Assembly: GCA_964499685.1 (NCBI GenBank)
Contig: CAZCLW010000003.1
Coordinates: 16,042-80,041, forward strand
Direction: 5' to 3'
From: an uncultured Planctomycetales bacterium
Lineage (GTDB): Bacteria; Omnitrophota; Gorgyraeia; Zapsychrales; GWA2-47-8
Length of the DNA: 64,000 nucleotides
Shown: positions 1 to 64,000 of the stretch, in pieces
Position numbering within the stretch: position 1 is the stretch's first letter
How the letters are laid out: each line of letters opens with the position of its first letter
Made by a program: the position numbers and the translations under genes
The notes under the pieces: generated by a model
What the model was told of the DNA's origin: nothing
Database searches by the model: none
What the model saw: the letters and a program-made list of their open reading frames with translations, nothing else

Positions 1-681
1 ATGAACGCTGTACCAAACCAAAATAACAACGAGGAAATGCCAGCCTTAAAAATCCTCAAGCAGATAGATAGCGGTGAGTTGATCCCAAAGGAATTAACCG
101 TGCAACAGCGCAGGCAGTGTGTGGAGGTCTTGAAGTTAGAAGGACGGTCTTATGCAGCAATTGCAAAGATGCTCGACTGTTCGGAAAAGACGATTCAAAG
201 AGATTGGGATGAAATTTGCAAAAAGAATGCACAGAAACCGTCCCCCGAGCTTGCCTTAAAATTGATCGCTCAGTTGATTATGAAGGCAAACGCGAAAGAA
301 GATTATTTAACCAGATTGGCTAATTCGAAGGACGGTTCCATGCAGGAGAAAGCGCAGGCAATGTATTATGCCAGCAAAGTCCTGCTTGAAACAATTCAGC
401 TTCTGCAAAGCATGGGGTACGTTCCGACACAGCCGGCACAGATTGTTGGGGACATCTATCATCACACGGATGAGGATATCGCTCTTGATGATTTGAAAAA
501 AGAAGTGGTCAAGATTGAGAAGATCATTAGCGAAGAAGGTATTGATAACCCGGCTATCAAGCAAAAATTAGAGGCGCTCAAAAATAAAATCGAACAAGGT
601 GAAATTAACCAAGGGATAACTGACTTGAAGAAGGAAGTAAGCGAGCAAGTTAAAATCCCGGAGGAGGATTCAAATGAATAA
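1..681 (+). CDS. terS: phage terminase small subunit-like protein (HTH N-terminus, coiled-coil C-terminus); may be 5'-truncated by the window edge
   Basis: ORF overlaps (8 nt) and immediately precedes a terminase large subunit. HTH-like segment RSYAAIAKMLDCSEKTIQRDW. Charged coiled-coil C-terminal half typical of TerS oligomerisation regions. Confidence 0.5.
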   Translation: MNAVPNQNNNEEMPALKILKQIDSGELIPKELTVQQRRQCVEVLKLEGRSYAAIAKMLDCSEKTIQRDWDEICKKNAQKPSPELALKLIAQLIMKANAKEDYLTRLANSKDGSMQEKAQAMYYASKVLLETIQLLQSMGYVPTQPAQIVGDIYHHTDEDIALDDLKKEVVKIEKIISEEGIDNPAIKQKLEALKNKIEQGEINQGITDLKKEVSEQVKIPEEDSNE

Positions 682-2374
682 TATCAACCAGTATTTAACC
701 AGTGTCAACCGTGAGCTTGGAAGAGAGTCGATCATGGCCTTTGCCAAGACGTATCTATCGCATTATTTAAAGAAAGACCCGTGCAATTTCCATCGGGAAC
801 TATGCGATTTATTGGAGTCATTGTCTCAAGAACGCGGCGGGCATGTGGCTGTTGCCGCTCCACGCGGGCATGCGAAAAGCACATTTGCTAGCCAGATTTA
901 CGTTTTGTGGTGTATCTGTTATTCGCTGGAAAGTTATATTGTTCTTCTTTCTGATACCAGAGACCAGGCTGAGACGATGCTTTCGCATATTAAGGAAGAA
1001 CTGGAAAATAACGAATTGTTGCAACGCGATTTTCCGGATGCCTGTTGGTCATTGGAAGATAAAAAATCAGTATGGAAAAGAAGTGAAGTATTCACTAAAA
1101 ATAGAATCAAAATAACCGCCTTGGGTGCCGGTCAGAAGATTCGCGGCCGTAGAAATAAACAGTTTAGACCAACGCTCATCATTCTGGATGATGTGGAAAA
1201 CGATCAGAACACCCGGACGGTTGAGGCTAGGGAAAAACTATTTGAGTGGTTTACCAAGGCTGTTTTAAAAGCGGGGAATCCAGATACAAACGCCATCGTT
1301 GTGGGGACAATCCAGCACGACGATTGTCTTTTGGCTCAACTGCTTAAGAAAGAAACCTCGGGATGGAAAAAGAAGTTCTATCAGGCGGTGATTCGTTTTG
1401 CCAAGCGAGATGATCTATGGGCCAAGTGGGCTTCGATTTATCATGGCTTGGAATTCTATAAAGGTGAGACCGGCTCGTCTGCCGGGGAAGTTTTCTTTAA
1501 GGATAATGAAGCACAGATGCTTGAAGACGCGGAAGTTTTATGGCATAAGCAAGAGAACTACTATTATCTGATGACCTTAAAAGAAAATGATGGCGAGGTC
1601 AGTTTTAACTCTGAAAAACAAAATTCACCTTATAATCCTAAAGATGCGATCTTCAATCCGGAGAAATTTCAATTTTGGGATGCTAGTTACAAAACGGAAG
1701 AGGAGCTTATTAGCGCTTGTGCTGGCAAGCTGGAATTCTACGCCGCTTGTGATCCCAGCCTTGGCAAACTTAATCGACAGGGCGATTTCTCGGCAATAAT
1801 TGTCATTGCAAAACATATCGAGACGAACAAACGATATGTTTTAGTCGCTGATATTGCCAAGCGCAATCAAAACGAATTGATCGATGCTATCTTACAGGTC
1901 GCAAGAGACTACCAGCATTGTCTGAAGAAGTTCTGTATCGAATCCAATGGTTTTCAAGAATTGATAGTTGATGAAGTTCGAGAAAGGGCGTATGAAGAAG
2001 GGATCAACGTTAATTTCGAAGCCGTTAATCACAGCGGCAATCAGGATAAATTCGGACGCATACAAACTCTGCAAGCGTCAGTAAATAGCGGTAAATTGCA
2101 GTTTTTACCTAACCAAAGGCTGTTGTTGGATCAGTTGAAACATTACCCTAAAGGCAGACACGATGACGGCCCGGACGCGCTGGCCATGGCTGCCAAAGAA
2201 GCTGCCACAGGGAAACGGGTTACCTTTATGCCCTTGGTTGGTGGAGAAGAATTTTTAGATGAAGAGTTCAGAAGAGAGCTGGATAATATAAATATAAGAG
2301 ATTCGCAAGGCAGGGATATCAACCACATCGACTTTGGCCGCCCAGCGATATCTTCAGATTGGCGTGATGATTAA
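674..2374 (+). CDS. terL: phage terminase large subunit (ATPase + nuclease)
   Basis: Walker A-like AAPRGHAKST and Walker B-like LIILDDVEND in the N-terminal ATPase. C-terminal RNaseH-like nuclease region with acidic motifs (ACDPSLGK...DFSAIIV, HDDGPDAL). Length 566 aa typical of TerL. Confidence 0.8.
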   Translation: MNNINQYLTSVNRELGRESIMAFAKTYLSHYLKKDPCNFHRELCDLLESLSQERGGHVAVAAPRGHAKSTFASQIYVLWCICYSLESYIVLLSDTRDQAETMLSHIKEELENNELLQRDFPDACWSLEDKKSVWKRSEVFTKNRIKITALGAGQKIRGRRNKQFRPTLIILDDVENDQNTRTVEAREKLFEWFTKAVLKAGNPDTNAIVVGTIQHDDCLLAQLLKKETSGWKKKFYQAVIRFAKRDDLWAKWASIYHGLEFYKGETGSSAGEVFFKDNEAQMLEDAEVLWHKQENYYYLMTLKENDGEVSFNSEKQNSPYNPKDAIFNPEKFQFWDASYKTEEELISACAGKLEFYAACDPSLGKLNRQGDFSAIIVIAKHIETNKRYVLVADIAKRNQNELIDAILQVARDYQHCLKKFCIESNGFQELIVDEVRERAYEEGINVNFEAVNHSGNQDKFGRIQTLQASVNSGKLQFLPNQRLLLDQLKHYPKGRHDDGPDALAMAAKEAATGKRVTFMPLVGGEEFLDEEFRRELDNINIRDSQGRDINHIDFGRPAISSDWRDD

Positions 2375-2487
2375 AGGCATTTACGAACGTTAAAGTTCGA
2401 AAAATCGTCAGATGTCCAGGGACATAAGGTGGACATCCTGCAAGCCGTGTAAACGTAAAGACTTACGTTTATTCTCCCGACGAGAAA

Positions 2488-2535
2488 CAGGACAAAAATA
2501 CCGGGAATTTCAGCTGTTTGTCCTGTTTTTGTCCA
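2488..2535 (+). terminator. hairpin (GGACAAAAATAcc...CTGTTTTTGTCC) downstream of terL; putative terminator
   Basis: Inverted repeat ggacaaaaata / tttttgtcc read directly in sequence 115-160 nt after the terL stop. Confidence 0.35.
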
Positions 2536-2537
2536 CT

Positions 2538-2611
2538 AAATTTATCTCTCTATTTCTGAAAATGCCGGATTTCCATAGTATAATAAAGTCGGTTTTTTGA
2601 GAGATAAATTT
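2538..2611. repeat. perfect 13-bp inverted repeat AAATTTATCTCTC ... GAGAGATAAATTT with 48-nt spacer
   Basis: Read directly at 2538-2550 and 2599-2611. Lies in the hairpin-rich spacer after the terminase genes. Confidence 0.6.
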
Positions 2612-2747
2612 CAGACTGCCACCAATCCAGGCAGCTTCTTTCCATCTTAATCCTTTTTTAATTCTCCCTTAATTCCAATAATCCTAAAATTAGTCCGTAA
2701 ATACTCTTAACGAAATCTAGAGCAGATTTCAGGAAAGGAGAGTTTTT

Positions 2748-3128
2748 ATGGACTATCAAACCCTTATTCGCGAAGTACGGACCCTGGATTTTATTAAAGA
2801 TGACGAAATGGCGGATGCTTTTATCAAGGCCGTCTTAGGCATTTTGGCCAGCGAATTAGAAGTCGAGCCCGCCCATCAGATGACCGACCAGCTCCCCGAG
2901 CCCTTGACTTTTGAACGCTTACGCAGTCATCAGGCACGGCCGTTGAACATTTCTTTCCAAGAAAGCATTGCCGAGATCAGCCATCAATTCAATATCCGAC
3001 CGGACCTTGCACAGAAAGCCGTCAAAAGGGTCTATCATGTACTCAAGCTTGCCCTTGAGCCATCCTCCATTGACGGGATCAGAAACGGACTGCCCGCTGA
3101 GTGGGCCCATGCTTTTTCCAGGGCCTGA
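2748..3128 (+). CDS. DUF2267 family protein
   Basis: Two internal repeats of the DUF2267-like pattern (...AVLGILASELEVEPAHQMTDQLPEPL... and ...VYHVLKLALEPSSIDGIRNGLPAEW...). RBS AAAGGAGAG 6 nt upstream. Confidence 0.55.
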   Translation: MDYQTLIREVRTLDFIKDDEMADAFIKAVLGILASELEVEPAHQMTDQLPEPLTFERLRSHQARPLNISFQESIAEISHQFNIRPDLAQKAVKRVYHVLKLALEPSSIDGIRNGLPAEWAHAFSRA

Positions 3129-3152
3129 GAAAAATTTTTACAGGAGGCTAAA

Positions 3153-3839
3153 ATGGACAGAACAAATACGCTGGTTGAAGAACTTCCCGTTGAGATCCCT
3201 TTTCAAGAAGGGGCATTGCGGGGAAGCTTGATCAGGCCCGGAGCGCCCAAAGGCCTTGTGCTTTTTGCTCACGGGAGCGGGAGCAGCCGGCTCAGCCCCC
3301 GCAACCGCTGGGTGGCGCAGCATCTGAACCATGAAGGATTTGCGACCTTCTTATTCGATCTTCTGACCGGTGACGAAGAAAATATAGATGAGAGAACCAG
3401 AAAACTGCGGTTTGATATAGGGCTTCTTTCCCGGCGGTTGATCCTCGCCACGGATTGGGCGCAAGGTCATTTTGATCTTTTCAATTTACCCGTCGGTTAT
3501 TTTGGGGCGAGTACCGGCGCGGCAGCGGCCTTGGTGGCCGCAACGCACAGACCCAACATTGTCAAAGCGGTTGTTACACGGGGCGGCCGGCCGGATTTGG
3601 CCGGCGCTGCTTTATCCTTGGTCAAAGCGCCGACACTTTTTTTGGTCGGGGAAAACGATCCCGTGGTCATTGAGATGAACCAGGAGGCATTGAGGCGGCT
3701 CCAGACAAAAGAAAAGAAATTGAAGATCATTCCCCATGCTTCGCATCTCTTTGAGGAGCCGGGGGCCTTGGAGCAAGCCGCGAAGCTCGCCCAAGAGTGG
3801 TTTGACCGGTATTTAGCTTTGGATGATCGCAGCCGTTAA
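3153..3839 (+). CDS. alpha/beta hydrolase, dienelactone-hydrolase-like
   Basis: Nucleophile elbow GASTG, HGSGSSR oxyanion-region motif, C-terminal PHASHLFEEPG catalytic His region. RBS CAGGAGG upstream. Confidence 0.7.
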   Translation: MDRTNTLVEELPVEIPFQEGALRGSLIRPGAPKGLVLFAHGSGSSRLSPRNRWVAQHLNHEGFATFLFDLLTGDEENIDERTRKLRFDIGLLSRRLILATDWAQGHFDLFNLPVGYFGASTGAAAALVAATHRPNIVKAVVTRGGRPDLAGAALSLVKAPTLFLVGENDPVVIEMNQEALRRLQTKEKKLKIIPHASHLFEEPGALEQAAKLAQEWFDRYLALDDRSR

Positions 3840-4210
3840 AGGCGATGACGGTTACGGGAGACCATATCGTACGCCCGGTCGGAGATCCAGGCAAAGGGCA
3901 GAAATTTTTGATAAAGCCACAGCGGGCCGGAAAAGCCCTTTCTATGGGCCATGGCCTTATAGGCCGCGGCCGCACCCGAATAGGCTGTTCCGGAGATGTC
4001 AATAAATTGAACATACTGGCGCATCGTTTCTTCCGGGATCTCCGGAAAACGCTTGGTATTGTCCTGATAAGGAGCATAATCGATTTCCTGCCGGACAAAG
4101 GCATGCAGACGTTTGGCCCACCGCAGGCAGAATCCGCATCCACCGTCATAAAGAAGTAGCGGTCGGGCAGGAAGCTGAGATACTTTATTTTTCTGGATAT
4201 GAAGTCTCAT
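3836..4210 (-). CDS. DCC-family thiol-disulfide oxidoreductase (DUF393)
   Basis: N-terminal LLYDGGCGFCLRW motif characteristic of DCC1-like proteins. About 120 aa. Confidence 0.7.
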   Translation of the reverse strand: MRLHIQKNKVSQLPARPLLLYDGGCGFCLRWAKRLHAFVRQEIDYAPYQDNTKRFPEIPEETMRQYVQFIDISGTAYSGAAAAYKAMAHRKGFSGPLWLYQKFLPFAWISDRAYDMVSRNRHRL

Positions 4211-4300
4211 TAAAATTCATTCTATTTTAATCTTCTTTTAATGGCCTCTAAGGAAGAATAGGGTGCAAGTAGATTATAACCGCAAATAAGGAGAGCGAAT

Positions 4301-4597
4301 ATGAAATTAAATCGAATATTAATCCTAACGGTGTTCGTTTGTGGCATGGCCTCCCCGGCCATCGCCGACAAAATGAGCGTCGATGAAAGCGTGCAAAAGA
4401 TGCAGGACAAGCTCAATTTAAGCGAAGAGCAGGCCGATCAGATCCGGCCGGTCCTTGAAGAGTATAACGACGGCATGAAAGAATTAAAGCAGGAAAAGAA
4501 AGAAAATCTCAGCGGCATACTCTCCGGAGAGCAGATGGATGAGTTGAAAAAGATGGAAAAAGAAGAGTATTCTGATAAAGAAAAAGATTTTCTCTAA
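4301..4597 (+). CDS. small secreted periplasmic protein, LTXXQ/Spy-like helical repeat
   Basis: Signal peptide MKLNRILILTVFVCGMASPAIA. LNLSEEQADQIRPVLEEY and SGEQMDELKKMEKEEY repeats resemble the LTXXQ motif. RBS AAGGAGAG. Confidence 0.4.
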   Translation: MKLNRILILTVFVCGMASPAIADKMSVDESVQKMQDKLNLSEEQADQIRPVLEEYNDGMKELKQEKKENLSGILSGEQMDELKKMEKEEYSDKEKDFL

Positions 4598-4616
4598 AAA
4601 ATAACAAGGAGCCTTT

Positions 4617-4904
4617 ATGAAAACCAAGGCCATGCCCAATGTCCTTTTCTGTAATGTGACAGAGTGCGCCTATAACAATCTCGAAAAATGCCACGCCGGA
4701 GGGATCACGGTCGATGGTCCTGAGCCTTTGTGTGATACGTTTTTTCAAAGTCAGCGTAAGGGCGGCGTTGAGCCTCTGGGAACAGTCGGCGCCTGCAAGA
4801 ACGATGTATGCGTCCATAACGACTCTTATGAGTGCACCGCCTCTGGCATCCAGGTATCGCTCCACAGTCAGAAACCGGAATGTGATACTTTCAGTCCGAA
4901 ATGA
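4617..4904 (+). CDS. DUF1540 domain-containing cysteine-rich protein
   Basis: Two copies of the CxV(T/H)xCxYN...C...V.G....C.TF cysteine pattern. RBS AAGGAG. Confidence 0.6.
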   Translation: MKTKAMPNVLFCNVTECAYNNLEKCHAGGITVDGPEPLCDTFFQSQRKGGVEPLGTVGACKNDVCVHNDSYECTASGIQVSLHSQKPECDTFSPK

Positions 4905-4975
4905 GGCGACCGATGAATAAAAATAACCGGAACGATGAACGGTCAAAATATGATTGAAGAGGTCAAGGTCTCAAG

Positions 4976-5722
4976 ATGATACGCCGACATGCAACATTCG
5001 CGCACGGACAGGGCTCTGCCCCTCAGCACGATGATTTTACAGGCGATCAAAAGCACTTGGACCATTTTTTATTCTCCTATGAGCGCAAACTCTTGGGCGC
5101 TTTTCTCCCTTTGGTCCCCTTAAAGATGAGCACTGTGCATTTGACCCTGATGACGGTTGCATGGTCCGGATTTATCATTCTGTTCGGCTATCTCTCGGCG
5201 AGAGATCTTTATTGGTTGTGGGGGACAAACGCCTGCATATTCCTTCAGCATGTGACGGACATGCTCGACGGCGAAATCGGCCGCAAGAGAAATGAGGGGC
5301 TGATCAAATGGGGCTTTTACATGGACCATTTTCTAGATTATGTCTTTCTCTGTTCCATTGTCATCGGTTACTCGTTTATTCTGCCGCTTTCTTACTCTCT
5401 TTTGGTCTTGTTGTGCTTAACGATCTCGGCCGGCTTTATGATCCACACTTTCATGGATTTTTCGATCACCAAAGACCTTAAGATCAGCTTTAACCGATTC
5501 GGCGTTGCCGAGGTCCGTTACATTTTGATATTGTTCAACATTCTTTTAATGATCGTGGGCAGAGAGCTGTTGGTGGCGGCCTTTCCCTGGGTCGTTCTGA
5601 CGGGGTTTTTCGCCTTGGCTTTTGTCGTGTATAAGTCTCAAGGGATCTATAGGCGCTTGGACCGGCTCCAGATGAAACAGGACCAGGCTTATAAGGCAAA
5701 GCACAGATTGCACCAGCGCTAA
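4976..5722 (+). CDS. CDP-alcohol phosphatidyltransferase family membrane protein
   Basis: Motif D-x2-DGEIGR-x8-G-x4-G-x3-DHFLD matches the DG(x2)AR...G(x3)G(x3)D(x3)D signature with an A-to-G variant. Multiple TM helices. Confidence 0.5.
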   Translation: MIRRHATFAHGQGSAPQHDDFTGDQKHLDHFLFSYERKLLGAFLPLVPLKMSTVHLTLMTVAWSGFIILFGYLSARDLYWLWGTNACIFLQHVTDMLDGEIGRKRNEGLIKWGFYMDHFLDYVFLCSIVIGYSFILPLSYSLLVLLCLTISAGFMIHTFMDFSITKDLKISFNRFGVAEVRYILILFNILLMIVGRELLVAAFPWVVLTGFFALAFVVYKSQGIYRRLDRLQMKQDQAYKAKHRLHQR

Positions 5723-5970
5723 TGAAAATAAATATTCTTAAAACGGTGATCATGTGGATATTTCTTGGCCTTGCCAGCGGCAATTTATACGCTCAGCCGA
5801 TCACCGATCCCGAGTCACTGCGCGAAGTGGCGCCGGGAGGACAAAGTGTTGAACAGGCCCGGGAAAACCTTGTAACGCTCTTTGTGATGTTCGTGACAGC
5901 CATGGGGATTGTGGCTTTTCTGGTTTATCTGTTCAAGGGCCCGGCCAAGGATCGAAACCGGTCCCCTTAA
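5722..5970 (+). CDS. small membrane protein, hypothetical
   Basis: ORF with signal peptide/TM at the N-terminus and a second TM helix. TAATG overlap with the upstream gene. Confidence 0.3.
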   Translation: MKINILKTVIMWIFLGLASGNLYAQPITDPESLREVAPGGQSVEQARENLVTLFVMFVTAMGIVAFLVYLFKGPAKDRNRSP

Positions 5971-5999
5971 CCATATTTTAGATAAGAAAGGAGCGCGAT

Positions 6000-6908
6000 A
6001 TGATTCAACGCGAAAAAGTAGGTAAAACATTAGAAATGGAACAAGAGGCTTATGTTATTCACGATCGTCTTCCTCATCCGGTCTGGGGTGCTATCTTTGC
6101 AGGGGTCGTGGCGATCTTAATTGTTCAGTTCACTCTTTCTCTATTGGGGGCCGCTATCGGACTGGGTACGGTGAATCCGACGCAGGAAAATGAAAATTTC
6201 AGGGCCTTGGGGGCGGGCGCCGCGATCTGGTGGATCGTAAGCGGATTGGTCGCGCTTTTTTGCGGAGGCTGGGTGGCTGGCCGTCTTTCAGGGATCCCCC
6301 GACGTATCGATGGATTGCTGCACGGGCTTTTGGCCTTCGGGACCTCTACCTTATTGCTCATCCTATTTTTGACGACCTCCGTTGGGATTTTCTTGGGCGG
6401 CGCCTTTAATTTTTTAAAGCAGGGAGGCCAGACGGCCATGTCATCGGGTACCGCCATGACCGCTACATTGAACACTTTAAGACAACAAAGTCCGGAAGTG
6501 GCCGGAACGATCGATGAGATCCGTTCCGAAGTCAGTCAGATCCTGCAAAATAGAGGCACCCAGCCGCAAGCCGCCGCAATGGAAGCGCAAATAATGGCCG
6601 GTGTAGGCGCTGTCGCGATCGCCCCGGGTGATCAGGAAGCTCAAATACAACCGCTGGTCACGATCTTGACCACTAATACCAACCTTTCCAACGAAGAAGC
6701 GGAAAGTACCGTTAACCGCTGGGTACAAAACATTCGTGAGGTCAGACCCGAGGTCCAGCAAGGTATAGAAAATGTTTCGGAAAGGGTTTCAAATGTCGGC
6801 ACGACCGCGGCATGGGCTTCTTTCTTCATGCTTGTGCTTGGCGGCGCGGCCGCCGCTTGGGGAGGCTTTGCGGGAACCCCGCATCGGTTCGAGAAAGAAA
6901 TGGCTTAA
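6000..6908 (+). CDS. hypothetical polytopic membrane protein
   Basis: RBS AAGGAGCG. Four predicted TM segments with a central Gln/Thr-rich soluble insert. No recognisable motif. Confidence 0.4.
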   Translation: MIQREKVGKTLEMEQEAYVIHDRLPHPVWGAIFAGVVAILIVQFTLSLLGAAIGLGTVNPTQENENFRALGAGAAIWWIVSGLVALFCGGWVAGRLSGIPRRIDGLLHGLLAFGTSTLLLILFLTTSVGIFLGGAFNFLKQGGQTAMSSGTAMTATLNTLRQQSPEVAGTIDEIRSEVSQILQNRGTQPQAAAMEAQIMAGVGAVAIAPGDQEAQIQPLVTILTTNTNLSNEEAESTVNRWVQNIREVRPEVQQGIENVSERVSNVGTTAAWASFFMLVLGGAAAAWGGFAGTPHRFEKEMA

Positions 6909-6932
6909 GCTTGGTTTAATGAGAGCAAAGAG

Positions 6933-6962
6933 AGCCCCGGTAAACGCCGGGGCTTTCTTTTT
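6933..6962 (+). terminator. rho-independent terminator (AGCCCCGG-taaacg-CCGGGGCT + TTCTTTTT)
   Basis: Perfect 8-bp GC-rich stem, hexaloop, U-tract, 25 nt after the stop of the 6000-6908 gene. Confidence 0.7.
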
Positions 6963-7062
6963 GACCGTCGAGAAAACCCCTTTAATCCTAAATTAATGCT
7001 CTCTTAATTTCTTATCTTGTATATATAAGACCGGATTCTTAACCGCCAACAAGGGGGCTTGA

Positions 7063-8190
7063 ATGAAAAACAGGTGGTTTCTGGGTCGTGTGGGATGTGT
7101 GTTTGCTGTGGTCATGTTTTTTTCCGTTTCTCCTTGTCATGCCAAGACCGACCTCGATATCATCGGTTCCGCGGGGGTGGCCTATGACGATAATGTTACG
7201 CTGGCCGAAACCGACCCCGAAGAGGATGTCGTCAATAATTTGAGGGCGGGATTGGGATTGAAGCATATCGGAAAGACACATTCTTTGGCCCTCGAGGGCG
7301 GCATCACCCAGCAGCTTTATAGTGACAATGATGATTTTAATAATCTGTCTCAAGACCTTAAGCTGGAAGCGAATAAAGACCTTACGGAATATGACCGCTT
7401 TAAAATCACGGAAAGTTTTATCCACGCCGAAGAGCCCACCAGTTTTGAGGATGCTTTCGGCCGTACCGCCGGAAGATACAGCTCATACAAGAACAGGCTG
7501 AGCGTTGTCCGGGAGCACGACTTTTCGAAACAATACTCGGGCGAGCTCCATTACCACAATGCGTTGAATTTTTATTCGCGGGACGACATCAATGATTCGG
7601 TCTTGCACCGGTTCGGGGGAGGCACGACCTATACGCACAGCTCCAAGACTTCCTTTCAGGGCGTATACGATCTTACGTATCATCATTTTTTGAAGCAACC
7701 GGACGTCATTATCAATTCTCTGACGCCCGGATTACGGTATTACTTGACCCCGCAACTTTTTGCCGATTTCAAGGCCGGCGTGGACCTTATCGATTCTTTC
7801 GACGACCGTTTTTATGCCAGGCCCTTATTTTCCTTTGAATTGGCCAATCAAGCCGACGAGAACACGGAATTAAGTCTGAAGTTCGATCAGCGGCACATAA
7901 CCAGCGCTTCCCGCCTTGATCTTTTTGATTCCTGGCGGACGTCACTCCGCTTCAACAGAAAAATGTCGGAAAGAACAGAAGCATTCTTGAACGGCTTTTA
8001 CGGCGAAGGAGAATACATCAATCTCGACATTAAAGAGGTATTGCAAGGCGTGGGGACGGGTATCACCTATGCGCTGAACCGAAGTTTGAAGGCAACATTG
8101 CAATATTCATACACAAATTCCGACAGCGATGATAATAGCGACGATTACCACCGGAATTATTCATCACTCGCCCTTGCGTTAATTTTTTAA
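7063..8190 (+). CDS. EPS-locus-associated outer-membrane beta-barrel protein (putative)
   Basis: Signal peptide ending CHA. Alternating beta-strand pattern. C-terminal aromatic residue (…LALALIF) typical of OM barrels. First gene of the polysaccharide locus. Confidence 0.5.
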   Translation: MKNRWFLGRVGCVFAVVMFFSVSPCHAKTDLDIIGSAGVAYDDNVTLAETDPEEDVVNNLRAGLGLKHIGKTHSLALEGGITQQLYSDNDDFNNLSQDLKLEANKDLTEYDRFKITESFIHAEEPTSFEDAFGRTAGRYSSYKNRLSVVREHDFSKQYSGELHYHNALNFYSRDDINDSVLHRFGGGTTYTHSSKTSFQGVYDLTYHHFLKQPDVIINSLTPGLRYYLTPQLFADFKAGVDLIDSFDDRFYARPLFSFELANQADENTELSLKFDQRHITSASRLDLFDSWRTSLRFNRKMSERTEAFLNGFYGEGEYINLDIKEVLQGVGTGITYALNRSLKATLQYSYTNSDSDDNSDDYHRNYSSLALALIF

Positions 8191-8198
8191 AGGTTATT

Positions 8199-9608
8199 AT
8201 GCTCGAACAATACTCGACCATATTGCGGCGCCTCACGATCGCTTTGGACGCGTTCCTCGTCTCGGCCTGTTTCTTTATATCCTATTGGGTCCGCGATCAT
8301 TTTAAGGCCGGGCTGGAAAACGTCGGCTTTTATATAAAACTGTGGCCAGTGATCGTCACGCTTTGGGTGGCGGCCCTCTTTATCCTGGGCATGTACGAGT
8401 CCCTGCGTTTAAAGACATTCCGGCAAGTGTTGGAGACCATTATTAAAGCCATGCTCATGGCCTTTATTTGGTTCAGCGCGGCGATGTATCTTTTCAAGAT
8501 CGTGGGCGTCAGCCGCACCTTCATGCTTTTCGTCTTCAGCCTTTCCACCTTAGTCCTCATTGTGGAAAAATTCATCCTGATGTTCGCGCTGCATCATATC
8601 CGCCGGCGCGGATTTAATTTTAAGAACGTCCTGATCGTGGGGACCAATAACCGTGCCAAGCGTTTTATCCGCCGCCTGGATTATCATCGCGATCTGGGAT
8701 TGAAAGTCGTCGGGATCGTTGACGAGGACCCTTCTTTTAAGGGACAAAACATCTACGGTCATCCCGTCTTGGGAACGCCGCAGGACCTGCCCGAAGTCCT
8801 CACTCAACAGGCCATCGACCAGGTATTTTTTATTATCCCGCGTTCTTCTCTACAGAAAATAGAACCGCTGATCCATCATTGCGAGATCACCGGAACGACC
8901 GCAAGCGTGGCCGTCGATCTGTTTGATCCGCTGAAATTCGCACGGTGGAAAGAAGAAAGCATTGTCAATTTACCGCTCATTACCTTCCGGACCGTCCCGG
9001 ACAAAGTTGGGCAACTTCTCTTTAAAAGAATGATCGACATCGCGGTCTCGACCATAGCCTTGATCATCATCTCGCCGGTCTATTTGCTGGTGGCCTTGCT
9101 TATCAAGATGACATCGCCGGGTCCGGTTTATTTTATCCAGGAGCGCCTGGGGTTGCAGGGGAGAAAGTTCAAGCTTTATAAATTCCGCACCATGATGGTC
9201 AATGCCGAGCATCAATTGAAGGATCTTCTGGAGAAAAATGAAATGCAGGGGCCGGTCTTTAAGCTTAAGAACGATCCGCGAATCACCGCGATCGGCAGAT
9301 TTTTGCGCAAGTTCAGTATCGATGAATTACCGCAACTGTGGAATGTCCTGCATGGCGATATGAGCCTCGTGGGACCGCGGCCCCCCATCGCCCGTGAAGT
9401 GGAACTCTATGACCATTGGCAGAGGAGAAGGCTGAGCATGCGGCCCGGCCTGACCTGTTTATGGCAAGTCAACGGAAGAAATAAGATCGTCAACTTCGAT
9501 GAATGGGCACAATTAGATCTTGATTACATCGACAACTGGTCCTTAGGCCTGGATTTGAGGATTCTGATGCAGACGCTGCGAACGGTGGCTTCGGGCAATG
9601 GCGCCTAG
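8199..9608 (+). CDS. undecaprenyl-phosphate sugar phosphotransferase (WbaP/EpsB-type initiating glycosyltransferase)
   Basis: Four or five N-terminal TM helices plus a C-terminal Bac_transf domain with the hallmark [12 protein letters not shown] and ELPQLWNVL motifs. Confidence 0.85.
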
Positions 9609-9627
9609 CGGGTAAGGAGAAAGAAGT

Positions 9628-10266
9628 ATGCAGATAAATAAATTTTTATTTTTTTCAGCTGTTTTTCTATTTGTTCTTACGGACGCCGGCCAGGCGCAAG
9701 GCGTTAAATCTTCACCGCTTTCTTCGATCCAGCGGCAAAAAGAGGCGCATGACCAAGAGGAAGCGAGCGAGTACCTAATCGGCGTAAGCGACATTCTCGA
9801 AATAACGGTCCTGCAGCCTCAACAACTCAGAAATATCGTGACGGTGGCGCCTGACGGAAGAGTTACGTTCCCGTATATAGGCAGCGTCCCGGCCAAAGAC
9901 CGCACTTTGACTGAGGTTCAGGAAGATATCCAAAAACGATTGGCCGACGGATATATGAAATATCCCGTCGTTGCCGTATCGCTTAAGGAATCGCGCAGTC
10001 AGAAATTTTTTGTGTACGGTGAAGTGATGGAGCCGGGGGCGTTCCCGTTGGAAGAGGACATGACCGTCTTGGGCGCTATCTCCATGGCGGGAGGATTGAG
10101 CGAATTCGGGTCGTCGAGCCGCGTTAAGATCCTCAGGCCTAAAAAAAATGCGCCCGGATATGAAGTGATAAAGGTGAACATCAAGGCCTTGATGAACGGT
10201 CACCCCAAGGCCGATATTACGGTGGACCCAGGGGACATCATCATTGTTTCAGAAGGCATATTTTAG
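9628..10266 (+). CDS. polysaccharide export protein, Wza-like (Poly_export + SLBB)
   Basis: Signal peptide. GVSDILEITV...PDGRVTFPYIGSVPAKDRTLTEVQEDIQKRL matches the Poly_export PES motif region. Strong RBS AAGGAGA. Confidence 0.8.
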   Translation: MQINKFLFFSAVFLFVLTDAGQAQGVKSSPLSSIQRQKEAHDQEEASEYLIGVSDILEITVLQPQQLRNIVTVAPDGRVTFPYIGSVPAKDRTLTEVQEDIQKRLADGYMKYPVVAVSLKESRSQKFFVYGEVMEPGAFPLEEDMTVLGAISMAGGLSEFGSSSRVKILRPKKNAPGYEVIKVNIKALMNGHPKADITVDPGDIIIVSEGIF

Positions 10267-10296
10267 ATCAACTCTTGGCAAACGAGGGATTTTAAA

Positions 10297-11850
10297 ATGA
10301 ACGAATTGACCTTTCGGGATTATATAAAGATATTTTTCCGTCAAAAAACCGTTATTCTGCTCTGTATTTTCAGCGTAATGGTCACAGTGGTCCTGGGGCT
10401 AAAATTCAAGACGCCGGTTTACGCCTCTCAGACGAAAATGCTGATCACGGCGCAAAAGCAGGCTGAGGCGACCTATTACCGGGATATCATCGATTATGAG
10501 AACGCCCATCTGGCCCTGACCCAAAGCGAGATCGTCAAATCCACACCCGTCGTGGAGCGTGCCCTCCAGGCCGTGCTGGCTTCCTATAATCCGCTTTCAA
10601 ATTTTCTGACCTATGAAAAGCGGTTTGCTTCGCCGTTGAAGCGTCGATGGATAGATCATCAGATCAGGCAGCTGAATGAACGTTTTGAAAGGTTTGATTT
10701 TACGGAAGAACAGAGGCAGGCGTTTATTTACCGCATGGCGCTGGAAGATTTAAGAAAGCGTATTACGGTCGAACCGCTGCGCAACACCAATATTTTTACC
10801 ATCTCCGTGACCGATTACGATCCCATAGGGGCGGCCCTGATCACTAATATCGTCAGCCGTTCATACGTGATCTTCGACATGGAACAGCAGATGGCGGAGA
10901 TGCAATTAAAGTATGGCGAGAAACATTTGGCCGTATCGCAATTGAAGGACAACATTCAGACCATGATCAAAAGCCTTAACGGGCAACCCATTTCCGACAT
11001 TGAAGCCATTGGCCCGGCGAGTGTCAAGATCATTGAGCAGGCCTTACCGGCCATCAGCCCGATGGGCCCTCCCCGGCGCCTCATTCTTCTCTTGGCTTTC
11101 GGAGCAAGTTTGGTCTTAGGGGCTGTCCTGGCGCTGGTCCTTGATTATCTTGATCAAACGTTTAAATCGCCCCGGGATATTGAACGCAGTCTGGGCGTTC
11201 TGTTTTTGGGCGGAGTGCCCAACAAGCCGCCTAGCGTCGTCGCCTATAAAAATTTGGCCGAACAAGTATATCTACAGATGAAAGAAAAAGGGCTGCAAAT
11301 ATTGGTCTTGACGGCCTCCCGCAACGGGGAAGGGGTCACGACAGTAAGTCATAACATCGGAAGATATATTGCTTCAACGCTGGGACACCGCGTGCTCATC
11401 ATTGAAGCGAACCCCCGGCACCTTTTATACAAAAAGAAACATAAATTAAGCACCGGTCCCGGACTTTTTGACGTACTTGAGGAAAATGCCACCCTGGACC
11501 AAGCGGTAAAAAACGTGGGAGATAAACTTTACGTCCTGCCGGTGGGGAAAACAGAGCTTAATCCGAATATCCTTTTGGAATCTCATAGGATGGCCGAGGT
11601 TTTTCAGGAAGCCAAGGCCGAATATGAACTTATTTTGATCGACAGTGCCAGCCTAAGCGCCTCGAAAGACGCGCTCAAGCTATTGAGCGTGGCCGAAGCG
11701 GTCGCCATCATCATCAGCGAAGGTCATGTACGCCGGCATGCGGTCAAGGCGGCGCTGGATAATCTCAATGTCCGCAAGATCAATGTACTGGGCGCCATTC
11801 TTAATAAGCGTATATTTCCCATTCCGCAATTCGTGTATGAAAGGGTCTAA
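10297..11850 (+). CDS. Wzz/Wzc-like chain-length determinant with degenerate C-terminal BY-kinase-like domain
   Basis: Two TM helices flank a periplasmic coiled-coil region. The C-terminal P-loop-like region reads TASRNGEGVTT (Lys missing). The Walker A' equivalent is VLIIEANPRH (DxD replaced by ExN). Walker B-like LILIDSASL is retained. There is no C-terminal Tyr cluster. Confidence 0.7.
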   Translation: MNELTFRDYIKIFFRQKTVILLCIFSVMVTVVLGLKFKTPVYASQTKMLITAQKQAEATYYRDIIDYENAHLALTQSEIVKSTPVVERALQAVLASYNPLSNFLTYEKRFASPLKRRWIDHQIRQLNERFERFDFTEEQRQAFIYRMALEDLRKRITVEPLRNTNIFTISVTDYDPIGAALITNIVSRSYVIFDMEQQMAEMQLKYGEKHLAVSQLKDNIQTMIKSLNGQPISDIEAIGPASVKIIEQALPAISPMGPPRRLILLLAFGASLVLGAVLALVLDYLDQTFKSPRDIERSLGVLFLGGVPNKPPSVVAYKNLAEQVYLQMKEKGLQILVLTASRNGEGVTTVSHNIGRYIASTLGHRVLIIEANPRHLLYKKKHKLSTGPGLFDVLEENATLDQAVKNVGDKLYVLPVGKTELNPNILLESHRMAEVFQEAKAEYELILIDSASLSASKDALKLLSVAEAVAIIISEGHVRRHAVKAALDNLNVRKINVLGAILNKRIFPIPQFVYERV

Positions 11851-11851
11851 T

Positions 11852-12385
11852 ATGCTTCGCTTCATTTGCTGCAGTCTTTATTATGGCTTCGCCCAATGGC
11901 TGCCTTCTTCTTATATAAAGGGGTGCAGGATCTGCGGCAGGATCCGTTCGTTTTTCTGCCGGGGAATGTTCTCCTATTGCGGCAAGGATGTCCTTATCCA
12001 GCGACAAGCCTTTTTTTATTCCGGCCGGAATATACGTATCGGGAACCGTTCTTCGATCGGAGAAAGGGCCAGCTTGTCGGGCAGCATCACCCTGGGCGAT
12101 GACGTCATGATGGGAGAAGATGTCCTGATGATGACGCGTAACCACGAATTTTCCCGGATGGATGTTCCCATGAACCAGCAGGGTTTCCAAGGGGAGAAGC
12201 CTATTTTCGTCGGGAGTAATGTTTGGATCGGCGCGCGGGTGATCGTATTGCCGGGCGTGACCATAGGCGACGGCGCTATCATCGGCGCCGGTGCGGTCGT
12301 TACAAAGGATATCCCGGCCTGGACCGTGGCCGTGGGGAATCCGGCCAAAGTGATCAAAGACAGAAGAGAGACGATCAAGGTATGA
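11852..12385 (+). CDS. hexapeptide-repeat O-acetyltransferase (WcaF/maltose-acetyltransferase-like)
   Basis: Left-handed beta-helix hexapeptide repeats (IGSNVWIGARVIVLPGVTIGDGAIIGAGAVV). Confidence 0.75.
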   Translation: MLRFICCSLYYGFAQWLPSSYIKGCRICGRIRSFFCRGMFSYCGKDVLIQRQAFFYSGRNIRIGNRSSIGERASLSGSITLGDDVMMGEDVLMMTRNHEFSRMDVPMNQQGFQGEKPIFVGSNVWIGARVIVLPGVTIGDGAIIGAGAVVTKDIPAWTVAVGNPAKVIKDRRETIKV

Positions 12386-13815
12386 GCTTAAGACAGAAAA
12401 CCATCGCAGGCCTATCCTGGTCAGCCGTTGCCCAAGGAGGCAAGCAGTTGAGTCAATTTATCATCACGGTGATCCTGGCCAGGCTTCTGGCGCCCACGGA
12501 TTTCGGGCTTTTGGGCATGGCGATGGTCTTTACCGGGTTCATTGCCATTTTCAGCGAACTGGGGTTAAGTGGGGCGCTGATCCAAAAACAGAATGCCGAT
12601 GAGGGACACTATTCTTCGGCTTTTTGGCTGAACGTCTTGGTCGGCGTGGTTTTGACCATCGGATTTATTTTCGCCGCACCCGTTATTGCGGCCTTCTATC
12701 GCCGGCCGGAACTGGAGAGCATTCTGGTCGTCCTGGCTTTTAATTTCCTCCTGTCTTCTTTTACCATTGTTCAGCAGGCGATCCTGACCAAGAACATGGA
12801 TTTTAAAGCGCTGATGGTCAGAGACTTGGCGGCGGTCATTGCCGCCGGTATCGCCGGCATTTTTTTTGCTTATCGTGGATTCGGCGTCTGGAGCCTGGTC
12901 ATACAATTATTCGTATTTACCTGCGTAAATAATATTTTATTGTGGTCTTGTTCGTCCTGGCGGCCCAAATGGGTATTTCGTCTGGAATCCCTGAAAGATA
13001 TTTTTCACTTCAGTTCACACATGACCGGGTTTCAGATCGTAAATTATTTTGCGCGCAATGTGGACAGTTTGCTGATCGGCAGATTCTTAGGGTCACAGGC
13101 CCTGGGTTATTATACGCTGGCCTACAAGCTCATGATGTTTCCCATTCAGAACTTTACCTGGGTCTTGAACAAGGTCATGTTCCCGGCTTTTTCGATGATC
13201 CAGCGGGAACTGGAAAAGGTGCGGATTAATTACCTGAAAATGATCAAGACCGTGACCTTGATCGCTTTCCCGGTCATGGCATTTTTGTTCATAGCGGCGC
13301 CCGATCTGATCGTCCTACTTTATGGTGAGCGCTGGAAGGAGGCTGTGCCTTTGGTCCAGATATTCTGTTTTTGCGGAATGATCCAGGCGATCGGTTCGTC
13401 GGGAGGGGTCGTTTATCTTTCCCAGGGCCGGGCGGATGTCCAGTTCAAAATGAGCGTCGTGAGCATTTTTCTTCTTTCCGGCACGCTGCTGTTCGCCGTC
13501 CGTCACGGTGTGGAAGCAGTGGCCTTGGCTTACACGGTTTATTATCTGCTTTGGACGCAAGTGTCCCTGTGGGTCGTTTCCCGCTTGATTTCCTTGAATG
13601 TGTCAAGAGTTTACAAGACGGCCATGGCTCCTTTTGCCATGAGTATGGCGTTATTGCTGGCAGCGGCGGGCTTTGGCGAATTGATCAGTCTGGAGCCGGC
13701 ATGGAAGATGGTTATTATAGGAACATTGGGTATAGTGGCCTACCTTGCGTTTGTTTTTCTGGCCAAACAGATCATTATTTTGGATAACCGGCAACTTACC
13801 TTAAAAGAGGTATAA
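12382..13815 (+). CDS. wzx: Wzx-type polysaccharide flippase (MOP/PST family)
   Basis: About 12 TM helices. N-terminal GGKQLSQFIITVILARLLAPTDFGLLGMA typical of the polysaccharide biosynthesis protein family. ATGA overlap with the acetyltransferase. Confidence 0.75.
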   Translation: MSLRQKTIAGLSWSAVAQGGKQLSQFIITVILARLLAPTDFGLLGMAMVFTGFIAIFSELGLSGALIQKQNADEGHYSSAFWLNVLVGVVLTIGFIFAAPVIAAFYRRPELESILVVLAFNFLLSSFTIVQQAILTKNMDFKALMVRDLAAVIAAGIAGIFFAYRGFGVWSLVIQLFVFTCVNNILLWSCSSWRPKWVFRLESLKDIFHFSSHMTGFQIVNYFARNVDSLLIGRFLGSQALGYYTLAYKLMMFPIQNFTWVLNKVMFPAFSMIQRELEKVRINYLKMIKTVTLIAFPVMAFLFIAAPDLIVLLYGERWKEAVPLVQIFCFCGMIQAIGSSGGVVYLSQGRADVQFKMSVVSIFLLSGTLLFAVRHGVEAVALAYTVYYLLWTQVSLWVVSRLISLNVSRVYKTAMAPFAMSMALLLAAAGFGELISLEPAWKMVIIGTLGIVAYLAFVFLAKQIIILDNRQLTLKEV

Positions 13816-13818
13816 GGC

Positions 13819-14769
13819 ATGCATAACGCCGTAGTGACAGAGAAAGCCCAGGAAAACATTATCTCACGACAAGTCTTCGATGTATTCCGCCGATTTGTGG
13901 ACAGGCATATTGTTTTTGTCGAACCGGGCGGGAATCATGGCGACCATCTTATTTATAAAGGGGCGTATAAGCTCGCCCGTCTGGCCAATATCAAGTATAC
14001 GATCTACGATTTTGATGCCTTTCAGGCCGAAAAATTCCTTCCCGAACAAGTCGTCTATGTGCATGGGGGCGGCGGCTTTGTTCCGTGGTGGTCGGGAAAG
14101 ACCATGCAGATCTTAAAGAAACTGACTTCTGAATTCCGGGGCAGTTTTATACTGGGGCCGACGACCTTCTCGGACAACAGAGAATATTTGCGCAAGATTC
14201 TCGACGATTGTCTGGGAGGGAACGATTTTAGGGGGCTTTATGTTTTCACCCGCGATAGGTCCTCTTACGAAATTCTTAAAGCTTATATGCCCTGCGCCGG
14301 AGAGATCATCTGCGATCACGATACGGCCTTAAATCTTGTGCGTTCCGATCTTTTGCCGGAACCGCCTGCCGGGAAATATGTCTTTTATGCCCTACGCGAC
14401 GACAAGGAGCGTTCCTTTGAACAGGATTACGATTATTTAAGATGGGTGGACCCGGTCAAAGTTTCTTCAACGTTCGAAAAATGGCTGTATCTTCACGCCC
14501 GCGCCAAGAAATTGATAACCAACCGCACCCATTCCGCCATTTTGGGGAGCATATTGGGTATACCAACGGTCATGCTGCCCAACAGTTACCACAAGAACCG
14601 GTCCGTCTGGGAATTCTCCCTGGCCGAGCGGGGGGTGGAATGGCAGGAGAAAATCTCGCGTTCCCCCTGGAACAATTTTATCGGGAAAAACAAATGGCTG
14701 AAGGCCGTTTGCACCTCCCGCGGGTTCAAAAAAGCCGTTATCTACAGATTAAAGCTCTTGGGTTTTTAA
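13819..14769 (+). CDS. polysaccharide pyruvyl transferase family protein
   Basis: Size and motifs (ITNRTHSAILGSILGIPTV, GGGG...) resemble the PS_pyruv_trans (CsaB/WcaK) family. Confidence 0.55.
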   Translation: MHNAVVTEKAQENIISRQVFDVFRRFVDRHIVFVEPGGNHGDHLIYKGAYKLARLANIKYTIYDFDAFQAEKFLPEQVVYVHGGGGFVPWWSGKTMQILKKLTSEFRGSFILGPTTFSDNREYLRKILDDCLGGNDFRGLYVFTRDRSSYEILKAYMPCAGEIICDHDTALNLVRSDLLPEPPAGKYVFYALRDDKERSFEQDYDYLRWVDPVKVSSTFEKWLYLHARAKKLITNRTHSAILGSILGIPTVMLPNSYHKNRSVWEFSLAERGVEWQEKISRSPWNNFIGKNKWLKAVCTSRGFKKAVIYRLKLLGF

Positions 14770-14795
14770 ACGCTTTTAAACAGTACGGAGAAAAA

Positions 14796-15737
14796 ATGGA
14801 TTTAACGGTATTGATCTCCACCTGGAATAATTCCCGCTGTCTTGAGATGACCTTAGAGGCGTTCAGGGAATGCCTCATACCGGATGGTCTCAGGTGGGAG
14901 CTCATTATCGTGAACAACAATTGCACGGATGACACCGATCAAGTCATCGCAAAGTATGCGGACGCCCTGCCTATTTATTATGTGCGCGAGCCTGTCCAAG
15001 GACTGAGCCGTGCCAGAAACACCGGAGTGGCTGTTGCCAGCGGTGACTTCATTATATTTACGGACGATGACGTCAAGCCTTGTCCGGAATGGATAAAAAT
15101 TTACTGGCAGGCTTTCCGTAAAGGCGATCCGGCAAAATATTTTTGGGGCGGGCCCATTGAAAGCGAATTTGAAAGCAATGAGCCTGATCAGGATCTTTTG
15201 GCTGTTTCTCCTTCTTCCGTCAGGGGCCTGACGTTCGGCACTCAAAAACGCCTTTTGTCGAAGAATGAATACTTTGTTTCCATCAACTGGGGGACTTCTT
15301 TGGATATTATCAGGAAGGCCGGCGGTTTTGACATCCATAAAGGCCTCGGCGCATCGAAGGCCCTAAGTACGGGCGAGGAAACCGGTCTTATGGACAAACT
15401 GCGGTCCCGCGGATTGATGGGAATATATCTTCCGGATGCCATGGTCAAGCATTATGTCCCGCTGGAAAAATGCACCGCCGAGCATATTTTAAAACGCTGT
15501 GAAGCGGGAGCTTTGGATGGATATGACCGTTACTATTTCCGTTTGAAACAGTGGGTTTGGTTCAACCGGCCGGTAGGATTGTATGTGCATGCCGTTGTCG
15601 CTTTCGGAAGATATTTATGGAAGAAATTCTCCTTCCAAGGCGGCATGGCTGAATATATACGGTTCCGCATCGTGACGGCCATAACACAAGGATACACGAA
15701 CAACCTCAGAAAAAATCAGGTCAAACTGACCGGCTAA
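14796..15737 (+). CDS. glycosyltransferase family 2
   Basis: VLISTWNN...LIIVNNNCTDDT...FTDDDV (DXD) motifs. Confidence 0.75.
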   Translation: MDLTVLISTWNNSRCLEMTLEAFRECLIPDGLRWELIIVNNNCTDDTDQVIAKYADALPIYYVREPVQGLSRARNTGVAVASGDFIIFTDDDVKPCPEWIKIYWQAFRKGDPAKYFWGGPIESEFESNEPDQDLLAVSPSSVRGLTFGTQKRLLSKNEYFVSINWGTSLDIIRKAGGFDIHKGLGASKALSTGEETGLMDKLRSRGLMGIYLPDAMVKHYVPLEKCTAEHILKRCEAGALDGYDRYYFRLKQWVWFNRPVGLYVHAVVAFGRYLWKKFSFQGGMAEYIRFRIVTAITQGYTNNLRKNQVKLTG

Positions 15738-15747
15738 AGGAGATGCG

Positions 15748-16719
15748 ATGATCTCTGTCATCATCCCCACCTATAATTGCGGCAAATACGTGGCCAATGC
15801 GATCAAAAGTGTCTGCGCGCAGACCTATACCCATTTTGAGATTATCGTCATTGATGATGGCTCGACGGATAATACAGAAGAGGTTGTCCGATCGATCGCC
15901 GATCCGCGCCTACGTTATATCAAAAAGGCACAGGAGGGGAATTATTTTGCCCGTAACCGCGGCCTTGCCGAAGCAAGGGGAGAGTATGTCGTCTTTTTGG
16001 ACGCGGATGATATTATTTTGCCCAATAAATTTGCCGTACAACTGGAGAAATTCTTGCAGGACCCGGAACTGGGGTTATGCTGCACGAGTTTCTATGTCCA
16101 GTTCGCCGACCAGGAGGACCGGTCCTTCGTGGATACCTCCTTTTCTTTTTCCAGTGACTTTAATACGGAAAGCGGTTTTATCGAGAGGGCCTTGGAGAAT
16201 AATTTTATCCTGACATCGACCATCATGGTCCGACGTGAATGCGTCGAACGGCTTGGGGATTTCGACACGCGCTTTCAAAACGCGATGGATTATGAATTTT
16301 GTCTGCGGATGGCCTTTCATTATAAGGCCTGTTATCTCAGCGAAAGGCTCACGGTTCGCCTGGAGCATTCCGCCAATATCAGCAAGAACAAGATCAATAC
16401 TTACAGGGCTTTGCTCTATATTTTCAGTCATTGCGTGCCCCGTTTTTCCCGAGGGAGGTTTTATGAGCCAAAGCATGCGGCGCTGATCCAGCGCAAATGG
16501 CAAAAAAGCCTGTATTATCTGGGACTGGAACACCTCATGCTGCGTCATTTTGCGGACGCGGACCGGTGTTTGCAGCGGTGCCGATATGCCGAGAAATCAC
16601 TTTTTAAAATGATCGCGATCATTGCTGCCCGCTTTCGCTCTGATTTCTTGGCTTCTTTGATATCGTCCTATCGTTGGAAAAGGCAGCAGGAAAGGTTATT
16701 CCCGGTGCTAAAACCATGA
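15748..16719 (+). CDS. glycosyltransferase family 2
   Basis: ISVIIPTYNCGKYV...IIVIDDGSTDNT...FLDADD motifs. Confidence 0.85.
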   Translation: MISVIIPTYNCGKYVANAIKSVCAQTYTHFEIIVIDDGSTDNTEEVVRSIADPRLRYIKKAQEGNYFARNRGLAEARGEYVVFLDADDIILPNKFAVQLEKFLQDPELGLCCTSFYVQFADQEDRSFVDTSFSFSSDFNTESGFIERALENNFILTSTIMVRRECVERLGDFDTRFQNAMDYEFCLRMAFHYKACYLSERLTVRLEHSANISKNKINTYRALLYIFSHCVPRFSRGRFYEPKHAALIQRKWQKSLYYLGLEHLMLRHFADADRCLQRCRYAEKSLFKMIAIIAARFRSDFLASLISSYRWKRQQERLFPVLKP

Positions 16720-17873
16720 AAAACATTAAAGTCCTTCACATCATTAAAAATCTCCGGTTAGGCGGTGCTGAGATCAACCTATTTAATCTCTTGAACACGT
16801 TGCGGCACGATAATTTTGAGTTCCATGTCGCTTATGCTTACGGCGGCGAGTTGGAGCCAAGATTCCGAGCGGCGGGCTTCCATCTGTTTAAATATGCCGA
16901 TGAAGATCACAAGGTCGGCAGTTTAGCCACATTCGGGATCATCGGCCGTTTGATGCGGTATATTTGGCAAAACAGGATCGATATCATCCACACGCATACG
17001 TTCAGTGCGCACATTTGGGGGAGCATGGCCGCGAAATTGACGCGCTGCAAGATCGTCGAACATGTGCATGACTTCCGTTATCTGGATAGGGAAGAATTTG
17101 CCCGCCGACGGGGTTTTAACAAACAGTACCGTTTTATCAGGAATTTCAGGAACCTTTCCGACCGCGTGGTCGTATTGACCAAGCAGAACCGTGATTTTCT
17201 GCTTCGAGAGGACATGTATCCTCCGGAGCGCATTTATCAGTATCAAAACGGCATACCTTTGCCCGACGAGTCAGAGAAAAAGGCAGGGGCCAAGGCCAAG
17301 CTCGTGAGAAAGTTCAGTCTACCCGCAGATCCGGTCTTGATCTTTACATCGATACGCATCGCCCCTGAAAAAAATATTGACCTTATCCTGCGCATTGCCC
17401 CGAAAGTCATCGCGCAGGTCCCCAATGCCGTATTTTTGATCGCCGGAGACGGTCCGCTTTATTGTAAGACCTTTAATGAGATCAAAAACAGCGGCTTTAA
17501 GGACAACATCCGTCTAATCGGTTATGCCGCCAATATCCGTTCCCTGTTGGAAGCTGCGGACATTTTTCTGCTTCCCTCGTTTTTGGAACTGCATTCGATC
17601 GCGCTTTTGGAGGCCATGAGCATGAGGGTGCCGGTCGTTATTTCGCGCAATGTCGGATGTCATAACGAATTTATCGATAGTTGGGAAAACGGCGTCCTCC
17701 TGGACCCCTTTCAGGATGAGGGGTGGGCCGAGGCCCTGGTTGAGTTATTGGAGAATCCGCACTTACGCCGTACCGTAGGCGATAACGGTTACCGGACCTG
17801 TCAGCAAAAGTTCGATATTCGCGATACCGCGAAAAGGTTCGAGGAAATGTATGCTGAACTTATGGCGATATAA
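16716..17873 (+). CDS. glycosyltransferase family 4 (GT-B, RfaG-like)
   Basis: N-terminal LHIIKNLRLGGAE. C-terminal E-x7-E region (LPSFLELHSIALLEAMSMRVPVV). Confidence 0.85.
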   Translation: MKNIKVLHIIKNLRLGGAEINLFNLLNTLRHDNFEFHVAYAYGGELEPRFRAAGFHLFKYADEDHKVGSLATFGIIGRLMRYIWQNRIDIIHTHTFSAHIWGSMAAKLTRCKIVEHVHDFRYLDREEFARRRGFNKQYRFIRNFRNLSDRVVVLTKQNRDFLLREDMYPPERIYQYQNGIPLPDESEKKAGAKAKLVRKFSLPADPVLIFTSIRIAPEKNIDLILRIAPKVIAQVPNAVFLIAGDGPLYCKTFNEIKNSGFKDNIRLIGYAANIRSLLEAADIFLLPSFLELHSIALLEAMSMRVPVVISRNVGCHNEFIDSWENGVLLDPFQDEGWAEALVELLENPHLRRTVGDNGYRTCQQKFDIRDTAKRFEEMYAELMAI

Positions 17874-19233
17874 TTTATCTTTCGGTTTTGTTGCCTTAAT
17901 GGGTGTTTTGACGGGATACGCCGTTCTTTATGCCGTTCCTATCTTGACCGAAAAACCGGCCTTGATTGCCGGTTTAACGGCGGTCGCTGTTTATTTTTTA
18001 GTGATGGTCATGGCGCCTGAAACGGCGCTGGCGATTTTGCTCTTATGCCGGGCGTTTTTGGACCCGGTCCTGGAATCCACCCGCGTCGACGCTGCCGCGC
18101 AGGGTATGGGCTTGGGGGCGCTGATCAATCTCGCGATCATTGTCTTGACATTTTTTTTGTGGATCAGGAACCGCTCGGGTGTCATAAAGAAGAGTTTCAC
18201 GGTCATGTGGTCCCTGTTCTTGGCGGTTACGTTCCTATCCGCCTTTTACAGCCCTGAAACAGGACGGGCCTTGCGTCTTTGGCTTAACTTTGTCACTTAC
18301 TTTTGTATGTTCAGCCTCCCTTTTTTAGTGGCTCTGACGCCGGAGAAACGGCGCTTTTGGTGGATTATCCTGCTGGTTTCCTTTATTGCGCCCGTTGCTG
18401 TCGCTGATATAGAGCTCTTGGGGGGCGGCTACGATGCCGGGGCGGCCGCGGGCATGCGCATCGCAGGCACCTTTATGCATCCGAATATCTTGGCCTTTTA
18501 TGTCGGTCTGGGGCTAGTTTTGGTCGCCTATTCCTTGCAGCAAAAGAGTTGGGGGCTCAGCCGTATCCAAAGGAATTTCCTGAAATTGTTGGCGGTAAAC
18601 CTGGCCGTGCTTTTGTTGATGACCAAGACCCGTAATGCATGGCTGGCCTTTTGGACAACATTTTTTATATACGGCCTTTGGAAAGACAGGCGGCTGGCGT
18701 TGTTCCTGATTTTTTTGCCGCCTTTGGCGCTGCTCATCCCACCGGTGGCTGAGAGAGTGTTCGATCTTTTTCAGCCGGAATATCTGCGGGCTTACCATGG
18801 CGACGATTCATTGTCATGGCGCATTCATTTATGGGAAAGCAGTATTCCCTGGATTTGGAAAAGTCCGCTCATTGGCCATGGGCTTTCATCCTTTATCCCT
18901 TTATCGGTGAATTTTTTTGAATCCGTTTCCGGGGTGGGAGCTCACAGCGTTTTTATCGAACTTTTATTCGAAACCGGTCTGATCGGCCTGATCAGCTATT
19001 TGGGTATTTTCACTGTGCTTCTTAAGAAAGGTTTTTTTCAAAGAAACACAGCAGGGGTGGCAAACGATAGGGCCACCGCCCTCGCGGCAGTCTTTGTCAT
19101 CGGCTACTTAGTGATCAATATGGCGGATAATCTTTTGCATTACCTGGTTTTTAACTGGTACTTCTGGTTTTTCGTCGGCCTGGCTCTTGTGGAGGAAAAG
19201 CTATGGCATACGGAACAACCGTCTCCTTTATAG
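17851..19233 (+). CDS. O-antigen ligase/Wzy-like polymerase (Wzy_C family membrane protein)
   Basis: About 10-12 TM helices with a large periplasmic loop containing conserved R/H (TKTRNAW...H). Located within the Wzx-dependent locus. Confidence 0.7.
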   Translation: MLNLWRYNLSFGFVALMGVLTGYAVLYAVPILTEKPALIAGLTAVAVYFLVMVMAPETALAILLLCRAFLDPVLESTRVDAAAQGMGLGALINLAIIVLTFFLWIRNRSGVIKKSFTVMWSLFLAVTFLSAFYSPETGRALRLWLNFVTYFCMFSLPFLVALTPEKRRFWWIILLVSFIAPVAVADIELLGGGYDAGAAAGMRIAGTFMHPNILAFYVGLGLVLVAYSLQQKSWGLSRIQRNFLKLLAVNLAVLLLMTKTRNAWLAFWTTFFIYGLWKDRRLALFLIFLPPLALLIPPVAERVFDLFQPEYLRAYHGDDSLSWRIHLWESSIPWIWKSPLIGHGLSSFIPLSVNFFESVSGVGAHSVFIELLFETGLIGLISYLGIFTVLLKKGFFQRNTAGVANDRATALAAVFVIGYLVINMADNLLHYLVFNWYFWFFVGLALVEEKLWHTEQPSPL

Positions 19234-20129
19234 TCCCATCGTATAATTCCTGTTCCACGATCGGCGCGACTTTGGAAAGCATCCGCCAGCAGTCCGTGTG
19301 GGATCGGGTTAAAGAGGTCATTGTGGTCGACTCGTCTGAAGACGGGGAGACCCGGCCGCTTCTTAACGCGTATGCCCAGGATCCCAAGTTCCGGATCAAC
19401 TTTTTGGACAAGAAATTGTCTCCGGCCAATGCACGGAATTTCGGTTTTCAGCAGTCGTCCGGTGATCTTTTGTGCTTTATTGACAGCGATACCTGTTTAG
19501 CCGAGGATTGGCTGAAGGAGATCCTGGAGGCTTGTAAGCGTAATTGCCGGGCCGGAGGAGGGTCCATTTCGCTGTTTAAATTCCAGCGGAAAAACGTCCT
19601 CGCGCTGGCTCAATTATATCTGCAATGCAATGAATTCCTCAACGTCGGTTCCCAGCGTCAAAAACTCTTCGTGCCTTCCTGCAATATGTTTTGCCACCGG
19701 ACTGTATTTGAAAAAGCGGGAGGCTTCCCCAACATTCGGGCCTCCGAGGACACTTTATTCTTCCTGCAGATAAAGGATGCTAAGGTCCATTTTATTCCTT
19801 CGGCGCAGAGTTACCATATTTTCCGTCAGGACTGGAAGTCCTTTGTTGAGAACCAATGTCTTCTTGGGAAATATGTGAGCATTTATCGTCGCCGACATTA
19901 TTCCAGTCTCTTGTATAAAGGGATCGTGCCGGTCCTTTTATCGCCTGTCTTCCTCGCGATCAAATTTTTCCGCATGTGCCGGCGGGTCGCGAAAGCGGGA
20001 TCAGGACATGTGAGGGATTTCTTGAGGGCTTTCCCCTTTTTCTGTTTAGGTTTTCTTATATGGTCTTATGGGTTTATCGCCGGTTTTTTGGAGCGAAAAA
20101 ATGCGGATCTTGGGAATCAATTATCATAA
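19203..20129 (+). CDS. glycosyltransferase family 2
   Basis: VSFIVPSYNS...VIVVDSSEDG...FIDSDT motifs. Confidence 0.75.
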   Translation: MAYGTTVSFIVPSYNSCSTIGATLESIRQQSVWDRVKEVIVVDSSEDGETRPLLNAYAQDPKFRINFLDKKLSPANARNFGFQQSSGDLLCFIDSDTCLAEDWLKEILEACKRNCRAGGGSISLFKFQRKNVLALAQLYLQCNEFLNVGSQRQKLFVPSCNMFCHRTVFEKAGGFPNIRASEDTLFFLQIKDAKVHFIPSAQSYHIFRQDWKSFVENQCLLGKYVSIYRRRHYSSLLYKGIVPVLLSPVFLAIKFFRMCRRVAKAGSGHVRDFLRAFPFFCLGFLIWSYGFIAGFLERKNADLGNQLS

Positions 20130-22896
20130 TGTCACTTTTCGGGAGGCCTTGGACATTGCTTTTAAGATGTTCGAGACGACATCCAAGGGAGAGATATATT
20201 TTCTGAACTTGGACTGTCTGTACAGATCGGTGCGCGACCGGGAATACCGAAGGGCGCTGAACAGGGCCAGCCTTGTCCTCTCCGACGGGGTAGGTCTTAA
20301 GGTCGCCACATGGCTCTTCGGCGGGAAGATGAGGGAAAACTGCAACGGCACCGATTTTTCGCCGTTTTTCATGGAAGAGATCGCTCGTAACGGTTATGGG
20401 GTCTATCTGCTCGGCGGAAAAGACAATGTTGCCTCCGCGGCGGCGGAAAACCTCCGTCAAATGTTCCCGCGTCTTCTCATCAAGGGAACACACGACGGTT
20501 TTTTTGACAACGACGATGAGATCATCGACGATATCAATAGATCCGGCGCGGAAGTCCTTTTTGTCGCCATGGGGGCGCCGTTGCAGGAAAAATGGATCGC
20601 GCGCAACCGTCATCGGCTTAATCCCCGCATTTGCCTGGGCGTGGGAGGTTTATTGGATTATTTATCGGGATATAAAATACGCGCGCCTCATCTTTGGCGG
20701 AGTCTGCATTTGGAATGGCTGTGGCGGGTTTTCCGGGAGCCGCAGCGTCTGTTTAAACGCTATTTTATGGAGGATATGGGCTTTATGATCTATTTACTTT
20801 ATATCATTATAAAAAGGAAATTCGGTGTTCTATGGGGAAAGAAAATGCGCAACCCCGCCATTTTTATTTTTTTCTTTTTGACACTTATTTTCACGCGGAT
20901 AGCTTTCGCGCAGCAGGGTAATTGGAGTTTTGCCGGCTGGTACGGCGGAGGCTGTTACCCCAACATCGTGTTCGACCCGAATGTCAGGAATAGGGTGTAT
21001 CTCACGTCAGATGTGGCCGGTGCCTGGCGGAGTGATAACGGCGGTGAACAATGGCATTTTATCAATCAAGGTCTTAATAGTTTGAATGTGGCCCAATTGG
21101 CGGTCGCCAAGGCCAATTCCAATGTGCTGTATGCCGCGACGGTACGGGGGATTTATTATTCTCTCAATGCCGGCTCGTCCTGGCAGAAGGCGGATGACGC
21201 CGGAGGGGCCCTGGTGTTTCAGCGGCCGCAAAGCCACCGGCCCATAACCATTTCGGCGCGGAATGCCGGTAAGGTGTGCGCGGGCACTTCCAAAGGCGAG
21301 GTTTTCTGCTCGCAAAATTACGGAAAAAGTTGGGTGCCGATCCCCGCCTATCTCGGCAAACCGACCCCGATAACATCCCTGTCCTTTGTTTCCGGGGATA
21401 ACGGTTTGCTCGTCGGCAATACCACAGGTCTGCTTAAATACAGTTTTAATACCAAAACCTGGTATCCGTATTTTTCATTCAATCATCCTGTCACGGATTT
21501 TACCATCTCCCAAAAAAAGCCTGGGATGCTGGTCGTGGCCGGTGAAAAATACCTTTTGATCACTTTAGATAACGGAAAGACTTGGCAGAGATCGGCGGAT
21601 ATCCCCGAGGGGAAGAGCTACCGCGTCATCCTGGACGATTCTAAAACAAGTCCCGTTATTATTGTGGCTTGGCTGCAGGATTGGAACGGCGGCCTTGTCA
21701 TTTCCAGCGACGGAGGGGTTTCCTGGAAGAAGTTTGACGGAAAATTTTTCCCCGATACCGTCGGAAACCCGACGCGAAGTTGGGCGGCTTTAAAGACCCG
21801 TCCGACAGCGGTCCGGATAGACCCTTTCGATCCCGAGCGTTTTTTCCTTACCGACTGGTGGGGCGTGTGGCGCACGGACAACCGGGGTTATTTCTGGGTC
21901 GAAAAGATCAAGGGTGCGCCCAACAGCGTGGGTTCGGATATTTTTATGTCGGCGCAAGGGGATCTTTATGTGGCCACCATGGATAACGGGCTTTTAAGAA
22001 GCAGCGACGGAGGCAAGACCTATCAGATGCTTTTCCCGAAGAAGGGATACAGCACCGAGATCAACGGTCATTTGTGGCAGGTCTTGGTCGTGGGGAATAA
22101 TCGCATCGTCGCGACTTCTTCTCCATGGGGAGCGAATATCAATCAAGTCATTATCAGCGATGACGGCGGCCAGAATTTTCGCATAGCCCGGGCCGGTTTG
22201 CCGGCACAGAGGCCCAAAGGCAATACCATGTGGGGACAAGGATATCCACGCGGACTGGCGGTCGATCCGGCCAATGCCAATGTCCTCTACTTGGGAATGG
22301 ATGGCGATGATCTGGGCGGTATTTTCCGGTCACAGGACGCCGGTTCTTCTTGGGCCCGTCTGCCCGGACAGCCCAGTTCCAAAAAGATATATAACGGTCT
22401 GCTTGTCGATAAAGATTCTTCTGACACTTTATTCTGGGCAGCTTGCGGACCCGGCGGAGGAATCTACAAATCCGTAGACCGCGGACAGACTTGGAAAAGA
22501 ATTTTTTCAAGGACCTTTTGTATTTTGGACCTTGAGATGGGGTCCGATGGGGCCTTGTATGCGGCGGGGTCTGCTCCGCGGCCGGTGCTTTATGTTTCCA
22601 GGAATAAAGGGTTGAATTGGACGGAGCTCGGTCAGTTCACCGCGCCGGGGGCCTCGGCGGCGGAGGCGATCGCGACCGCCTTCAATAATCCGCAGCTGAT
22701 CGCGGTCAGCACGGTCAGCTGGAGCCAGGTGGGCTCCCAGAAAATATTCTTAAGCCGTGATGCTGGTAAAACCTGGACGGATATCTCGACGGATCTTCCG
22801 GCGGGAGCCGGCGCTGCGGCCATGACCTTTGACCGCGACGGACGTTTTTTGTATATCACCCGTTATGCGGGGTCTGTGTATAAGTACAGTTTATGA
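20101..22896 (+). CDS. fusion: WecB/TagA/CpsF (GT26) glycosyltransferase + signal-anchor TM + large BNR/Asp-box beta-propeller domain (GH74/sortilin-like)
   Basis: The N-terminal 250 aa match GT26 end-to-end, including the C-terminal LEWLWRVFREPQRLFKRYF. Then a hydrophobic segment AIFIFFFLTLIFTRIAFA. Then at least 11 Asp-box repeats (SDNGGEQW, NAGSSWQK, DNGKTWQR, SDGGVSWKK, SDGGKTYQ, DDGGQNF, DAGSSWAR, DRGQTWKR, RDAGKTWTD ...). No in-frame stop between domains (checked codon by codon, 20761-20940). Confidence 0.65.
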   Translation: MRILGINYHNVTFREALDIAFKMFETTSKGEIYFLNLDCLYRSVRDREYRRALNRASLVLSDGVGLKVATWLFGGKMRENCNGTDFSPFFMEEIARNGYGVYLLGGKDNVASAAAENLRQMFPRLLIKGTHDGFFDNDDEIIDDINRSGAEVLFVAMGAPLQEKWIARNRHRLNPRICLGVGGLLDYLSGYKIRAPHLWRSLHLEWLWRVFREPQRLFKRYFMEDMGFMIYLLYIIIKRKFGVLWGKKMRNPAIFIFFFLTLIFTRIAFAQQGNWSFAGWYGGGCYPNIVFDPNVRNRVYLTSDVAGAWRSDNGGEQWHFINQGLNSLNVAQLAVAKANSNVLYAATVRGIYYSLNAGSSWQKADDAGGALVFQRPQSHRPITISARNAGKVCAGTSKGEVFCSQNYGKSWVPIPAYLGKPTPITSLSFVSGDNGLLVGNTTGLLKYSFNTKTWYPYFSFNHPVTDFTISQKKPGMLVVAGEKYLLITLDNGKTWQRSADIPEGKSYRVILDDSKTSPVIIVAWLQDWNGGLVISSDGGVSWKKFDGKFFPDTVGNPTRSWAALKTRPTAVRIDPFDPERFFLTDWWGVWRTDNRGYFWVEKIKGAPNSVGSDIFMSAQGDLYVATMDNGLLRSSDGGKTYQMLFPKKGYSTEINGHLWQVLVVGNNRIVATSSPWGANINQVIISDDGGQNFRIARAGLPAQRPKGNTMWGQGYPRGLAVDPANANVLYLGMDGDDLGGIFRSQDAGSSWARLPGQPSSKKIYNGLLVDKDSSDTLFWAACGPGGGIYKSVDRGQTWKRIFSRTFCILDLEMGSDGALYAAGSAPRPVLYVSRNKGLNWTELGQFTAPGASAAEAIATAFNNPQLIAVSTVSWSQVGSQKIFLSRDAGKTWTDISTDLPAGAGAAAMTFDRDGRFLYITRYAGSVYKYSL

Positions 22897-22908
22897 GAGG
22901 AGGACAAT

Positions 22909-23334
22909 ATGGATAGGGATACAAAATCGATCATTATCAAGGGCCATGCCCCACGACTTTATAATTTATGGACGGATTTTGAAAAATTCCCCCACTTTAT
23001 GAAATATATCAAATCCGTCCGCAAGACCAGCGACAAGACCAGTCACTGGGTGATGGAGGGCCCCCTGGGCAAAGACCTGGAGTGGGATGCTGAAATTACC
23101 GATGCCATGGAGAACAAGCGCTTGGGTTGGCACAGCACACAAGGCGACATCAAGACCAGCGGTCAAGTGACCTTCAATGAACTGGATCACGGGGAAACAC
23201 AGGTCACGGTCCAGTTAAAATATATCCCGCCGGCGGGTGCCGTAGGGAAGGCCGCGGCGCATGTATTTGATAATCCGGGAAAAAAATTGGAAGAAGACCT
23301 GCGCGAATTCAAGAAATATGCGGAAACACAATAA
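22909..23334 (+). CDS. SRPBCC (polyketide cyclase/dehydrase-like) family protein
   Basis: About 140 aa with a START/Bet v1-like pattern (W..FEKFPHFM...V.L.Y.PP). RBS GAGGAGGA. Confidence 0.55.
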   Translation: MDRDTKSIIIKGHAPRLYNLWTDFEKFPHFMKYIKSVRKTSDKTSHWVMEGPLGKDLEWDAEITDAMENKRLGWHSTQGDIKTSGQVTFNELDHGETQVTVQLKYIPPAGAVGKAAAHVFDNPGKKLEEDLREFKKYAETQ

Positions 23335-24040
23335 CCACAGCCATCCTAATTCCAACGGGGAAAAACCGGACAGGCCCCGACGCTCAAGCGGGGAGAACCG
23401 CGAGTGGCCCGCGGGTTCCGTTTCTCCCAGAGGCGTTCTCCAGCACCTTCGCAAATATATTTTTAACGGTCTTTTGGCCATCATTCCGCTTCTCTTGTGC
23501 GTTTTGGCCGTTCAGTTGCTGTACAGCTTGATCGACAGGCGCGTCCTTGAATTCTTGAATGTGCGTCAAATTCCCGGGCTGGGGATCCTCTTACTCCTGA
23601 TCTCGTTATATATTATCGGCCTGGTCGTCAGCAATGTTCTCGGACACGGTTTTCTTAGGTTCCTCGAAAATATCACGCGCCGTATACCGTTGATCGGGTC
23701 TATCTATAATGTCGGCAAACAGCTTTCTCAGAGTATCATCGCCAACGGTTCACAAAAGCAGTCCTTCAAGAAAGTCGTTCTTATGCGGCTTGATACGCAC
23801 CATGAAGTGTGGTGTCCGGTCTTTGTTATGAGCTCCTCGACGGACTCCCAGACCGGAGAGGAATTGTTCTTTGTCTTTGTTCCCACCGCGCCTACGCCGG
23901 CGGGAGGATTGGTCTTTGTCACCAAGGCCTCTCAGACGATCGATCCGGGCTGGAGCGTGGAAGAAGGCCTCAAAATAATCCTTTCCATGGGCCTTATTTC
24001 CCCGAAAGAGCTGGACCTGGAAGCCCTTTCCGGCAAGTAA
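23318..24040 (+). CDS. DUF502 family membrane protein
   Basis: Two TM helices followed by RRIPLIGSIYNVGKQLSQS and ...FVFVPTAPTPAGGLVFV, characteristic of DUF502/COG2928. Start uncertain (ATG at 23318 overlaps the upstream gene by 17 nt). Confidence 0.55.
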   Translation: MRKHNNHSHPNSNGEKPDRPRRSSGENREWPAGSVSPRGVLQHLRKYIFNGLLAIIPLLLCVLAVQLLYSLIDRRVLEFLNVRQIPGLGILLLLISLYIIGLVVSNVLGHGFLRFLENITRRIPLIGSIYNVGKQLSQSIIANGSQKQSFKKVVLMRLDTHHEVWCPVFVMSSSTDSQTGEELFFVFVPTAPTPAGGLVFVTKASQTIDPGWSVEEGLKIILSMGLISPKELDLEALSGK

Positions 24041-24114
24041 ACGGTATATTGAAAAATTTATAATTTGTTTTAAGATATGTTTAGGTACAAGAAAAGTCCA
24101 ACCAGGAGGGGATC

Positions 24115-24552
24115 ATGAAAAAAGTATTTATTATGTTCGCCATGCTGTTCTTAAGCAGTCATTTGGTCTTGGCCCAAGATTCATCTTCCGGCCCCATGAT
24201 GGAAAAAGCGAAAATGGGCTATGGAATGATGGATGGTCAGCGAAAGAAGATGTGCCCTATGCACGGCATGATGATGAAATCCATGATGAAAATCGAACTG
24301 GTTGCAACCTCCGACGGGGGCATTGTTGTTCTGACCGGCAATAAATTGACCAAATATGATAAAAACTTGAACGTGGTCAAGGAAACCGAGATCCAGTCCG
24401 GCGAAGACGCCATGCACAAAATGATGATGAAGATGAAAGAGCAATGCCGGATGTGCCCCATGATGAAAAAGGGCATGCCGAATTCTGATGATGCCGCGGA
24501 TGTGGGCGACGAGGGGACACAAGGCGCCGAAGACCACGAAAGTCACCACTGA
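24115..24552 (+). CDS. secreted methionine-rich putative Cu(I)-binding protein
   Basis: Signal peptide. Two Met/Cys/His clusters (KKMCPMHGMMMKSMMK and KMMMKMKEQCRMCPMMKKGM) flank a beta-rich core. His-rich C-terminus EDHESHH. RBS AGGAGG. Confidence 0.5.
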   Translation: MKKVFIMFAMLFLSSHLVLAQDSSSGPMMEKAKMGYGMMDGQRKKMCPMHGMMMKSMMKIELVATSDGGIVVLTGNKLTKYDKNLNVVKETEIQSGEDAMHKMMMKMKEQCRMCPMMKKGMPNSDDAADVGDEGTQGAEDHESHH

Positions 24553-24589
24553 GCCCATCCCGGGCCTCAGGGAAGCGCCTCGACTTCGG

Positions 24590-26212
24590 TCATGGGATGT
24601 ACGGCACCTCGGCCAGCAAAAAGGCGCGCAGCTCAGGCGGTGCCGGAGATACGGTAGAATCAAAAAAGGCGGGATTTTTCCGGTTTTTCCATGCTTCCCA
24701 TGTTATCTTGAAATTGCTTTCAGGGACATTCAGCTTGTTCCAAAGCCCGCGCCTGCCTTCTAGGAAATGCTTTTCATATACTTCCCATCGGTGATATTGG
24801 TTCGTCCACATGTCGAGTTCCCAATAAGGCTCGCGGAAGTGTAGTGCCAGCCAGGCATAATTGAGCATCCGGACATTGTGAAACGAATTGATCATAAGGC
24901 TGACCAGAAAGACGTAAACCAGAAGATCTTTCCATTTTATCTTGGCGATAATAAGTTTTAGCCCCGTTCCCGCCGTGACGGCAAAAAGCGCGCTGAAACC
25001 GGCACCGTAGTATCCGCACCCCGATAAAATATTATTTGTGATATGCAAAACGCTGAAAAAGATGCTGAAGATGATCAGTGCTGCTCCGGATTTGAGGAAG
25101 TATCCCCGCACTTCGTGCTCCGATGGCGATCGTTTATACAGCGACCACAGGAAGACAGCGGTCAACGCGGCGGCCACGCCGTTGTGAAACACCTGGAAGG
25201 GCGCGGTGTATTTGTCGTTCAGCACGCTTAATCCCAGCCGTATATTATCACCATTGAGAAGGCGGTTAGTGACCGAGAAAAATTCCGTTACCCGTACACT
25301 GAGGGACGGATCTTTTAAGTAGGCCGTGAATCCGGCCAGGAGATTGTCGTGCAGAAGAAGGAAGAAGTTAACTGTTATGGCCCAAAGATCAACCGCTGGG
25401 AAGTTCCGGTCGACTGTAATGCGCCTGAAGAAATCAAATCCAGGATGGCCGGTCAGTGTGTAGATTTTGGGGAGAAAAAACATGAGGGCCGCATAGTAGA
25501 GGACCGGAATAAGCAAATAGGAAATGATTGCAAAGGCCCGGTGCGACCGCTGCCAAAATAAGCCGGGGTAAAAAAGGGGAATAAGGACAAAAAGAAAAAG
25601 GGAATATTCGTCGAAAAATAAGGCGGCGGTCACGGTCAATACAAGGAGACTGAAGCGAAGGCGGAAATTTCCGGAGCGATTTTTGACAAGACAAGAGCCC
25701 AGATATAAACAATAGATGTAAAAGAAATTAGAAAATACCTTCCCTGGATGGAAGAGCATTATAATGGGGATGAGCGCGCCCGGCGTGATGATATAAATAA
25801 AGGCGCTGATAATCCCGGCATTCCGGTCGCCGGTCAGGTTCCGTACAAGTTTATACAGAAAATGCGGGCACAGGCCTAAGGCCACCAACCAGGTAAGGGA
25901 GAGGCTGGGATGGGGCGGAACAAATTGGAATAACCAGTTCCGGAGCAGGATATTGATAGTCTGGAAGAGATTGGAAAATATCCGGCCGCGGCTGTTGGGG
26001 ACCCCATTGTATTCCCCTTCAAAAAGCTGCCAGTCGAAAAGTTGGATAAACCGGCCGCTCCAGGAGTCATACCCCGCCAAGATTGTTTGTGTCATCACGG
26101 CGACTTCTTTGTGCATCCATGCGTTTTCATAATTGAGCAGGACGCCAAAAATATATATGTAGGCCAGGACAAACAGGATTTTTAGAGAGGAATCCCGGAC
26201 AATCAGGTTCAT
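24590..26212 (-). CDS. large polytopic membrane protein, possibly GT-C-fold glycosyltransferase-like
   Basis: 540 aa with more than 10 TM helices. Acidic/aromatic first extracytoplasmic loop (NYENAWMHKE). Trp-rich soluble C-terminal domain about 100 aa. No confident family assignment. Confidence 0.45.
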   Translation of the reverse strand: MNLIVRDSSLKILFVLAYIYIFGVLLNYENAWMHKEVAVMTQTILAGYDSWSGRFIQLFDWQLFEGEYNGVPNSRGRIFSNLFQTINILLRNWLFQFVPPHPSLSLTWLVALGLCPHFLYKLVRNLTGDRNAGIISAFIYIITPGALIPIIMLFHPGKVFSNFFYIYCLYLGSCLVKNRSGNFRLRFSLLVLTVTAALFFDEYSLFLFVLIPLFYPGLFWQRSHRAFAIISYLLIPVLYYAALMFFLPKIYTLTGHPGFDFFRRITVDRNFPAVDLWAITVNFFLLLHDNLLAGFTAYLKDPSLSVRVTEFFSVTNRLLNGDNIRLGLSVLNDKYTAPFQVFHNGVAAALTAVFLWSLYKRSPSEHEVRGYFLKSGAALIIFSIFFSVLHITNNILSGCGYYGAGFSALFAVTAGTGLKLIIAKIKWKDLLVYVFLVSLMINSFHNVRMLNYAWLALHFREPYWELDMWTNQYHRWEVYEKHFLEGRRGLWNKLNVPESNFKITWEAWKNRKNPAFFDSTVSPAPPELRAFLLAEVPYIP

Positions 26213-26589
26213 TGGGAGAGTTTGAAACTTATGGCCCGCCAGTTGCCTTTATCGAGCACCATTTCCCCGACCCAGGTCCTCTCTGACGGGAGAACGTTGC
26301 CCGGAGGAAATTCAAGCTCGACCCAAAACTGGGCTGTCTTTTTCCCGTTGACGGAACCAAAACGTTGCGATTTAATCGTGTAGGATTTCAGGTCGTAGAT
26401 GGGGGGAGACTGTTCGGGTTCCATGAAATACTTGGCTGCGGCAACCGCGTCGTCTTTGGCCCAGTTTTCAAGAATGGCCTTGACGGTCGCGGAGGCCTTC
26501 TGCCGGCTGATAAACGGGATCAGGACAAACTGCAGGAGCAAGAATGCCGCTATACCACCCGCAATATATCTGATATATTTAGGGTCCAT
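26209..26589 (-). CDS. membrane-anchored hypothetical protein (translationally coupled to the downstream membrane protein)
   Basis: Single N-terminal TM plus a soluble domain. ATGA overlap with the 24590-26212 gene. Confidence 0.4.
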   Translation of the reverse strand: MDPKYIRYIAGGIAAFLLLQFVLIPFISRQKASATVKAILENWAKDDAVAAAKYFMEPEQSPPIYDLKSYTIKSQRFGSVNGKKTAQFWVELEFPPGNVLPSERTWVGEMVLDKGNWRAISFKLSQ

Positions 26590-26658
26590 AGGGTTGTCCG
26601 AAGGAACAAGGCGATTATAACACCGGCGATATCCCGGAGCAAATATTAAAGGAATTTT

Positions 26659-27198
26659 ATGACGTATCCTTACCGATTCATTTCCGCCGTATTAATGATT
26701 TTCGTTTTGTCGCTGGCAGGCTGCGACTTTATTTACAGTCTCCTGCAACGGGAAGGTGCGGAAGAAAAAAAACTGATCGGCGAGACTATTCCGAATGAAC
26801 CCAACCCAAGGGTCATCGAGGTCCAAAAGCTTTTGTCCCTTTTTGGCTACAAGCCGGGCACGATCGACGGCGGGCTCGGACCCTATACGCGCAAGGCCAT
26901 TGAGGATTTTCAAAAAGCCAATAACATCAAGCCCAGCCGTTTTGTGGACTATGCCACATGGGACAGGCTGCATATGTTCGATAAAAGCGGCCTGGTGGTA
27001 AACGGCGAGGTCAATATAAAGGCCGTGCAGCAGGCCTTGAAGAACGCCGGTTTCAGTCCCGGGAAGATAGACGGTAAGCCCGGGCCACAGACGAATGAGG
27101 CCCTGAAGAAATTTCAAAAGGCCATGGGATTAAAGCCCGACGGGGTCATAGGATTCAAGACCTTAAGGGAGCTGTATGATTTCCTTCCTGCCGAGTAG
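26659..27198 (+). CDS. lipoprotein with two peptidoglycan-binding (PG_binding_1) domains
   Basis: Lipobox LSLAGC. Two repeats of the GY.PG..DG..G..T..A...FQ pattern. Confidence 0.65.
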   Translation: MTYPYRFISAVLMIFVLSLAGCDFIYSLLQREGAEEKKLIGETIPNEPNPRVIEVQKLLSLFGYKPGTIDGGLGPYTRKAIEDFQKANNIKPSRFVDYATWDRLHMFDKSGLVVNGEVNIKAVQQALKNAGFSPGKIDGKPGPQTNEALKKFQKAMGLKPDGVIGFKTLRELYDFLPAE

Positions 27199-27228
27199 GC
27201 GGCCGAGGTAATCTTCCGTTAAAAAATC

Positions 27229-27256
27229 TTGATTTAAGCTTCGTCGGGAGTATAGT
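27229..27256 (+). promoter_or_regulatory. sigma70-like promoter TTGATT-N16-TATAGT upstream of sucC
   Basis: Hexamers read directly in sequence, 36 nt upstream of the sucC ATG. Confidence 0.4.
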
Positions 27257-27291
27257 AATATCTTATATTTTGAACAGGTTTACATGCCGTT

Positions 27292-28422
27292 ATGAAGATC
27301 CACGAATATCAAGCCGCGGAATTATTTAAGAAATTCAATATCCCTGTCTTGCCGGGCCAGGTGGCCGCCGAGGCCGCGGAAGCCAAGACTATTGCCGACA
27401 AAATTGGTTATCCCGTTGTTTTAAAATCACAAGTCCTGGTCGGCGGCCGCGGCAAGGCCGGCGGCATCAAAATCGTCAAAAAGTCCGAAGATCTTGAGCC
27501 CACTTTCATCCAGCTCAAAAAGCTGGTCATTAAGGATTATCCGGTAGAGCGTATCCTGATCGTCCGTGCCATTGATATCAAAAAAGAATATTACGCGGCG
27601 GTCACCATGGACCCGCTGCACAATGATGTCGTCTTGATCGTCAGCCCCGAAGGCGGCGTGGACATTGAAGAGACCGCCAAAAAGAAACCCCAGGCCATCC
27701 ATAAGTTTTATCTTCAGCAAGAACGGACGCTGGATAAAAAAAGATGGCCGGCTTTTATCGCCGGCGTCTTTCCCGACAAGTCTTCGCAGGAGACCATCAC
27801 GCAGATCTTCCAGAATTTGGTGAATCTATTCTTTGCCTACGACTGTTCTCTGGCCGAGATCAATCCGCTGGTCATTGATGCCAAAGGCCATTGGTACGCG
27901 GCCGATGCCAAAGTCAATTTTGATGACAATGCCTTGTTCCGCCATGAAGATGTCCAGGCCATGCGCGATATGAAGTACGAAGAGGCTGACGAGCTGGAGG
28001 CCAAGCAATACGGCCTGAGTTTCGTCAAACTCGATGGAAATGTCGGCTGCATTGTCAACGGCGCGGGGCTGGCCATGGCGACCGTGGACATCGTCAAACT
28101 CTTCGGCGGGGACCCGGCCAATTTTTTGGATGTAGGCGGGAGTTCCAGCCCGGAGAAGGTCCTTAACGCGATGAAGATCATTCTGCGCAATCCCAAAGTA
28201 AAGGCCATCCTGGTCAATATTTTCGGCGGTATCACCCGCTGTGATGACATTGCCAATGGAATTATCGCCGCGCGGCGAGAATTGAAGATGAACGTCCCGA
28301 TGGTCGTACGCCTGACCGGAACCAATGAAGAGCAGGCCAAGGCCATCCTGGCCAAGGAAAATATCAATACCTATTCTTCCATGCGCGAGGCCATCAAAAA
28401 AGTCGTGGAGCTGGTCCAATGA
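27292..28422 (+). CDS. sucC: succinyl-CoA synthetase (ADP-forming) beta subunit
   Basis: [12 protein letters not shown]...[14 protein letters not shown]...[11 protein letters not shown]...[10 protein letters not shown], near-collinear with canonical SucC. Confidence 0.9.
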
Positions 28423-29288
28423 GCGTCCTGATCGACCAAAATACGCGTTTGCTTGTGCAGGGCATCACCGGCCGCGACGGGTCGTTTCATGCCCAGAAAA
28501 TGAAGGAATACGGGACCAAGGTCGTCGCCGGCGTGACACCCGGGAAAGGCGGCCAGGAAGTTTCCGGCATTCCGGTCTTTAACACCGTGGCGGAAGCCAA
28601 AGAGAAGACCGGCGCCAATGCGGCGGTCATCTATGTACCGGCCAAATTCGCAAAAGGCGCCATGCTCGAAGACATCAAGGCTGGGATTGAATTGATCGTC
28701 TGCATCACCGAAGGGATCCCTGTTATCGATATGGTCGATGTCATGCATGCTTTAAGGGGGACAAAGTCGCGGCTGATCGGCCCGAACTGTCCAGGGCTTA
28801 TCTCTCCAGGGAAAAGCAAGGTGGGTATCATGCCCGGCCACATCCATCAGCCCGGCCCTGTCGGCGTTATTTCGCGAAGCGGTACCCTGACCTATGAAGT
28901 GGTCTATAATCTCACGCTGAATAAATTAGGACAATCGACCTGTGTTGGGTTAGGCGGCGACCCGATCGTGGGCCTGCGTTTTGTGGATGCCCTGGCCCTG
29001 TTTATGCGGGACAATGAGACCAAAGCGATCGTCCTTGTCGGCGAGATCGGCGGAGAGGATGAACAGGCCGCGGCCGAATACATCAAAAAGAACCCGGCCA
29101 AACCCGTAGTCGGTTTTATCGCCGGCAAGATGGCCCCCAAGGGCAAACGCATGGGCCATGCCGGAGCGATCATTTCCTCGGGGGTCAGCACCGCCGAGGC
29201 CAAGATCAAGGTCCTTCAGGAAGCCGGCGTCACCGTTGTCAACGCCCCTGATGAGATCCCCGCCATTCTTGCAAAAAAGTTAAAGTAA
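28419..29288 (+). CDS. sucD: succinyl-CoA synthetase alpha subunit
   Basis: [19 protein letters not shown], CoA-binding and catalytic His region (GHAGA). ATGA overlap with sucC. Confidence 0.9.
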
Positions 29289-29343
29289 ACTCCTTTTCCC
29301 CGTACTATAATAAGAGCATTATTTTTTAATCTCCGAGGTTTCC

Positions 29344-30450
29344 GTGGTCAAAAGAAAATCCGTCAAAAAGATATTCCTTTCCTCCATACACCAGAATGCC
29401 GGCAAGACCACTATCGCCCTGGGCCTTTACAACATGTTAAAGGGCCGGAAGGTCAAAACAGCGTTCATGAAGCCGGTCGGCCAGCAATATGTCCACGTCG
29501 GGGAATACGACATCGATAAGGACTCTTACCTCATCAGCTCCATTTACCATTACCGCAAAAATATCAAGGCCATGAGCCCGGTCACCATCGGCAAAGGCTT
29601 TACCGAAAAATATGTCTTTAATCCGCATAGCGAGGACCTGCGCAGCAAGATCCTGCAGTCGTTCAACAGTCTGGTGCGCGGCAAAGACGCCATTATCATC
29701 GAGGGGACCGGGCATGCGGGAGTGGGGTCGATCATCGACTTTTCCAATGCCGATGTGGCGAGCCTCCTGGGGGCCAAGGTCATCATCGTCAGTGAAGGCG
29801 GTATCGGAAAAAGTATCGACGAGATCATGCTGAACAAAGCCCTCTTTGACCTCAAAGGCGTGGAAGTCCTCGGGGTCATCGTCAACAAGGTCCGCCCGGA
29901 AAAATATGACAAGATCAAAAAGACCGTGGATCAGGGATTAAAGAACAAGAACATGCGGCTGCTCGGCGTTCTTCCGGAAGACCCGCTTTTGAAGGCTCCG
30001 ACCATCGACCAGATCATCGCGCCCCTGGACCTAAAGCTGTTGTGCGGGGAAGAAAGCCTGCACCGGCGTTTTCACAGCACGATCGTTGCCGCCATGGAAC
30101 CGCATAACATGATCAATTATCTTAAAGAGGGGACACTGGTGCTTATCTCCGGCGATCGCGTCGATAACATTATGGTAGCGGTCAGTTCCTATCTTATCAC
30201 GCGTGGCCAAGTCAATTTGATCGCCGGTGTTATCCTGACCGGCGACCTGCTGCCTAACCCCAAGATCCTGGAAATGCTTAAAAAAAGCCATGTGCCCGTC
30301 CTGCTGGCCCAGGCCGATACTTATACGGTCGCGGCCAAACTCGAACATCTTATCTGCAAGATACAAAAGACCGACAAGGATAAGATCAAAGAGGCCGTGG
30401 AGCTGGTCAAAAAACACGTCGATATTGATATGATCCTCAACCACGTCTGA
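29344..30450 (+). CDS. standalone phosphotransacetylase-N-terminal-like protein (AAA_26 P-loop domain + DRTGG domain); GTG start
   Basis: P-loop SSIHQNAGKTTIALGL (BioD/CobQ-like). C-terminal LISGDRVDN matches the DRTGG motif. No Pta catalytic domain follows. Confidence 0.55.
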   Translation: MVKRKSVKKIFLSSIHQNAGKTTIALGLYNMLKGRKVKTAFMKPVGQQYVHVGEYDIDKDSYLISSIYHYRKNIKAMSPVTIGKGFTEKYVFNPHSEDLRSKILQSFNSLVRGKDAIIIEGTGHAGVGSIIDFSNADVASLLGAKVIIVSEGGIGKSIDEIMLNKALFDLKGVEVLGVIVNKVRPEKYDKIKKTVDQGLKNKNMRLLGVLPEDPLLKAPTIDQIIAPLDLKLLCGEESLHRRFHSTIVAAMEPHNMINYLKEGTLVLISGDRVDNIMVAVSSYLITRGQVNLIAGVILTGDLLPNPKILEMLKKSHVPVLLAQADTYTVAAKLEHLICKIQKTDKDKIKEAVELVKKHVDIDMILNHV

Positions 30451-30454
30451 AACA

Positions 30455-31171
30455 ATGCTGATCGAAGAAGACAAGAATTATTTCATTAATAACCCGATCT
30501 TCGTCAAATATAAGATCGGCTTTGATTTTGCGAAGTTTGCGCGCGTGAAGTCGCTAAAGTCCGTTTTCATCAATGAGCGGATCATTGAGATCCCCTTCGC
30601 CATCAGTTGTCTGCAGGGAATCCCCAGGGACAGCCGCGTGCTGGATTTAGGCTGCACGGAAAGTGTGTTGCCGCTTAATACCGCTTGCCTGGGGTATAAG
30701 ATCACAGGGTTGGATTATAGGCCCTATCCTTATTATCATCCCAACCTGACCGTCGCCCAGGGCGATATTTTAAAACTGCCTTTTAAAAATGAAACGTTCG
30801 GGGCGGTCTTTTGCATTTCCACGATCGAACACGTCGGGATCGGTTTTTATGCGGATCCCGCCATGGCCGCCCAGGCGGATAAAGAGGCCATTAAGGAAGT
30901 TTACCGGATCCTGAAACCCAAAGGGCTTTTAGTGCTGACCGTACCGTTCGGGAAGCCCCAACAGACGCCTCAGCAGCGCATCTATGACCGCGAAAAATTG
31001 CGGGAATTGTTGCGTCATTTCAAAATTTGGGAAGAGCGTTTCTTCGGTAATTTTGTCAAGAACGGGAACCAGGCCAATTTTTGGAAAGAGATCGAGCGCC
31101 AGGAAGCCGAGCAGGTCAGTTCGCCCGCCAGGACGGAATGCGTTTGTCTGCTTAAGGCTTTCAAAGCGTAA
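30455..31171 (+). CDS. class I SAM-dependent methyltransferase
   Basis: Motif I-like VLDLGCTES. Post-motif-II ETFGAVFCISTIEHV. Confidence 0.55.
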   Translation: MLIEEDKNYFINNPIFVKYKIGFDFAKFARVKSLKSVFINERIIEIPFAISCLQGIPRDSRVLDLGCTESVLPLNTACLGYKITGLDYRPYPYYHPNLTVAQGDILKLPFKNETFGAVFCISTIEHVGIGFYADPAMAAQADKEAIKEVYRILKPKGLLVLTVPFGKPQQTPQQRIYDREKLRELLRHFKIWEERFFGNFVKNGNQANFWKEIERQEAEQVSSPARTECVCLLKAFKA

Positions 31172-31199
31172 ACATCCTTCCAATTTGTCGAAAAATTCA

Positions 31200-31228
31200 T
31201 TGACGCGATTTTGGCGATATGTTACGAT
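31200..31228 (+). promoter_or_regulatory. sigma70-like promoter TTGACG-N17-TACGAT for the nqr operon
   Basis: Hexamers and spacing read directly in sequence. Confidence 0.5.
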
Positions 31229-31261
31229 GCAGTCTCAAATTCGTAGCAATTGACAATCAAT

Positions 31262-31281
31262 GACTGATCGATAGATCAGTC
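31262..31281. promoter_or_regulatory. perfect palindrome GACTGATC-gata-GATCAGTC (candidate operator) between the promoter and nqrA
   Basis: Seen directly. 8-bp arms, 4-bp spacer, 20 nt before the nqrA ATG. Confidence 0.5.
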
Positions 31282-31301
31282 TCTTTATTTTAGAGGTATG
31301 T

Positions 31302-32651
31302 ATGGGCACTTTTTATATCCGCAAAGGCAAGGATATAAAGCTTAAGGGCGCCGCAGAAAAAAGGATCGTCCCTTTCTCCGTTCCGTCGAGAGTAGCTATT
31401 CAGCCCCCTGATTTTACCGGTTTTAAGGCCCGCGTTTTGGCCAAAGAGGGGGATTTGGTCAAAGTAGGAAGCCCGCTTCTGGAGGATAAACAGGCTCCCG
31501 AAGTCAAGGTCGCTTCTCCGGTCAGCGGCAAGGTCATAGCTATCGTCCGGGGCGAAAAACGCGCTCTTCTGCAGGTCATCATCGAAGCGGATGGACGTCA
31601 AGAAGCCCACCTTTTCCACAAATATTCTTCCGGCGAGATCCGCAGCTTAAACCGCGAAACAGTCGTCAAGCAGTTATTGGAAGGCGGCCTGTGGCCGGTC
31701 ATCCGCCAGCGCCCGTTCACGAAAATAGCCCATCATCACGATTCCCCCAAATCCATTTTTGTCCATGCCATGAACACGGAACCCCTGGCCGCCGACATCG
31801 ATTTTGTTTTGGAAGGCCGGGAAAACGATTTTCAGGCCGGCTTGAACGCCTTGGGCCGGCTGACCAAGGGAGAGGTACATCTGTGCGTTGACCTTAAGGC
31901 CAAATCTAAAGCCCTGACCCAATCCCAGAACGTCCAGATCCATAAATTTTCAGGCCCGCATCCGACGGGGAATATCAGCACGCATATCCATTATGTCGAT
32001 CCGGTTAAAAAAGGCGATATTGTCTGGTTTGTGGAAGCGCAGGATGTCCTGCGCATCGGCAAACTGTTTGTCGATGGAGTTTCTTCGGGTGAGCGTATCG
32101 TGGCCGTGACCGGTGAGGGGGCCGAGAACCGGGTTTATGCCAAGACCATTATCGGCGCTTCCATCCACAGCCTGCTGGGCGGCAAATTAAAAGCGGAGAT
32201 GCGGTATATATCGGGCAGTATATTTAAAGGAATGGATGCCGGTCATAACGGTTTTTTGGGCTACTATGATTCTCAGATAACGGTCATTCCCGAAGGTGGA
32301 AAGAGGCAGCTCTTGGGCTGGCTCACGCCCGGTTTTGGGGTGTACAGTTTGTCCAAGACCTTTGCATCTTCGTTCCTGCCGGAGCGCCCCGTCACCCTGG
32401 ATACCGATACGCACGGCAGCCATCGAGCCATCGTCATGAACCATGTCTACGATGCCTATGTCACGATCGATGTCATGACATTTTTTTTATTGCGCGCGGT
32501 CATCAGCGGCGATATCGAGGAAGCGGAAAGACTCGGGATTTTGGAATGCGATGAAGAGGATTTTGCGCTGTGTTCGTTTGCCTGCCCGTCGAAGACCGAC
32601 GTGGGGGCGATCATCCGGCAAGGGCTGGACGTCATCGACCGGGAAGGATAA
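31302..32651 (+). CDS. nqrA: Na+-translocating NADH:quinone oxidoreductase subunit A
   Basis: Collinear similarity to Vibrio NqrA (…SPVSGKV…RG…R…; GPHPTGN; LGILECDEEDFALCSFACPSK). RBS AGAGG. Confidence 0.85.
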   Translation: MGTFYIRKGKDIKLKGAAEKRIVPFSVPSRVAIQPPDFTGFKARVLAKEGDLVKVGSPLLEDKQAPEVKVASPVSGKVIAIVRGEKRALLQVIIEADGRQEAHLFHKYSSGEIRSLNRETVVKQLLEGGLWPVIRQRPFTKIAHHHDSPKSIFVHAMNTEPLAADIDFVLEGRENDFQAGLNALGRLTKGEVHLCVDLKAKSKALTQSQNVQIHKFSGPHPTGNISTHIHYVDPVKKGDIVWFVEAQDVLRIGKLFVDGVSSGERIVAVTGEGAENRVYAKTIIGASIHSLLGGKLKAEMRYISGSIFKGMDAGHNGFLGYYDSQITVIPEGGKRQLLGWLTPGFGVYSLSKTFASSFLPERPVTLDTDTHGSHRAIVMNHVYDAYVTIDVMTFFLLRAVISGDIEEAERLGILECDEEDFALCSFACPSKTDVGAIIRQGLDVIDREG

Positions 32652-32655
32652 TCCT

Positions 32656-33840
32656 ATGAAGTGGCTGGAAAATCTTCTGCATAAAGTAGGGACGAATTTC
32701 GAAAAGGGGAAGCCTTTGGCGAAATTCTATCCGCTTTTCGAGGCCATGGATACCTTCCTGCTCACGCCGGGCAAGATCACCCGTAAAGCGCCGTTCGTGC
32801 GCGATGCCGTTGATATCAAGCGGGTCATGGTCTTTGTCATCATTGCGTTGATCCCCGCGACAGTGATGGGCATTTACAATGCGGGGTATCAAATGTTGTT
32901 GGCCCAGAACCAGCCTTTGGATTTTTGGCAGGCCATGCTCCTCGGCGCGCAGAAAGTCCTGCCTATTATCTTCGTTTCTTATGCGGCCGGCGGCGTCTGG
33001 GAGGTCGTTTTCGCAGTCACGCGTAAACATGAGATCAACGAAGGATTTTTGGTCACCGGTCTTTTGTTTCCATTGACACTGCCGCCGGACATTCCTTTAT
33101 GGCAGGTGGCTGTCGGGATTTCCTTCGGGGTTGTGTTCGGAAAAGAAATTTTCGGCGGCACGGGGATGAACGTCTTTAATCCGGCGCTTGTGGCCCGGGC
33201 CTTTGTTTTCTTTGCCTATCCGGCACAGATGTCGGGCTCGACGGTATGGGTAGCGGTAGATGGTTACACAAAAGCCACACCGTTGGCCGTGGCGGCCGAA
33301 ACCGTGCGCGGTGGTTCCGCGGTCCAGGCCCTGACCAGCGCGGGGTTCACCTTTGAAAATCTTTTTTGGGGCTTTGTGCCCGGTTCTATCGGCGAAACAT
33401 CGGCCGCGGCTTGCTTGATCGGCTTAGCGTTTTTATTAATTACGCGGGTGGCGAGCTGGCGGACCGTGGCCGGATGCGTCCTGGGCCTTCTGGCGATAAG
33501 CGGTTTATTCTATATACTTCGCGGACCGGAGCGGTTAGGGTTTTTCAATCTGCCGCCTCATTGGCATCTGGTCCTGGGCGGTTTTGCCTTTGGCGCGGTA
33601 TTCATGGCGACGGATCCTGTTTCTTGCTGTGCGACCGATATCGGACGCTGGATCTACGGATTTTTGATCGGCGCTTTAACGGCGGTCATCCGGGTCCTGA
33701 ACCCGGCCTACCCGGAAGGCGTTATGCTGGCCATCCTGTTCATGAACATGTTTGCCCCGCTGATTGATCACTTCGTTGTTAATGTCCATATAAAGAAACG
33801 CAATGAACGGTTCCAAACAGCAACCGTAAAAACAAAATGA
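32656..33840 (+). CDS. nqrB: Na+-NQR subunit B
   Basis: Polytopic NqrB/RnfD family. FMN-attachment region GGTGMNVFNPAL and conserved TM pattern. Confidence 0.85.
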   Translation: MKWLENLLHKVGTNFEKGKPLAKFYPLFEAMDTFLLTPGKITRKAPFVRDAVDIKRVMVFVIIALIPATVMGIYNAGYQMLLAQNQPLDFWQAMLLGAQKVLPIIFVSYAAGGVWEVVFAVTRKHEINEGFLVTGLLFPLTLPPDIPLWQVAVGISFGVVFGKEIFGGTGMNVFNPALVARAFVFFAYPAQMSGSTVWVAVDGYTKATPLAVAAETVRGGSAVQALTSAGFTFENLFWGFVPGSIGETSAAACLIGLAFLLITRVASWRTVAGCVLGLLAISGLFYILRGPERLGFFNLPPHWHLVLGGFAFGAVFMATDPVSCCATDIGRWIYGFLIGALTAVIRVLNPAYPEGVMLAILFMNMFAPLIDHFVVNVHIKKRNERFQTATVKTK

Positions 33841-34571
33841 TTTTTAACATCAAAAAAGACAATCCCGCCTATCCCTTTATTTTCGCATTGATCGTGTGCG
33901 TTGTTTGCGGTGTCCTGCTTTCCTTCTTTTCGGAGGCTCTGCGGGAAAGGCAAGAGCTTAATGTCGAACTGGATATCAAAAAGAACATCCTCAAGGTCGT
34001 GGGGTTAAGAGAACCTATTCCCGCTGAAGCCGCTCCCCAAGAGGTCCTCAAGATCTACGAAGAAAAAATACATGGTCTGGTCATTGACGAGCAGGGCAAT
34101 GTGGTGGAAGGACGTAAGCCTGACGATATCAAAGAAGGCGAAAACAACCTTCACCCGCTCTATATTTATAAAGAGGGGGAAGAGGTCGTTGCTTACGCGT
34201 TTCCCATGGTAGGCCAGGGGTTGTGGTCGACCCTGTATGGATATTTTTCTTTGGAAAAGGATGCGATAACCGTACGCGGGATCACCTATTATAAACATGG
34301 GGAAACACCGGGCCTGGGCGGGGAGATCGAAAAGGACTGGTTCCAGAGCAATTTCAAAGGAAAGACCATCTATTCTCTCCAGGAAAATAAGCTGACTCCC
34401 ATCGTCGTGGCTAAGGGAAAGGCCGAAGGCCAGGTCTCGGAGGAGAAATTGAAACATTATGTCGACGGGATCACCGCCGCCACGATTACGGGCGCCGGTG
34501 TGACACAGATGATCGAAAGAACTTTGAAGATCTATGAGACTTATTTCAGCAAAGTCCGTCAGGGGGCGTAA
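33837..34571 (+). CDS. nqrC: Na+-NQR subunit C
   Basis: N-terminal TM plus C-terminal FMN-binding domain with DGITAATITGAG (flavinylation Thr motif). Confidence 0.85.
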   Translation: MIFNIKKDNPAYPFIFALIVCVVCGVLLSFFSEALRERQELNVELDIKKNILKVVGLREPIPAEAAPQEVLKIYEEKIHGLVIDEQGNVVEGRKPDDIKEGENNLHPLYIYKEGEEVVAYAFPMVGQGLWSTLYGYFSLEKDAITVRGITYYKHGETPGLGGEIEKDWFQSNFKGKTIYSLQENKLTPIVVAKGKAEGQVSEEKLKHYVDGITAATITGAGVTQMIERTLKIYETYFSKVRQGA

Positions 34572-34640
34572 GGGCACTCGCATCGCATTTTTATCGTGCT
34601 ATAATAGTTTTAGATTGAAATAAGATTTTAAGAAAGAGAG

Positions 34641-35282
34641 GTGGCTGATATGCCAAACACACTTTTATCGAAAACAGAGAAAAAGATCGTCCGTGACGGG
34701 CTATGGGACACCAATCCCATTACGTTCCAGATCCTCGGTATTTGTTCGGCCTTGGCCGTTACCACACAGTTAAAGACATCCCTGATCATGGCTTTGGGCT
34801 TGACGTTCGTGACCTCCATGTCCAACGTGGTCATTTCTCTCATCCGTAATTATATTCCGTCGCAAATCCGTATCATCGTGCAGCTGACCGTTGTCTCCAG
34901 CCTGGTCATCAGCATTGACCAGATCCTGAAGGCCTATTCGTATGAAGCCAGCAAACAGCTGAGCGTTTTTGTCGGATTGATCATTACCAATTGCATCGTT
35001 ATGGGGCGCCTGGAGGCTTTCGCCATGGGTAATCCACCGCGGAAAGCTTTTTTGGACGGCTTGGCCAACGGGCTGGGTTACAGCGCGGTCTTGATCAGCA
35101 TAGGCATCATCCGTGAGATCTTCGGTTCCGGGACTTTGCTGGGGTTTCGCGTGATCCCGGAAGCGGCCTACGCGAGCGGATATGTCAATAACGGCATGAT
35201 GGTTTTGGCGCCGGGGGCATTTTTCTTGCTGGGCATCGTTGTCTGGATCCAGCGTGCTGTTTCCGGATATTCGGAAACTTAA
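34641..35282 (+). CDS. nqrD: Na+-NQR subunit D
   Basis: NqrD/RnfE family: [18 protein letters not shown] and conserved Cys. Confidence 0.9.
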
Positions 35283-35297
35283 AAAAAGGAAAATACA

Positions 35298-35921
35298 ATG
35301 GATATCGTGCATTACGTGAATTTAGCGATCAAAGCTATATTTGTGGAGAATATCCTTTTGGCGTATTTTTTGGGGAACTGTTCTTATATCGCGTGTTCAA
35401 AGAAGATCGAGACCGCTCTGGGTTTAGGTATCGCCGTTATCTTTGTCATGGTCATCTGCACGCCGGCCTGCTGGGCTATAAAATACTTTCTTCTCCAAAA
35501 AGGCGCCCTGGCCTGGACCGGTATCCCGGCATTGGCTTCTTTGGATATGGCCTTCCTGGTCTTCATTAGTTTCATTGCGGTCATTGCCGCCATGACCCAG
35601 CTGGTCGAAATGCTCGTCGAAAAATTTTCTCCGGCGCTGTACAATTCCCTGGGTATCTTTTTGCCGCTCATCGCCGTCAACTGCGCCATTTTGGGCGCCG
35701 CGCTCTTTATGGACCAGCGCAATTATAATTTTATGGAATCGGTCATTTTCGGCCTTGGCGGCGGTATCGGCTGGGCCTTGGCCATCGTTTCCATGGCCGC
35801 GGTGCGCAAAAAATTGGCTTATTCGAACATCCCGGCCCCTCTGCGCGGGCTGGGGATCACGATGTTGATCAGCGGGCTGATGTCCCTCGGCTTTATGTGT
35901 TTTGCCGGAATACGGTTATAG
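35298..35921 (+). CDS. nqrE: Na+-NQR subunit E
   Basis: NqrE/RnfA family pattern. About 200 aa, 6 TM. Confidence 0.9.
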   Translation: MDIVHYVNLAIKAIFVENILLAYFLGNCSYIACSKKIETALGLGIAVIFVMVICTPACWAIKYFLLQKGALAWTGIPALASLDMAFLVFISFIAVIAAMTQLVEMLVEKFSPALYNSLGIFLPLIAVNCAILGAALFMDQRNYNFMESVIFGLGGGIGWALAIVSMAAVRKKLAYSNIPAPLRGLGITMLISGLMSLGFMCFAGIRL

Positions 35922-35933
35922 AAAAGGAATGTC

Positions 35934-37169
35934 ATGCACCTTTTATTTTATGTCCTGGTTAGCACGGTAGTTTTTACGCTCCTCATCATTCTGCTTGTGG
36001 CCATCCTGTCTTTCATCCGGGCCAAGGTCGTTTCCACCAAGGATTGCAAGATCATTATTAACGACGACCCGGAACCGCTCCATGTGAAGGCGGGCAGCAA
36101 TTTGCTGTTCAGTCTGGCCGACAGCAAGATATTCCTGCCCTCGGCGTGCGGCGGCGGCGGAAGCTGTGCCATGTGCAAATGCCAGGTCTTGGAGGGCGGC
36201 GGGAGTATTTTGCCGACGGAGACAGGTCAAATTAATCGTCGCATGCAAAAGGAACATTACCGCCTAGCCTGCCAGGTGAAGGTGCGTAACGACATGAAGA
36301 TCCGCATTCCCGACGAGGTCTTTCATATCAAGAAATTTGACTGCAAGGTGCGGTCCAACCGCAATGTGGCCACTTTCATCAAGGAGTTGATTCTCGAACT
36401 GCCTGCGAACGAACCCCTGGATTTCAAACCAGGCGGGTATATCCAGATCGACATTCCCGAATACAAAGACTTAAGTTTCAAAAATTTTAGCATCGAAAAG
36501 GAATATCACCCGGATTGGGACAAGTTCAAGTTGTGGGACCTTAAAGCAACCAACGAAGAGGAGATTTTCCGGGCCTATTCCATGGCCAATCATCCGGGCG
36601 AAAAAGGCGTTGTCATGCTCAATGTGCGTATTGCCACACCTCCGCCGAATGACATGTCGCTCCCTCCAGGCAAGGCCTCTTCCTATATTTTTAATCTAAA
36701 GCCGGGCGATAAAGTCACGATCAGCGGTCCATACGGCGAATTCTTTATCAAGGACACCAAGCGCGAGATGATCTATATCGGCGGCGGTGCCGGTATGGCG
36801 CCTTTACGCAGTCATTTGTTCCATTTGTTCCACACCCTTCAGAACCGAGACCGCAAGGTCAGTTATTGGTATGGGGCCCGTTCCAAACGGGAAATGTTTT
36901 ATACAGAAGATTTTGAGAATATCGAGAAGAACTTTTCCAATTTCAAATACAATGTGGCCCTTTCCGCGGCCCTTCCGGAAGATAATTGGAAAGGCATGAC
37001 CGGCTTCATCCACCAGGCCTTGTATGACAACTATCTGAAAAATCATCCCGAACCGGAAGAGATCGAATATTACCTGTGCGGCCCGCCCATGATGATCGCG
37101 GCCGTGCAGAAGATGCTCGATTCCCTGGGTGTGCCCAAGGAAATGATCGCCTTCGATTCATTCGGTTGA
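35934..37169 (+). CDS. nqrF: Na+-NQR subunit F (2Fe-2S ferredoxin + FAD/NADH reductase)
   Basis: N-terminal TM. Ferredoxin cysteines [22 protein letters not shown]-binding motif. [12 protein letters not shown]-binding motif. Confidence 0.9.
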
Positions 37170-37175
37170 TACAGA

Positions 37176-37213
37176 AGAAAACCCTGCACTTAAGGTGCGG
37201 GGTTTTCTTGTTT
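37176..37213. terminator. intrinsic terminator after nqrF (gaaaaCCCTGCAC-ttaag-GTGCGGGGttttc + T-rich), potentially bidirectional
   Basis: 8-bp GC stem with one G·U, extended by A:U pairs, U-tract on both strands. Begins 7 nt after the nqrF stop. Confidence 0.65.
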
Positions 37214-37378
37214 AGGAGAGTTGGCGTCGCATTCCGCGGCCTTTTGAGGGTCGTTCTTGCACAGGCACTCCGGGCCCAAGGAACATCCGCGCTTGAGGAC
37301 TTTTTTGGTGAGGACAAAGCCGATGCCCATCAAGAGAAAGCATCCGGCCAAAATAAGAATGGCGAAGAGTGTATTCAT
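37190..37378 (-). CDS. candidate small Cys-rich membrane protein, NqrM/FeoB-associated-like (unannotated micro-ORF; uncertain)
   Basis: 62-aa ORF from the ATG at 37378. TM helix NTLFAILILAGCFLLMGIGFVL followed by KRGCSLGPECLCKNDPQKAAEC (4 Cys). No obvious SD. Convergent with nqrF. Confidence 0.3.
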   Translation of the reverse strand: MNTLFAILILAGCFLLMGIGFVLTKKVLKRGCSLGPECLCKNDPQKAAECDANSPKQENPAP

Positions 37379-37407
37379 AATTTTAGTATAGGCCAATTTA
37401 AATCAAA

Positions 37408-38673
37408 ATGCAACAGAGCACAAAGTCCACTACATCCTCCCGCCTTTCGAACAATAAGAAACTGCAGATCAGCCAGTCGGAAGAGCTCAAGATCCTGCGC
37501 AAGGTCGTGGATATCACAAGCTCCGCCCTGGAATTGAGCCTTGTCCTGAAGGAAGTGGTCAAGATCGTGACCGAAATGACCTCGGCCGACTCCGTCTTTA
37601 TCTATCTTTTCGACGAGAACCGCGAGCATCTGGTCCTGATGGCCTCCAAAACCCCGCATAAAGAACAGTTGGGGAAAGTGCATTTGAACGTCGGGGAAGG
37701 TATCACGGGATGGGTCGCCAAGGAAAGTAAACCCGTTGCCATCGCGCAGAACGCGTACAGGGACTCGCGCTTTAAGAATTTTGATGTCCTGCCCGAAGAT
37801 AAATACGAAGCGTTTTTGTCGGTTCCCATTATCTACCAGAACCGTGCCATCGGTGTCATCAACGTCCAGCACCGCCGGCCGCATGCCTATGCGGCGAACA
37901 CCGTCAGCCTGATCGTGACGATCGCCAAACAGGTCGGCGGCGTCATCGAACACGCCCAGCTCTTCGAACAGATGAAGAAAAAGGCGACCCAGTTCGACAG
38001 TCTGGTCAAGGTCAGCCAGTCCATCACCTCCGAAGATTATTTGGACGAGATCTTGAGTCTCATCGTCGTGGTCACAGCTGAGATGCTCAATTCCAAGATA
38101 TGCTCCATCATGCTTTTGGACGAAAAAGGCGAAGAACTGGCCATCAAGGCGACCCAAAGCCTGAGCGTGGATTACCGTAAGAAGCCAAATGTCAAAGTGG
38201 ATGCGAGCTTAAGCGGAGAGGTCGTCAAAACCAAGAAGCCCATGGCGGTCTATGATGTCCGGGAGGAGAAGCGCTATTTTTACCGGGATTTGGCCATCAA
38301 GGAGGGATTGACCTCCATGCTGGCCGTTCCCATGATTGTGAAAGAAAAGGCCGTGGGCATCATCAATGTGTACACGCAAAAACCGCACCGCTTTGCGGAA
38401 GATGAGATCAATGTCCTGCAAATGGTAGCCAACCAGGCGGCGGTCGCGGTCCAGAACACGAAATTGATGGAAGAGGCCCTGAAGGCCAAAGAATCTCTGG
38501 AGACACGCAAGGTGGTCGAGCGGGCCAAAGGGATCCTGATGCGGATGAATAATCTGAGCGAAGAAGCGGCCTACAAGGTCATCCACCGAAAAAGCATGGA
38601 TTCCTCCCGTTCCATGAAAGAAATTGCTGAATCCATCATTCTTTTGGATGAACTGCAGAAGGACAAGAAATAA
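37408..38673 (+). CDS. GAF-GAF-ANTAR RNA-binding antitermination regulator
   Basis: Two GAF-like modules (…VFIYLFDE…LVLMASK…GEGITGWVAKESKPVAI… and …ICSIMLLDEKGEELAIKA…GEVVKTKKPMAVYDV…). C-terminal ANTAR-like helix bundle LETRKVVERAKGILMRMNNLSEEAAYKVIHRKSMDSSRSMKEIAESII. Confidence 0.7.
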   Translation: MQQSTKSTTSSRLSNNKKLQISQSEELKILRKVVDITSSALELSLVLKEVVKIVTEMTSADSVFIYLFDENREHLVLMASKTPHKEQLGKVHLNVGEGITGWVAKESKPVAIAQNAYRDSRFKNFDVLPEDKYEAFLSVPIIYQNRAIGVINVQHRRPHAYAANTVSLIVTIAKQVGGVIEHAQLFEQMKKKATQFDSLVKVSQSITSEDYLDEILSLIVVVTAEMLNSKICSIMLLDEKGEELAIKATQSLSVDYRKKPNVKVDASLSGEVVKTKKPMAVYDVREEKRYFYRDLAIKEGLTSMLAVPMIVKEKAVGIINVYTQKPHRFAEDEINVLQMVANQAAVAVQNTKLMEEALKAKESLETRKVVERAKGILMRMNNLSEEAAYKVIHRKSMDSSRSMKEIAESIILLDELQKDKK

Positions 38674-38719
38674 TTTCTCGACGGGAAAAAGTCTTCCGCT
38701 GTTTCGTTAAATTTTTTTC

Positions 38720-38748
38720 TTGACAAAAAACGCGGTGTGGCGTATATT
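38720..38748 (+). promoter_or_regulatory. sigma70-like promoter TTGACA-N17-TATATT upstream of the amt1 leader
   Basis: Consensus -35 and near-consensus -10 with 17-nt spacer read directly. Confidence 0.5.
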
Positions 38749-38786
38749 TTGGTTGCTTAAGTCAATGAAGATTTAAGGCCTTATCC

Positions 38787-38800
38787 GGACAGAGAAGTCC
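38787..38800 (+). promoter_or_regulatory. hexaloop hairpin GGAC-AGAGAA-GTCC (A1/G4 loop; candidate ANTAR recognition element) overlapping the 5' arm of terminator 1
   Basis: Seen directly. The 3' arm GTCC shares nucleotides with the CCCGC arm of the downstream terminator. Confidence 0.35.
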
Positions 38801-38830
38801 CGCCGTCAACGACGCGGGATTTTTTATTTT
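38799..38830 (+). terminator. leader terminator 1 (CCCGCcGTC-aac-GACGCGGG + ATTTTTTATTTT)
   Basis: 8-bp GC-rich stem with 1-nt bulge followed by a U-tract. Confidence 0.55.
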
Positions 38831-38857
38831 GTACGGAAATATTTTTGGGCAAAGACG

Positions 38858-38907
38858 TCCGATGATTTTCTGAAAAGGCAGTCAGAAAGGTCATCGGATT
38901 TTTTTAT
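38858..38907 (+). terminator. leader terminator 2 (TCCGATGATTTTCTGA-aaaggcag-TCAGAAAGGTCATCGGA + TTTTTTTAT)
   Basis: About 15-bp stem (one bulge/G·U) followed by 7 U. Confidence 0.65.
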
Positions 38908-38923
38908 GGGATTCGGGCGCTGA

Positions 38924-38970
38924 GGCCCTCTTGAACAGAGCAAGGACGTTCAAGGGGGCCTTTTGTGTTT
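38924..38970 (+). terminator. leader terminator 3 (GGCCCTCTTGAAC-agagcaaggac-GTTCAAGGGGGCC + TTTTGTGTTT)
   Basis: 13-bp stem with a single G·U followed by a U-rich tract. About 110 nt upstream of amt1. Confidence 0.55.
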
Positions 38971-39082
38971 AAGTTTGCCTGAGGGAGACAGGGGAGGTGA
39001 ATATGAACTGACAACACATCTAGCGATTAACCACGAAGTGGAAGTGGTCTTACTTATATCAAAAAATGGAGGATACAAAACA

Positions 39083-40423
39083 ATGTTTAAACAATTTGGC
39101 AAAAAATTCTTAAGTATATTCATGGGCGTGTTGTTCGCGACCCTGGCGTTCAGCCTGCCGGCCATGGCGGCCGATGTTACGGCGGCCGATGCCATGTTCA
39201 CGGTGAACAATACGTGGATGATGGTTTCAACGTTCCTGGTCTTTATCATGCATTTGGGTTTCGCGACCCTGGAATCGGGGCTGACCCGGGCCAAAAACAC
39301 CACGAACATTCTTTTTAAGAATGTCTCGATCGTGGCGATCGGCCTTTTGACCTATGCGGTCTTGGGCTTCAACCTCATGTATCCGGGTGATTCCTGGATC
39401 TTCGGTAAATGGTTTGGGTTCGGCGGCTTCGGAGTTTCTTCACCGGAAGGTGCCGCAGGGCTCATTGAATATGCCGACGGCAAATACACCTACTGGACGG
39501 ATTTTCTTTTCCAGGCGATGTTCGCGGCCACCGCGGCCACGATCGTCTCAGGGGCCGTTGCCGAAAGGATCAAGTTACACAGCTTTTTATTTTTCTCCAT
39601 TTTCTTTGTCGGGCTGGTCTATCCCTTTATCGGAAGCTGGAAATGGGGTGCCGGTTGGCTCAATGACAAAGGGTTCTATGATTTCGCCGGTTCGACCCTC
39701 GTCCACTCTGTGGGCGGTTGGGGCGCCTTGGCCGGAGCGCTTATCCTGGGCCCGCGTCTGGGCAAATACAATAAAGGCAGTGTCAAAGCCATTCCCGGGC
39801 ACAATATGCCTTTGGCAACCATCGGTGTTTTTCTCCTATGGTTGGGATGGTTTGGTTTCAACGGCGGGTCGGTGCTTTCAGCTGATCCCGGCGCTGTTTC
39901 CTACGTTTTGGTGACCACCTCTCTGGCAGCGGCCGCCGGTATCGTCGGCGCCATGCTGGCCTCGGAGCTTTATTTAAAGAAACCGGACCTATCTATGGTC
40001 TTAAACGGTTCTCTGGCCGGTTTGGTAGGCATCACGGCCGGAGCTGACACTGTTTCGGTCCTTTCCGCGATTATCATAGGCCTGATCGCCGGTATTTTGG
40101 TCGTTTTGGCGGTCGTTTTCATTGATTCTAAACTGAAGATCGACGATCCCGTGGGGGCCATCTCGGTCCACTTGGTCTGCGGCATCTGGGGCACATTGGC
40201 CGTCGGGATCTTCAGCACCAAGCCAGAGCACACGTTCTGGATCCAGTTGTTGGGCGTCATTGCGTGCGGACTTATGGCGTTTCTTTCGGCTTTTCTCATC
40301 TTCAGCGTGGTCAAGGCCCTGATGGGCATGCGCGTTCCGGAAGAAGAAGAGCTGAAGGGACTGGATATTGGGGAACACGGTATGGAGGCATACGAAGGTT
40401 TCCAGATCTTTACGACCCAATAA
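39083..40423 (+). CDS. amt: ammonium transporter (Amt/MEP/Rh family) with cleavable signal peptide
   Basis: RBS GGAGGA. Signal peptide …SLPAMAADV. Conserved Amt motifs (…D.AGG.VVH..GG..AL.GA…; FGFNGGS). Confidence 0.9.
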   Translation: MFKQFGKKFLSIFMGVLFATLAFSLPAMAADVTAADAMFTVNNTWMMVSTFLVFIMHLGFATLESGLTRAKNTTNILFKNVSIVAIGLLTYAVLGFNLMYPGDSWIFGKWFGFGGFGVSSPEGAAGLIEYADGKYTYWTDFLFQAMFAATAATIVSGAVAERIKLHSFLFFSIFFVGLVYPFIGSWKWGAGWLNDKGFYDFAGSTLVHSVGGWGALAGALILGPRLGKYNKGSVKAIPGHNMPLATIGVFLLWLGWFGFNGGSVLSADPGAVSYVLVTTSLAAAAGIVGAMLASELYLKKPDLSMVLNGSLAGLVGITAGADTVSVLSAIIIGLIAGILVVLAVVFIDSKLKIDDPVGAISVHLVCGIWGTLAVGIFSTKPEHTFWIQLLGVIACGLMAFLSAFLIFSVVKALMGMRVPEEEELKGLDIGEHGMEAYEGFQIFTTQ

Positions 40424-40453
40424 TCCTTATCAATCAAAAGGGAGGTTATAAAA

Positions 40454-40795
40454 ATGAAATATATTGTTGCCATGATCCAGCCTCACAAGCTGCCTGATGT
40501 CAAAAAGGCTTTGTTCGAGGCCGATGTCCATAAGATGACCGTGACCAACGTCGTGGGTTGCGGGCAACAGCGCGGTTTTAGTGAGACCTACCGCGGTGTT
40601 GTACATGAAGTGAACCTGTTAAAGAAGGTCCGTATTGAAATTGGCGTCAATGACGAGTTCGTGAAGCCGACCATCCGTGCCATTATCAAAGGTGCCAAAA
40701 CGGGAAATATCGGCGATGGCAAGATCTTTGTTTTTGATCTTCCCCAATGTATCCGTATCCGCACCGAAGAAGAGGGCGGCAAGGCCATTGGTTAA
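40454..40795 (+). CDS. glnK: PII nitrogen regulatory protein, divergent T-loop
   Basis: 112-aa PII fold ([13 protein letters not shown]…DGKIFVFDL…IRIRT). T-loop reads [14 protein letters not shown] instead of the canonical G(R/H)GRQKG…YRG. Confidence 0.85.
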
Positions 40796-40814
40796 GTAAG
40801 CTGTGGTTGTCCAC

Positions 40815-40901
40815 GAGGGAGAAGGTGGTTAAGGCTAAAAGCAGCCTCTCTTCTCCCTCCTTAAAATATCAGCGCGATGATTTTTAAGGAAAGAGGCTGC
40901 T
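40815..40901 (+). promoter_or_regulatory. two mutually exclusive 10-bp helices (GAGGGAGAAG/CTTCTCCCTC and AGCAGCCTCT/AGAGGCTGCT) in the glnK1-amt2 spacer
   Basis: Perfect complementarities read directly. Each helix sequesters one arm of the other, like an attenuator switch. Confidence 0.4.
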
Positions 40902-41060
40902 CAATTTATAAGAAAGGCAGCGCTTACTATGCACTCCCTCTGGGGGCTGTATGATTCTTTGGGAAAAGCTACATGGGTGTTCATCATCTCGATGTTCGTC
41001 TTCGAGGTTTGCCTGAGCATTTATGGGCTGATGTCCTTTTAGTCGTCGCTTTAAAAAACC

Positions 41061-41089
41061 TTGACATCAAAATGGGATGATTGTATACT
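41061..41089 (+). promoter_or_regulatory. sigma70-like promoter TTGACA-N17-TATACT upstream of amt2
   Basis: Read directly. Lies 84 nt upstream of a strong leader terminator. Confidence 0.5.
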
Positions 41090-41172
41090 CACCTCAATTC
41101 TAAAGGCACTGGCGTCTTTAGAAAAAAATCGGTCGCACGCATGCATAGCCGGCCGATCAAGGGCATGGAAGT

Positions 41173-41222
41173 CCTCAAGAGACCAAAACAAGAGAAGGTC
41201 TCGTTTGAGGGCTTTTTTTTTG
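41173..41222 (+). terminator. leader terminator before amt2 (CCTCAAGAGACC-aaaacaagagaa-GGTCTCgtTTGAGG + GC + T9)
   Basis: 12-bp stem with 2-nt bulge followed by nine consecutive T. Located 80 nt upstream of the amt2 start. Confidence 0.65.
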
Positions 41223-41302
41223 GACAACGGCGTCCGTAACATGCACAGGTAAAGATCTCGTTGCAGAAGCAGTAATAACACAATGTGAAGGGAGAACACA
41301 TT

Positions 41303-42538
41303 ATGGACATGATCAATGCAGGTGACACAGCGTGGGTTTTGATTTCCTCAGCCCTTGTCATGCTTATGACGCCGGGCCTGGCCTTCTTTTACGGAGGCAT
41401 GGTAAGACGTAAAAATATTTTAGGCGTTTTAATGCAATGTTTTATCGTTCTTTGTGCGTTAAGTCTTCATTGGGTCTTGATCGGCTATAGCCTTTCCTTC
41501 AGCTCAGGGAATCCTTTTATCGGCGGATTGCAATGGGCCGGCCTCAACGGTGTCGGTCAAGAGCCTAATCCCGATTATGCCGCGACGATCCCGCATCAGG
41601 CCTTTATGATCTTTCAGGCTATGTTTGCCGTCATTACCCCGGCTTTGATCATCGGCGCCTTTGCCGAGCGCATGAAATTTTCAGCTTTTCTGTTATTCAC
41701 CCTTTTATGGGCCACATTCGTGTACGCGCCCGTGTGCCACATGGTCTGGGGTCTCGGCGGATTTATCCGCAGCATGGGAGCCTTGGATTTTGCCGGAGGC
41801 ACGGTCGTTCATATCAATGCCGGTATCGCGGCTTTGCTGACCGCTATGATGATCGGCAAAAGGACCGGCTATGCGAATAAACCGACGCCTTTGCATAATA
41901 TCCCGTTCACGGTATTGGGTGCGGCGCTGCTCTGGTTCGGCTGGTTTGGTTTCAATGCCGGAAGCGCTTTGGGTGCCGGCGGTCTGGCCGCCGCGGCTTT
42001 TGTCACGACCAACACGGCCGCCGCCGCTGCAGGTCTTACATGGGCGATTTTAGAATGGAAAATGACCGGTAAACCGACGATGTTCGGAGCGGTGACCGGC
42101 GCTGTTGCGGGTCTGGTTGCCATCACACCGGCAGCCGGTTTTGTTACGCCCGTATCGGCCATTATCATCGGTGTTGTCGTCAGCCTGCTATGTTTCTTTA
42201 TGGTCGGTATTGTCAAACCGAAGTTGGGCTACGATGATTCTTTGGATGCCTTCGGCGTCCATGGTATCGGCGGGATCTGGGGGGCTCTGGCCACGGGGTT
42301 GTTCGCGACGACCTCGGTCAATTCGGCCGGTGCCGACGGGCTTTTCTATGGGAATCCCGGATTATTGTTTATTCAGTTGAAAGCCGTTCTGGTGACCATT
42401 ATTTACTGCCTTATTGTGACAGCCGTCATTTACAAAATTGTCGATATGATCATCGGCATGAGGGTCTCACAAGAAGATGAGGCGATCGGTCTGGATTTGA
42501 CCCAGCACCATGAACGCGCCTACACCATGCTGGAATAA
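41303..42538 (+). CDS. amt: ammonium transporter (Amt family), no signal peptide
   Basis: RBS AAGGGAGAA 7 nt upstream of the ATG at 41303 (the ATG at 41285 lies in the RBS). Conserved Amt motifs (FGFNAGSAL, VVHINAGIAAL). Confidence 0.9.
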   Translation: MDMINAGDTAWVLISSALVMLMTPGLAFFYGGMVRRKNILGVLMQCFIVLCALSLHWVLIGYSLSFSSGNPFIGGLQWAGLNGVGQEPNPDYAATIPHQAFMIFQAMFAVITPALIIGAFAERMKFSAFLLFTLLWATFVYAPVCHMVWGLGGFIRSMGALDFAGGTVVHINAGIAALLTAMMIGKRTGYANKPTPLHNIPFTVLGAALLWFGWFGFNAGSALGAGGLAAAAFVTTNTAAAAAGLTWAILEWKMTGKPTMFGAVTGAVAGLVAITPAAGFVTPVSAIIIGVVVSLLCFFMVGIVKPKLGYDDSLDAFGVHGIGGIWGALATGLFATTSVNSAGADGLFYGNPGLLFIQLKAVLVTIIYCLIVTAVIYKIVDMIIGMRVSQEDEAIGLDLTQHHERAYTMLE

Positions 42539-42575
42539 CCTAACGAGAAAACAATAATTCAAGGGAGAAGAAGAT

Positions 42576-42917
42576 ATGAAATTAATCATTGCGATCATTC
42601 AGCCTCATAGATTAGAGGAAGTAAAAAAGGCCTTGTATGAGGCCGACATTAATTTGATCACGGTCAGCGAGGTCTTGGGCCACGGCCGTCAAAAAGGCAT
42701 CGATGAGTTCTACCGCGGTTCCAAGGAAACCGGCAATCTCCTGCGCAAGATAAGGCTGGAGATCGCCGTTAACGAGAACTTCGTGGACCCCACGATCAAG
42801 GCCATCATCAAGGGCGCCCGTACTGGAAAGATCGGTGATGGGAAGATCTTTGTCGTTGATCTGCCGCGATGCATCCGCATTCGTACAGGAGACGAGGGCT
42901 CACAGGCCATCGGTTAA
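42576..42917 (+). CDS. glnK: PII nitrogen regulatory protein (canonical T-loop)
   Basis: [16 protein letters not shown]-loop with Tyr. [16 protein letters not shown]. Confidence 0.9.
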
Positions 42918-42952
42918 AAGCGTTCGGAAATGGGGGTTTTCCGGATAAATTT

Positions 42953-42990
42953 CCTTCCCCGGGCGTGCCCGGGGAAGGGGATTTATTTGG
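42953..42990 (+). terminator. intrinsic terminator after amt2-glnK2 (CCTTCCCCGGG-cgtg-CCCGGGGAAGG + T-rich)
   Basis: Perfect 11-bp GC stem, tetraloop, followed by GATTTATTTGG. Confidence 0.65.
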
Positions 42991-42991
42991 G

Positions 42992-43020
42992 TTGACGCTT
43001 AGAGGAAAGATTGCTAGAAT
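42992..43020 (+). promoter_or_regulatory. sigma70-like promoter TTGACG-N17-TAGAAT for glnN, embedded in the inverted repeat TTAGAGG…CCTCTAA
   Basis: Hexamers read directly. 7-bp IR arms at 42999-43005 and 43023-43029 bracket the spacer and -10. Confidence 0.45.
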
Positions 43021-43090
43021 TGCCTCTAAATCTAACCCGCTGAAAATAAATTAGTTTAAACCCTAATAAATAATTGAGGAGAGAAGGAAT

Positions 43091-45265
43091 ATGCGACGAT
43101 TATCAGAAGTAAACGCAGCAGCTAATTCTGTCTCAGATGCACAAAAAACTGCCGCAGAAGGTGGAAATGGAGGGCTTGCAAACGTGAAAGGTGCTCAATC
43201 GATCATCGATCTTTACGGTCAAAATGTGTTCAGTCTCAAAGTCATGCGCAATTATCTTTCGGAAAAGGCCTATAAATCCATCAGCACGACGATAAAAGAA
43301 GGCGGCCGGCTCGATCCGGAGATCGCCGACGAAGTCGCCGATGCGATGAAGAACTGGGCTGTTTCCAAAGGCGCCACGCACTTTACTCATTGGTTCCAGC
43401 CGTTGACCGGCACCACGGCCGAAAAACATGATTCTTTTTTGTCTCCCGATGGTGAAGGCGGGGCCATTCTGCATTTTTCCGGAAAAGAATTGATCCAGGG
43501 TGAGCCGGATGCTTCCAGCTTCCCCTCAGGCGGCTTGCGTGCGACTTTTGAAGCCCGCGGTTATACAGCCTGGGACCCGACCAGCCCGGCTTTCATCAAG
43601 GAAGGGCCGGAAGGGGCAACGCTGTGTATCCCGACGGTTTTCTGCGGTTATCACGGTGAAGCGTTGGACAAAAAGACCCCGCTTTTGCGTTCCATGGCGG
43701 CCTTGTCCAAGCAGGTTTGCCGTTTGGGAAGACTCTTCGGCATCGACACCAAAGGGAAAAGGGCCTACGCCACCTTAGGCGGCGAGCAGGAATATTTCCT
43801 GATCGACAAGAATTACTATCTGCAGAGAATGGACCTTATTCAGACCGGACGCACTTTGTTCGGCCGTAAACCCGCCAAACATCAGCAGATGGAAGACCAT
43901 TATTTCGGCGCTATCAAGAGCCGTATCATTGCTTACATGGAAGACCTGGACCGCGAACTCTGGAAACTGGGCGTTCCGGACAAGACCCGTCATAACGAGG
44001 TCAGCCCGGCTCAATATGAGGTCGCTCCGGTCTTCGAAGAGCTGAATATCGCCGTTGACCACAACCAGATCACCATGGAGCGCATGCGCGCTGTGGCTGA
44101 GAAGCACGGTTTGGTCTGCTTATTGCACGAAAAACCGTTCGCCGGCGTCAATGGTTCGGGTAAGCATAACAACTGGGCCATCGTCGGACCCGATGGAAAG
44201 AACTGGTTCTCGCCGGGCAAGAACCCGCATGAAAATGCGAAATTTTTGACCATGCTTTGCGCGACCATTCAGGCCGTGGATGAGTATGCCGCTATCCTGC
44301 GCGCGTCCGTTGCCTCGGCCGGTAATGATCACCGTCTGGGCGCCAACGAAGCTCCGCCCGCCATCATCTCCATCTTCCTGGGTGAGCAGTTGAGCAATAT
44401 CATCGAGCAGATCGAAAAAGGCGGCGCCAAGAGCTCGACCTCCGGTGGTACGATCGAGATTGGGGTCGATTCTCTGCCTAAACTGCCGCGCGATGCCACC
44501 GACCGTAACAGAACTTCGCCGTTTGCTTTCACCGGGGCCAAGTTCGAATTCCGCGCCGTGGGTTCCAACATGAGCCTGGCCGGTCCGAACGTTGTCCTGA
44601 ACACGATCATGGCCGATGCCCTGGATGATATCTGCGCCAAGTTGGAAGAGGCCCAAAAATCCAAGAAGGATTTCAACGCCTCCTTGCAGAAGATCCTTCA
44701 GGAAGTCATTAAAAAGCATAAGCGCGTTCTCTATAACGGAGACAACTATACTCCGGAATGGCATGCCGAAGCCAAAAAGCGCGGCCTGCCCAATCTTAAG
44801 ACCACACCGGAAGCGCTTGCTGTGCTCAAAGAAGAAAAGACCATCAAGCTCTTTGAAAAGCACGGTGTTTTGACCAAAAAAGAGCTGCTTTCCCGTTATA
44901 ACATCTACATGCATACCTACGACACCATCGTTCAGCTGGAAGGCAATTGCGCTCTGCAGATCGCCAGAACGCAGGTTATCCCGGCTGCTTTGGCGTATCA
45001 GCAGGAACTGGCCGAGACGATCAAGATCGTCGGTACAGCCGGTAAAACGGTCCAGGCTAAGAAACTGCTTAAAAGAGTTTCGGGCTACACCGAAGATGGC
45101 CTGGCCGCAAGCGATCAGCTAGAAACAGCGGTAGACAAGCATGATTCCGCCAAGACTTTGGCGGCCATGGTCAAGCTCCGCGAAGCTGTCGACGAGCTTG
45201 AGGCTATTGTTCCCGAACAAAAGTGGCCGTTGGCCTCTTATGCTGAAATGTTATCTGTTTTTTAA
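43091..45265 (+). CDS. glnN: glutamine synthetase type III
   Basis: 724 aa. N-terminal GSIII-specific domain (…[20 protein letters not shown]…) and catalytic domain. Collinear with Bacteroides-type GlnN. Confidence 0.9.
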
Positions 45266-45293
45266 TTAACATAGAACATAAGAACGAACCATT

Positions 45294-45335
45294 AAAGCGG
45301 TTAGGGGCAAAAGCCCCTAACCGCTTTGCTCTATC
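45294..45335 (+). terminator. intrinsic terminator after glnN (AAAGCGGTTAGGGGC-aaaa-GCCCCTAACCGCTTT)
   Basis: Perfect 15-bp stem, tetraloop, then GCTCTATCTT. Confidence 0.65.
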
Positions 45336-45350
45336 TTAAGAAAAGGAAAG

Positions 45351-46070
45351 ATGATCCTCTTTATCAAGCACATCGACATCGAAGGTCCCGGGACGATCGA
45401 GACCTATTTCCGCGGCAAAGAGTTCGCCTTAAAGACTGTCGACCTCGGCCGGGGAGAAAAATTGCCGGAAAATTTTTCGGACATCGAGGCGATTGTCTGC
45501 CTCGGCGGGCCCATGAACGTTTATGAAGAAGATAAATACCCTTTTTTAAAAGAAGAGGATAAATTCATCAAGGACGCACTCAAAGAAGAGGTTCCTTTCC
45601 TGGGTATTTGTCTGGGATCGCAGCTCTTGGCCAAGGCCTGCGGCGCCAAGGTCGGAAAATCGCCGGTCAAAGAAGTAGGGTGGTTCAAGGTCAATTTGAA
45701 AGATGAAGGCCAAAAGGACCCGCTGTTCAAAGGGATCGATCCCAGCTTTGATGTTTTCCACTGGCATGAAGATATGTTCGAGATCCCGCAAGGGGCGAGG
45801 TTTTTAGCTACCGGTACGGGATGTCCTCATCAGGCGTTTAAGGTGGGAAAAAATGCTTACGGTATCCAATTCCATGTGGAAGTAACTAAGCCTATCATTG
45901 CGAATTGGTGTAAGGCTTATTTGGCCAGCGACGATCTGCAAAAGCAGAGTCAGGCCAAGGACATGCTGGCCGTCTATCACAATAAGGAAGAAAGTTTTAA
46001 CCGGCAATCAGATGTCATCTATAAGAATTTTAACGATCTGATCGCCCAAAGAAAGCTGGTCAACCCATAA
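45351..46070 (+). CDS. class I glutamine amidotransferase-like protein (GATase1)
   Basis: Nucleophile elbow FLGICLGSQLL (Cys) and HVE catalytic pair (QFHVEV). Confidence 0.7.
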   Translation: MILFIKHIDIEGPGTIETYFRGKEFALKTVDLGRGEKLPENFSDIEAIVCLGGPMNVYEEDKYPFLKEEDKFIKDALKEEVPFLGICLGSQLLAKACGAKVGKSPVKEVGWFKVNLKDEGQKDPLFKGIDPSFDVFHWHEDMFEIPQGARFLATGTGCPHQAFKVGKNAYGIQFHVEVTKPIIANWCKAYLASDDLQKQSQAKDMLAVYHNKEESFNRQSDVIYKNFNDLIAQRKLVNP

Positions 46071-47749
46071 TGCTGCGCATCGCTTTAGCCCAGATCAACA
46101 CGACCGTCGGCGACCTGGAAGGGAACCGTCAGAAGATCACGGATTACCTTGTCCGTGGCCGGGAAATGAACGCGGATGTGGTCGCTTTTCCCGAACTGGC
46201 TGTCACCGGTTATCCCCCCGAAGACCTTTTGTTTAAAAAGCATTTTGTCGACGATAATATCAAGGCCTTGAAAAAGATCATCCCGCAGACGGCCAATATC
46301 ACGGCCATTGTCGGCTTTGCGGATCTTAAGAACGGAGAGTTGTTCAACGCGGCGGCGATCATCCATGATAAAAAGCTGGTGGGGGTTTACCATAAAGCGG
46401 CCCTGCCCAATTACGGGGTTTTCGATGAGAAGCGTTATTTTGTTCCGGGAGATTCCAACCCTATCTTTTCGCTCAACGGTATCAAAGTCGGTGTGAACGT
46501 CTGCGAGGACATTTGGTTGCCGCATGGGCCCTGCGAGGCCCAGCTCAAGGCCGGGGCACAAGTGCTCATCAATATTTCTTCATCGCCGTACCATTTTGCG
46601 AAATGGAAGCAGCGCGAGAAAGTCCTGAAACAATGGATCAAGAACAATAATATCTTTGTCGGCTATGTCAACCTGGTGGGCGGCCAGGATGAGCTGGTTT
46701 TCGATGGAGGAAGCGTTATCCTCGACCCTAAAGGCCGCCGCGTTGCCGTCGGGAAACAGTTTGAAGAAGATTTTGTCGTAGCCGATATCCAGCCCGGCAA
46801 AACAAAGAAAACGGCGCGGAAGGTGAAGGTCGTGCTGGTCAAAGATCTCCCCGGCCATGACAGCCGCCTTCCCATCAAAGGGAAAGTTGAACCATACCTC
46901 GAGCCGAATGAGGAGATATTCAAAGCATTGGTCGTAGGAACAAGGGATTATATCGTTAAGAATGGATTCAAAAAGGTTGTCATAGGCCTAAGCGGCGGCA
47001 TCGACTCTTCGCTGGTCGCGGTTATCGCCAAAGAAGCGATCGGAAAGGAAAACGTGATCGGCATCACCATGCCGTCGCGTTTTTCTTCGGCCGGGACCCT
47101 GAGCGATGCTAAACAGCTCGCCCAGAATTTGGGCATCCGCTGTCTCGAGGCCCCTATCGAAAATATTTTTAAAAGTTATCTCGAGAGTTTAGAGAAGGAT
47201 TTTGCCGGACAGCCGCCTAATATTGCCGAGGAGAACCTGCAGGCACGCATCCGGGGGACCATCCTGATGGCCTTTTCGAACAAATTCGGGTGGTTGGTCC
47301 TGACGACCGGGAATAAGAGCGAATTTGCGGTCGGTTATTGCACCCTTTACGGGGACATGTCCGGCGGCTTTGCGGTCATCAAGGATGTTCCCAAAACACG
47401 CATCTACGCCCTGGCGGCGCTGGTAAATAAAAAATGGCCCGGCACCATTCCCGAAAGCGTCATTCAAAGAGCCCCTTCGGCTGAATTGAGGGAAAACCAG
47501 AAAGACCAAGACAGCCTGCCGCCCTATGAGGTTTTGGACCCGATCCTGCAGTCCTATGTGGAAGAGCATAAAGGCTGGGCTGACCTAATGAAGCATTATC
47601 ATGATAAAAAGACCGTGGAAGACGTGATGCGGATGGTGGATTATAGTGAGTATAAACGCCGGCAAGCGCCCCCGGGTGTTAAGATCACGGCCAGGGCTTT
47701 TGGGAAGGACTGGCGCTTACCTATCACTAACAAATACAAGGGGTTTTAA
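46070..47749 (+). CDS. nadE: glutamine-dependent NAD+ synthetase (CN-hydrolase + NAD synthase domains)
   Basis: N-terminal nitrilase-like domain (LRIALAQIN…FPELAVTGY…CED). C-terminal SGGIDSS PP-loop. 559 aa. TAATG overlap with the upstream GATase. Confidence 0.9.
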   Translation: MLRIALAQINTTVGDLEGNRQKITDYLVRGREMNADVVAFPELAVTGYPPEDLLFKKHFVDDNIKALKKIIPQTANITAIVGFADLKNGELFNAAAIIHDKKLVGVYHKAALPNYGVFDEKRYFVPGDSNPIFSLNGIKVGVNVCEDIWLPHGPCEAQLKAGAQVLINISSSPYHFAKWKQREKVLKQWIKNNNIFVGYVNLVGGQDELVFDGGSVILDPKGRRVAVGKQFEEDFVVADIQPGKTKKTARKVKVVLVKDLPGHDSRLPIKGKVEPYLEPNEEIFKALVVGTRDYIVKNGFKKVVIGLSGGIDSSLVAVIAKEAIGKENVIGITMPSRFSSAGTLSDAKQLAQNLGIRCLEAPIENIFKSYLESLEKDFAGQPPNIAEENLQARIRGTILMAFSNKFGWLVLTTGNKSEFAVGYCTLYGDMSGGFAVIKDVPKTRIYALAALVNKKWPGTIPESVIQRAPSAELRENQKDQDSLPPYEVLDPILQSYVEEHKGWADLMKHYHDKKTVEDVMRMVDYSEYKRRQAPPGVKITARAFGKDWRLPITNKYKGF

Positions 47750-47857
47750 CTCTAAAGAAAGGCTACTTTAAGAAAAATAGGATTGCATAATTCACAAAAA
47801 TGGATAAAATGATAATTCGACCCACCAACAAAATAATGTAGTTTTTGGAGTGTATTA

Positions 47858-50800
47858 ATGGATCCGTTTTTACCTAAAAAACAAGGATTATATAACCCGC
47901 AATTTGAGCACGACAGTTGCGGTGTCGGTTTTATTGTCAATATAAAGGGCAAAAAGTCGCACGACATTGTCCGTAACGGCCTTAAGATCCTGGAAAATTT
48001 GACCCATCGCGGCGCCTGCGGCTGCGATCCCGAGACCGGTGACGGAGCCGGTATCATGGTGCAAATGCCGGATGCGTTCCTGCGCAAGGAATGTGCCAAG
48101 CTCAATATCACGCTGCCGCCGGAAGGCCAGTACGGCGCGGGTATTGTCTTTTTGCCGCCCAATCCCGCCGACCGCAATGTTATGGAGGAGTGGACGGAAC
48201 ACATCATCCATGAGGAAGGGCAGAAGTTCCTCGGCTGGCGCGAAGTCCCCCATGATCCCAATAAGATCGGTAAAGTCGCCCGTTCGGTCATGCCGGAATT
48301 CAAGCAGCTCTTTATCGCCAAGGGTAGAAACACAAAGCCAGAAGAGTTTGAACAGAAACTCTATGTCATCCGCAAACGGCTTTACAACAAGGTCCAGCAG
48401 TCTACTCTAAATCAAAAGAATTATTATTATTTCTGCAGCCTTTCCTCAAAGACGCTCGTTTACAAGGGGCAGCTGATGGCGGAGCAGGTGGACCGTTTCT
48501 TTCCCGACCTGGCGGATCCGGCCATGGTTTCCGCCTTGGCCATGATCCACTCGCGTTACAGCACGAACACTTTTCCGACGTGGGCCCTGGCGCACCCTTA
48601 CCGCATGATCGCGCACAATGGCGAGATCAATACATTGCGCGGGAATATCAACTGGATGCACGCGCGCGAAAAACAATTTTCCACACCGGCTTTCGGCAAA
48701 GACATTCAAAAGATCCTTCCCATTGTTGTGCCGCACGGAAGCGATACCGCGACGTTCGACAATGTTTTAGAGATGCTGGTCTTAAGCGGACGTACGCTGC
48801 CGCATGCGGTCTTGATGATGATCCCCGAAGCCTGGAGCGGCCATGAGAGTATGCCGGAAGAAAAAAAGGCTTTTTACGAATATCATTCCTGCATCATGGA
48901 GCCGTGGGACGGTCCGGCATGCATCGCATTTTCCGACGGACGCTATATCGGTGCGGTCCTGGACAGGAACGGCCTGCGCCCGTCGCGTTTTTGCATCACG
49001 AACGACGATACCGTCATTCTGGCTTCAGAAACCGGTGTCCTGGAAGTCCCGCCGCAAAATGTCCTTCAAAAGGGACGCTTGCAGCCGGGCAAGATGTTTC
49101 TCGTCGACACTCGGGAAGGCCGCATTATCGATGACGCTGAGCTTAAACATACTTATGCCTCCCGCAAACCGTACGGTCAGTGGATCAAAGAGAATGTCGT
49201 TGATCTCAAAGATCTGGCCGAGCCCAAAAAGGTCCATGGCCTGGACCAAGAGACCTTGCTGGATCGTCAGCGCGCCTTCGGTTATACCCTGGAAGATCTG
49301 AAGATCCTTATGCAGCCGATGGCTGTCAACGGCGAAGAGGCGGTTGGTTCCATGGGGGCGGACACGCCGCTCGCCGTCTTAAGCTACCGTCCGCAGCTTT
49401 TGTTCAATTATTTCAAGCAATTGTTCGCGCAGGTCACGAATCCGCCCGTCGATGCGATCCGAGAAGAGGTCATCATGGCGGAGAATGTAATGCTCGGTGC
49501 GGAAGGGAATCTTTTGGACGAAGCCCCTGAGCATTGCCACCGCCTGCGGCTTCCCCGGCCTATTTTGAGCAATAAAGAACTGGAGAAGATTCGTCATGTC
49601 TATCAGGGAAATTTAAGGGCGACTACTCTTTCGACGGTCTTCAGCAAGTCCGACGGGACCAAAGGTTTGACCGAGGCCCTGGAAGACCTGTGTAAAGCCG
49701 CTGACCGGGCGATCAAACGGGGCTATTCCATCCTGGTCCTTTCGGACCGCAAGGTGAACAAGAATAACGTCCCGATGCCGTCGCTGTTGGCCTGCTCTGG
49801 GTTGCATCATCACTTGATCCGCCAGGGAACACGCACCAAGGTGAGCATTGTCGTTGAGACCGGCGAGGCGCGGGAGATGCATCATTTTGCCGTTTTGATC
49901 GGTTACGGCGCCAATGCCATCAATCCTTATCTGGCGCTGGAGACGATCGAAGCGGAAATAAAGCGCGGGGTTTATCCGCCGGAAGTCACGTATAAGGAAG
50001 CGGAAAAGAATTATCTTAAGTCCACCCGTAAGGGGCTGTTCAAGATCATTTCCAAGATGGGCATTTCCACCATCCAGTCGTATTGTGGGGCGCAGATCTT
50101 CGAAGCGGTCGGTCTGGGTGAAGAATTCATCGCTAAGTATTTTACCGCCACGCCTTCGCGTATCGGCGGCGTGGGCATAGAAACGATCGCCGAAGAAATG
50201 CTGCGCCGTCATGAACAGGCTTATCCGGCCTACAATGTGTACGATCAAATGCTGGATGAAGGCGGCGATTACCACTGGCGCCGCGACGGAGAGCATCATC
50301 AGCTCAATCCGCAGACCATCGCCATGCTGCAGCATTCGGTGCGCAGCAATGATTACAATATTTACAAAAAATATGCCTCGCTGGTCAACAACCAGTCGAC
50401 GAATTTAGCCAATATCCGCGGCCTGCTTAAATTCAAGAAAGGAAATCCCATTCCGCTTGAGGAAGTCGAGCCGACGGCCAACATCGTTAAGCGCTTCGCG
50501 ACAGGCGCGATGAGCTACGGTTCGATCTCGAAAGAAACGCATGAGACCCTGGCGATCGCGATGAACCGTTTGGGCGGGTTTTCGAACACCGGGGAAGGCG
50601 GCGAGGACCCCGAGCGTTTTAAGCGCGACCCGAACGGCGATTGGAGAAGGAGCCGCATCAAGCAAGTCGCCCAGGGACGCTTTGGCGTGACGATTGAATA
50701 TTTGGTCAATGCTGATCAGCTGCAGATCAAGATGGCCCAGGGCGCCAAGCCCGGCGAAGGCGGCCAGCTTCCCGGACATAAAGTCTCCAAAGAGATCGCT

Positions 50801-52396
50801 AAGACGCGGTATACGACACCGGGCGTCCAGCTTATTTCTCCTCCGCCGCATCACGATATTTATTCCATCGAGGATCTGGCCCAACTTATCCATGACCTTA
50901 AGAATTCCAACCCGAAAGCGGATGTGAGCGTCAAGCTTGTCTCCGAGATCGGGGTGGGTACGATTGCCGCCGGTGTTTCCAAAGGGAAGGCGGATCATGT
51001 TCTGATCAGCGGTTTCGAAGGCGGAACCGGTGCTTCGCCGCAAACCTCCATCAAGCACGCGGGGCTGCCCATGGAACTGGGCATTGCCGAAACGCAGCAG
51101 GTCCTGGTCATGAACGATCTGCGCGGCCGCATCCGCGTGCAGACCGACGGCCAATTAAAGACCGGGCGCGATGTCGTTATCGCCGGGATGCTCGGCGCGG
51201 ATGAATTCGGTTTCTCGACGGTGCCTTTGGTCACTATGGGATGCATTTTGCTGCGCAAATGCCATTTGAACACCTGCTCGGTCGGTATCGCGACCCAAGA
51301 TCCGGAATTAAGGAAAAAATTCGCCGGTAAACCGGAGTATGTGGTCAACTTTTTTACTTTTATTGCCCAGGAAGTGCGCGAGATCATGGCCGAGCTTGGT
51401 TTCCGTAAATTCGATGATCTGGTCGGGCGCGTGGATATGCTGGAGACCCAGGATGTCATCGATCATTGGAAGGCTAAGGGCTTGGATTTGACGAATATTT
51501 TGCACAAACCGGATGTGCCGCCGCATATCGCTATCCATCATGTTGACCGTCAAGATCATGGGTTGGAAAAGGCCCTAGACAATCAACTTATCGAAAAATG
51601 CAAGCCGGCCCTGGAAAACAAGACGCCGGTCAAGTTCGATTGCGTTATCAAAAATATAAACCGTACCGTCGGGACTATGCTGAGCTCCGAACTGGCCCGG
51701 CGTTACGGACTGGCCGGCCTGCCGCAAGATACGATCCAGGTCAGTTTCAAGGGGTCAGCCGGGCAGAGCTTCGGCGCGTTTCTGGCGCACGGCATTACCT
51801 TCCGGCTCGAAGGTGACGCGAATGATTATGTCGGGAAAGGTTTATCCGGCGGACGAGTGATCATTTATCCGCCCAAGGAATCGCCTTTTGTCCCGGAAGA
51901 GAACATCCTTGTCGGCAACGTCGTTTTATACGGTGCTATTTGCGGCGAGGCGTATTATAGGGGTTTGGCCGGTGAACGTTTTGCCGTGCGCAACAGTGGC
52001 GCGCATACGGTCGTTGAGGGCGTGGGCGATCACGGCTGCGAATACATGACCGGCGGCCGCGTGGTTGTCCTTGGTCCGACGGGGCGTAATTTTGCGGCCG
52101 GCATGAGCGGCGGCCTCGCGTATGTGTTTAACGAAGACGGCAAATTCGCCACCCGATGCAACATGGGAATGGTCGACCTTTTTGCCGTGGAACAGAAAAG
52201 CGACATCGAAGAATTACGCGCCTTGATCGAAAACCATGCGCAGTATACCGGAAGTCCGGTCGCCAAGAAGATCTTGGATAACTGGAATAAAACCTTGCCT
52301 AAGTTCGTCAAGGTCTATCCGCGTGATTACCGGCGGGTCCTTGAAGAATCTCAAGCGATAACCAAATCAGAAGGCGAGATGGTGGGGCACAAGTAA
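47858..52396 (+). CDS. gltB: glutamate synthase large subunit
   Basis: 1512 aa. N-terminal Ntn amidotransferase Cys1 (CGVGF), FMN and 3Fe-4S central domains, C-terminal GXGXG beta-helix domain. Confidence 0.95.
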
Positions 52397-53844
52397 TGGG
52401 TGACGTTAAAGGGTTCATGAAATACGACAGGAAAGATTTCAAGAAAGAACCTGTCCAAGAACGCGTTAAGCACTGGAAAGAGTTTTACCTGGAGATGACC
52501 CAGGAGGAACTGCAAAAGCAGGGCGCCCGCTGCATGGACTGCGGGGTACCATTCTGCCAGTCCGGCTGTCCTATCGGCAACATCATCCCCGACTGGAATG
52601 ACCTCATCTATCGCGACCGCTGGCAGGAGGCCATCGAGCGCCTGCATAAGACCAACAACTTCCCGGAATTCACCGGCCGCGTCTGTCCGGCTCCGTGCGA
52701 AAATGCCTGCGTTCTGGCCATCAATCAGCCGGCCGTTACGATCAAGAACATCGAGGTTTCCATCGTCGAGCACGCCTATAATAAAGGTTGGATCCAGCCC
52801 AATCCGCCCAAACACCGCACGAAAAGTAAAATTGCCGTTATTGGCTCCGGCCCTGCGGGCTTGGCCTGCGCTGACCAGTTGAACAAAATGGGTCACCGCG
52901 TGACGGTTTATGAAAAAAATGAAGCGATCGGCGGTCTGCTTGTTCTGGGGATCCCGGACTTCAAGATGGAAAAATGGGTCGTTGAGCGCCGCGTCAAGCG
53001 CATGGAAGAAGAAGGCGTTAAATTCAAGACCAAGATCAATGTGGGCGTTGATATTTCCGCCCAAGAACTGACCAAAAAATATGACGCGGTCGTTTTGGCC
53101 GGCGGCGCCGAACAGCCGCGCGATATCCCCATACCCGGACGGGAATTACAAGGTATTCATTTTGCCATGACGTATTTGACCCAGCAGAACCGTCTGAATA
53201 TGGGACAAAAGCTCGATCCTCAAGAACGGATCAGCGCCGAAAGAAAGAAAGTGGTCGTTTTAGGCGGCGGCGATACCGGTTCCGACTGTATCGGGACCGC
53301 CAACCGTCAGGGCGCGGTTTCCGTGACCAATTTTGAATTGATGCCCCGCCCGCCCAAAGAGCGGGCCAACGATAATCCTTGGCCGAATTGGGCCTTTATC
53401 GAACGCACCTCCACTTCGCATGAAGAAGGGGTCGCGCGGGATTATGCCATTATGACCAAAAAGTTCTCCGGCGAAAACGGAGTGGTCAAAAAATTGCATG
53501 CCGTGCGCCTGGAATTCGGCCCCAAGGATCCCAAGACCGGCCGCAGTGAAATGAAAGAAGTCCCGGGTTCGGAATTTGTTGTCGAAGCTGATCTGGTTTT
53601 GTTGGCGCTGGGATTCTTAGGTCCGGTCAAAAAAGGCATGATTGAGCAGCTGGGTATTGCCCTGGATGAGCGCGGCAATGTCAAGACCGACAAGGATTGC
53701 ATGAGCAGTGTTCCGGGCGTTTTTGCCGCCGGTGATATGCGCCGGGGGCAGTCCCTGGTGGTCTGGGCCATTAATGAAGGACGAAAAGCCGCCGAAGGTG
53801 TTAACCGGTATCTGGCGAGTGCTGTTGTAGCGGAAAAAAAATAA
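52396..53844 (+). CDS. gltD: glutamate synthase small subunit (NADPH)
   Basis: 4Fe-4S cysteine clusters (CMDCGVPFCQSGCP; CPAPCENAC) and FAD/NADPH Rossmann motifs (VIGSGPAGLA; VLGGGDTGSD). Confidence 0.9.
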   Translation: MGDVKGFMKYDRKDFKKEPVQERVKHWKEFYLEMTQEELQKQGARCMDCGVPFCQSGCPIGNIIPDWNDLIYRDRWQEAIERLHKTNNFPEFTGRVCPAPCENACVLAINQPAVTIKNIEVSIVEHAYNKGWIQPNPPKHRTKSKIAVIGSGPAGLACADQLNKMGHRVTVYEKNEAIGGLLVLGIPDFKMEKWVVERRVKRMEEEGVKFKTKINVGVDISAQELTKKYDAVVLAGGAEQPRDIPIPGRELQGIHFAMTYLTQQNRLNMGQKLDPQERISAERKKVVVLGGGDTGSDCIGTANRQGAVSVTNFELMPRPPKERANDNPWPNWAFIERTSTSHEEGVARDYAIMTKKFSGENGVVKKLHAVRLEFGPKDPKTGRSEMKEVPGSEFVVEADLVLLALGFLGPVKKGMIEQLGIALDERGNVKTDKDCMSSVPGVFAAGDMRRGQSLVVWAINEGRKAAEGVNRYLASAVVAEKK

Positions 53845-53876
53845 TGACGACCAACCTTGAGCGAAGGGGGAAAGTT

Positions 53877-54383
53877 ATGAATAAAATGTTCATTCTGGCA
53901 GGACTGATATTTTTGATAGGATGCGGTCAAACGGAAGAGCCTTCCCAGCAAAGCCAAGCCATGCCGGCGGCCCAAGCTCCGGTCAGCGTCGTCGGGGAAA
54001 ACAGAGAAACAGCCTCCGACCGGCTCATTGAAGAAGGCAAAGAAGACCTGGAGAGCGGAGAGATCCTTTCCGCCATCCAGAATTTTGATGAAGCCATCCG
54101 CCGCGACCCCCGCGATCCGGGCAATTATATGGTCCTGGGAGAGACTTATCTCCATCTTAAAAATTATGATAAAGCCATCGATACGTTTTCAGCGGTATTG
54201 ATGTTCGAGCCGGAAAACGGCCCTGCCCATTACATGCTGGCCTTAGCCTATAATTTCCGCGGTGACAAAGATCAGGCCATCCAGCATGCCCAAAAGAGCA
54301 CACAGATCTTCCAGGATGCCGAAGATCTGGATAATTTTCGCAAGTCACTTGTTCTGCTGCAAGGATTGACACAGGCTCAATAA
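53877..54383 (+). CDS. TPR-repeat lipoprotein
   Basis: Lipobox LIGCGQ. Three TPR-like repeats (…NYMVLGETYLHLKNYDKAIDTFSAVL…). Start could alternatively be 53844. Confidence 0.5.
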   Translation: MNKMFILAGLIFLIGCGQTEEPSQQSQAMPAAQAPVSVVGENRETASDRLIEEGKEDLESGEILSAIQNFDEAIRRDPRDPGNYMVLGETYLHLKNYDKAIDTFSAVLMFEPENGPAHYMLALAYNFRGDKDQAIQHAQKSTQIFQDAEDLDNFRKSLVLLQGLTQAQ

Positions 54384-54432
54384 TCCGCGGCGTATCCGTT
54401 TTCGGGGTTGATTTTCCCTCCAGGAGGCCTAT

Positions 54433-55926
54433 TTGAGTAAACGGTATATTCTGTCCATCGACCAGGGTACCACGGGTTCGAGAGTTTTTATTTTTAACGA
54501 TCAAGGCAAGATCGTCTCCAGCGCCTACCGGGAATTCAGGCAATATTTCCCCAAACCCGGATGGGTCGAGCATGACGCTCAGGAGATCTGGCAGTCCTGC
54601 GTTGATGTCATCTGTTCGGCGATCAAGCGCGGCAAAATCTCTGCTTCTCAAATAGCCGCCATCGGCATCACCAATCAGCGCGAAACAACCATTCTTTGGG
54701 ACAGAAAAACCTCCCAACCCATTCATCATGCCATCGTCTGGCAATGCCGGCGTACCGCGGCTTTTTGTGCGAGCCGATCATTACAATCTAAAAAAGGACT
54801 TTTCCGCCGGAAAACAGGCCTTGTTCTGGACGCTTACTTCTCCGGCACCAAAATAAAATGGCTTCTCGATCAAGTCCCGGGCGCGCGTCAAAAAGCCAAA
54901 CAGGGAAAGATCTGTTTCGGCACCGTGGACAGCTGGCTGATCTGGAAATTGACCGGAGGAAAAGCGCATGTGACGGACATGACTAATGCCTCACGCACGC
55001 TTTTGTTCAATATCCGCAGCAAACAATGGGACAATGAACTGCTCAAAATCCTCAATGTTCCCAAAAATATTTTACCCAAAGTCCTCAAATCCGGCGCCTT
55101 GTTCGGACACACCGCCAAGAACGTGGCCGGCCTGCCGCCGGGTATTCCCATTATGGCGGTCATGGGCGATCAGCAGGCGGCCCTTTATGGACAAGGGTGT
55201 CATGAGCCGGGAACCAGTAAAAATACCTACGGCACGGGCTGTTTTCTTGTTGTTAATACGGGAAAGAAGTTGATCTATTCCCAAAAAGGTCTTTTGACGA
55301 CGATCGCTGCCGATGAAAACGGCGATCCGGTCTACGCGATGGAAGGCGCGATCTTCATTGCGGGCGCGGTCATTCAGTGGGTGCGTGACCAGCTGGGTTT
55401 CATCAAGAATTCCGCCGATTCCCAGAAGTTCATCAAAGGCCTGAAAGATACGAACGGTGTTTATCTCGTCCCCGCCTTTGTCGGTTTGGGGGCGCCATAC
55501 TGGGACGGTCAGGCGCGCGGAATCATTTGCGGATTGACGCGCGGGGCCAACGCCCGGCATATTGTCCGCGCGGCCCTGGAATCGATCGCTTATCAGACCA
55601 AGGATGTGTTTGATATCATGCAGAAGGAATTCGGCCGCACCATCCGGGATCTCAAGGTCGACGGCGGCGCGTGTAAAAATGATTTCTTGATGCAGTTCCA
55701 GGCCGATGTGCTCAACTGCCGGATCATCCGCCCGGTGATGACCGAATCCACGGCGCAAGGCGTTGCCTATTTGGCCGGAAAAAAGACAGGCCTCTGGAAG
55801 CATAACGACCTGCGGAAACTTCAGAAGGTCGAAAAGACGTTCTTTCCGCGCATGGATAATTCCACCCGTGCCGGACTTTACAGTGGCTGGCTGAAAGCGG
55901 TCGCCAAAGCCCAAACCCATTCTTAA
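54433..55926 (+). CDS. glpK: glycerol kinase (TTG start)
   Basis: ILSIDQGTTGSRVFIF…GTGCF…GGGACKN FGGY-family motifs. RBS CAGGAGG. Confidence 0.9.
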   Translation: MSKRYILSIDQGTTGSRVFIFNDQGKIVSSAYREFRQYFPKPGWVEHDAQEIWQSCVDVICSAIKRGKISASQIAAIGITNQRETTILWDRKTSQPIHHAIVWQCRRTAAFCASRSLQSKKGLFRRKTGLVLDAYFSGTKIKWLLDQVPGARQKAKQGKICFGTVDSWLIWKLTGGKAHVTDMTNASRTLLFNIRSKQWDNELLKILNVPKNILPKVLKSGALFGHTAKNVAGLPPGIPIMAVMGDQQAALYGQGCHEPGTSKNTYGTGCFLVVNTGKKLIYSQKGLLTTIAADENGDPVYAMEGAIFIAGAVIQWVRDQLGFIKNSADSQKFIKGLKDTNGVYLVPAFVGLGAPYWDGQARGIICGLTRGANARHIVRAALESIAYQTKDVFDIMQKEFGRTIRDLKVDGGACKNDFLMQFQADVLNCRIIRPVMTESTAQGVAYLAGKKTGLWKHNDLRKLQKVEKTFFPRMDNSTRAGLYSGWLKAVAKAQTHS

Positions 55927-55927
55927 T

Positions 55928-57439
55928 ATGCTTCGTGACATTAAACGTTTATCCAAGCGGGAATATGATCTGCTGGTCATCGGCGGCGGCATCAACGGTG
56001 CTGCCATCGCGCATTTGGCGGCCCAGGCCGGCCTAAAAGTCGCTTTGCTCGAAAAAGGCGATTTCGGTGCCGGCACTTCGACAAAGACAACAAAATTGAT
56101 GCACGGGGGGCTTCGATATCTGGAGAATTTTGAGTTCGGCCTTGTCCGCGAGGCCCTGCATGAACGCACCCTTCACCTTAAAGTCGTTCCTTATCTCGTC
56201 AAGCCGTTAAAATTCATCATCCCTGTTTACAAAAGAGAAGGCCGTCCGCTTTGGATGATCAGATTCGGCGTTTGGCTTTATGACCTTTTATGCGGCAAAC
56301 AGATCATCCAGAAGCACCAGAAACTGACTTATCAGGAAGTTCTCGATGCCGCGCCGGGCATAAAGAGCGAAGGCTTGATGGGCGGAGTGGCCTACTATGA
56401 TGCTCAGATGGATGATGCCCGTGTGTGTTTGGAAAATGTCCTGATGGCCCAAAGCAAGGGTGCCCATGTGGCCAATTATGTCGAGGTCAGCTCTTTCATT
56501 AAAAAAGTCGGCAAAGTCATCGGCGTTCGGGCGCGTGACCTTGTGACCAACACCCCCTTGGACGTGATGGCCCGCAAGATCGTCTGCGCCGTGGGTCCGT
56601 GGTCGAATTCAATCCTGACGCTGGATAATCCTCACACCAAACAAAAATTGCGCACCACCAAGGGCATCCATATCGTTTACCGCGGACAACTGGCTTCCGA
56701 CGCCTTGTTCATTCAGACGCATAAGTCCAGCCGGATCTTTTTTATCATCCCCTGGAAGGGAAATTCCCTGATCGGCACGACCGACACGGATTATTTAGGC
56801 CAGGCTGACCACGTAAAAGTAGGGGATGCGGATATCAAATATCTGTTTGAAGAAGCTTCCCGCATTTTCCCCGAAAGAAAATTCCAAAAAGAAGATATCA
56901 TTACCACTTTCGCGGGTTTGCGGCCGCTGGTGTATGAAGAGGGGAGCCCGTCGGAAGTTTCCCGTAAACACGTGATCCACGAATCGTTTTCTGGCGCGTT
57001 TTACGTGATGGGCGGCAAATACACAACGTACCGCCGTATCGCCATCGACTGTCTTAAGAAGATCTACGCCACCCGGTTTAATTTCGAGGAGGACTTTACG
57101 CTCTATGGCAGCGGGGAACTGCAGGATCCGATGGATGAGTTGGTGCGCGAATATGAAACGGACACGGCGACCGTGGAATACCTCAAGAATATCTACGGCA
57201 CGCACTGTCTGGATGTCCTGAAACTGGCGAAAGAGGACCCTGATCTGCGGAGGACCTTGTGCCGCTGTTCTCCGGCGATCGCCGCCCAGGCCGTGTATGC
57301 CATCCAGAACGAAATGGCGCAAAAAGTTGAAGACGTATTTTCCCGCCGGCTGGGATTGTCCTATGCGGATTGCCCGTCGAAAGAGTGCCTGCACAACATC
57401 GAGGAAATTTTCGCTAAATTCAAAAAAACATTATCCTAA
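55928..57439 (+). CDS. glpA: FAD-dependent glycerol-3-phosphate dehydrogenase
   Basis: YDLLVIGGGINGAAIA dinucleotide-binding motif. Collinear with GlpD/GlpA. Adjacent to glpK. Confidence 0.8.
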   Translation: MLRDIKRLSKREYDLLVIGGGINGAAIAHLAAQAGLKVALLEKGDFGAGTSTKTTKLMHGGLRYLENFEFGLVREALHERTLHLKVVPYLVKPLKFIIPVYKREGRPLWMIRFGVWLYDLLCGKQIIQKHQKLTYQEVLDAAPGIKSEGLMGGVAYYDAQMDDARVCLENVLMAQSKGAHVANYVEVSSFIKKVGKVIGVRARDLVTNTPLDVMARKIVCAVGPWSNSILTLDNPHTKQKLRTTKGIHIVYRGQLASDALFIQTHKSSRIFFIIPWKGNSLIGTTDTDYLGQADHVKVGDADIKYLFEEASRIFPERKFQKEDIITTFAGLRPLVYEEGSPSEVSRKHVIHESFSGAFYVMGGKYTTYRRIAIDCLKKIYATRFNFEEDFTLYGSGELQDPMDELVREYETDTATVEYLKNIYGTHCLDVLKLAKEDPDLRRTLCRCSPAIAAQAVYAIQNEMAQKVEDVFSRRLGLSYADCPSKECLHNIEEIFAKFKKTLS

Positions 57440-57455
57440 CGGCCCAAAATTCACG

Positions 57456-57484
57456 TTGACAAAAGAGGGTTATGCCGATATATT
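57456..57484 (+). promoter_or_regulatory. sigma70-like promoter TTGACA-N17-TATATT upstream of carA
   Basis: Consensus hexamers read directly about 70 nt upstream of carA. Confidence 0.45.
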
Positions 57485-57555
57485 ATTCCAGGCTTCAGTA
57501 GTTACTATCTCGCCCAAGAACATCATTCCCAGTTTAAAAAGTTCGCCAAGGTTGC

Positions 57556-58653
57556 ATGAAAGATGCGATTCTATATTTGGAAGACGGCACAAGCTTTCTA
57601 GGCCGATCGCTTGCTGCCACCGGAGAAACTGCAGGAGAAGTTGTCTTTAATACCGCCATGAGCGGTTATCAGGAGATCCTCACCGACCCTTCCTACGCCG
57701 GCCAGATCGTTGTGATGACCTACCCCTTGATCGGCAACTACGGCGTCAACGAAGAAGATGTTGAATCCAAGGGCATCCACGTCAAAGGCTTTGTCGTCAA
57801 AGAATTCTGCCGGCGCCATTCCAATTTCCGCGCCACCAAAAGCCTGACCGCATACCTCAATGAACGCAATATCATCGCCATCGAAGGGGTGGATACCCGT
57901 GCCCTGACCCGTCATCTGCGTCTGCACGGGGCCATGAAGGCGATCATCTCCACCGAAGATTTCGACAAAAAGAGCTTGGCTAAAAAACTGAAGGCCGTGC
58001 CTTCCATGGAAGGCGCCGATTGGGTCAAAGAAGTCACCACTAAAGAAAAGTATGTCTGGCCGGCAGATAAGTCTTTCCCCAAGCCGAAATACAAGGTCGC
58101 GGCCATCGATTGCGGTATCAAGTTCAATATCCTGCGCATCCTGGCCAAACTGGGATGCGAGATCCATGTGTTCCCGTCCACGGCCAAACCTCAGGAAATC
58201 TTGGCCATCAATCCCGACGGGATATTCCTGTCCAACGGCCCCGGTGACCCGGCGGCGGTCACCAGCGTCATAAGCACAGCCAAGGCGCTTTTCGGAAAGA
58301 AACCGATGTTTGGCATCTGTCTGGGCCATCAGATCATCGGTCTGGCCCTGGGCGGACAGACCTATAAATTGAAGTTCGGCCATCACGGTGCCAATCATCC
58401 GGTCAAAGATATGCTGGATAATCGCATCGGTATCACGTCGCAAAATCACGGCTTTTGCGTGGATGTCAAAAGTTTTAAGGACGGTGACGTCGATATCATC
58501 GATGTGAATTTGAACGATCAGACCGCGGAAGGTTTGCGCCATAAAAAGATCCCGCTTTTTTCAGTCCAACATCATCCGGAAGCCTCGCCGGGTCCGCATG
58601 ATGCGCAGTATCTGTTCAAACATTTTGTCGCCATGATGGAGAAAAATGCCTAA
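57556..58653 (+). CDS. carA: carbamoyl-phosphate synthase small (glutaminase) subunit
   Basis: CPSase_sm N-domain plus GATase1 with GICLGHQ (Cys) and HHPE. Confidence 0.9.
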
Positions 58654-61600
58654 ACGCACGGACATAAAGAAGATTCTGTTGCTGGGATCGGGCCCGATCG
58701 TCATCGGTCAGGCCTGTGAATTCGATTATTCCGGCACGCAGGCCTGCAAGGCCCTGCGTGAGGAAGGCTATGAGATCGTCCTGGTCAATTCCAACCCGGC
58801 GACCATCATGACCGATCCCGAAATTTCCGACCACACCTATATCGAGCCGCTCACTCCCGAGTTCGTGGAATACATTATCGCCAAAGAACGTCCCGACGCT
58901 ATTTTGCCTACTCTCGGCGGCCAGACCGCGCTTAACATCGCCATGAAACTTTGTGAGAACAAAGTCCTGGAAAAATATAATGTCAAAATGCTGGGCGCCA
59001 ATTATGAGGTCATCAAGAAGGCCGAAGACCGTGAGTGCTTTAAAGAAGCGATCGTCAAGATCGGGCTGGATGTTCCCCGGAGCGGTTTTGCCTATAATCT
59101 GGAAGAGGCCAAAAAGGTCGCGGAAGGGATCGGCTTTCCGGTCATCGTGCGCCCGAGTTTCACCCTCGGCGGAACCGGCGGCGGGATCGCGGTAAATATG
59201 GAAGAATTCGAACGCATCGCCTCCTTGGGCATCGAAAGCAGCATGATCAACGAAATATTAATAGAGGAATCGATCGTCGGATGGAAGGAGTTCGAGCTCG
59301 AGGTCATGCGTGATAACAAGGACAACGTGGTCATTGTCTGTTCGATCGAGAACCTCGATCCCATGGGTGTGCACACCGGCGACAGTATCACGGTCGCCCC
59401 GGCCCAGACTTTGACCGACAAAGAATATCAGGAGATGCGTAACGCCGCTCTGGCCATCATCCGCGAGATCGGTGTGGAAACCGGCGGATCGAACATCCAG
59501 TTTGCGGTCGATCCGAAGAACGGCCGCATGGTCGTCATCGAGATGAACCCGCGCGTTTCCCGCAGCTCCGCTCTGGCGAGCAAGGCCACAGGGTTCCCCA
59601 TCGCCAAATTTGCCGCGAAACTGGCGGTCGGCTATTCGCTGGATGAGATCCAGAACGACATCACCCGCGAGACGCCGGCCTCGTTTGAGCCCACGATCGA
59701 TTATTGTGTCGTCAAGATCCCGCGTTTTACCTTCGAAAAATTCCCCGAGGCCAAGGATATCCTGGGCGTTTCCATGAAATCCGTCGGCGAGACCATGGCC
59801 ATCGGCCGGACCTTCAAAGAAGCCCTGCAAAAGGGTTTGCGCGGCCTGGAAATAAAGCACATCGGTTTGGACAATAAACAGGATTATAAAGAGATCCCGG
59901 ATGAGAAAATCCGCCTGCGCCTGGAAGAGCCCAACGCCTCGCGCATCTTTTATATCAAATATGCCCTGCAGAAGGGGATGACCGTCGACGAGATCGCGCA
60001 GATCAGCAAGATCGACCCATGGTTCATCGACCAGATGTCGCAGATCGTGGAATTTGAGAACGAACTGAACGCTGTTTTCCAGAACGAAAAATCCTTGCCG
60101 GAGAAATTGCTGCGCCGCGCCAAGGAATACGGCTTCAGCGATGCCCAGCTTGCCGAGATCATGGGCATGAACGAAAAAGAGGTCCGGACTTTGCGTAAAA
60201 AAATGCATATCACGGCCACCTTCAAGGTCGTGGACACGTGCGCGGCGGAATTCGAGGCCTACACGCCTTACTTTTATTCGACGTATGAAACCGAAGACGA
60301 AGCGGTCCTTCAGAATAAAAAGCTTACCCAACAGACTAAGGGAAAACGAAAAAAGATCATGATCTTAGGCGGCGGCCCCAACCGCATAGGCCAGGGGATC
60401 GAGTTTGACTATTGCTGCTGTCATGCCTCGTTTGCTTTGAAAGATCTGGGTTATGAAACGATCATGGTCAATTCCAATCCCGAGACCGTCTCGACGGATT
60501 ATGACACCTCGGACCGGCTGTATTTTGAGCCGCTTACCTTCGAAGATGTTATGAACATCATCGATGTGGAAAAGCCCGATGGGGTCATTGTGCAGTTCGG
60601 CGGTCAGACGCCGCTGAACCTGGCAAGGCGCTTGAAGCAGGCGCATGTGCCCATTATTGGTACGTCCGTTGATTCGATCGATCTGGCCGAGAATCGCGAA
60701 AAATTCGCCCAGTTGGTCAATAAACTCGGGTTAGCCCAGCCCGAAAACGGTTCGGCCAAGTCCGTCGAGGAAGCAGTGAAAATAGCGACCCGCATAGGAT
60801 TTCCGGTCCTGGCGCGCCCGTCGTATGTCTTAGGCGGCAGGGCCATGCGCATTGTTTATGATAAAGAATCGCTGTTGTCATTTGGGGAAGAGGCCAAAGA
60901 GGTCTCCAGCGGCCATCCGATATTGATCGATAAATTCATCGAAGACGCCTTGGAAGTGGATGTGGACGCGATCTGTGACGGCAAGGAAGTATACGTGGGC
61001 GGGATCATGGAGCATATCGAGAACGCCGGCATTCATTCCGGCGATTCGGCCTGTGTTTTGCCGCCGCATACGCTCAGCGAAGAGATCATTGACGATATCG
61101 AAGAGCAGACACGCAAGCTGGCCGTTGCCCTCAATGTGGTGGGCCTGCTCAATATCCAGTTTGCCATCAAGGGAAGCAAGGTTTATATTTTAGAGGTCAA
61201 TCCGCGGGCTTCGCGGACCGTTCCGTTCGTCAGCAAGGCACGCGGCATCCCTCTGGCCAAGATCGCCGCCCAGATCATGACCGGCAAGAAATTAAAAGAT
61301 TTTGCGCTGCCCGTGAACGATGAACCCAAGCATTTTTCCGTCAAGGAATCGGTCCTGCCGTTCTCACGCTTTTCCGGGGTCGACATAGTCCTCGGCCCGG
61401 AAATGAAATCGACCGGCGAGGTCATGGGCATTGCCAACACGTTCGGCGAGGCCTTCGCCAAATCACAGATCAGCGCCAATTCTTCGCTCCCCAAAAAGGG
61501 AAAAATATTCTTAAGCGTCAAGGATGAGGACAAGCGTCACGTTGTTTTTCTGGCCAAAGAGTTGGCGGCATTAAATTTTAAATTGATCGCGACCAAGGGA

Positions 61601-61957
61601 ACTGCCAAAGTCCTTTCTTCCAGCACCGTTCCGGTGGAAACAGTTGATAAACATGGGGAAGGGAAAAACAACTTATTGACATTAATCAAAAAAAATGAGA
61701 TAAACTTAATTATTAACACACCTTCAGGAAAGAAGAGCCAGTCCGATATGCGGGCCATTCGCGCAGCAGCGATTCTGCATAATGTACCCTGTATCACCAC
61801 TCTCCAAGGGGCATGGGCCGCTGTCAACGGTATAGAATCAACTTTGAAAAAAGAATTTACGGTCCGGTCGTTGCAGGATTATTATTCGGATTTAAACAAT
61901 CATCCCCTGACATTCAATTCCGGCCAAGAAAAAAGCCCTCACTCATCCCAGGTTTAA
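58646..61957 (+). CDS. carB: carbamoyl-phosphate synthase large subunit
   Basis: 1103 aa. Duplicated ATP-grasp halves ([21 protein letters not shown]… / [21 protein letters not shown]…). C-terminal MGS-like domain. Confidence 0.95.
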
Positions 61958-62013
61958 TTTTTAACGGGGAAAAAGGGTAAGGGCAACGGGGATCGTTTTT
62001 TTAGAGGTGGGAT

Positions 62014-63405
62014 ATGTGCGGCATCATCGGTGTTTCCAATCATAAAGAAGCGGCAAAAATAGCCTTTCTGGGGCTCTATGCCCTGCAGCACCGCGGTGAA
62101 GAAGCCGCCGGAATCGCCTCCTACGACGGCAAGGACATTCATATCATCAAGAATCCTGGACTGGTCGAGGATTCGCTGGATGAAAAGGCGATCGGTACCT
62201 TGAAAGGCAACGTGGCGGTCGGCCATTGCCGGTACTCGACGACAGGTTCCAGCAACTTTAAGAATATCCAGCCCTTTTTGGTAACCCATAAGAACCGTCC
62301 CATTGCCATTGCCCATAACGGGAATTTGACCAACACGGAAACACTTTATAAGCGGCTCGAAGAAGAGGGGTCCATCTTTCAGACATCCATGGATTCCGAG
62401 ATCATCGTGCATCTTCTAGTCAAGACCAAGAACGGCGATCTGGCGAAATGGTTCTCCAATGTCCTTTCGCAACTGGAAGGCGCTTTTTCACTGGTCTTTT
62501 TGGTGGGTGACGCGATCGTCGGTGCTCGGGACCCTTATGGTTTCCGGCCGTTATGTCTGGGAAAACTTGATAACAGTTATATCTTGGCCAGTGAAACCTG
62601 CGCCTTGGACCTGATCAAGGCCCAATTTGTACGCGAAGTAGAGCCCGGTGAGATCATTGTGATCCGCGGGGATAAGATCGAAACGGCCCGTATCCCTCAC
62701 AAAAACAAGAATTGCGCGCATTGTATCTTTGAGAATATTTATTTTGCCCGGCCCGACAGCAACATATTCGACGATAACGTGTACAAGGTGCGCCAGAGAT
62801 TGGGTGAGCAGCTGGCCAAAGAACACCCTGTCAAGGACGCGGATCTTGTCATGCCCATTCCGGACTCAGGGATGTACGCAGCCTTGGGCTATGCCCGTCA
62901 GTTGAGTCTGCCGTTTGAGGTGGGGATGATCCGCAACCACTATATCGGCCGGACCTTCATTCAGCCGACCCAGTTGACGCGCGATTTCCGTGTACGGATC
63001 AAACTCAACCCCATTAAGAATATCTTAAAGGGCAAAAAGATCGTCGTGATCGAAGATTCGATCGTCCGGGGAACGACCAGCCGCAGCCGTATCGAAGCCC
63101 TGCGCTCGGCGGAACCCAAGGAGATTCACATGCGCATCAGTTGCCCGCCGATCAAGTCACCGTGTTTTTACGGCATAGATTTCCCGAGCCGGGCGGAGTT
63201 GATTGCGGCCAATAATTCGGTCAAGAAGATCGCGGACTTCATTAAAGTGGATTCGCTCGAATATTTGAGCCTGGAAGGGATGCTCTCGGTCATGAAGACG
63301 CCCAAGGATTTTTGTTATGCGTGTTTCACGGGCCAGTATCCCGTTCCCATACCCAAAAATACCAGTAAATACCTGTTGGAAGGCAAAGCCGCAAAGAACG
63401 GTTAA
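62014..63405 (+). CDS. purF: amidophosphoribosyltransferase
   Basis: MCGIIGV N-terminal Cys nucleophile. PRT motif [12 protein letters not shown]-terminal Fe-S cysteines. Confidence 0.9.
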
Positions 63406-63407
63406 CT

Positions 63408-64000
63408 ATGAGCAAATTCATTTTTGTTACCGGTGGTGTTGTTTCAAGCTTAGGGAAAGGCATTGCCGCGGCCTCGATCGGGAAGCTTCTCGAATCGCGG
63501 GGTCTGCGCACCACCATGATCAAATGCGACCCCTATCTCAACGTCGATCCCGGGACCATGAACCCCTATCAGCACGGGGAAGTGTATGTCACGGACGACG
63601 GCGCGGAGACCGACCTTGATCTGGGACACTATGAGCGTTTTACCCATGCGGAAGTCGGCAAAGATAGCAATATTACGACGGGAAAAATATATTACTCCGT
63701 CATCACCAAGGAACGTAAAGGCGATTATCTGGGTAAGACCGTTCAAATTATCCCGCACATCACCGATGAGATCAAAGACAGCATTAAAAAGGTGGCTCAT
63801 CATCAGAACGTGGATGTGACCATCGTGGAGATCGGCGGTACCGTCGGCGACATCGAAAGCCTTCCCTTCTTGGAAGCGATCCGCCAATTGCGCTGGGAGA
63901 TGGGCGAAAGTTATGCCCTTAATATCCATGTGACCTTGCTGCCGTTCATCAAGTCTGCCGGGGAGCATAAGACGAAACCGACCCAGCACAGTGTCGGGCG
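63408..64000 (+). CDS. pyrG: CTP synthase (glutamine hydrolysing), 3'-truncated by window end
   Basis: [29 protein letters not shown]…[38 protein letters not shown]: canonical PyrG N-terminus. Not in the ORF track because it runs off the window. Confidence 0.85.

What the first reader, a model, noticed from the sequence alone, without database searches (positions are those of the whole stretch)
20101..22896. Fusion of a cytoplasmic GT26 (WecB/TagA/CpsF) glycosyltransferase to a periplasmic BNR/Asp-box beta-propeller via a signal-anchor
Seen: a full-length GT26 domain ending in the family's characteristic C-terminus. It continues without a stop (checked codon by codon) into a signal-peptide-like hydrophobic segment (MRNPAIFIFFFLTLIFTRIAFA-QQ). 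Then comes about 680 aa with at least 11 S-x-D-x-G-x-(T/S)-(W/F) Asp-box repeats, consistent with two beta-propellers (GH74/sortilin/Ycf48-like). One polypeptide would therefore place a sugar-adding enzyme on the cytoplasmic face and a carbohydrate-binding/hydrolysing propeller on the periplasmic face, an arrangement not, to my knowledge, described for Wzx/Wzy systems. An internal ATG at 20845 preceded by GGGGAAAG could alternatively yield the propeller as a separate secreted protein.
Basis: partly seen in the sequence, partly recalled or inferred. Interest (0 to 1): 0.6.

Follow-up and report, generated by a model that had tools for sequence, protein, structure and literature searches.

The report
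Sugar-adding and sugar-cutting enzymes fused
The last two genes of a bacterial slime (exopolysaccharide) gene cluster, a sugar-adding enzyme that works inside the cell and an exported sugar-cutting propeller enzyme, have merged into one reading frame by losing a stop codon; this is real and recurs in nature, but it is a modest variation on a known pairing.

Summary
Window 20101-22896 is one uninterrupted 931-codon ORF made of three parts:
- a complete GT26 glycosyltransferase, with all TagA catalytic and tail residues conserved;
- a 22-residue signal-peptide-like segment;
- a 661-residue double beta-propeller with 12 Asp-boxes.

AlphaFold2 plus Foldseek place the propeller in the GH74 fold: the top 25 PDB hits are all GH74, TM 0.72-0.76. 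The N-terminal catalytic Asp is invariant, and a symmetric second Asp is also invariant.

The fusion is not an artefact. Another assembly has the identical junction, and two diverged relatives (57% and 46% identity) are also fused.

Most relatives, mainly Omnitrophota MAGs, carry GT26 and the propeller as separate genes. These overlap by 4-13 nt, or in one case are split by a single in-frame stop. In the propeller tree the fused genes are not monophyletic (0/200 bootstraps).

The gene ends a Wzx/Wzy exopolysaccharide locus. The propeller is therefore most likely a periplasmic polymer-trimming hydrolase, analogous to PslG or ExoK.

The hydrophobic segment looks more like a cleavable signal peptide than a stable anchor. 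It has a short h-region, an AFA|QQ site and only four residues before the first propeller strand. Cleavage and use of the internal start remain untested.

Verdict: a new variant of a known kind, of moderate interest.

The parts
20101..22896 (+). Fused ORF: 931 codons plus stop. It encodes GT26, an internal signal peptide and a GH74-like double propeller.
   Evidence: The frame is uninterrupted. The identical junction is present in an independent assembly, L031. Fused homologues are P0002 (57% identity) and P0003 (46% identity).
20101..20685 (+). GT26 core domain, aa 1-195. The Pfam PF03808 match itself is aa 56-221 = 20266-20763. The putative catalytic base D62 is the codon at 20284-20286.
   Evidence: Pfam E 6e-56. 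phmmer against T. italicus TagA 7mpk gives E 2e-43. D62, N36 and Q162 correspond to TagA D65, N39 and Q167.
20686..20844 (+). GT26 C-terminal tail, aa 196-248. It holds the conserved E205, W206, R209, R216 and R220, an amphipathic hydrophobic helix (GFMIYLLYIII) and a basic end (KRKFGVLWGKK).
   Evidence: It aligns with the TagA tail residues E210, W211, R214, R221 and R224, which are required for catalysis and membrane association. It aligns to the very C-terminus of stand-alone GT26 genes. AF2 predicts a helix at aa 214-240.
20834..20847 (+). Shine-Dalgarno-like GGGGA (20834-20838) plus the internal ATG (20845-20847). This is the ancestral start of the propeller gene.
   Evidence: Read directly from the sequence. 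The motif is comparable to those upstream of other genes in the window. M249 aligns with the start Met of stand-alone propellers.
20845..20910 (+). Internal signal-peptide-like segment, aa 249-270: n-region MRN, h-region PAIFIFFFLTLIF, c-region TRIAFA, and a predicted signal peptidase I site AFA|QQ.
   Evidence: It contains the highest hydropathy window of the protein. AF2 predicts a helix at aa 252-266. The same layout and a small-x-small site occur in the stand-alone orthologues and in the other two fusions (VFA|E, IFA|E).
20911..22893 (+). Mature GH74-like double beta-propeller, aa 271-931, with 12 Asp-boxes. The candidate catalytic residues are D304 (codon 21010-21012) and D628 (codon 21982-21984).
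   Evidence: The AF2 model has pLDDT 89.3 and pTM 0.84. The Foldseek top 25 PDB hits are all GH74, TM 0.72-0.76. A family profile hits GH74 chains down to E 1e-21. D304 aligns with the catalytic D35 of OXG-RCBH. Both Asp residues are invariant in 22 of 22 family members.
7063..20129 (+). Upstream context: a Wzx/Wzy-type exopolysaccharide locus. In order: beta-barrel porin (BBP2_2), priming sugar transferase, Wza-like exporter, Wzz/kinase-like protein, hexapeptide acyltransferase, Wzx flippase, pyruvyl transferase, GT2, GT2, GT4, Wzy, GT2.
   Evidence: Pfam scans. The same gene order is seen in L001 and L003.

Best explanation
This is a genuine gene fusion. It arose by loss of the stop codon between the last two genes of a Wzx/Wzy-type exopolysaccharide locus, in a bacterium whose closest named relatives are Omnitrophota. 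In relatives these two genes overlap or abut.

Gene 1 is a complete GT26 (WecB/TagA/CpsF) enzyme. By family knowledge, such enzymes add a sugar to the undecaprenyl-diphosphate-linked repeat unit on the cytoplasmic face of the membrane.

Gene 2 is a Sec-exported, GH74-like double-propeller glycoside hydrolase.

The hydrolase's own signal peptide is now internal. Its flanks are strongly asymmetric in charge (6 K/R before, none after). It should therefore insert N-in/C-out, leaving GT26 in the cytoplasm and moving the propeller to the periplasm. This step is inferred.

The segment keeps a short h-region and a conserved small-x-small site (AFA|QQ), and it lies only four residues from the first propeller strand. 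I therefore think the most likely fate is cleavage by signal peptidase I. That would yield a GT26 with an extra C-terminal membrane anchor and a free periplasmic hydrolase. Some propeller may also be translated separately from the retained ATG at 20845. These steps are inferred and untested.

The hydrolase most likely trims or clears the polymer that the locus makes, as PslG does for Psl and ExoK does for succinoglycan. The fusion would give 1:1 co-production at the membrane.

My estimates for the separate steps:
- real fusion: about 0.95;
- propeller is an active hydrolase acting on the locus's own polymer: about 0.6-0.7;
- cleavage rather than stable anchoring: about 0.5-0.55.
For: The ORF is continuous.

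The junction is identical in another assembly. L031 matches the window over 5,254 nt, apart from one A-run indel elsewhere.

Two diverged homologues are also fused. P0002 is seen in two assemblies, and P0003 comes from an NCBI Omnitrophota MAG.

Orthologous loci carry GT2 -> GT26 -> propeller as separate genes:
- with 4-13 nt overlaps in L003, L004, L017 and L044;
- in L047, in the same frame and split only by TGA plus one codon.

The window's GT26 aligns to the very end of stand-alone GT26 proteins, and M249 aligns with the propeller's start Met.

The GT26 catalytic and tail residues are all conserved.

The propeller has the GH74 fold with invariant Asp304 and Asp628.

Close propeller homologues (36-47% identity) carry carbohydrate-binding modules: CBM60, CBM6 and F5/8-C.

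The locus also encodes a Wza-like exporter and a beta-barrel porin, so an outer membrane and a periplasm exist.

The signal-peptide layout and the -3/-1 rule are kept in all three fusions despite full sequence divergence of that segment.

Homologues that are truly membrane-anchored have a 150-200 aa Ser/Thr-rich linker between anchor and propeller, which the fusion lacks.

PslG shows that an inner-membrane-associated glycosidase is part of a Wzx/Wzy machinery (PMC6813494, PMC13434223).
Against: No signal-peptide or topology predictor was available, and there are no expression data. Cleavage, topology and use of the internal start are therefore inferences from sequence rules.

The hydrophobic stretch A253-A270 is 18 residues long and could span a membrane as a stable anchor.

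The second catalytic Asp (D628) is matched to GH74 only by a weak local alignment (2.2 bits) and by pseudo-symmetry.

Identity to GH74 is only 16-18%, and CAZy membership was not tested.

GT26 and the propeller are not obligately linked. About half of the propeller loci, and most of the roughly 22 stand-alone genes for the window's GT26 type, lack the partner nearby.

The polymer and both substrates are unknown.
Confidence: 0.62

Rival explanations
1. Stable bitopic bifunctional enzyme. The hydrophobic segment is an uncleaved signal-anchor. One polypeptide would carry an active GT26 on the cytoplasmic face and an active hydrolase pinned to the periplasmic face, physically coupling repeat-unit synthesis to polymer processing.
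For: A253-A270 is 18 mostly hydrophobic residues, and the flanks obey the positive-inside rule. The open frame is kept in three lineages at 46-57% identity. Some homologous propellers are naturally membrane-anchored by an N-terminal TM segment (P0101, P0103). PslG must be associated with the inner membrane to support Psl synthesis (PMC6813494).
Against: The small-x-small cleavage motif is kept in all three fusions at the same distance from the mature HWEFAGWYGGG motif as in the secreted orthologues. AF2 predicts only a 15-residue helix, and an Arg or a Gly-Arg/Pro break lies before the site. There is no linker: four residues separate the site from the first strand, against 150-200 aa in the truly anchored homologues.
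Confidence: 0.3
2. Functionally still two genes. Loss of the stop is near-neutral. The propeller is made mainly by independent initiation at ATG 20845 behind its own Shine-Dalgarno sequence, and the full-length read-through product is a minor or tolerated by-product. This reading does not exclude cleavage.
For: The ancestral start Met and a GGGGA motif six bases upstream are retained in the window. L001 has an in-frame GTG at the equivalent place, and L023 has ATG, GTG and TTG codons just upstream of the h-region. Most relatives are split. One relative is a single stop codon away from fusion.
Against: GT26 has no stop of its own, so every GT26 molecule must be made as the fusion unless it is processed. 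L023 has no convincing Shine-Dalgarno sequence before its candidate internal starts. The fused state has persisted through about 50% sequence divergence, or has arisen twice, which argues that it is at least not deleterious.
Confidence: 0.3
3. The propeller is not a hydrolase. It would instead be a carbohydrate-binding or scaffolding module (Ycf48- or sortilin-like) that guides or assembles the export machinery.
For: There are Pfam PSII_BNR and Sortilin-Vps10 hits. Identity to GH74 enzymes is low, at 16-18%. The second catalytic Asp is only weakly aligned.
Against: The PSII_BNR hit covers 65 of 303 profile positions. The Vps10 structure superposes poorly (TM 0.22), whereas 25 GH74 structures superpose at TM 0.72-0.76 over the whole chain. 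D304 aligns with catalytic D35 of OXG-RCBH, and both Asp motifs are invariant in 22 of 22 members. Homologues are fused to CBMs, as is typical of enzymes.
Confidence: 0.15
4. Assembly or sequencing artefact: a 1-nt indel error merged two overlapping genes.
For: The junction contains short A-runs. An independent assembly of the same population does carry a 1-nt A-run error elsewhere in the gene, at window 22381.
Against: That independent assembly has the identical junction. Two other lineages with completely different junction DNA are also in frame. The amino-acid alignment runs straight from the GT26 C-terminus into the propeller's start Met with nothing missing.
Confidence: 0.02

Closest known systems
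GT26 enzymes TagA/TarA, WecG and GumM (WecB/TagA/CpsF family)
   Same: The N-terminal 248 aa match the full Pfam and TIGR family models. They match T. italicus TagA at E 2e-43, with D65, N39, Q167 and the tail residues E210, W211, R214, R221 and R224 all conserved. As with GumM in the xanthan locus, the gene sits in a Wzx/Wzy locus together with a priming transferase, a GT4 and a pyruvyl transferase (PMC4443731).
   Different: It scores far below the equivalog cutoffs for TarA, WecG and EpsA, so donor and acceptor are unknown. It belongs to a distinct subgroup with FLN(L/A/I)DC in place of TPN(V/A)(D/E) (TagA T37 -> F34) and a CNGTD motif. It continues into a signal peptide and a 661-aa exported domain. 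No described GT26 that I found does this.
GH74 xyloglucanases (e.g. 5jwz, 5fkq, 6p2m, 2cn3, OXG-RCBH 1sqj; 'ancestral' GH74 6p2k)
   Same: The whole chain adopts the two-propeller fold (TM 0.72-0.76). The family profile reaches E 1e-21. The N-terminal catalytic Asp motif is shared: YARTD35IGGAYR against YLTSD304VAGAWR. A pseudo-symmetric second Asp motif is also shared: AMGDQGVFR against ATMD628NGLLR.
   Different: Identity is only 16-18%. The protein is shorter than most GH74 enzymes. It is encoded inside a polysaccharide biosynthesis locus rather than a plant-cell-wall degradation locus. Its substrate is unknown. Membership in CAZy GH74 was not tested.
PslG (GH39) of the Pseudomonas aeruginosa Psl locus
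   Same: It is an endoglycosidase encoded within a Wzx/Wzy-dependent exopolysaccharide locus. It acts in the periplasm, and its inner-membrane association matters for polymer production (PMC6813494; PMC13434223). It is the best functional analogue.
   Different: PslG has a different fold (GH39 TIM barrel), is a separate gene with its own N-terminal membrane segment, and is not fused to a glycosyltransferase.
ExoK/ExsH endoglycanases of the Sinorhizobium succinoglycan system
   Same: They are self-encoded glycanases that cut the organism's own acetylated and pyruvylated heteropolysaccharide, which is made by a Wzx/Wzy pathway (PMC4443731).
   Different: ExoK resembles excreted endo-beta-1,3-1,4-glucanases (PMC4443731), not a propeller. 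It is a separate, secreted protein.
Bradyrhizobium japonicum FbcH cytochrome b/c1 precursor (from my own knowledge: Thony-Meyer et al., PNAS 1991; not retrieved here)
   Same: It is a bacterial precedent for one ORF whose downstream half is released on the periplasmic side by cleavage at an internal signal peptide.
   Different: The proteins are unrelated, and the upstream half is a polytopic membrane protein. It is cited only as a mechanistic precedent, and nothing about it was tested here.
Tunicate cellulose synthase Ci-CesA, a GT2 fused to a GH6-like domain (from my own knowledge; not retrieved here)
   Same: It has a polysaccharide-making transferase and a glycoside-hydrolase-like domain in one polypeptide on opposite sides of a membrane.
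   Different: It is eukaryotic, a synthase-dependent system, and built from different families.

Membership tests
GT26 (WecB/TagA/CpsF glycosyltransferases) | Match to the family profile above the curated threshold | tested here: met
   PF03808 scores 189 bits against a cutoff of 27.4, covering profile positions 1-168 of 168. TIGR00696 scores 128 bits against a cutoff of 69.
GT26 (WecB/TagA/CpsF glycosyltransferases) | Core catalytic Asp (TagA D65) and sugar-contacting N39 and Q167 | tested here: met
   The phmmer alignment to 7mpk places D62, N36 and Q162 at these positions. The residue roles come from PMC8784642.
GT26 (WecB/TagA/CpsF glycosyltransferases) | C-terminal tail with E210, W211, R214, R221 and R224 and a hydrophobic membrane-binding patch | tested here: met
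   E205, W206, R209, R216 and R220 are present and invariant in the five members of this GT26 subgroup. The hydrophobic helix GFMIYLLYIII follows.
GT26 (WecB/TagA/CpsF glycosyltransferases) | Assignment to a specific enzyme (TarA, WecG or EpsA equivalogs) | tested here: not met
   Scores are 130.7 against a cutoff of 350, 104.4 against 323, and 97.6 against 500. Specificity is unknown.
GT26 (WecB/TagA/CpsF glycosyltransferases) | Transfer of a sugar to a polyprenyl-diphosphate-linked acceptor | not testable with these tools
   This needs an enzyme assay.
GH74 glycoside hydrolases | Two tandem seven-bladed beta-propellers forming a substrate cleft | tested here: met
   The AF2 model has pLDDT 89. 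The Foldseek top 25 PDB hits are all GH74, with TM 0.72-0.76 over 745-820 aligned columns. The next fold class drops to TM <=0.5.
GH74 glycoside hydrolases | N-terminal catalytic Asp (D35 of OXG-RCBH; D60 of PoGH74) | tested here: met
   The profile alignment to 1sqj puts the invariant family Asp (D304 of the fusion) on D35. It is invariant in 22 of 22 members.
GH74 glycoside hydrolases | C-terminal catalytic Asp (D465 of OXG-RCBH) | tested here: inconclusive
   The invariant TMD628NGL motif aligns with SAMGDQGVF of ClGH74a 6p2m, but only in a 2.2-bit local hit. Pseudo-symmetry with the N-terminal motif supports the match. No structural superposition output was available.
GH74 glycoside hydrolases | CAZy/dbCAN family HMM match and activity on substituted beta-1,4-glucans | not testable with these tools
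   No CAZy library and no assay were available. The profile E-value of 1e-21 to the 'ancestral GH74' 6p2k shows homology, not membership.
Ycf48 / PSII_BNR assembly factors | Single seven-bladed propeller of ~300 aa matching PF14870 over its length | tested here: not met
   The hit covers only profile positions 238-302 of 303. NCBIfam Ycf48 scores 34 bits against a cutoff of 326.
Sortilin / Vps10 domain | Ten-bladed propeller followed by 10CC modules | tested here: not met
   The Pfam hits are six short fragments of the 446-position profile. The SorLA Vps10 structure superposes at TM 0.22.
NCBIfam F510_1955 family glycosylhydrolase | Score above the equivalog cutoff | tested here: not met
   The score is 126.7 bits against a cutoff of 175, in four partial stretches.
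Sec-type (signal peptidase I) signal peptide | Basic n-region, 7-15 residue h-region, polar c-region with small residues at -3 and -1 | tested here: inconclusive
   The sequence fits: KK-MRN / PAIFIFFFLTLIF / TRIAFA|QQ. The other fusions and the stand-alone orthologues fit as well. No predictor (SignalP or DeepTMHMM) and no experiment was available, and the position is internal.
Exopolysaccharide-locus periplasmic glycosidases (functional class: PslG, BcsZ, ExoK) | Exported glycosidase encoded inside the biosynthetic locus of the polymer it cuts | tested here: inconclusive
   Location is met. It is the last gene of a Wzx/Wzy locus, and synteny is conserved. An export signal is present. Activity on the cognate polymer was not tested.

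The most novel reading that the evidence does not exclude
The fusion is a functional trans-envelope 'maker-breaker' module, in one of two possible forms. One form is a stable bitopic enzyme that couples cytoplasmic repeat-unit synthesis by GT26 to periplasmic cutting of the same polymer. GT26 may form a GumM-like beta-1,4-glucosyl bond, and the GH74-like fold cuts substituted beta-1,4-glucans. The other form is a bacterial GT/GH polyprotein that is split by signal peptidase at an internal signal peptide. Either form would be selected for 1:1 stoichiometry and co-localisation at the Wzx/Wzy machinery, and it would have arisen at least twice independently.
Probability: 0.3. Interest if true: 0.6.

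Novelty: new variant of a known kind. Interest (0 to 1): 0.4.

Why it matters
The fusion acts as a natural 'Rosetta stone'. It says that this GT26 and this GH74-like propeller work on the same polymer in uncultivated Omnitrophota. It gives a biosynthetic, self-polymer role to a fold known so far from plant xyloglucan degradation, and it adds a new fold to the class of exopolysaccharide-locus glycosidases (PslG, BcsZ, ExoK).

If the internal signal peptide is cleaved, this would be a rare bacterial example of a cytoplasmic enzyme and a periplasmic enzyme made as one precursor. If it is not cleaved, it would be a bitopic enzyme with catalytic domains on both faces of the membrane.

Neither outcome changes how Wzx/Wzy pathways are understood. 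The fusion is a minority state, reachable by a single stop-codon mutation. Its importance is therefore moderate.

Tried and rejected
- Foldseek against afdb50 with the full-length model was tried to look for the same architecture in UniProt. The library was not available.
- The first bootstrap script timed out. It was rerun with a lighter distance routine.
- The first search for TagA residues used three-letter residue names and found nothing. It succeeded with one-letter names.
- I looked for GH74 catalytic-residue numbering in PMC8245568 and found none. I therefore relied on PDB entry titles (D465N in 2ebs, D60A in 6mgl) and on my own knowledge for D35 and D465.
- A literature search for Omnitrophota exopolysaccharide enzymes found nothing relevant.
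- The search of 1.84 billion cluster representatives found no further fused representative. Apart from P0001, which stands for the window's own cluster, long N-terminal extensions on other representatives were TM segments with Ser/Thr linkers or F5/8-C domains, not GT26.
- The metagenome scan with the window's GT26 type returned 80 loci, none fused.
- Rejected readings: assembly artefact; Ycf48 or sortilin identity; a single origin of all three fusions in the propeller tree (0 of 200 bootstraps).

Full report
**1.

The window contains a single open frame, 20068..22896. The ATG at 20101 (MRILGINYHN) gives 931 codons and is the start used for the homologues P0001 and P0002.

Pfam finds Glyco_tran_WecG over its whole profile at aa 56-221 (E 6e-56). 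It finds BNR, Sortilin-Vps10 and PSII_BNR hits over aa ~300-931. NCBIfam TIGR00696 scores above its cutoff.

The most hydrophobic 19-residue window of the protein is aa 252-270. Six K/R lie in the 20 residues before it, and there is no charge in the 20 residues after it. Twelve (S/T)x(D/N)xGxx(W/F/Y) Asp-boxes follow.

The internal ATG is at 20845, with GGGGA six bases upstream. That is similar to the Shine-Dalgarno-like motifs of neighbouring genes.

**2. The fusion is real, not an assembly error.**

A contig from another assembly (L031, Logan SRR10807893) is identical to window 19673-24927. The one exception is a single-base deletion in an A-run at window 22381, far from the junction.

P0002 (57% identity, 943 aa, seen in a JGI and a Logan assembly) and P0003 (46% identity, from an NCBI Omnitrophota MAG) are also fused. 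Their junction DNA is entirely different.

**3. What relatives look like.**

About twenty orthologous propellers (42-52% identity, ~680 aa) are stand-alone proteins that begin with an ordinary signal peptide.

In their contigs the order GT2 -> GT26 (253 aa) -> propeller closes the same kind of locus. GT26 overlaps the propeller start by 4 nt (ATGA) or 13 nt.

Among 25 loci from GTDB species representatives (mostly Omnitrophota MAGs):
- 10 have a GT26 directly next to the propeller: seven upstream as a separate gene, one fused, two downstream;
- two more have one within 2.5 kb;
- the rest have none in the available flank.

There are two GT26 subgroups.
- The first subgroup is L003/L004-like: 55-60% identical among themselves and ~30% identical to the window.
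- The second subgroup is window-like, with motifs FLN(L/A/I)DC and CNGTD. Its members are fused in the window, L001 and L023, split with a 7-nt overlap in L017, and placed downstream of the propeller in L016.

A metagenome scan with the window-like GT26 found 80 loci. About 22 are close relatives (45-56% identity), and all of those are stand-alone genes of 241-262 aa. Two sit directly next to a propeller:
- L044 has a 4-nt overlap;
- L047 has GT26 and the propeller in the same frame, separated only by TGA, one codon and the ATG.

The fusion is therefore one point mutation away from an existing arrangement.

In a bootstrapped NJ tree of the propellers:
- window + L001 group together 200 times out of 200;
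- fused L023 groups 200 times out of 200 with L003, L013, L027 and L009, three of which (L003, L009, L013) have a separate L003/L004-like GT26 upstream;
- the three fusions never form one clade.

Either the fusion arose at least twice, or GT26 was exchanged in some lineages.

**4. The junction.**

The window's GT26 aligns right to the C-terminal residues of stand-alone GT26 proteins (KRKFGVLWGKK against KQKLAQKKHS*). M249 is the start Met of the propeller gene.

The segment that follows has the n/h/c layout of a Sec signal peptide: MRN / PAIFIFFFLTLIF / TRIAFA|QQ. The other fusions have VFA|E and IFA|E. The stand-alone orthologues have AFA|S, VFA|Q, LSA|D and similar sites, at the same short distance from the mature HWEFAGWYGGG motif.

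The full-length AF2 model gives:
- a long helix at aa 214-240 (the GT26 tail);
- a break;
- a 15-residue helix at aa 252-266;
- the first propeller strand at aa 275.

Propeller homologues that are clearly membrane-anchored (P0101, P0103) have an N-terminal TM segment followed by a 150-200 aa Ser/Thr-rich linker. The fusion has nothing comparable.

These points favour a cleavable signal peptide over a stable anchor. They are sequence rules, not measurements.

**5. The GT26 half.**

phmmer hits T. italicus TagA (7mpk) at E 2e-43. The TagA residues reported as important (PMC8784642) are D65, N39 and Q167 in the core, and E210, W211, R214, R221 and R224 in the tail. The tail also targets TagA to the membrane.

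These residues correspond to D62, N36, Q162, E205, W206, R209, R216 and R220 in the window protein. All are present. The enzyme therefore looks complete and active.

The equivalog models for TarA, WecG and EpsA are far from their cutoffs, so the sugar transferred is unknown.

**6. The propeller half.**

An AF2 model built with 22 homologues has pLDDT 89.3 and pTM 0.84. The best 25 PDB matches by Foldseek are all GH74 enzymes (TM 0.72-0.76, 16-18% identity). Other propeller proteins fall to TM <=0.5, and the Vps10 domain to 0.22.

A profile of the family hits GH74 chains down to E 1e-21. The invariant YLTSD304VAG motif aligns with YARTD35IGG of OXG-RCBH, where D35 is a catalytic residue (the residue identity is from my own knowledge). 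The titles of 6mgl and 2ebs name mutants at the two GH74 catalytic positions (D60A and D465N).

A pseudo-symmetric invariant motif, TMD628NGL, aligns weakly with SAMGDQGVF of ClGH74a.

Homologous propellers (36-47% identity) occur with CBM60, CBM6, F5/8-type-C, fn3 and PKD modules, as expected for secreted carbohydrate-active enzymes.

I conclude that this is a GH74-like glycoside hydrolase. Formal CAZy membership and the substrate are untested.

**7. Context.**

Window 7063-20129 encodes, in order: a BBP2 beta-barrel porin, a priming sugar transferase, a Wza-like exporter, a Wzz/kinase-like protein, a hexapeptide acyltransferase, a Wzx flippase, a pyruvyl transferase, GT2, GT2, GT4, a Wzy polymerase and GT2.

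This is a Wzx/Wzy exopolysaccharide locus of a diderm cell, so there is a periplasm. The order is syntenic with L001 and L003.

**8. Mechanism.**

Shown:
- two complete enzymes in one frame;
- a secretory signal between them;
- conserved adjacency with and without fusion.

Inferred:
- N-in/C-out insertion through Sec;
- GT26 acting on the lipid-linked repeat unit at the cytoplasmic face;
- the propeller acting in the periplasm on the polymer made by the locus, as PslG and ExoK do (PMC6813494; PMC13434223; PMC4443731).

Speculative: GumM, the GT26 of the xanthan pathway, makes the beta-1,4 Glc-Glc backbone bond (PMC4443731), and GH74 enzymes cut substituted beta-1,4-glucans. The two halves could therefore make and break the same kind of bond.

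**9. Fate of the fusion.**

I rate cleavage by signal peptidase I at about 0.5-0.55 and a stable anchor at about 0.3. A contribution from the internal start is non-exclusive, at about 0.3-0.4. A bacterial precedent for cleavage at an internal signal peptide is the B. japonicum FbcH cytochrome b/c1 precursor (from my own knowledge).

**10. Verdict.**

The 'signal-anchor' and the degree of novelty are overstated.

This is a new variant of a known kind: a GT26 fused to a GH74-like hydrolase, within the known theme of polysaccharide loci that encode their own periplasmic glycosidase. It is a minority state, reachable by a single stop-codon mutation. Interest is moderate (0.4).

Noticed in passing
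L047 1510-1690 (CXWL01016463.1): A window-type GT26 and the propeller gene lie in the same reading frame. They are separated only by TGA, one codon (GTT) and the propeller's ATG. This is a natural one-mutation precursor of the fusion.
   Followed up: yes
window 22376-22381; L031 2709: An otherwise identical contig from another assembly (Logan SRR10807893) lacks one A of an A-run. That splits the propeller ORF there into 791-aa and 123-aa genes (P0001 and P0149). Homology to P0002 shows that the window version is the intact one.
   Followed up: yes
window 20200-20220 (aa 34-39); alignment A4: The GT26 subgroup that takes part in the fusions has FLN(L/A/I)DC where TagA and the other GT26 subgroup have TPN(V/A)(D/E). 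TagA Thr37 is replaced by Phe. The subgroup also has an invariant CNGTD motif. This may reflect a different donor or acceptor.
   Followed up: partly
P0101, P0103 (cluster representatives): These propeller homologues (45-47% identity) have an N-terminal transmembrane segment followed by a 150-200 aa Ser/Thr-rich low-complexity linker. They are membrane-tethered versions of the same enzyme.
   Followed up: partly
P0102, P0105, P0108, P0109, P0111: The same propeller (41-47% identity) occurs in large multidomain proteins with CBM60, CBM6, F5/8-type-C, fn3, PKD and RGI-lyase beta-sheet domains.
   Followed up: partly
L010 6001-10385; L025 2136-7016: Two tandem paralogous propeller genes lie side by side, with no GT26 in the flanks.
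   Followed up: no
L014 (NZ_DASZTY010000017.1, labelled Hyphomicrobium sp. MAG); L025 (Candidatus Eisenbacteria MAG): Propeller orthologues (43-46% identity) occur outside the Omnitrophota-labelled bins. The cause could be horizontal transfer or mis-binning; which one was not examined.
   Followed up: no
window 1-2374: The ORF at 674-2374 has a weak terminase RNaseH-like domain hit (Terminase_6C, E 8e-6). This may be a prophage remnant at the window edge.
   Followed up: no
window 24115-24552 (+) and 24590-26212 (-): The first is a 145-aa secreted protein that is extremely rich in Met (MMxxMM-type runs, His-rich end). The second is a 540-aa polytopic membrane protein. Neither has a Pfam match.
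   Followed up: no
window 27292-37169 and 38963-52396: Housekeeping blocks: succinyl-CoA ligase subunits (27292-29288); an NqrA-like gene (31302-32651) and a Fer2/FAD/NAD oxidoreductase gene (35934-37169), possibly the ends of an nqr operon (the ORFs in between were not scanned); then two ammonium transporters, a type III glutamine synthetase and a large glutamate synthase.
   Followed up: no
window 20068-20129: The fused gene's start at 20101 overlaps the end of the upstream GT2 gene (stop at 20129) by 29 nt. The same 29-nt overlap is seen in L001, which suggests translational coupling along the end of the operon.
   Followed up: partly

Follow-up and report, generated by a model that had tools for sequence, protein, structure and literature searches.

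A tandem-GAF ANTAR protein as a candidate antiterminator of two amt-glnK operons in an uncultured Omnitrophota bacterium

The regulator gene and the amt-glnK operons

The window analyzed here, 64 kb of the genome of one uncultured Omnitrophota bacterium, contains a gene for a 421-aa protein followed by two pairs of ammonium transporter and PII genes, amt1-glnK1 and amt2-glnK2. A preliminary description had read this order from the letters of the sequence, and Pfam and NCBIfam confirm both pairs at the following coordinates:

37408..38673, + strand: regulator gene, 421 aa (Pfam, NCBIfam, PDB sequence matches, AF2, Foldseek)
39083..40423, + strand: amt1, "marine subtype" ammonium transporter (TIGR03644, 1.2e-138), start corrected to ATG 39083, after GGAGG
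40454..40795, + strand: glnK1, PII protein (Pfam, NCBIfam)
41303..42538, + strand: amt2, AmtB-type ammonium transporter (Pfam, NCBIfam), likely start ATG 41303 after GAAGGGAG
42576..42917, + strand: glnK2, PII protein (Pfam, NCBIfam)
42953..42978, + strand: hairpin CCUUCCCCGGG-CGUG-CCCGGGGAAGG, then GGAUUUAUUU (sequence)

Amt1 also exceeds the TIGR00836 cut-off (NCBIfam). The amt2-glnK2 transcript probably ends at the last hairpin, and the hexaloop motif described below is absent from it.

Two GAF modules and a C-terminal ANTAR module had been noticed in the regulator, an assignment that holds: Pfam finds two GAF stretches (PF13185, 6.7e-41; PF01590, 1.1e-37) followed by an ANTAR domain (PF03861, 1.9e-19, 69.6 bits vs a cut-off of 27.3) at residues 360-411 (nt 38485-38640), giving the order GAF-GAF-ANTAR. 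The seven residues that contact the hexaloop in EutV, R142, K143, K147, K149, E160, Y164 and M172 (PMC8934654), align to R367, K368, R372, K374, E385, Y389 and M397 of the regulator; these positions are invariant across 20 homologs, except that Y389 is either Y or H. In the AF2 model (pLDDT 78.6), GAF1 (approximately residues 25-185, nt 37480-37962) is joined by a long helix (residues 163-204) to GAF2 (approximately residues 195-350, nt 37990-38457), which leads into a coiled-coil helix (residues 331-381) and two short helices.

What might such a protein sense? GAF1 matches the GAF domain of PtsP in sequence (PDB 3ci6, 2.5e-23; NCBIfam PRK11061 positions 2-166, 5.7e-44) and in structure (Foldseek TM 0.88-0.91), and GAF2 matches the NifA N-terminus (NCBIfam, 4.6e-27). 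Glutamine and alpha-ketoglutarate are ligands of the PtsP GAF (PMC13104625, PMC4848567). The GAF module of the regulator may take a small-ligand input and, because GAF1 is PtsP-like and GAF2 NifA-like, it most likely reports nitrogen status, although resemblance between GAF domains is no proof of a shared ligand. As a whole, the regulator scores far below the PtsP and NifA family cut-offs (150.5 vs 583 and 95 vs 528.85, respectively).

Hexaloop hairpins and terminators in the two leaders

The preliminary description placed a promoter and three tandem terminators upstream of amt1, and a promoter and one strong terminator upstream of amt2. Both arrangements are borne out: the promoters, each matching 11 of 12 consensus positions, are the two top matches in a scan of a 9.3-kb region, and folding recovers all the terminators. 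Leader 1, with a predicted transcription start at ~38755, contains the following elements:

38720..38748, + strand: sigma70-type promoter, TTGACA-17-TATATT (11/12 consensus positions)
38756..38777, + strand: P1 hairpin, 8-bp stem, hexaloop AAUGAA (A1, G4), -5.7 kcal/mol (folding, covariance model)
38787..38800, + strand: core hairpin 1 (P2), GGAC-AGAGAA-GUCC, -4.0 kcal/mol (exact motif, covariance model)
38797..38826, + strand: terminator T1, hairpin 38797-38820, -12.1 kcal/mol, U6 (folding)
38845..38862, + strand: core hairpin 2, UUGGGC-AAAGAC-GUCCGA, 16.6 bits (exact motif, covariance model)
38857..38906, + strand: terminator T2, hairpin 38857-38899, -20.8 kcal/mol, U7 (folding)
38915..38928, + strand: core-like hairpin 3, GGGC-GCUGAG-GCCC (folding)
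38922..38970, + strand: terminator T3, hairpin ~38923-38961, -24.4 kcal/mol, then UUUUGUGUUU (folding)

Leader 2 is built from similar parts:

41061..41089, + strand: sigma70-type promoter, TTGACA-17-TATACT (11/12 consensus positions)
41098..41123, + strand: P1 hairpin, 9-10 bp stem, hexaloop ACUGGC, -10.3 kcal/mol, 17.0 bits (folding, covariance model)
41128..41157, + strand: hairpin occupying the P1-to-core linker, -10.8 kcal/mol (folding)
41161..41174, + strand: core hairpin GGGC-AUGGAA-GUCC (exact motif, covariance model)
41169..41221, + strand: terminator, hairpin 41169-41214, -21.2 kcal/mol, U9 (folding)
41222..41235, + strand: extra core hairpin GGAC-AACGGC-GUCC, 18.2 bits (exact motif, covariance model)

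Beyond what had been noticed before, the 5' arm of every leader terminator overlaps a small hexaloop hairpin, GGRC-AnnGnn-GUCC (a G1 variant at T3), in which the first and fourth loop bases, A and G, form the signature of ANTAR RNAs. In leader 1, the 3' arm GUCC of P2 is the opening 4 nt of T1, core hairpin 2 overlaps the 5' arm of T2, and core-like hairpin 3, in which G replaces A as the first loop base, overlaps that of T3; in leader 2, the core hairpin likewise runs into the terminator 5' arm, and the extra core hairpin follows immediately 3' of the U tract and is not itself followed by a terminator, an arrangement also seen in a relative (L016:9936). An upstream hexaloop hairpin, P1, opens both leaders, and a search for the ANTAR dual hexaloop, suggested in the preliminary description, succeeded in leader 1 (P1 and P2, separated by 9 nt) and in leader 2, whose 37-nt linker falls outside the 5-12 nt of eut leaders. 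No convincing partner hexaloop was found for core hairpin 2, and the second and third units of leader 1 have no recognizable second hexaloop.

The motif is confined to these leaders: the exact core, GGRCANNGNNGTCC, occurs four times in the 64 kb, always on the + strand and inside the two leaders, and 21 times vs 7.3 expected when one mismatch is allowed. A covariance model (R1) built from 14 elements taken exclusively from other species has its top window match at 38757-38800 (39.4 bits, E 2.9e-8), with ranks 2-4 also within the two leaders. A comparison with Rfam gave no matching family. Both leaders are more stable than shuffled sequence (leader 1, z = -4.7, 0/100 shuffles as stable; leader 2, z = -3.5, 0/200). 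A simple terminator scanner overlooked the leader hairpins, as it does not allow for loops or bulges of their size. Core hairpins (-4 to -7 kcal/mol) are much weaker than the terminators (-12 to -24 kcal/mol), and because imposing a core hairpin costs 6-8 kcal/mol, the default state of the leaders is predicted to be off.

Conservation in relatives

The linkage of regulator, amt and glnK is kept, together with the RNA motif, in 80 Omnitrophota species and at one Nitrospirota locus. The 80 Omnitrophota loci contain 107 exact matches on the strand of the regulator and none on the opposite strand; with three exceptions, the matches fall within amt, glnK or GSIII glnA leaders. Among loci with sufficient downstream sequence, 53 of 63 continue on the same strand with amt, glnK or GSIII. 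Of the 107 motif arrays, 71 are preceded within 110 nt by a promoter of the form TTGAC[AT]-N16-18-TAnnnT (background, 0.017 per 110 nt), and the same units recur in two nirB leaders (L014, L023). At the Nitrospirota locus (L086), the regulator homolog is followed by a leader and nadE-amt-glnK-glnD; this leader has P1, a counterpart of the leader 2 linker hairpin, the core GGAC-GACGAC-GUCC and a U9-tailed terminator.

When the stems are kept constant, G occupies loop position 4 in 123 cases and the other bases occupy it in 4, 3 and 0; at loop position 1, A is found in 123 cases on the + strand and in none on the - strand. The G1 variant is also strand-biased (32 on + vs 6 on -). A hairpin of 4 bp whose hexaloop reads A..G.. 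sits on the 5' arm of 68 of 163 leader terminators vs 1.6-2.4 expected, an enrichment of ~30-fold over controls. P1 lies upstream of 24 of the 107 cores vs 3.0 expected, and all seven of its pairs show compensatory changes (observed value reached by 0/500 shuffles). The core helix displays conservation and one-sided changes and no compensatory double changes, so the argument for its pairing draws on analogy and a small number of stem variants in relatives (AGAC/GUCU and GAGC/GCUC). A second hexaloop is unrecognizable in 38 of the 68 core-plus-terminator units of relatives; EutV requires both hairpins in vivo (PMC3369931).

A proposed mechanism, its alternatives and known systems

Computation demonstrates the domain architecture, the conserved RNA-contact residues, the promoters, the terminators, the mutually exclusive A1/G4 hexaloop hairpins and the cross-species conservation of synteny and motif. 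The 421-aa protein is likely to be a one-component RNA-binding antiterminator of both amt-glnK operons, set by nitrogen status via its GAF domains; the earlier observation is confirmed, and its interpretation overall is supported. Two strong, apparently constitutive sigma70-type promoters would drive leaders that fold by default into intrinsic terminators, three in series before amt1-glnK1 and one before amt2-glnK2, so that the operons would be off by default. How would RNA polymerase get past them? Each terminator 5' arm opens with GUCC (GCCC for T3), which could instead pair with GGRC farther upstream, giving a hairpin of 4-6 bp closed by the hexaloop AnnGnn (GnnGnn for T3). The ANTAR domain of the active regulator would bind and stabilize these weak core hairpins on the nascent RNA, with P1 as an additional upstream element in the first unit of each leader; the terminator base would be blocked and polymerase would read through into amt-glnK. 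The tandem GAF module would set activity, the signal probably passing along the long connecting helices within a dimer formed through the GAFs. We infer the direction of regulation at the amt-glnK leaders and the identity of the ligand: the on-signal would be low glutamine and/or high 2-oxoglutarate.

The same antitermination could, with a smaller but real chance, respond to another input, either contact of PII (GlnK1/GlnK2) with the GAFs or binding of a cyclic nucleotide or c-di-GMP. In several alpha- and beta-proteobacteria, the GAF domains of NifA are PII targets, and the NifA-like GAF2 recalls such NifA-GlnB systems; both glnK genes lie inside the regulated operons, and PII contact would close a feedback loop. 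The whole tandem-GAF fold is closest by Foldseek to the cyclic-nucleotide-binding GAF-A/GAF-B of PDE5, PDE2 and CyaB2, and the ANTAR protein NasT is reported to bind c-di-GMP (PMC10783516). GAF1, however, is specifically nearest in sequence to the PtsP GAF (32% identity, E 1e-23 to 1e-44), a documented glutamine/2-oxoglutarate sensor.

We also infer that this GAF-GAF-ANTAR protein, and not another ANTAR protein, binds these leader RNAs. It is improbable that the leaders serve an ANTAR protein encoded elsewhere, such as a GnfR-like REC-ANTAR, while the adjacent protein has other targets: the visible genome is limited to 64 kb, ANTAR domains recognize a generic hexaloop and could cross-talk, and several Nitrospirota and Acidobacteriota homologs do not adjoin nitrogen genes, but most of the 80 species, like the one Nitrospirota locus, have the regulator gene directly 5' of the leader that bears the motif, and no second ANTAR-like sequence was found in the 64-kb window. 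Least credible, and very improbable, is that the hairpins are ordinary terminators or insulators or a lineage-specific repeat, with hexaloops that resemble ANTAR sites by coincidence, or that the leader is a protein-independent riboswitch. The covariation pattern of the core helix and the Rfam result would fit such elements, yet the terminators sit 3' of promoters and 5' of genes rather than at gene ends, the motif is restricted to one strand of nitrogen-gene leaders in 80 species, the loop constraints are exactly A1 and G4, terminator 5' arms are enriched ~30-fold over controls, and the hairpins are too small for a ligand pocket.

One-component ANTAR regulators, NasR and PAL, are already known. 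The statement that the architecture is uncharacterized agrees with the searchable literature; the novelty is narrower than it implied, because such one-component regulators exist and ANTAR attenuators have already been predicted upstream of amt-PII operons, e.g., in Desulfotomaculum acetoxidans and Clostridium thermocellum (Ramesh 2012, Table S2). The predicted attenuators share the targets (ammonium transporter and PII) and the kind of RNA motif with the leaders described here; they differ in being bioinformatic matches in Firmicutes and other groups, none from Omnitrophota or Nitrospirota, and the supplement assigns no regulator architecture and does not mention GAF. The type of switch, ANTAR antitermination, is known, and the unstudied part is the tandem-GAF sensor module.

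The comparison with GnfR drawn previously is apt: in Geobacter sulfurreducens, the REC-ANTAR antiterminator of the GnfK/GnfR pair acts on nitrogen-gene leaders, including those of glnK and amtB, in which the conserved RNA CAGGCAANGGCGCC, a GGC-AANGGC-GCC hexaloop hairpin, overlaps terminators (PMC2995071) and is directly comparable to GGRC-AnnGnn-GUCC. GnfR belongs to a different phylum from Omnitrophota and has a receiver domain that a histidine kinase phosphorylates, whereas here two GAFs and no receiver are present. Klebsiella oxytoca NasR, a NIT-ANTAR one-component antiterminator of a nitrogen-assimilation leader with A1/G4 hexaloops (PMC3369931, PMC7496416), likewise fuses a ligand-binding domain to ANTAR, the latter aligning to regulator residues 354-414. 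Unlike the tandem GAF module, its NIT domain binds nitrate/nitrite; its target is nasF rather than amt-glnK, which is joined in relatives by glnA and nirB, and here the terminators occur in arrays. Enterococcus faecalis EutV, whose RNA-contact residues the regulator keeps, is a REC-ANTAR protein for ethanolamine utilization: unit 1 of leader 1 fits its canonical dual hexaloop, with A1/G4 in both loops, whereas many of the units, in this window as in relatives, consist of a single hexaloop, and the long leader 2 linker is structured. The nitrogen-status GAF domains nearest by sequence to GAF1 and GAF2, those of PtsP (EI-Ntr) and NifA, are coupled to a PEP-dependent phosphotransferase and a sigma54 AAA+ activator, respectively, whereas here an RNA-binding ANTAR domain provides the output.

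A tandem-GAF ANTAR regulator at the head of a nitrogen-assimilation cluster

The 421-residue regulator consists of two GAF domains followed by a C-terminal ANTAR domain. The latter, which the preliminary description had left to be checked by an HMM search, is present above the curated Pfam threshold (PF03861, 1.9e-19; 69.6 bits, threshold 27.3). It spans residues 360-411, matched to positions 3-54 of the 54-position profile, and can be aligned to the ANTAR domains of EutV (6wsh), Rv1626 (1s8n), and NasR (4akk). In the crystal structure of EutV, the hexaloop is touched by residues R142, K143, K147, K149, E160, Y164, and M172 (PMC8934654); these correspond to R367, K368, R372, K374, E385, Y389, and M397 of the regulator, with only one change, K to R at R372, and across 20 homologues only the Y389 position varies (Y in 14, H in the other 6).

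What does the regulator sense? An AF2 monomer model (pLDDT 78.6) places GAF1, a long helix, GAF2, and another long helix (331-381) that runs into the ANTAR helices (385-399 and 403-420). Foldseek matches the whole protein to the tandem-GAF modules of PDE5, PDE2, and CyaB2, and GAF1 alone to the PtsP GAF (TM 0.88-0.91). By sequence, GAF2 resembles the NifA N-terminus (4.6e-27) and GAF1 again the PtsP GAF (PDB 3ci6 at 2.5e-23; 31-32% identity to 3ci6 and 3trc). The regulator is not thereby a PtsP/EI-Ntr protein: at 150.5 bits, its match to NCBIfam PRK11061 (5.7e-44) falls short of the 583-bit cut-off, and it extends over the GAF part only (positions 2-166 of a 748-position profile). Since glutamine and alpha-ketoglutarate both bind the PtsP GAF, the former with an inhibitory and the latter with a stimulatory effect (PMC13104625, PMC4848567), sensing of nitrogen status by the regulator is plausible; from this resemblance, its ligand would be glutamine/2-oxoglutarate, bound by the PtsP-like GAF1.

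Genes around the regulator
33837-37169 (+): nqrC-F
37190-37396 (-): small conserved ORF, 68 aa, one predicted membrane helix and a cysteine-rich tail
37408-38673 (+): regulator, GAF-GAF-ANTAR, 421 aa
39083-40423 (+): amt1
40454-40795 (+): glnK1
41303-42538 (+): amt2
42576-42917 (+): glnK2
43091-45265 (+): type III glutamine synthetase (GSIII, glnA)
45351-46070 (+): class I glutamine amidotransferase
46070-47749 (+): glutamine-dependent NAD synthetase (nadE)
47858-52396 (+): glutamate synthase large subunit (gltB)

The nitrogen-assimilation cluster thus extends past the amt-glnK genes over 43091-52396. The two transporters are of different types: amt1 is of the "marine subtype" (TIGR03644, 1.2e-138), with an N-terminal extension, and amt2 is AmtB-like; related species have either one alone or both. 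The 265-nt spacer that separates glnK1 from the amt2 promoter contains a 37-aa hydrophobic ORF (MHSLWGLYDSLGKATWVFIISMFVFEVCLSIYGLMSF; 40929-41042, +), which has one match, 43% identical, at the equivalent place in a related locus, L016. On the other side of the regulator gene, the small minus-strand ORF between nqrF and the regulator recurs in the same position in some 20 related loci (tblastn) and matches nothing in Pfam or NCBIfam; the idea that it might encode an NqrM-like protein found no support. The start codons of this ORF and of the regulator are only 11 nt apart, so the regulator promoter must lie inside the ORF. Between nqrF and this convergent ORF, a hairpin rich in GC, AAAACCCUGCAC-UUAA-GGUGCGGGGUUUUC, with runs of A and U on its flanks (37170-37210), looks like a bidirectional terminator.

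Leaders in which hexaloop hairpins overlap terminators

The promoters and leader terminators of the preliminary description, three terminators before amt1 and one before amt2, are borne out by promoter scanning and folding. The two best sigma70-type matches of the region scanned lie at 38720-38748 and 41061-41089 (11/12 positions each), with a structured leader directly downstream of each, and the fold of each leader is significantly more stable than that of shuffled sequence (z = -4.7 for leader 1, before amt1, and -3.5 for leader 2, before amt2). The terminators were identified by folding; a simple terminator scanner missed all four owing to its loop-size limit. The recognition element of ANTAR proteins is known to comprise hexaloop hairpins with A1 and G4, of which the 3' one forms in competition with a terminator (Ramesh et al., 2012, PMC3369931). 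Such sites, also predicted beforehand, are present: both leaders carry a pair of A1/G4 hexaloops, one in an upstream hairpin (P1) and one in a core hairpin that overlaps the 5' arm of a terminator.

Hairpins of the two leaders
38756-38777 (+): leader 1 P1, 8-bp stem, loop AAUGAA, beginning at about +1
38787-38800 (+): leader 1 core 1, GGAC-AGAGAA-GUCC, after a 9-nt linker
38797-38820: terminator T1, -12.1 kcal/mol, tail U6
38845-38862 (+): leader 1 core before T2, UUGGGC-AAAGAC-GUCCGA
38857-38899: terminator T2, -20.8 kcal/mol, tail U7
38915-38928 (+): leader 1 core-like hairpin before T3, GGGC-GCUGAG-GCCC
about 38923-38961: terminator T3, -24.4 kcal/mol, tail UUUUGUGUUU
41098-41123 (+): leader 2 P1, 9-10-bp stem, loop ACUGGC, followed by a linker hairpin
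41161-41174 (+): leader 2 core, GGGC-AUGGAA-GUCC, overlapping the terminator
41169-41214: leader 2 single terminator, -21.2 kcal/mol, tail U9

In every core hairpin, the GUCC or GCCC doubles as the start of the terminator 5' arm (in leader 1 core 1, GUCC is the first four bases of T1), making the two folds mutually exclusive. The core hairpins are worth -4 to -7 kcal/mol, and a leader forced to form them is 6-8 kcal/mol less stable than one in the terminator fold; the leaders should therefore terminate unless a factor stabilizes the cores. Units 2 and 3 of leader 1, each a core plus its terminator, have one hexaloop hairpin only, and in unit 3 the loop opens with G. P1 and core are separated by 9 nt in leader 1 and by 37 nt, with a hairpin of their own, in leader 2; the linker of the canonical ANTAR target RNA in eut leaders measures 5-12 nt (Ramesh et al., 2012).

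Across the 64 kb, GGRCANNGNNGTCC is matched exactly at only four sites, all of them on the + strand and within leaders 1 and 2. One exact core, GGAC-AACGGC-GUCC (41222-41235), directly follows the U9 tract of leader 2, with no terminator behind it, 68 nt before the amt2 start. A core right after a U tract is also seen at L016:9936, and terminator-less cores at L037:8492, L043:8517, L056:14924, and L079:2287.

A covariance model (R1) of the P1-core element, built from 14 elements from other species only, finds its best match in the window at 38757-38800 (39.4 bits, E 2.9e-8), and the next three all lie in the two leaders. Does the regulon extend further? The covariance model combined with a motif scan reveals no other convincing member in the 64-kb window: a match at 20517 was rejected as lying inside coding sequence, and one at 47828, before gltB, as an AT-rich, 12-bit hit lacking the core motif. 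Unlike that of many relatives, the glnA leader of the window (42918-43090) contains no hexaloop motif or terminator unit; glnA is served by a promoter of its own at 42992-43020, TTGACG-17-TAGAAT with TG upstream. Before the glnK2 terminator, at 42922-42946, lies a hairpin whose hexaloop reads UGGGGG. Rfam scans of the leaders, at gathering threshold and with permissive settings, return no family and only chance-level miRNA-like matches; Rfam seems to be without an ANTAR-target model.

Related loci and other phyla

The closest homologues of the regulator are 70-86% identical, and the named ones all come from Candidatus Omnitrophota MAGs. For comparison we used one genome per species, 80 loci in all, with an encoded protein 68-81% identical to the regulator; nearly all are Omnitrophota MAGs, some deposited under other labels. 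Where at least 2.5 kb of downstream sequence is available, amt, glnK, or GSIII glnA follows on the same strand in 53 of 63 loci. The exact core motif matches 107 times in these loci, invariably on the strand of the regulator and, with three exceptions, in leaders of amt, a second amt, or GSIII glnA; in many relatives, a core hairpin with its terminator lies 120-260 nt upstream of GSIII glnA. A test anchored on the terminators, with no selection for pairing, gives the same association: a 4-bp hairpin with an A..G.. hexaloop overlaps the 5' arm in 68 of 163 leader terminators, against 1.6-2.4 in controls.

With the stems held fixed, loop position 4 in the relatives is G in 123 cases, A in 4, C in 3, and T in none; position 1 is A 123 times on the + strand and never on the - strand, and G 32 times on + and 6 on -. 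Over all sources, R1 yields 39 matches at E <=0.001, every one on the + strand. Compensatory changes are seen at 7/7 pairs of P1, with 98% of cells paired, counts that lean towards structure because the alignment was fitted to R1 itself. The 4-bp core helix is conserved and has no double change, only G-U/A-U/G-C alternation at one position. A promoter matching TTGAC[AT]-N16-18-TAnnnT is found within 110 nt for 71 of the 107 motif arrays (background, 0.017 per 110 nt), and the promoter-core spacing is bimodal: either 12-17 nt, putting the core at the transcript 5' end, or 25-80 nt, leaving room for P1. The commonest P1-core gaps are 8-13 nt.

A second hexaloop is undetectable in 38 of the 68 core-terminator units of the relatives. 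Could the terminator apex serve as the partner? An apical hexaloop is present in 11/68 terminators with a core and in 6/95 without one, an enrichment too weak for us to rely on.

Genes other than amt, glnK, and glnA are found under leaders of this kind. In locus L014, the regulator is directly followed by nirB (assimilatory nitrite reductase) and then an MFS transporter gene instead of amt; in L023, two ORFs intervene, and nirB follows the regulator at a distance of about 2.9 kb. Inspected by eye, both nirB leaders (L014 8236-8710, L023 10742-11135) have P1-like and core-like hexaloop hairpins that overlap terminators, among them a GGAC...GCCC form that recurs and contains an A-C mismatch.

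More distant homologues, 42-53% identical, are also GAF-GAF-ANTAR proteins, and their sources name Nitrospirota and Acidobacteriota. In a Nitrospirota MAG (L086), a 48%-related GAF-GAF-ANTAR gene precedes a leader (7240-7425) and then nadE-amt-glnK-glnD. Sequence reading and folding of this leader give a P1, GGGAGAC-AACGAC-GUUUCCC, a linker hairpin, a core, GGAC-GACGAC-GUCC, and a terminator with U9; R1 does not score it, the linker being long and structured and loop position 1 being G. The shared regulator-leader-amt-glnK arrangement indicates that the module crosses phyla. At the other distant-homologue loci inspected (L082-L085 and L087), the homologue has no nitrogen genes beside it, and no motif was found near those of a Nitrospiraceae genome contig (L082/L083) or an Acidobacteriota MAG (L085); L087 was searched for the motif with R1 only.

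Known ANTAR systems and a proposed mechanism

ANTAR antitermination of nitrogen genes is established for GnfR, NasR, NasT, and AmiR, and Ramesh et al. (2012, PMC3369931) had already catalogued ANTAR motifs in front of amt-PII operons. The regulator appears to share the antitermination mechanism common to GnfR, EutV, and NasR: the conserved GGC-AANGGC-GCC of GnfR is strikingly similar to the core hairpins of the window, and EutV defines the canonical RNA element. It differs from all three in its input domain and therefore falls outside their subfamilies. GnfR and EutV receive their signal through REC, whereas the regulator has no Response_reg match and its N-terminal 350 residues are two GAF domains; NasR is likewise one-component, but its input is NIT, for which the regulator has no match, and only the ANTAR part aligns to 4akk. 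As of 2020, the one-component ANTAR proteins characterized had NIT and LOV inputs only. GAF-ANTAR is among the most abundant ANTAR architectures and is the commonest of them in mycobacteria (2025 review); a characterized GAF-ANTAR protein was not found in the literature searched, subscription journals being outside its coverage. What is new is the sensor module, the phyla, and leaders designed mostly around solo hexaloops in terminator arrays.

In the mechanism that we propose, transcription from constitutive promoters would enter leaders whose default outcome is termination. The active regulator, which synteny suggests is itself the protein that binds these RNAs, would capture the nascent GGRC-AnnGnn-GUCC hairpins, along with P1 where present, and thereby keep GUCC out of the terminator stem, allowing RNA polymerase to read on into amt-glnK. 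The succession of three guarded terminators ahead of amt1 would make the off state tight and multiplicative, and amt-glnK would presumably be switched on when nitrogen is limiting.

Omnitrophota is a candidate phylum that has never been isolated (PMC10066038), and the locus offers a concrete picture of its nitrogen control, with the module found also in at least one Nitrospirota genome. It is a clean and highly conserved test case, in which the regulator, the target genes, and the RNA sites (a 14-nt core with strict A1/G4) are all defined, and it yields a specific ligand hypothesis, a PtsP-like GAF that senses glutamine and 2-oxoglutarate. The structure of EutV bound to RNA raised the question of whether a single hexaloop suffices for co-transcriptional antitermination (PMC8934654); this becomes testable here because many units are solo hexaloops in terminator arrays. 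A far broader reading would make the regulator the first member of a cross-phylum one-component family (Omnitrophota, Nitrospirota, and possibly Acidobacteriota), a direct glutamine/2-oxoglutarate sensor and the main nitrogen regulator of these lineages, with control exerted wholly after initiation, from constitutive promoters, through terminator arrays in which each terminator is guarded by a single hexaloop, one hexaloop being enough, unlike in EutV, and with amt, glnK, GSIII glnA, nirB, and nadE as targets; taken as a whole, we regard this reading as possible and rather doubtful.

Two further observations concern the related loci. One copy of the regulator gene, encoding a 69%-identical protein, lies on a 1956-bp contig (L080) binned as "Nanoarchaeota archaeon", an archaeal label that is probably a binning error. 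In four other loci (L024, L026, L032, and L051), the regulator gene is immediately followed by a second, shorter GAF-like ORF whose product is 30-35% identical to regulator residues ~34-192.

Follow-up and report, generated by a model that had tools for sequence, protein, structure and literature searches.

A probable ANTAR-controlled transcription-attenuation leader with three stacked terminators upstream of an ammonium transporter operon in Omnitrophota

How is an ammonium transporter operon transcribed when three intrinsic terminators stand in series between its promoter and its first gene? The question is raised by amt1 (39083–40423, + strand; Pfam Ammonium_transp, E = 1.3e-118; TIGR03644), encoding an ammonium transporter of the marine subtype, which forms an operon with a P-II (GlnK-like) gene (40454–40795, +; Pfam P-II, E = 4.5e-27) in the window, i.e. 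the whole 64-kb stretch of Omnitrophota DNA analysed here. The sequence and its comparison with relatives show a promoter, hairpins that are mutually exclusive with terminators, a conserved motif and a neighbouring ANTAR gene, which make it highly probable that amt1 is regulated by transcription attenuation in its leader, under the control of an ANTAR antiterminator. An ANTAR attenuator had been put forward in an earlier note on this DNA, and gains from a canonical hairpin pair, from further hairpins at the second and third terminators, from the adjacent ANTAR gene and from recurrence in related amt leaders.

A sigma-70-type promoter (TTGACA-17-TATATT; 38720–38748, +), identical to the consensus at 11 of 12 positions, is located exactly where the earlier note had placed it and is the top consensus match within 37500–40500; 43 of 45 orthologous leaders have an equivalent promoter. 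The predicted transcription start (~38755) lies about 1 nt 5′ of the first hairpin (P1), and the triple array ends 112 nt 5′ of amt1, in the same orientation and with no intervening promoter. Folding prediction, which the earlier note had proposed as a check, gave z = −6.4 versus shuffles for the whole leader and z = −4.3 to −4.5 for each hairpin-plus-terminator module.

The leader contains five hexaloop hairpins (38756–38777, 38787–38800, 38845–38862, 38915–38928 and 38938–38951), rather than the single clean one, lacking a canonical partner, that had been claimed. In module 1, P1 (CUUAAGUC-AAUGAA-GAUUUAAG; 38756–38777, +; 8 bp; folding, −7.1 kcal/mol), with A and G at loop positions 1 and 4 (A1, G4), is separated by a 9-nt linker from P2a (GGAC-AGAGAA-GUCC; 38787–38800, +; 4 bp), identified by the strict pattern, a covariance model (16.9 bits) and folding. 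P1, linker and P2a together are the minimum-free-energy fold of the nascent RNA and P1 + P2a constitute the canonical pair. As had been noticed before, P2a has A1 and G4 in its loop and its 3′ arm shares nucleotides, here 3–4 (38797/8–38800), with the 5′ arm of terminator T1 (38798–38830, +; −12.8 kcal/mol), which consists of a stem (38798–38819) and a U-tract (38820–38830; UUUUUUAUUUU, U6AU4). Module 2 has a single hexaloop hairpin only, P2b (UUGGGC-AAAGAC-GUCCGA; 38845–38862, +; −6.4 kcal/mol; covariance model 20.6 bits, E = 0.02), with its 3′ arm overlapping T2 (38858–38905, +; stem 38858–38898, U7 at 38899–38905; −21.4 kcal/mol). In module 3, P2c (GGGC-GCUGAG-GCCC; 38915–38928, +; −8.4 kcal/mol; covariance model 18.1 bits), with G1 and G4, overlaps the base of the 5′ arm of T3 (38924–38970, +; 13-bp stem 38924–38960, tail UUUUGUGUUU at 38961–38970, U4GUGU3; −25.3 kcal/mol), and is followed after a 9-nt linker by a second hexaloop hairpin (GAGC-AAGGAC-GUUC; 38938–38951, +; −3.1 kcal/mol), a weak covariance-model match (13.6 bits, E = 0.79) in which the upper end of the T3 3′ arm pairs in a different register. 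The nascent RNA of this module (38911–38953) folds as the two hexaloop hairpins. P1, the hairpins of T2 and T3 and the GAF-GAF-ANTAR gene upstream had been overlooked in the earlier note.

T1, T2 and T3 had all been recognised previously, and the boundaries given here are refinements. Each has a predicted G+C-rich stem-loop followed by a U-tract, as expected of an intrinsic terminator. They were called by an RNAfold-based scan in place of a simple terminator scan, by which they were unlisted because the T1 bulge, the T2 internal loop and the 11-nt loop of T3 fall outside its criteria; the simple scan instead picked out the P2b hairpin as terminator-like. The RNAfold-based scan is too permissive inside genes across the window, so no density statistic was taken from it. 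The A1/G4 loop typical of ANTAR targets is seen in AAUGAA, AGAGAA, AAAGAC and AAGGAC, the exception being GCUGAG of P2c (G1, G4), and modules 1 and 3 each have the two hexaloop stem-loops, with stems of at least 3 bp, of such targets. Counting against an ANTAR attenuator are the deviation of modules 2 and 3 from a canonical P1-linker-P2 arrangement, the G1 rather than A1 of P2c and the weakness of the 38938–38951 hairpin. For EutV, both hairpins and a 5–12-nt linker were required in vivo (Ramesh 2012, PMC3369931), and the minimal binding unit was later redefined as a single hexaloop (Walshe 2022, PMC8934654).

The small hairpins and the terminators exclude one another. At T1, T2, T3 and the terminator of a second amt leader (described below), a hexaloop hairpin overlaps the terminator 5′ arm by 3–5 nt, and RNA folded without the terminator 3′ arm forms the small hairpin, while RNA folded with it forms the terminator. 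This agrees with the mutually exclusive arrangement that had been suggested for T1. With −5 to −8 kcal/mol for the small hairpins versus −13 to −25 kcal/mol for the terminators, the latter outcompete the former energetically, and a protein would therefore be needed for read-through.

The second leader precedes amt2 (AmtB type; 41303–42538, +; ATG at 41303, MDMIN..., as in the relative L081), which is followed by its own P-II gene (42576–42917, +). Here, a second promoter (TTGACA-17-TATACT; 41061–41089, +; sequence match) precedes P1′ (UUCUAAAGGC-ACUGGC-GUCUUUAGAA, A1 and G4; 41098–41123, +; −11 kcal/mol, z = −4.8) and P2′ (AGGGC-AUGGAA-GUCCU; 41160–41175, +), the top covariance-model match in the window (23.4 bits, E = 0.004). 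P2′ overlaps a terminator (41171–41221, +; stem 41171–41212, U9 at 41213–41221; RNAfold-based scan, −21.2 kcal/mol). The P1′–P2′ linker is 36 nt, with a stable hairpin (41128–41157) inserted between the two, and is not canonical. The pattern GGRCANNGNNGYCC occurs four times in 64 kb, always on the + strand and inside these two amt leaders (expected count 0.49; four reached in 0/100 shuffles), and the six best matches on both strands of the window to the covariance model, which was built from other genomes only, the window being left out, are all in the same two leaders. A type III glutamine synthetase gene nearby (43091–45265) had been expected to carry the module, as in L014, L023, L025 and L048; it was looked for there and is absent in this genome.

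An Rfam search of 36000–44000 (E ≤ 10) gave no relevant match, no family covering the hairpins and no riboswitch. Matches to miRNA models and Thr_leader on ordinary terminators were attributed to chance, and a Glutamine-II match was rejected, being on the wrong strand and inside the regulator gene.

Comparison with 80 Omnitrophota species genomes carrying an orthologous regulator bears on whether the terminators are regulated at all. A search for the stem G[GA][GA]C-N6-G[CT][CT]C abutting an overlapping terminator, with the loop sequence left unconstrained, found 115 sites in sense versus 2 in antisense orientation. The 115 loops have G4 without exception, A1 in 99 and A5 in 96, with G in 14 of those where position 1 is not A; where the terminator is missing, identical stems lack this loop bias. 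Among orthologous amt leaders, 42 of 45 have at least one module, compared with none of the 45 reverse complements. BLAST aligns the leader only with that of L081, over ~85 nt, the others being too diverged, yet diverged leaders still keep promoter, hairpin and terminator. P1 of L081 has a compensatory change (CTTAAGCC-AATGAT-GGCTTGAG). Covariation in the 4-bp stem is weakly informative, with two of the four core pairs invariant in an alignment selected for pairing, and is limited because the stem sequence is itself conserved. By the strict pattern, arrays in this lineage are single in 53 cases, double in 22 and triple in 6; three stacked terminators are uncommon, as had been claimed, but stacking as such recurs in the lineage. 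In relatives, the module also precedes genes for type I and type III glutamine synthetases as well as NirB-like reductases, targets that by their sequence assignments make up a nitrogen regulon.

T1–T3 could instead be ordinary unregulated terminators, acting as a fail-safe for the regulator gene or as an insulator, with incidental hexaloop hairpins. The site that would terminate the regulator gene itself is weak (5-bp stem, 38682–38698), and T1–T3 would stop its transcripts too. However, T1–T3 lie downstream of an 11/12 promoter pointing into amt1 and, if unregulated, would keep an intact amt-glnK operon silent; the window lacks the pattern outside the amt leaders; and incidental hairpins do not account for an overlapping hairpin with invariant G4 at 115 terminators of other species or for a strand bias of 115:2. 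This explanation is very improbable.

Given regulated terminators, the candidate for their reader is encoded immediately 5′ of the amt1 leader. The gene at 37408–38673 (+), the only ANTAR gene in the window, specifies a presumed antiterminator of 421 aa with two GAF domains and an ANTAR domain (residues 360–411; Pfam E = 1.9e-19, 69.6 bits, cut-off 27.3). The ANTAR domain aligns with those of EutV (6wsh/6ww6, E = 5e-10), Rv1626 and NasR (E = 5e-10 to 3e-7), and the helix preceding it with the coiled-coil region of EutV. Arg, Lys and Tyr are kept (...LETRKVVERAKGIL... and ...EEAAYKVI...) at alignment positions matching the EutV residues with roles in G4 contact (Walshe 2022, PMC8934654), the PDB chain numbering being apparently offset by 2 from that of the publication. 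GAF1 resembles the N-terminal GAF of PtsP/EI-Ntr (NCBIfam E = 5.7e-44, profile positions 2–166; PDB 3ci6, E = 2.5e-23, 33% identity over 160 aa) and GAF2 that of NifA (E = 4.6e-27, profile positions 3–192). These GAF matches are domain-level only, far below whole-protein cut-offs, and the ligand of the regulator is therefore a guess. The N-terminal GAF of EI-Ntr binds glutamine (PMC4848567) and the GAF of NifA binds 2-oxoglutarate in A. vinelandii (PMC8219145). Upstream, the identity of a small minus-strand ORF (37190–37378) had been guessed as NqrM, for which Pfam gives no support.

Real attenuators might nevertheless be read by another ANTAR protein with its gene elsewhere in the genome or by a different RNA-binding protein, or the RNA itself might sense a metabolite directly. 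The view is limited to 64 kb of the genome, adjacency is circumstantial, and GnfR of Geobacter is not encoded beside its targets (PMC2995071). Set against this, about half of the 80 genomes keep the regulator and amt adjacent, modules occur further downstream at most of the remaining loci with sufficient sequence, and the regulator gene of L054 and that of L075 each have a module in front of them. Sensing by the RNA is opposed by the size of the hairpins, which at 14 nt are too small for a ligand pocket, and by the lack of an Rfam riboswitch match. A reader other than the adjacent protein is accordingly considered improbable.

For attenuation by the adjacent GAF-GAF-ANTAR protein, we infer ANTAR binding, read-through and a multiplicative effect of stacking from the sequence features, as follows. 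The strong, probably constitutive promoter would start the leader RNA, and by default T1, T2 and T3 would each form, stopping the polymerase and keeping the amt1-glnK operon off. When nitrogen is limiting, an active dimer would bind the hexaloops (consensus C-[A]NNG[A]N-G) and stabilise P2a, P2b and P2c. These would then hold the GUCC/GCCC that otherwise forms the bottom 3–5 bp of the terminator stem, beside the U-tract, so that termination would fail and the polymerase read on. Antitermination would be needed at all three sites in series; with three successive wins required, read-through would be the product of three probabilities, predicting very little basal expression and an output that rises more steeply with regulator activity. 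Cellular nitrogen status is the most likely signal, as low glutamine, high 2-oxoglutarate or both, by analogy with related domains sensed directly by the GAF domains, possibly with involvement of P-II.

In the off state, the leader would yield short RNAs of roughly 70–80, 150 and 210 nt. The earlier note had offered an encoded sRNA as an alternative, and such RNAs, ending at T1, T2 and T3 and acting in trans, e.g. as a decoy for the ANTAR protein, could be the main product. A consensus promoter with a terminator ~65–75 nt on necessarily gives an abundant short RNA, here with two ANTAR-type hexaloops, and EutX/Rli55 sequesters EutV (as cited in Walshe 2022, PMC8934654). However, the array lies just upstream of amt1, co-oriented and unbroken by a promoter, and there is no sign of a trans target. 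Equivalent arrays in relatives are also followed by an ORF wherever the sequence extends far enough, encoding Amt, glutamine synthetase, NirB-like or small proteins; gaps after arrays that appear gene-free (L003, L006, L011, L040, L047 and others) contain small ORFs, for a DUF2934 protein and small hydrophobic peptides. A primary sRNA function thus finds no support and is improbable; short terminated transcripts are an expected by-product of attenuation, and any action of theirs as a decoy could only come in addition to it.

One of the known systems closest to the amt1 leader is control of the Enterococcus faecalis eut operon by EutV/EutW (Ramesh 2012, PMC3369931; Walshe 2022, PMC8934654). Both have two A1/G4 hexaloop hairpins, the 9-nt linker of modules 1 and 3 is inside the EutV range of 5–12 nt, the second hairpin shares part of its 3′ side with the 5′ arm of an intrinsic terminator, and the ANTAR domains align (E = 5e-10) with the Arg, Lys and Tyr positions kept. 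They differ in input (two GAF domains in a one-component protein here, a phosphorylated receiver domain in EutV), in targets (ammonium transporters versus ethanolamine genes) and in layout, three terminators being stacked in one leader here, two of them without a canonical P1, whereas the four of eut are spread along the operon. In Geobacter, nitrogen-gene leaders are likewise the targets of an ANTAR protein, GnfR, whose binding site CAGGCAANGGCGCC precedes the terminators of nifH, glnK and amtB (PMC2995071). This site can be written GGC-AANGGC-GCC, i.e. a G/C stem with an A1/G4 hexaloop at the terminator 5′ edge, very close to GGGC-ANNGAN-GUCC here. GnfR is, however, a response regulator that the kinase GnfK activates, it is transcribed from RpoN promoters and its gene lies apart from its targets, in contrast to the sigma-70-like promoter, GAF-linked adjacent regulator and stacked modules of amt1.

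ANTAR sites have been predicted before amt/P-II operons, the same type of target, in Desulfotomaculum, Geobacter, Mahella and Clostridium thermocellum (Ramesh 2012 Table S2, PMC3369931). In D. acetoxidans and D. carboxydivorans, paired sites ~100–250 nt apart upstream of one operon (34402/34596, 1043787/1043969 and 813893/813992) are tandem ANTAR attenuators. The entries in that table are computational predictions in Firmicutes/Deltaproteobacteria, with the regulator, where noted, called a response regulator; the tandem arrangement is undiscussed, and coverage extends neither to triple arrays nor to Omnitrophota or GAF-GAF-ANTAR regulators. NasR/nasF of Klebsiella and AmiR/amiE of Pseudomonas, ANTAR antiterminators of nitrogen-source genes that act as one-component proteins or with a protein partner, share a regulator gene adjoining the target leader and a hexaloop hairpin before the terminator, but sense through NIT (nitrate) or the AmiC partner (amide) and act on a single terminator. 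In tandem riboswitches and attenuators, several terminator-based switches placed in series in one leader act multiplicatively, so that the leader leaks little and responds more steeply. Tandem riboswitches sense metabolites directly by RNA aptamers, unlike the small hairpins here, which would be read by a protein. A literature search for tandem ANTAR terminators, or for Omnitrophota with ANTAR, found none in the library searched, the only tandem precedent being the supplementary table cited above.

The amt1 leader clearly adds a new member to a known kind of nitrogen switch; the mechanism itself is not new. It provides a concrete, testable regulator-target pair for GAF-linked ANTAR proteins, a class with no characterised member as of Ramesh 2012 (PMC3369931) and absent from the table of characterised antiterminators in a 2025 review. 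It also indicates that Omnitrophota, an uncultured phylum, regulate ammonium uptake at a step after transcription has been initiated at consensus sigma-70-type promoters, and that relatives apply this control to glutamine synthetase and nitrite-reductase-like genes as well. The compact motif GGRC-ANNGAN-GYCC with a terminator behind it is usable for annotating nitrogen regulons in metagenome-assembled Omnitrophota genomes.

The stacked single-hexaloop modules lend themselves to asking whether one hexaloop suffices for antitermination and how serial attenuators shape leak and steepness. An overridden terminator could present a ‘P1’ to the next module, one ANTAR dimer being passed down the leader, a hand-over that by analogy appears consistent with the successive-binding model of Walshe 2022 (PMC8934654), and the EI-Ntr-like and NifA-like GAF domains might integrate glutamine and 2-oxoglutarate. 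That such a relay and such integration combine into a one-protein, nearly digital nitrogen switch replacing NtrBC/sigma-54 logic in Omnitrophota is a doubtful extension. In relatives, 26 of the 115 terminators have a hexaloop at the apex, with the ANTAR-type G4 in 23 (p = 1.4e-11) and a closing C-G pair in 17, and in several arrays this apex hexaloop lies ~10 nt 5′ of the hairpin of the next module, with the U-tract as linker.

The leader array lies between an ORF encoding a 421-aa GAF-GAF-ANTAR regulator (37408–38673, + strand; Pfam ANTAR 69.6 bits, cut-off 27.3) and the ammonium transporter gene amt1 (ATG at 39083; Pfam Ammonium_transp E = 1.3e-118), which is followed by a P-II gene (40454–40795), a second amt gene (amt2; 41303–42538) and a second P-II gene (42576–42917). 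Of the contextual evidence that the leader is read by an ANTAR (RNA-binding antiterminator) domain, this adjoining regulator gene, of which the earlier note made no use, is the strongest. The domain is alignable with those of EutV, Rv1626 and NasR and retains Arg, Lys and Tyr where, in the alignment, EutV has the residues holding the flipped-out G at hexaloop position 4 (G4; Walshe 2022, PMC8934654). The closest regulator relatives (68–81% identity) are all from metagenome-assembled genomes labelled Candidatus Omnitrophota or auto-labelled ‘Planctomycetales’, which places the source of the window among uncultured Omnitrophota. A Cys-rich 62-aa ORF on the minus strand (37190–37378) shares a bidirectional terminator (37175–37210) with an NqrF-like gene (35934–37169); an NqrM identity for this ORF was a guess to which Pfam gave no support.

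The amt1 promoter (TTGACA-17-TATATT, 38720–38748) matches the consensus at 11/12 positions and transcription should start near 38755, with the first hexaloop hairpin, P1, immediately downstream. The three tandem intrinsic terminators described in the earlier note are present: T1 (stem 38798–38819, U-rich tail 38820–38830; −12.8 kcal/mol), T2 (stem 38858–38898, U7 at 38899–38905; −21.4 kcal/mol) and T3 (stem 38924–38960, U-rich tail 38961–38970; −25.3 kcal/mol). Secondary-structure prediction, proposed there as a check, showed that the whole leader folds far more stably than shuffled sequence (z = −6.4), with z about −4.4 for each single module (a terminator plus its overlapping small hairpin). 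The hairpin at T1, P2a (GGAC-AGAGAA-GUCC, 38787–38800), does share nucleotides (3–4) with the T1 5′ arm, but it is not the only clean hexaloop hairpin, although the earlier note could find no other: P1, an 8-bp hairpin (CUUAAGUC-AAUGAA-GAUUUAAG, 38756–38777) with A at loop position 1 and G4, completes the pair 9 nt before P2a, and T2 and T3 have hairpins of their own. In the nascent RNA, P1, the 9-nt linker and P2a make up the minimum-free-energy fold and constitute the canonical dual-hexaloop substrate of ANTAR proteins in the definition of Ramesh 2012 (PMC3369931). T2 is overlapped by P2b (UUGGGC-AAAGAC-GUCCGA, 38845–38862); Walshe 2022 (PMC8934654) showed that the smallest unit bound is one hexaloop and proposed successive binding, and a single-hexaloop second module is therefore plausible. 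The T3 hairpin, P2c (GGGC-GCUGAG-GCCC, 38915–38928), is followed after 9 nt by another (GAGC-AAGGAC-GUUC, 38938–38951) that pairs the upper part of the 3′ arm of T3 in a different register, and nascent RNA 38911–38953 folds into these two hexaloop hairpins. Between T3 and amt1 there is also a mini-ORF of three codons (ATG AAC TGA, 39003–39011) with GGAGG (38993–38997) 5 nt upstream, which may be chance.

The weak small hairpins (−3 to −8 kcal/mol) compete with strong terminators (−13 to −25 kcal/mol), so that termination is expected to be the default state. Each small hairpin would sequester the GUCC/GCCC at the bottom of the terminator stem beside the U-tract; when stabilised, it would shorten the terminator at this critical base, and three serial decisions could make read-through multiplicative.

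The amt2 leader has the same design, with a promoter (41061–41089), a first hexaloop hairpin (P1′, loop ACUGGC; 41098–41123) and a second (P2′, AGGGC-AUGGAA-GUCCU; 41160–41175) overlapping a terminator with U9. The 36 nt between these two hairpins hold an inserted 8-bp hairpin (AUCGGUCG...CGGCCGAU, 41128–41157), which might draw the hexaloops together as a non-canonical linker solution. The 64-kb window has four matches to GGRCANNGNNGYCC, all on the + strand and within the two amt leaders (expected count 0.49; four reached in 0/100 shuffles). The fourth exact match (GGAC-AACGGC-GTCC, 41222–41235), directly 3′ of the amt2 terminator U9 and 67 nt upstream of the start codon of amt2, lacks a terminator and may be either a module that has decayed or a site acting on translation. 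A covariance model built from 105 sites of other genomes, excluding the window, and run on both strands with filters off placed its top six window matches in the same two leaders (41157, 38843, 38911, 38783, 38934 and 41218); an Rfam search gave no family matching the hairpins. A conserved hydrophobic ORF of 37–39 aa (...CLSIYGL..F*) without a Pfam match is found upstream of an AmtB-type gene both here (40929–41042, +) and in the related locus L081 (4063–4182), and may encode a small membrane protein tied to amt.

Among 80 Omnitrophota species genomes carrying an orthologous regulator, 43 have amt/P-II downstream of it, mostly within about 250–900 nt and otherwise up to about 2.3 kb. Related regulator loci (L001–L080) and the window were searched with a pattern leaving the loop unconstrained (G[GA][GA]C-N6-G[CT][CT]C), and sites were kept only if an overlapping terminator immediately followed, yielding 115 on the gene strand versus 2 on the other. 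Loop position 4 is G in 115/115, position 1 is A in 99/115 (G in 14) and position 5 is A (A5) in 96/115; this bias is absent from the loops of equivalent stems that lack a terminator. Under a relaxed definition, at least one module is present in 42/45 amt leaders versus 0/45 reverse complements. A TTGACA-16..18-TATAnT promoter was identified in 43 of these 45 leaders, where the first C-[AG]NNGNN-G hairpin starts mostly 6–27 nt past the −10 element. The adjacent ANTAR gene, the canonical pair, the hairpins at T2 and T3 and this recurrence in relatives support and extend the earlier reading of the region as an ANTAR-dependent attenuator array. That T1–T3 are ordinary unregulated terminators is very improbable, as the intact operon would be silenced and neither the conservation of the loop nor the bias towards one strand would be explained. 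A trans-acting or decoy sRNA encoded by the leader could arise at most as a side effect, since an ORF follows the arrays wherever the fetched sequence reaches far enough.

In leader-to-leader BLAST the sole matching relative was L081 (85 nt; regulator 84% identical), and the motif is therefore retained while the remaining leader turns over. In P1 of L081 (CTTAAGCC-AATGAT-GGCTTGAG), C-G replaces a U-A pair of the window, a compensatory change. Covariation in the stem of the 4-bp hairpin is weak evidence alone, given the conservation of its sequence and an alignment selected on pairing. In relatives one sequence, GUCC-UCUU, often recurs where the 5′ arm of the terminator continues from the hairpin, accompanied by AAGAGG in the 3′ arm; conservation of the terminator base thus covers its sequence as well as its structure.

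Modules of relatives also precede genes for glutamine synthetase of type I (L010) and type III (L014, L023, L025, L048), NirB-like reductase genes (L021, L039) and one porin-like gene; a search at the type III glutamine synthetase gene of the window (43091–45265) found none. The GAF-GAF-ANTAR gene itself is preceded by a module in L054 (632–681) and L075 (574–619), which suggests positive autoregulation there, and has none in front in the window. As judged from 64 kb of sequence, attenuators read by a protein other than the adjacent regulator are improbable, being disfavoured by the conserved regulator-amt adjacency and by the modules before the regulator gene in two genomes. A DUF2934 gene (about 71 aa; Pfam E = 3e-11) lies between regulator and amt in L023, L036, L040, L047, L049, L053, L055 and L070, 3′ of a first promoter-attenuator unit in at least L040 and L047.

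GAF1 of the regulator (residues 25–192) has specific domain-level similarity to the PtsP/EI-Ntr N-terminal GAF (NCBIfam E = 5.7e-44) and matches PDB entries 3ci6 (E = 2.5e-23; 33% identity across 160 aa) and 3trc far better than other GAF structures. GAF2 (residues 195–385) is similar, also at domain level, to the NifA N-terminal GAF (E = 4.6e-27). The EI-Ntr GAF binds glutamine (PMC4848567) and the NifA N-terminal GAF of A. vinelandii binds 2-oxoglutarate (PMC8219145). From these domain similarities we propose, with no more than moderate confidence, that the regulator may sense nitrogen status directly. Its architecture is a fusion of two different nitrogen-status sensor modules (EI-Ntr/PtsP-like and NifA-like GAF) to an RNA-binding output.

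EutV substrates have the same layout as the amt1 leader, and the hairpin sequence here is close to CAGGCAANGGCGCC, the site of GnfR upstream of the nifH, glnK and amtB terminators in Geobacter (PMC2995071). Target type and tandem arrangement both have computational precedent, given the Desulfotomaculum match pairs about 100–250 nt apart before one operon in Table S2 of Ramesh 2012 (PMC3369931). Novelty is limited to the phylum, a GAF-GAF-ANTAR one-component regulator beside its targets, the frequency and depth of stacking, and the mixture of canonical with single-hexaloop modules. No GAF-ANTAR protein had been characterised as of Ramesh 2012 (PMC3369931) and none appears in a 2025 review table; literature searches for tandem ANTAR terminators and for ANTAR in Omnitrophota turned up no paper on either.

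With the strict pattern, 53 single, 22 double and 6 triple arrays were identified, and some leaders (L006, L011) have five modules over two promoter units. Three stacked terminators, previously called unusual, are at the upper end for the lineage but not unique. A hexaloop is found at the apex of 26/115 ANTAR-associated terminators (e.g. L006 5282–5313, L016, L072, L076), with G4 in 23/26 (p = 1.4e-11), A5 in 20/26 and a closing C-G pair in 17/26. These apex hexaloops provide an extra testable hypothesis, hand-over between stacked modules: in several arrays they precede the hairpin of the following module by about 10 nt (the U-tract), and the terminator might then serve a second time, as that module’s P1.
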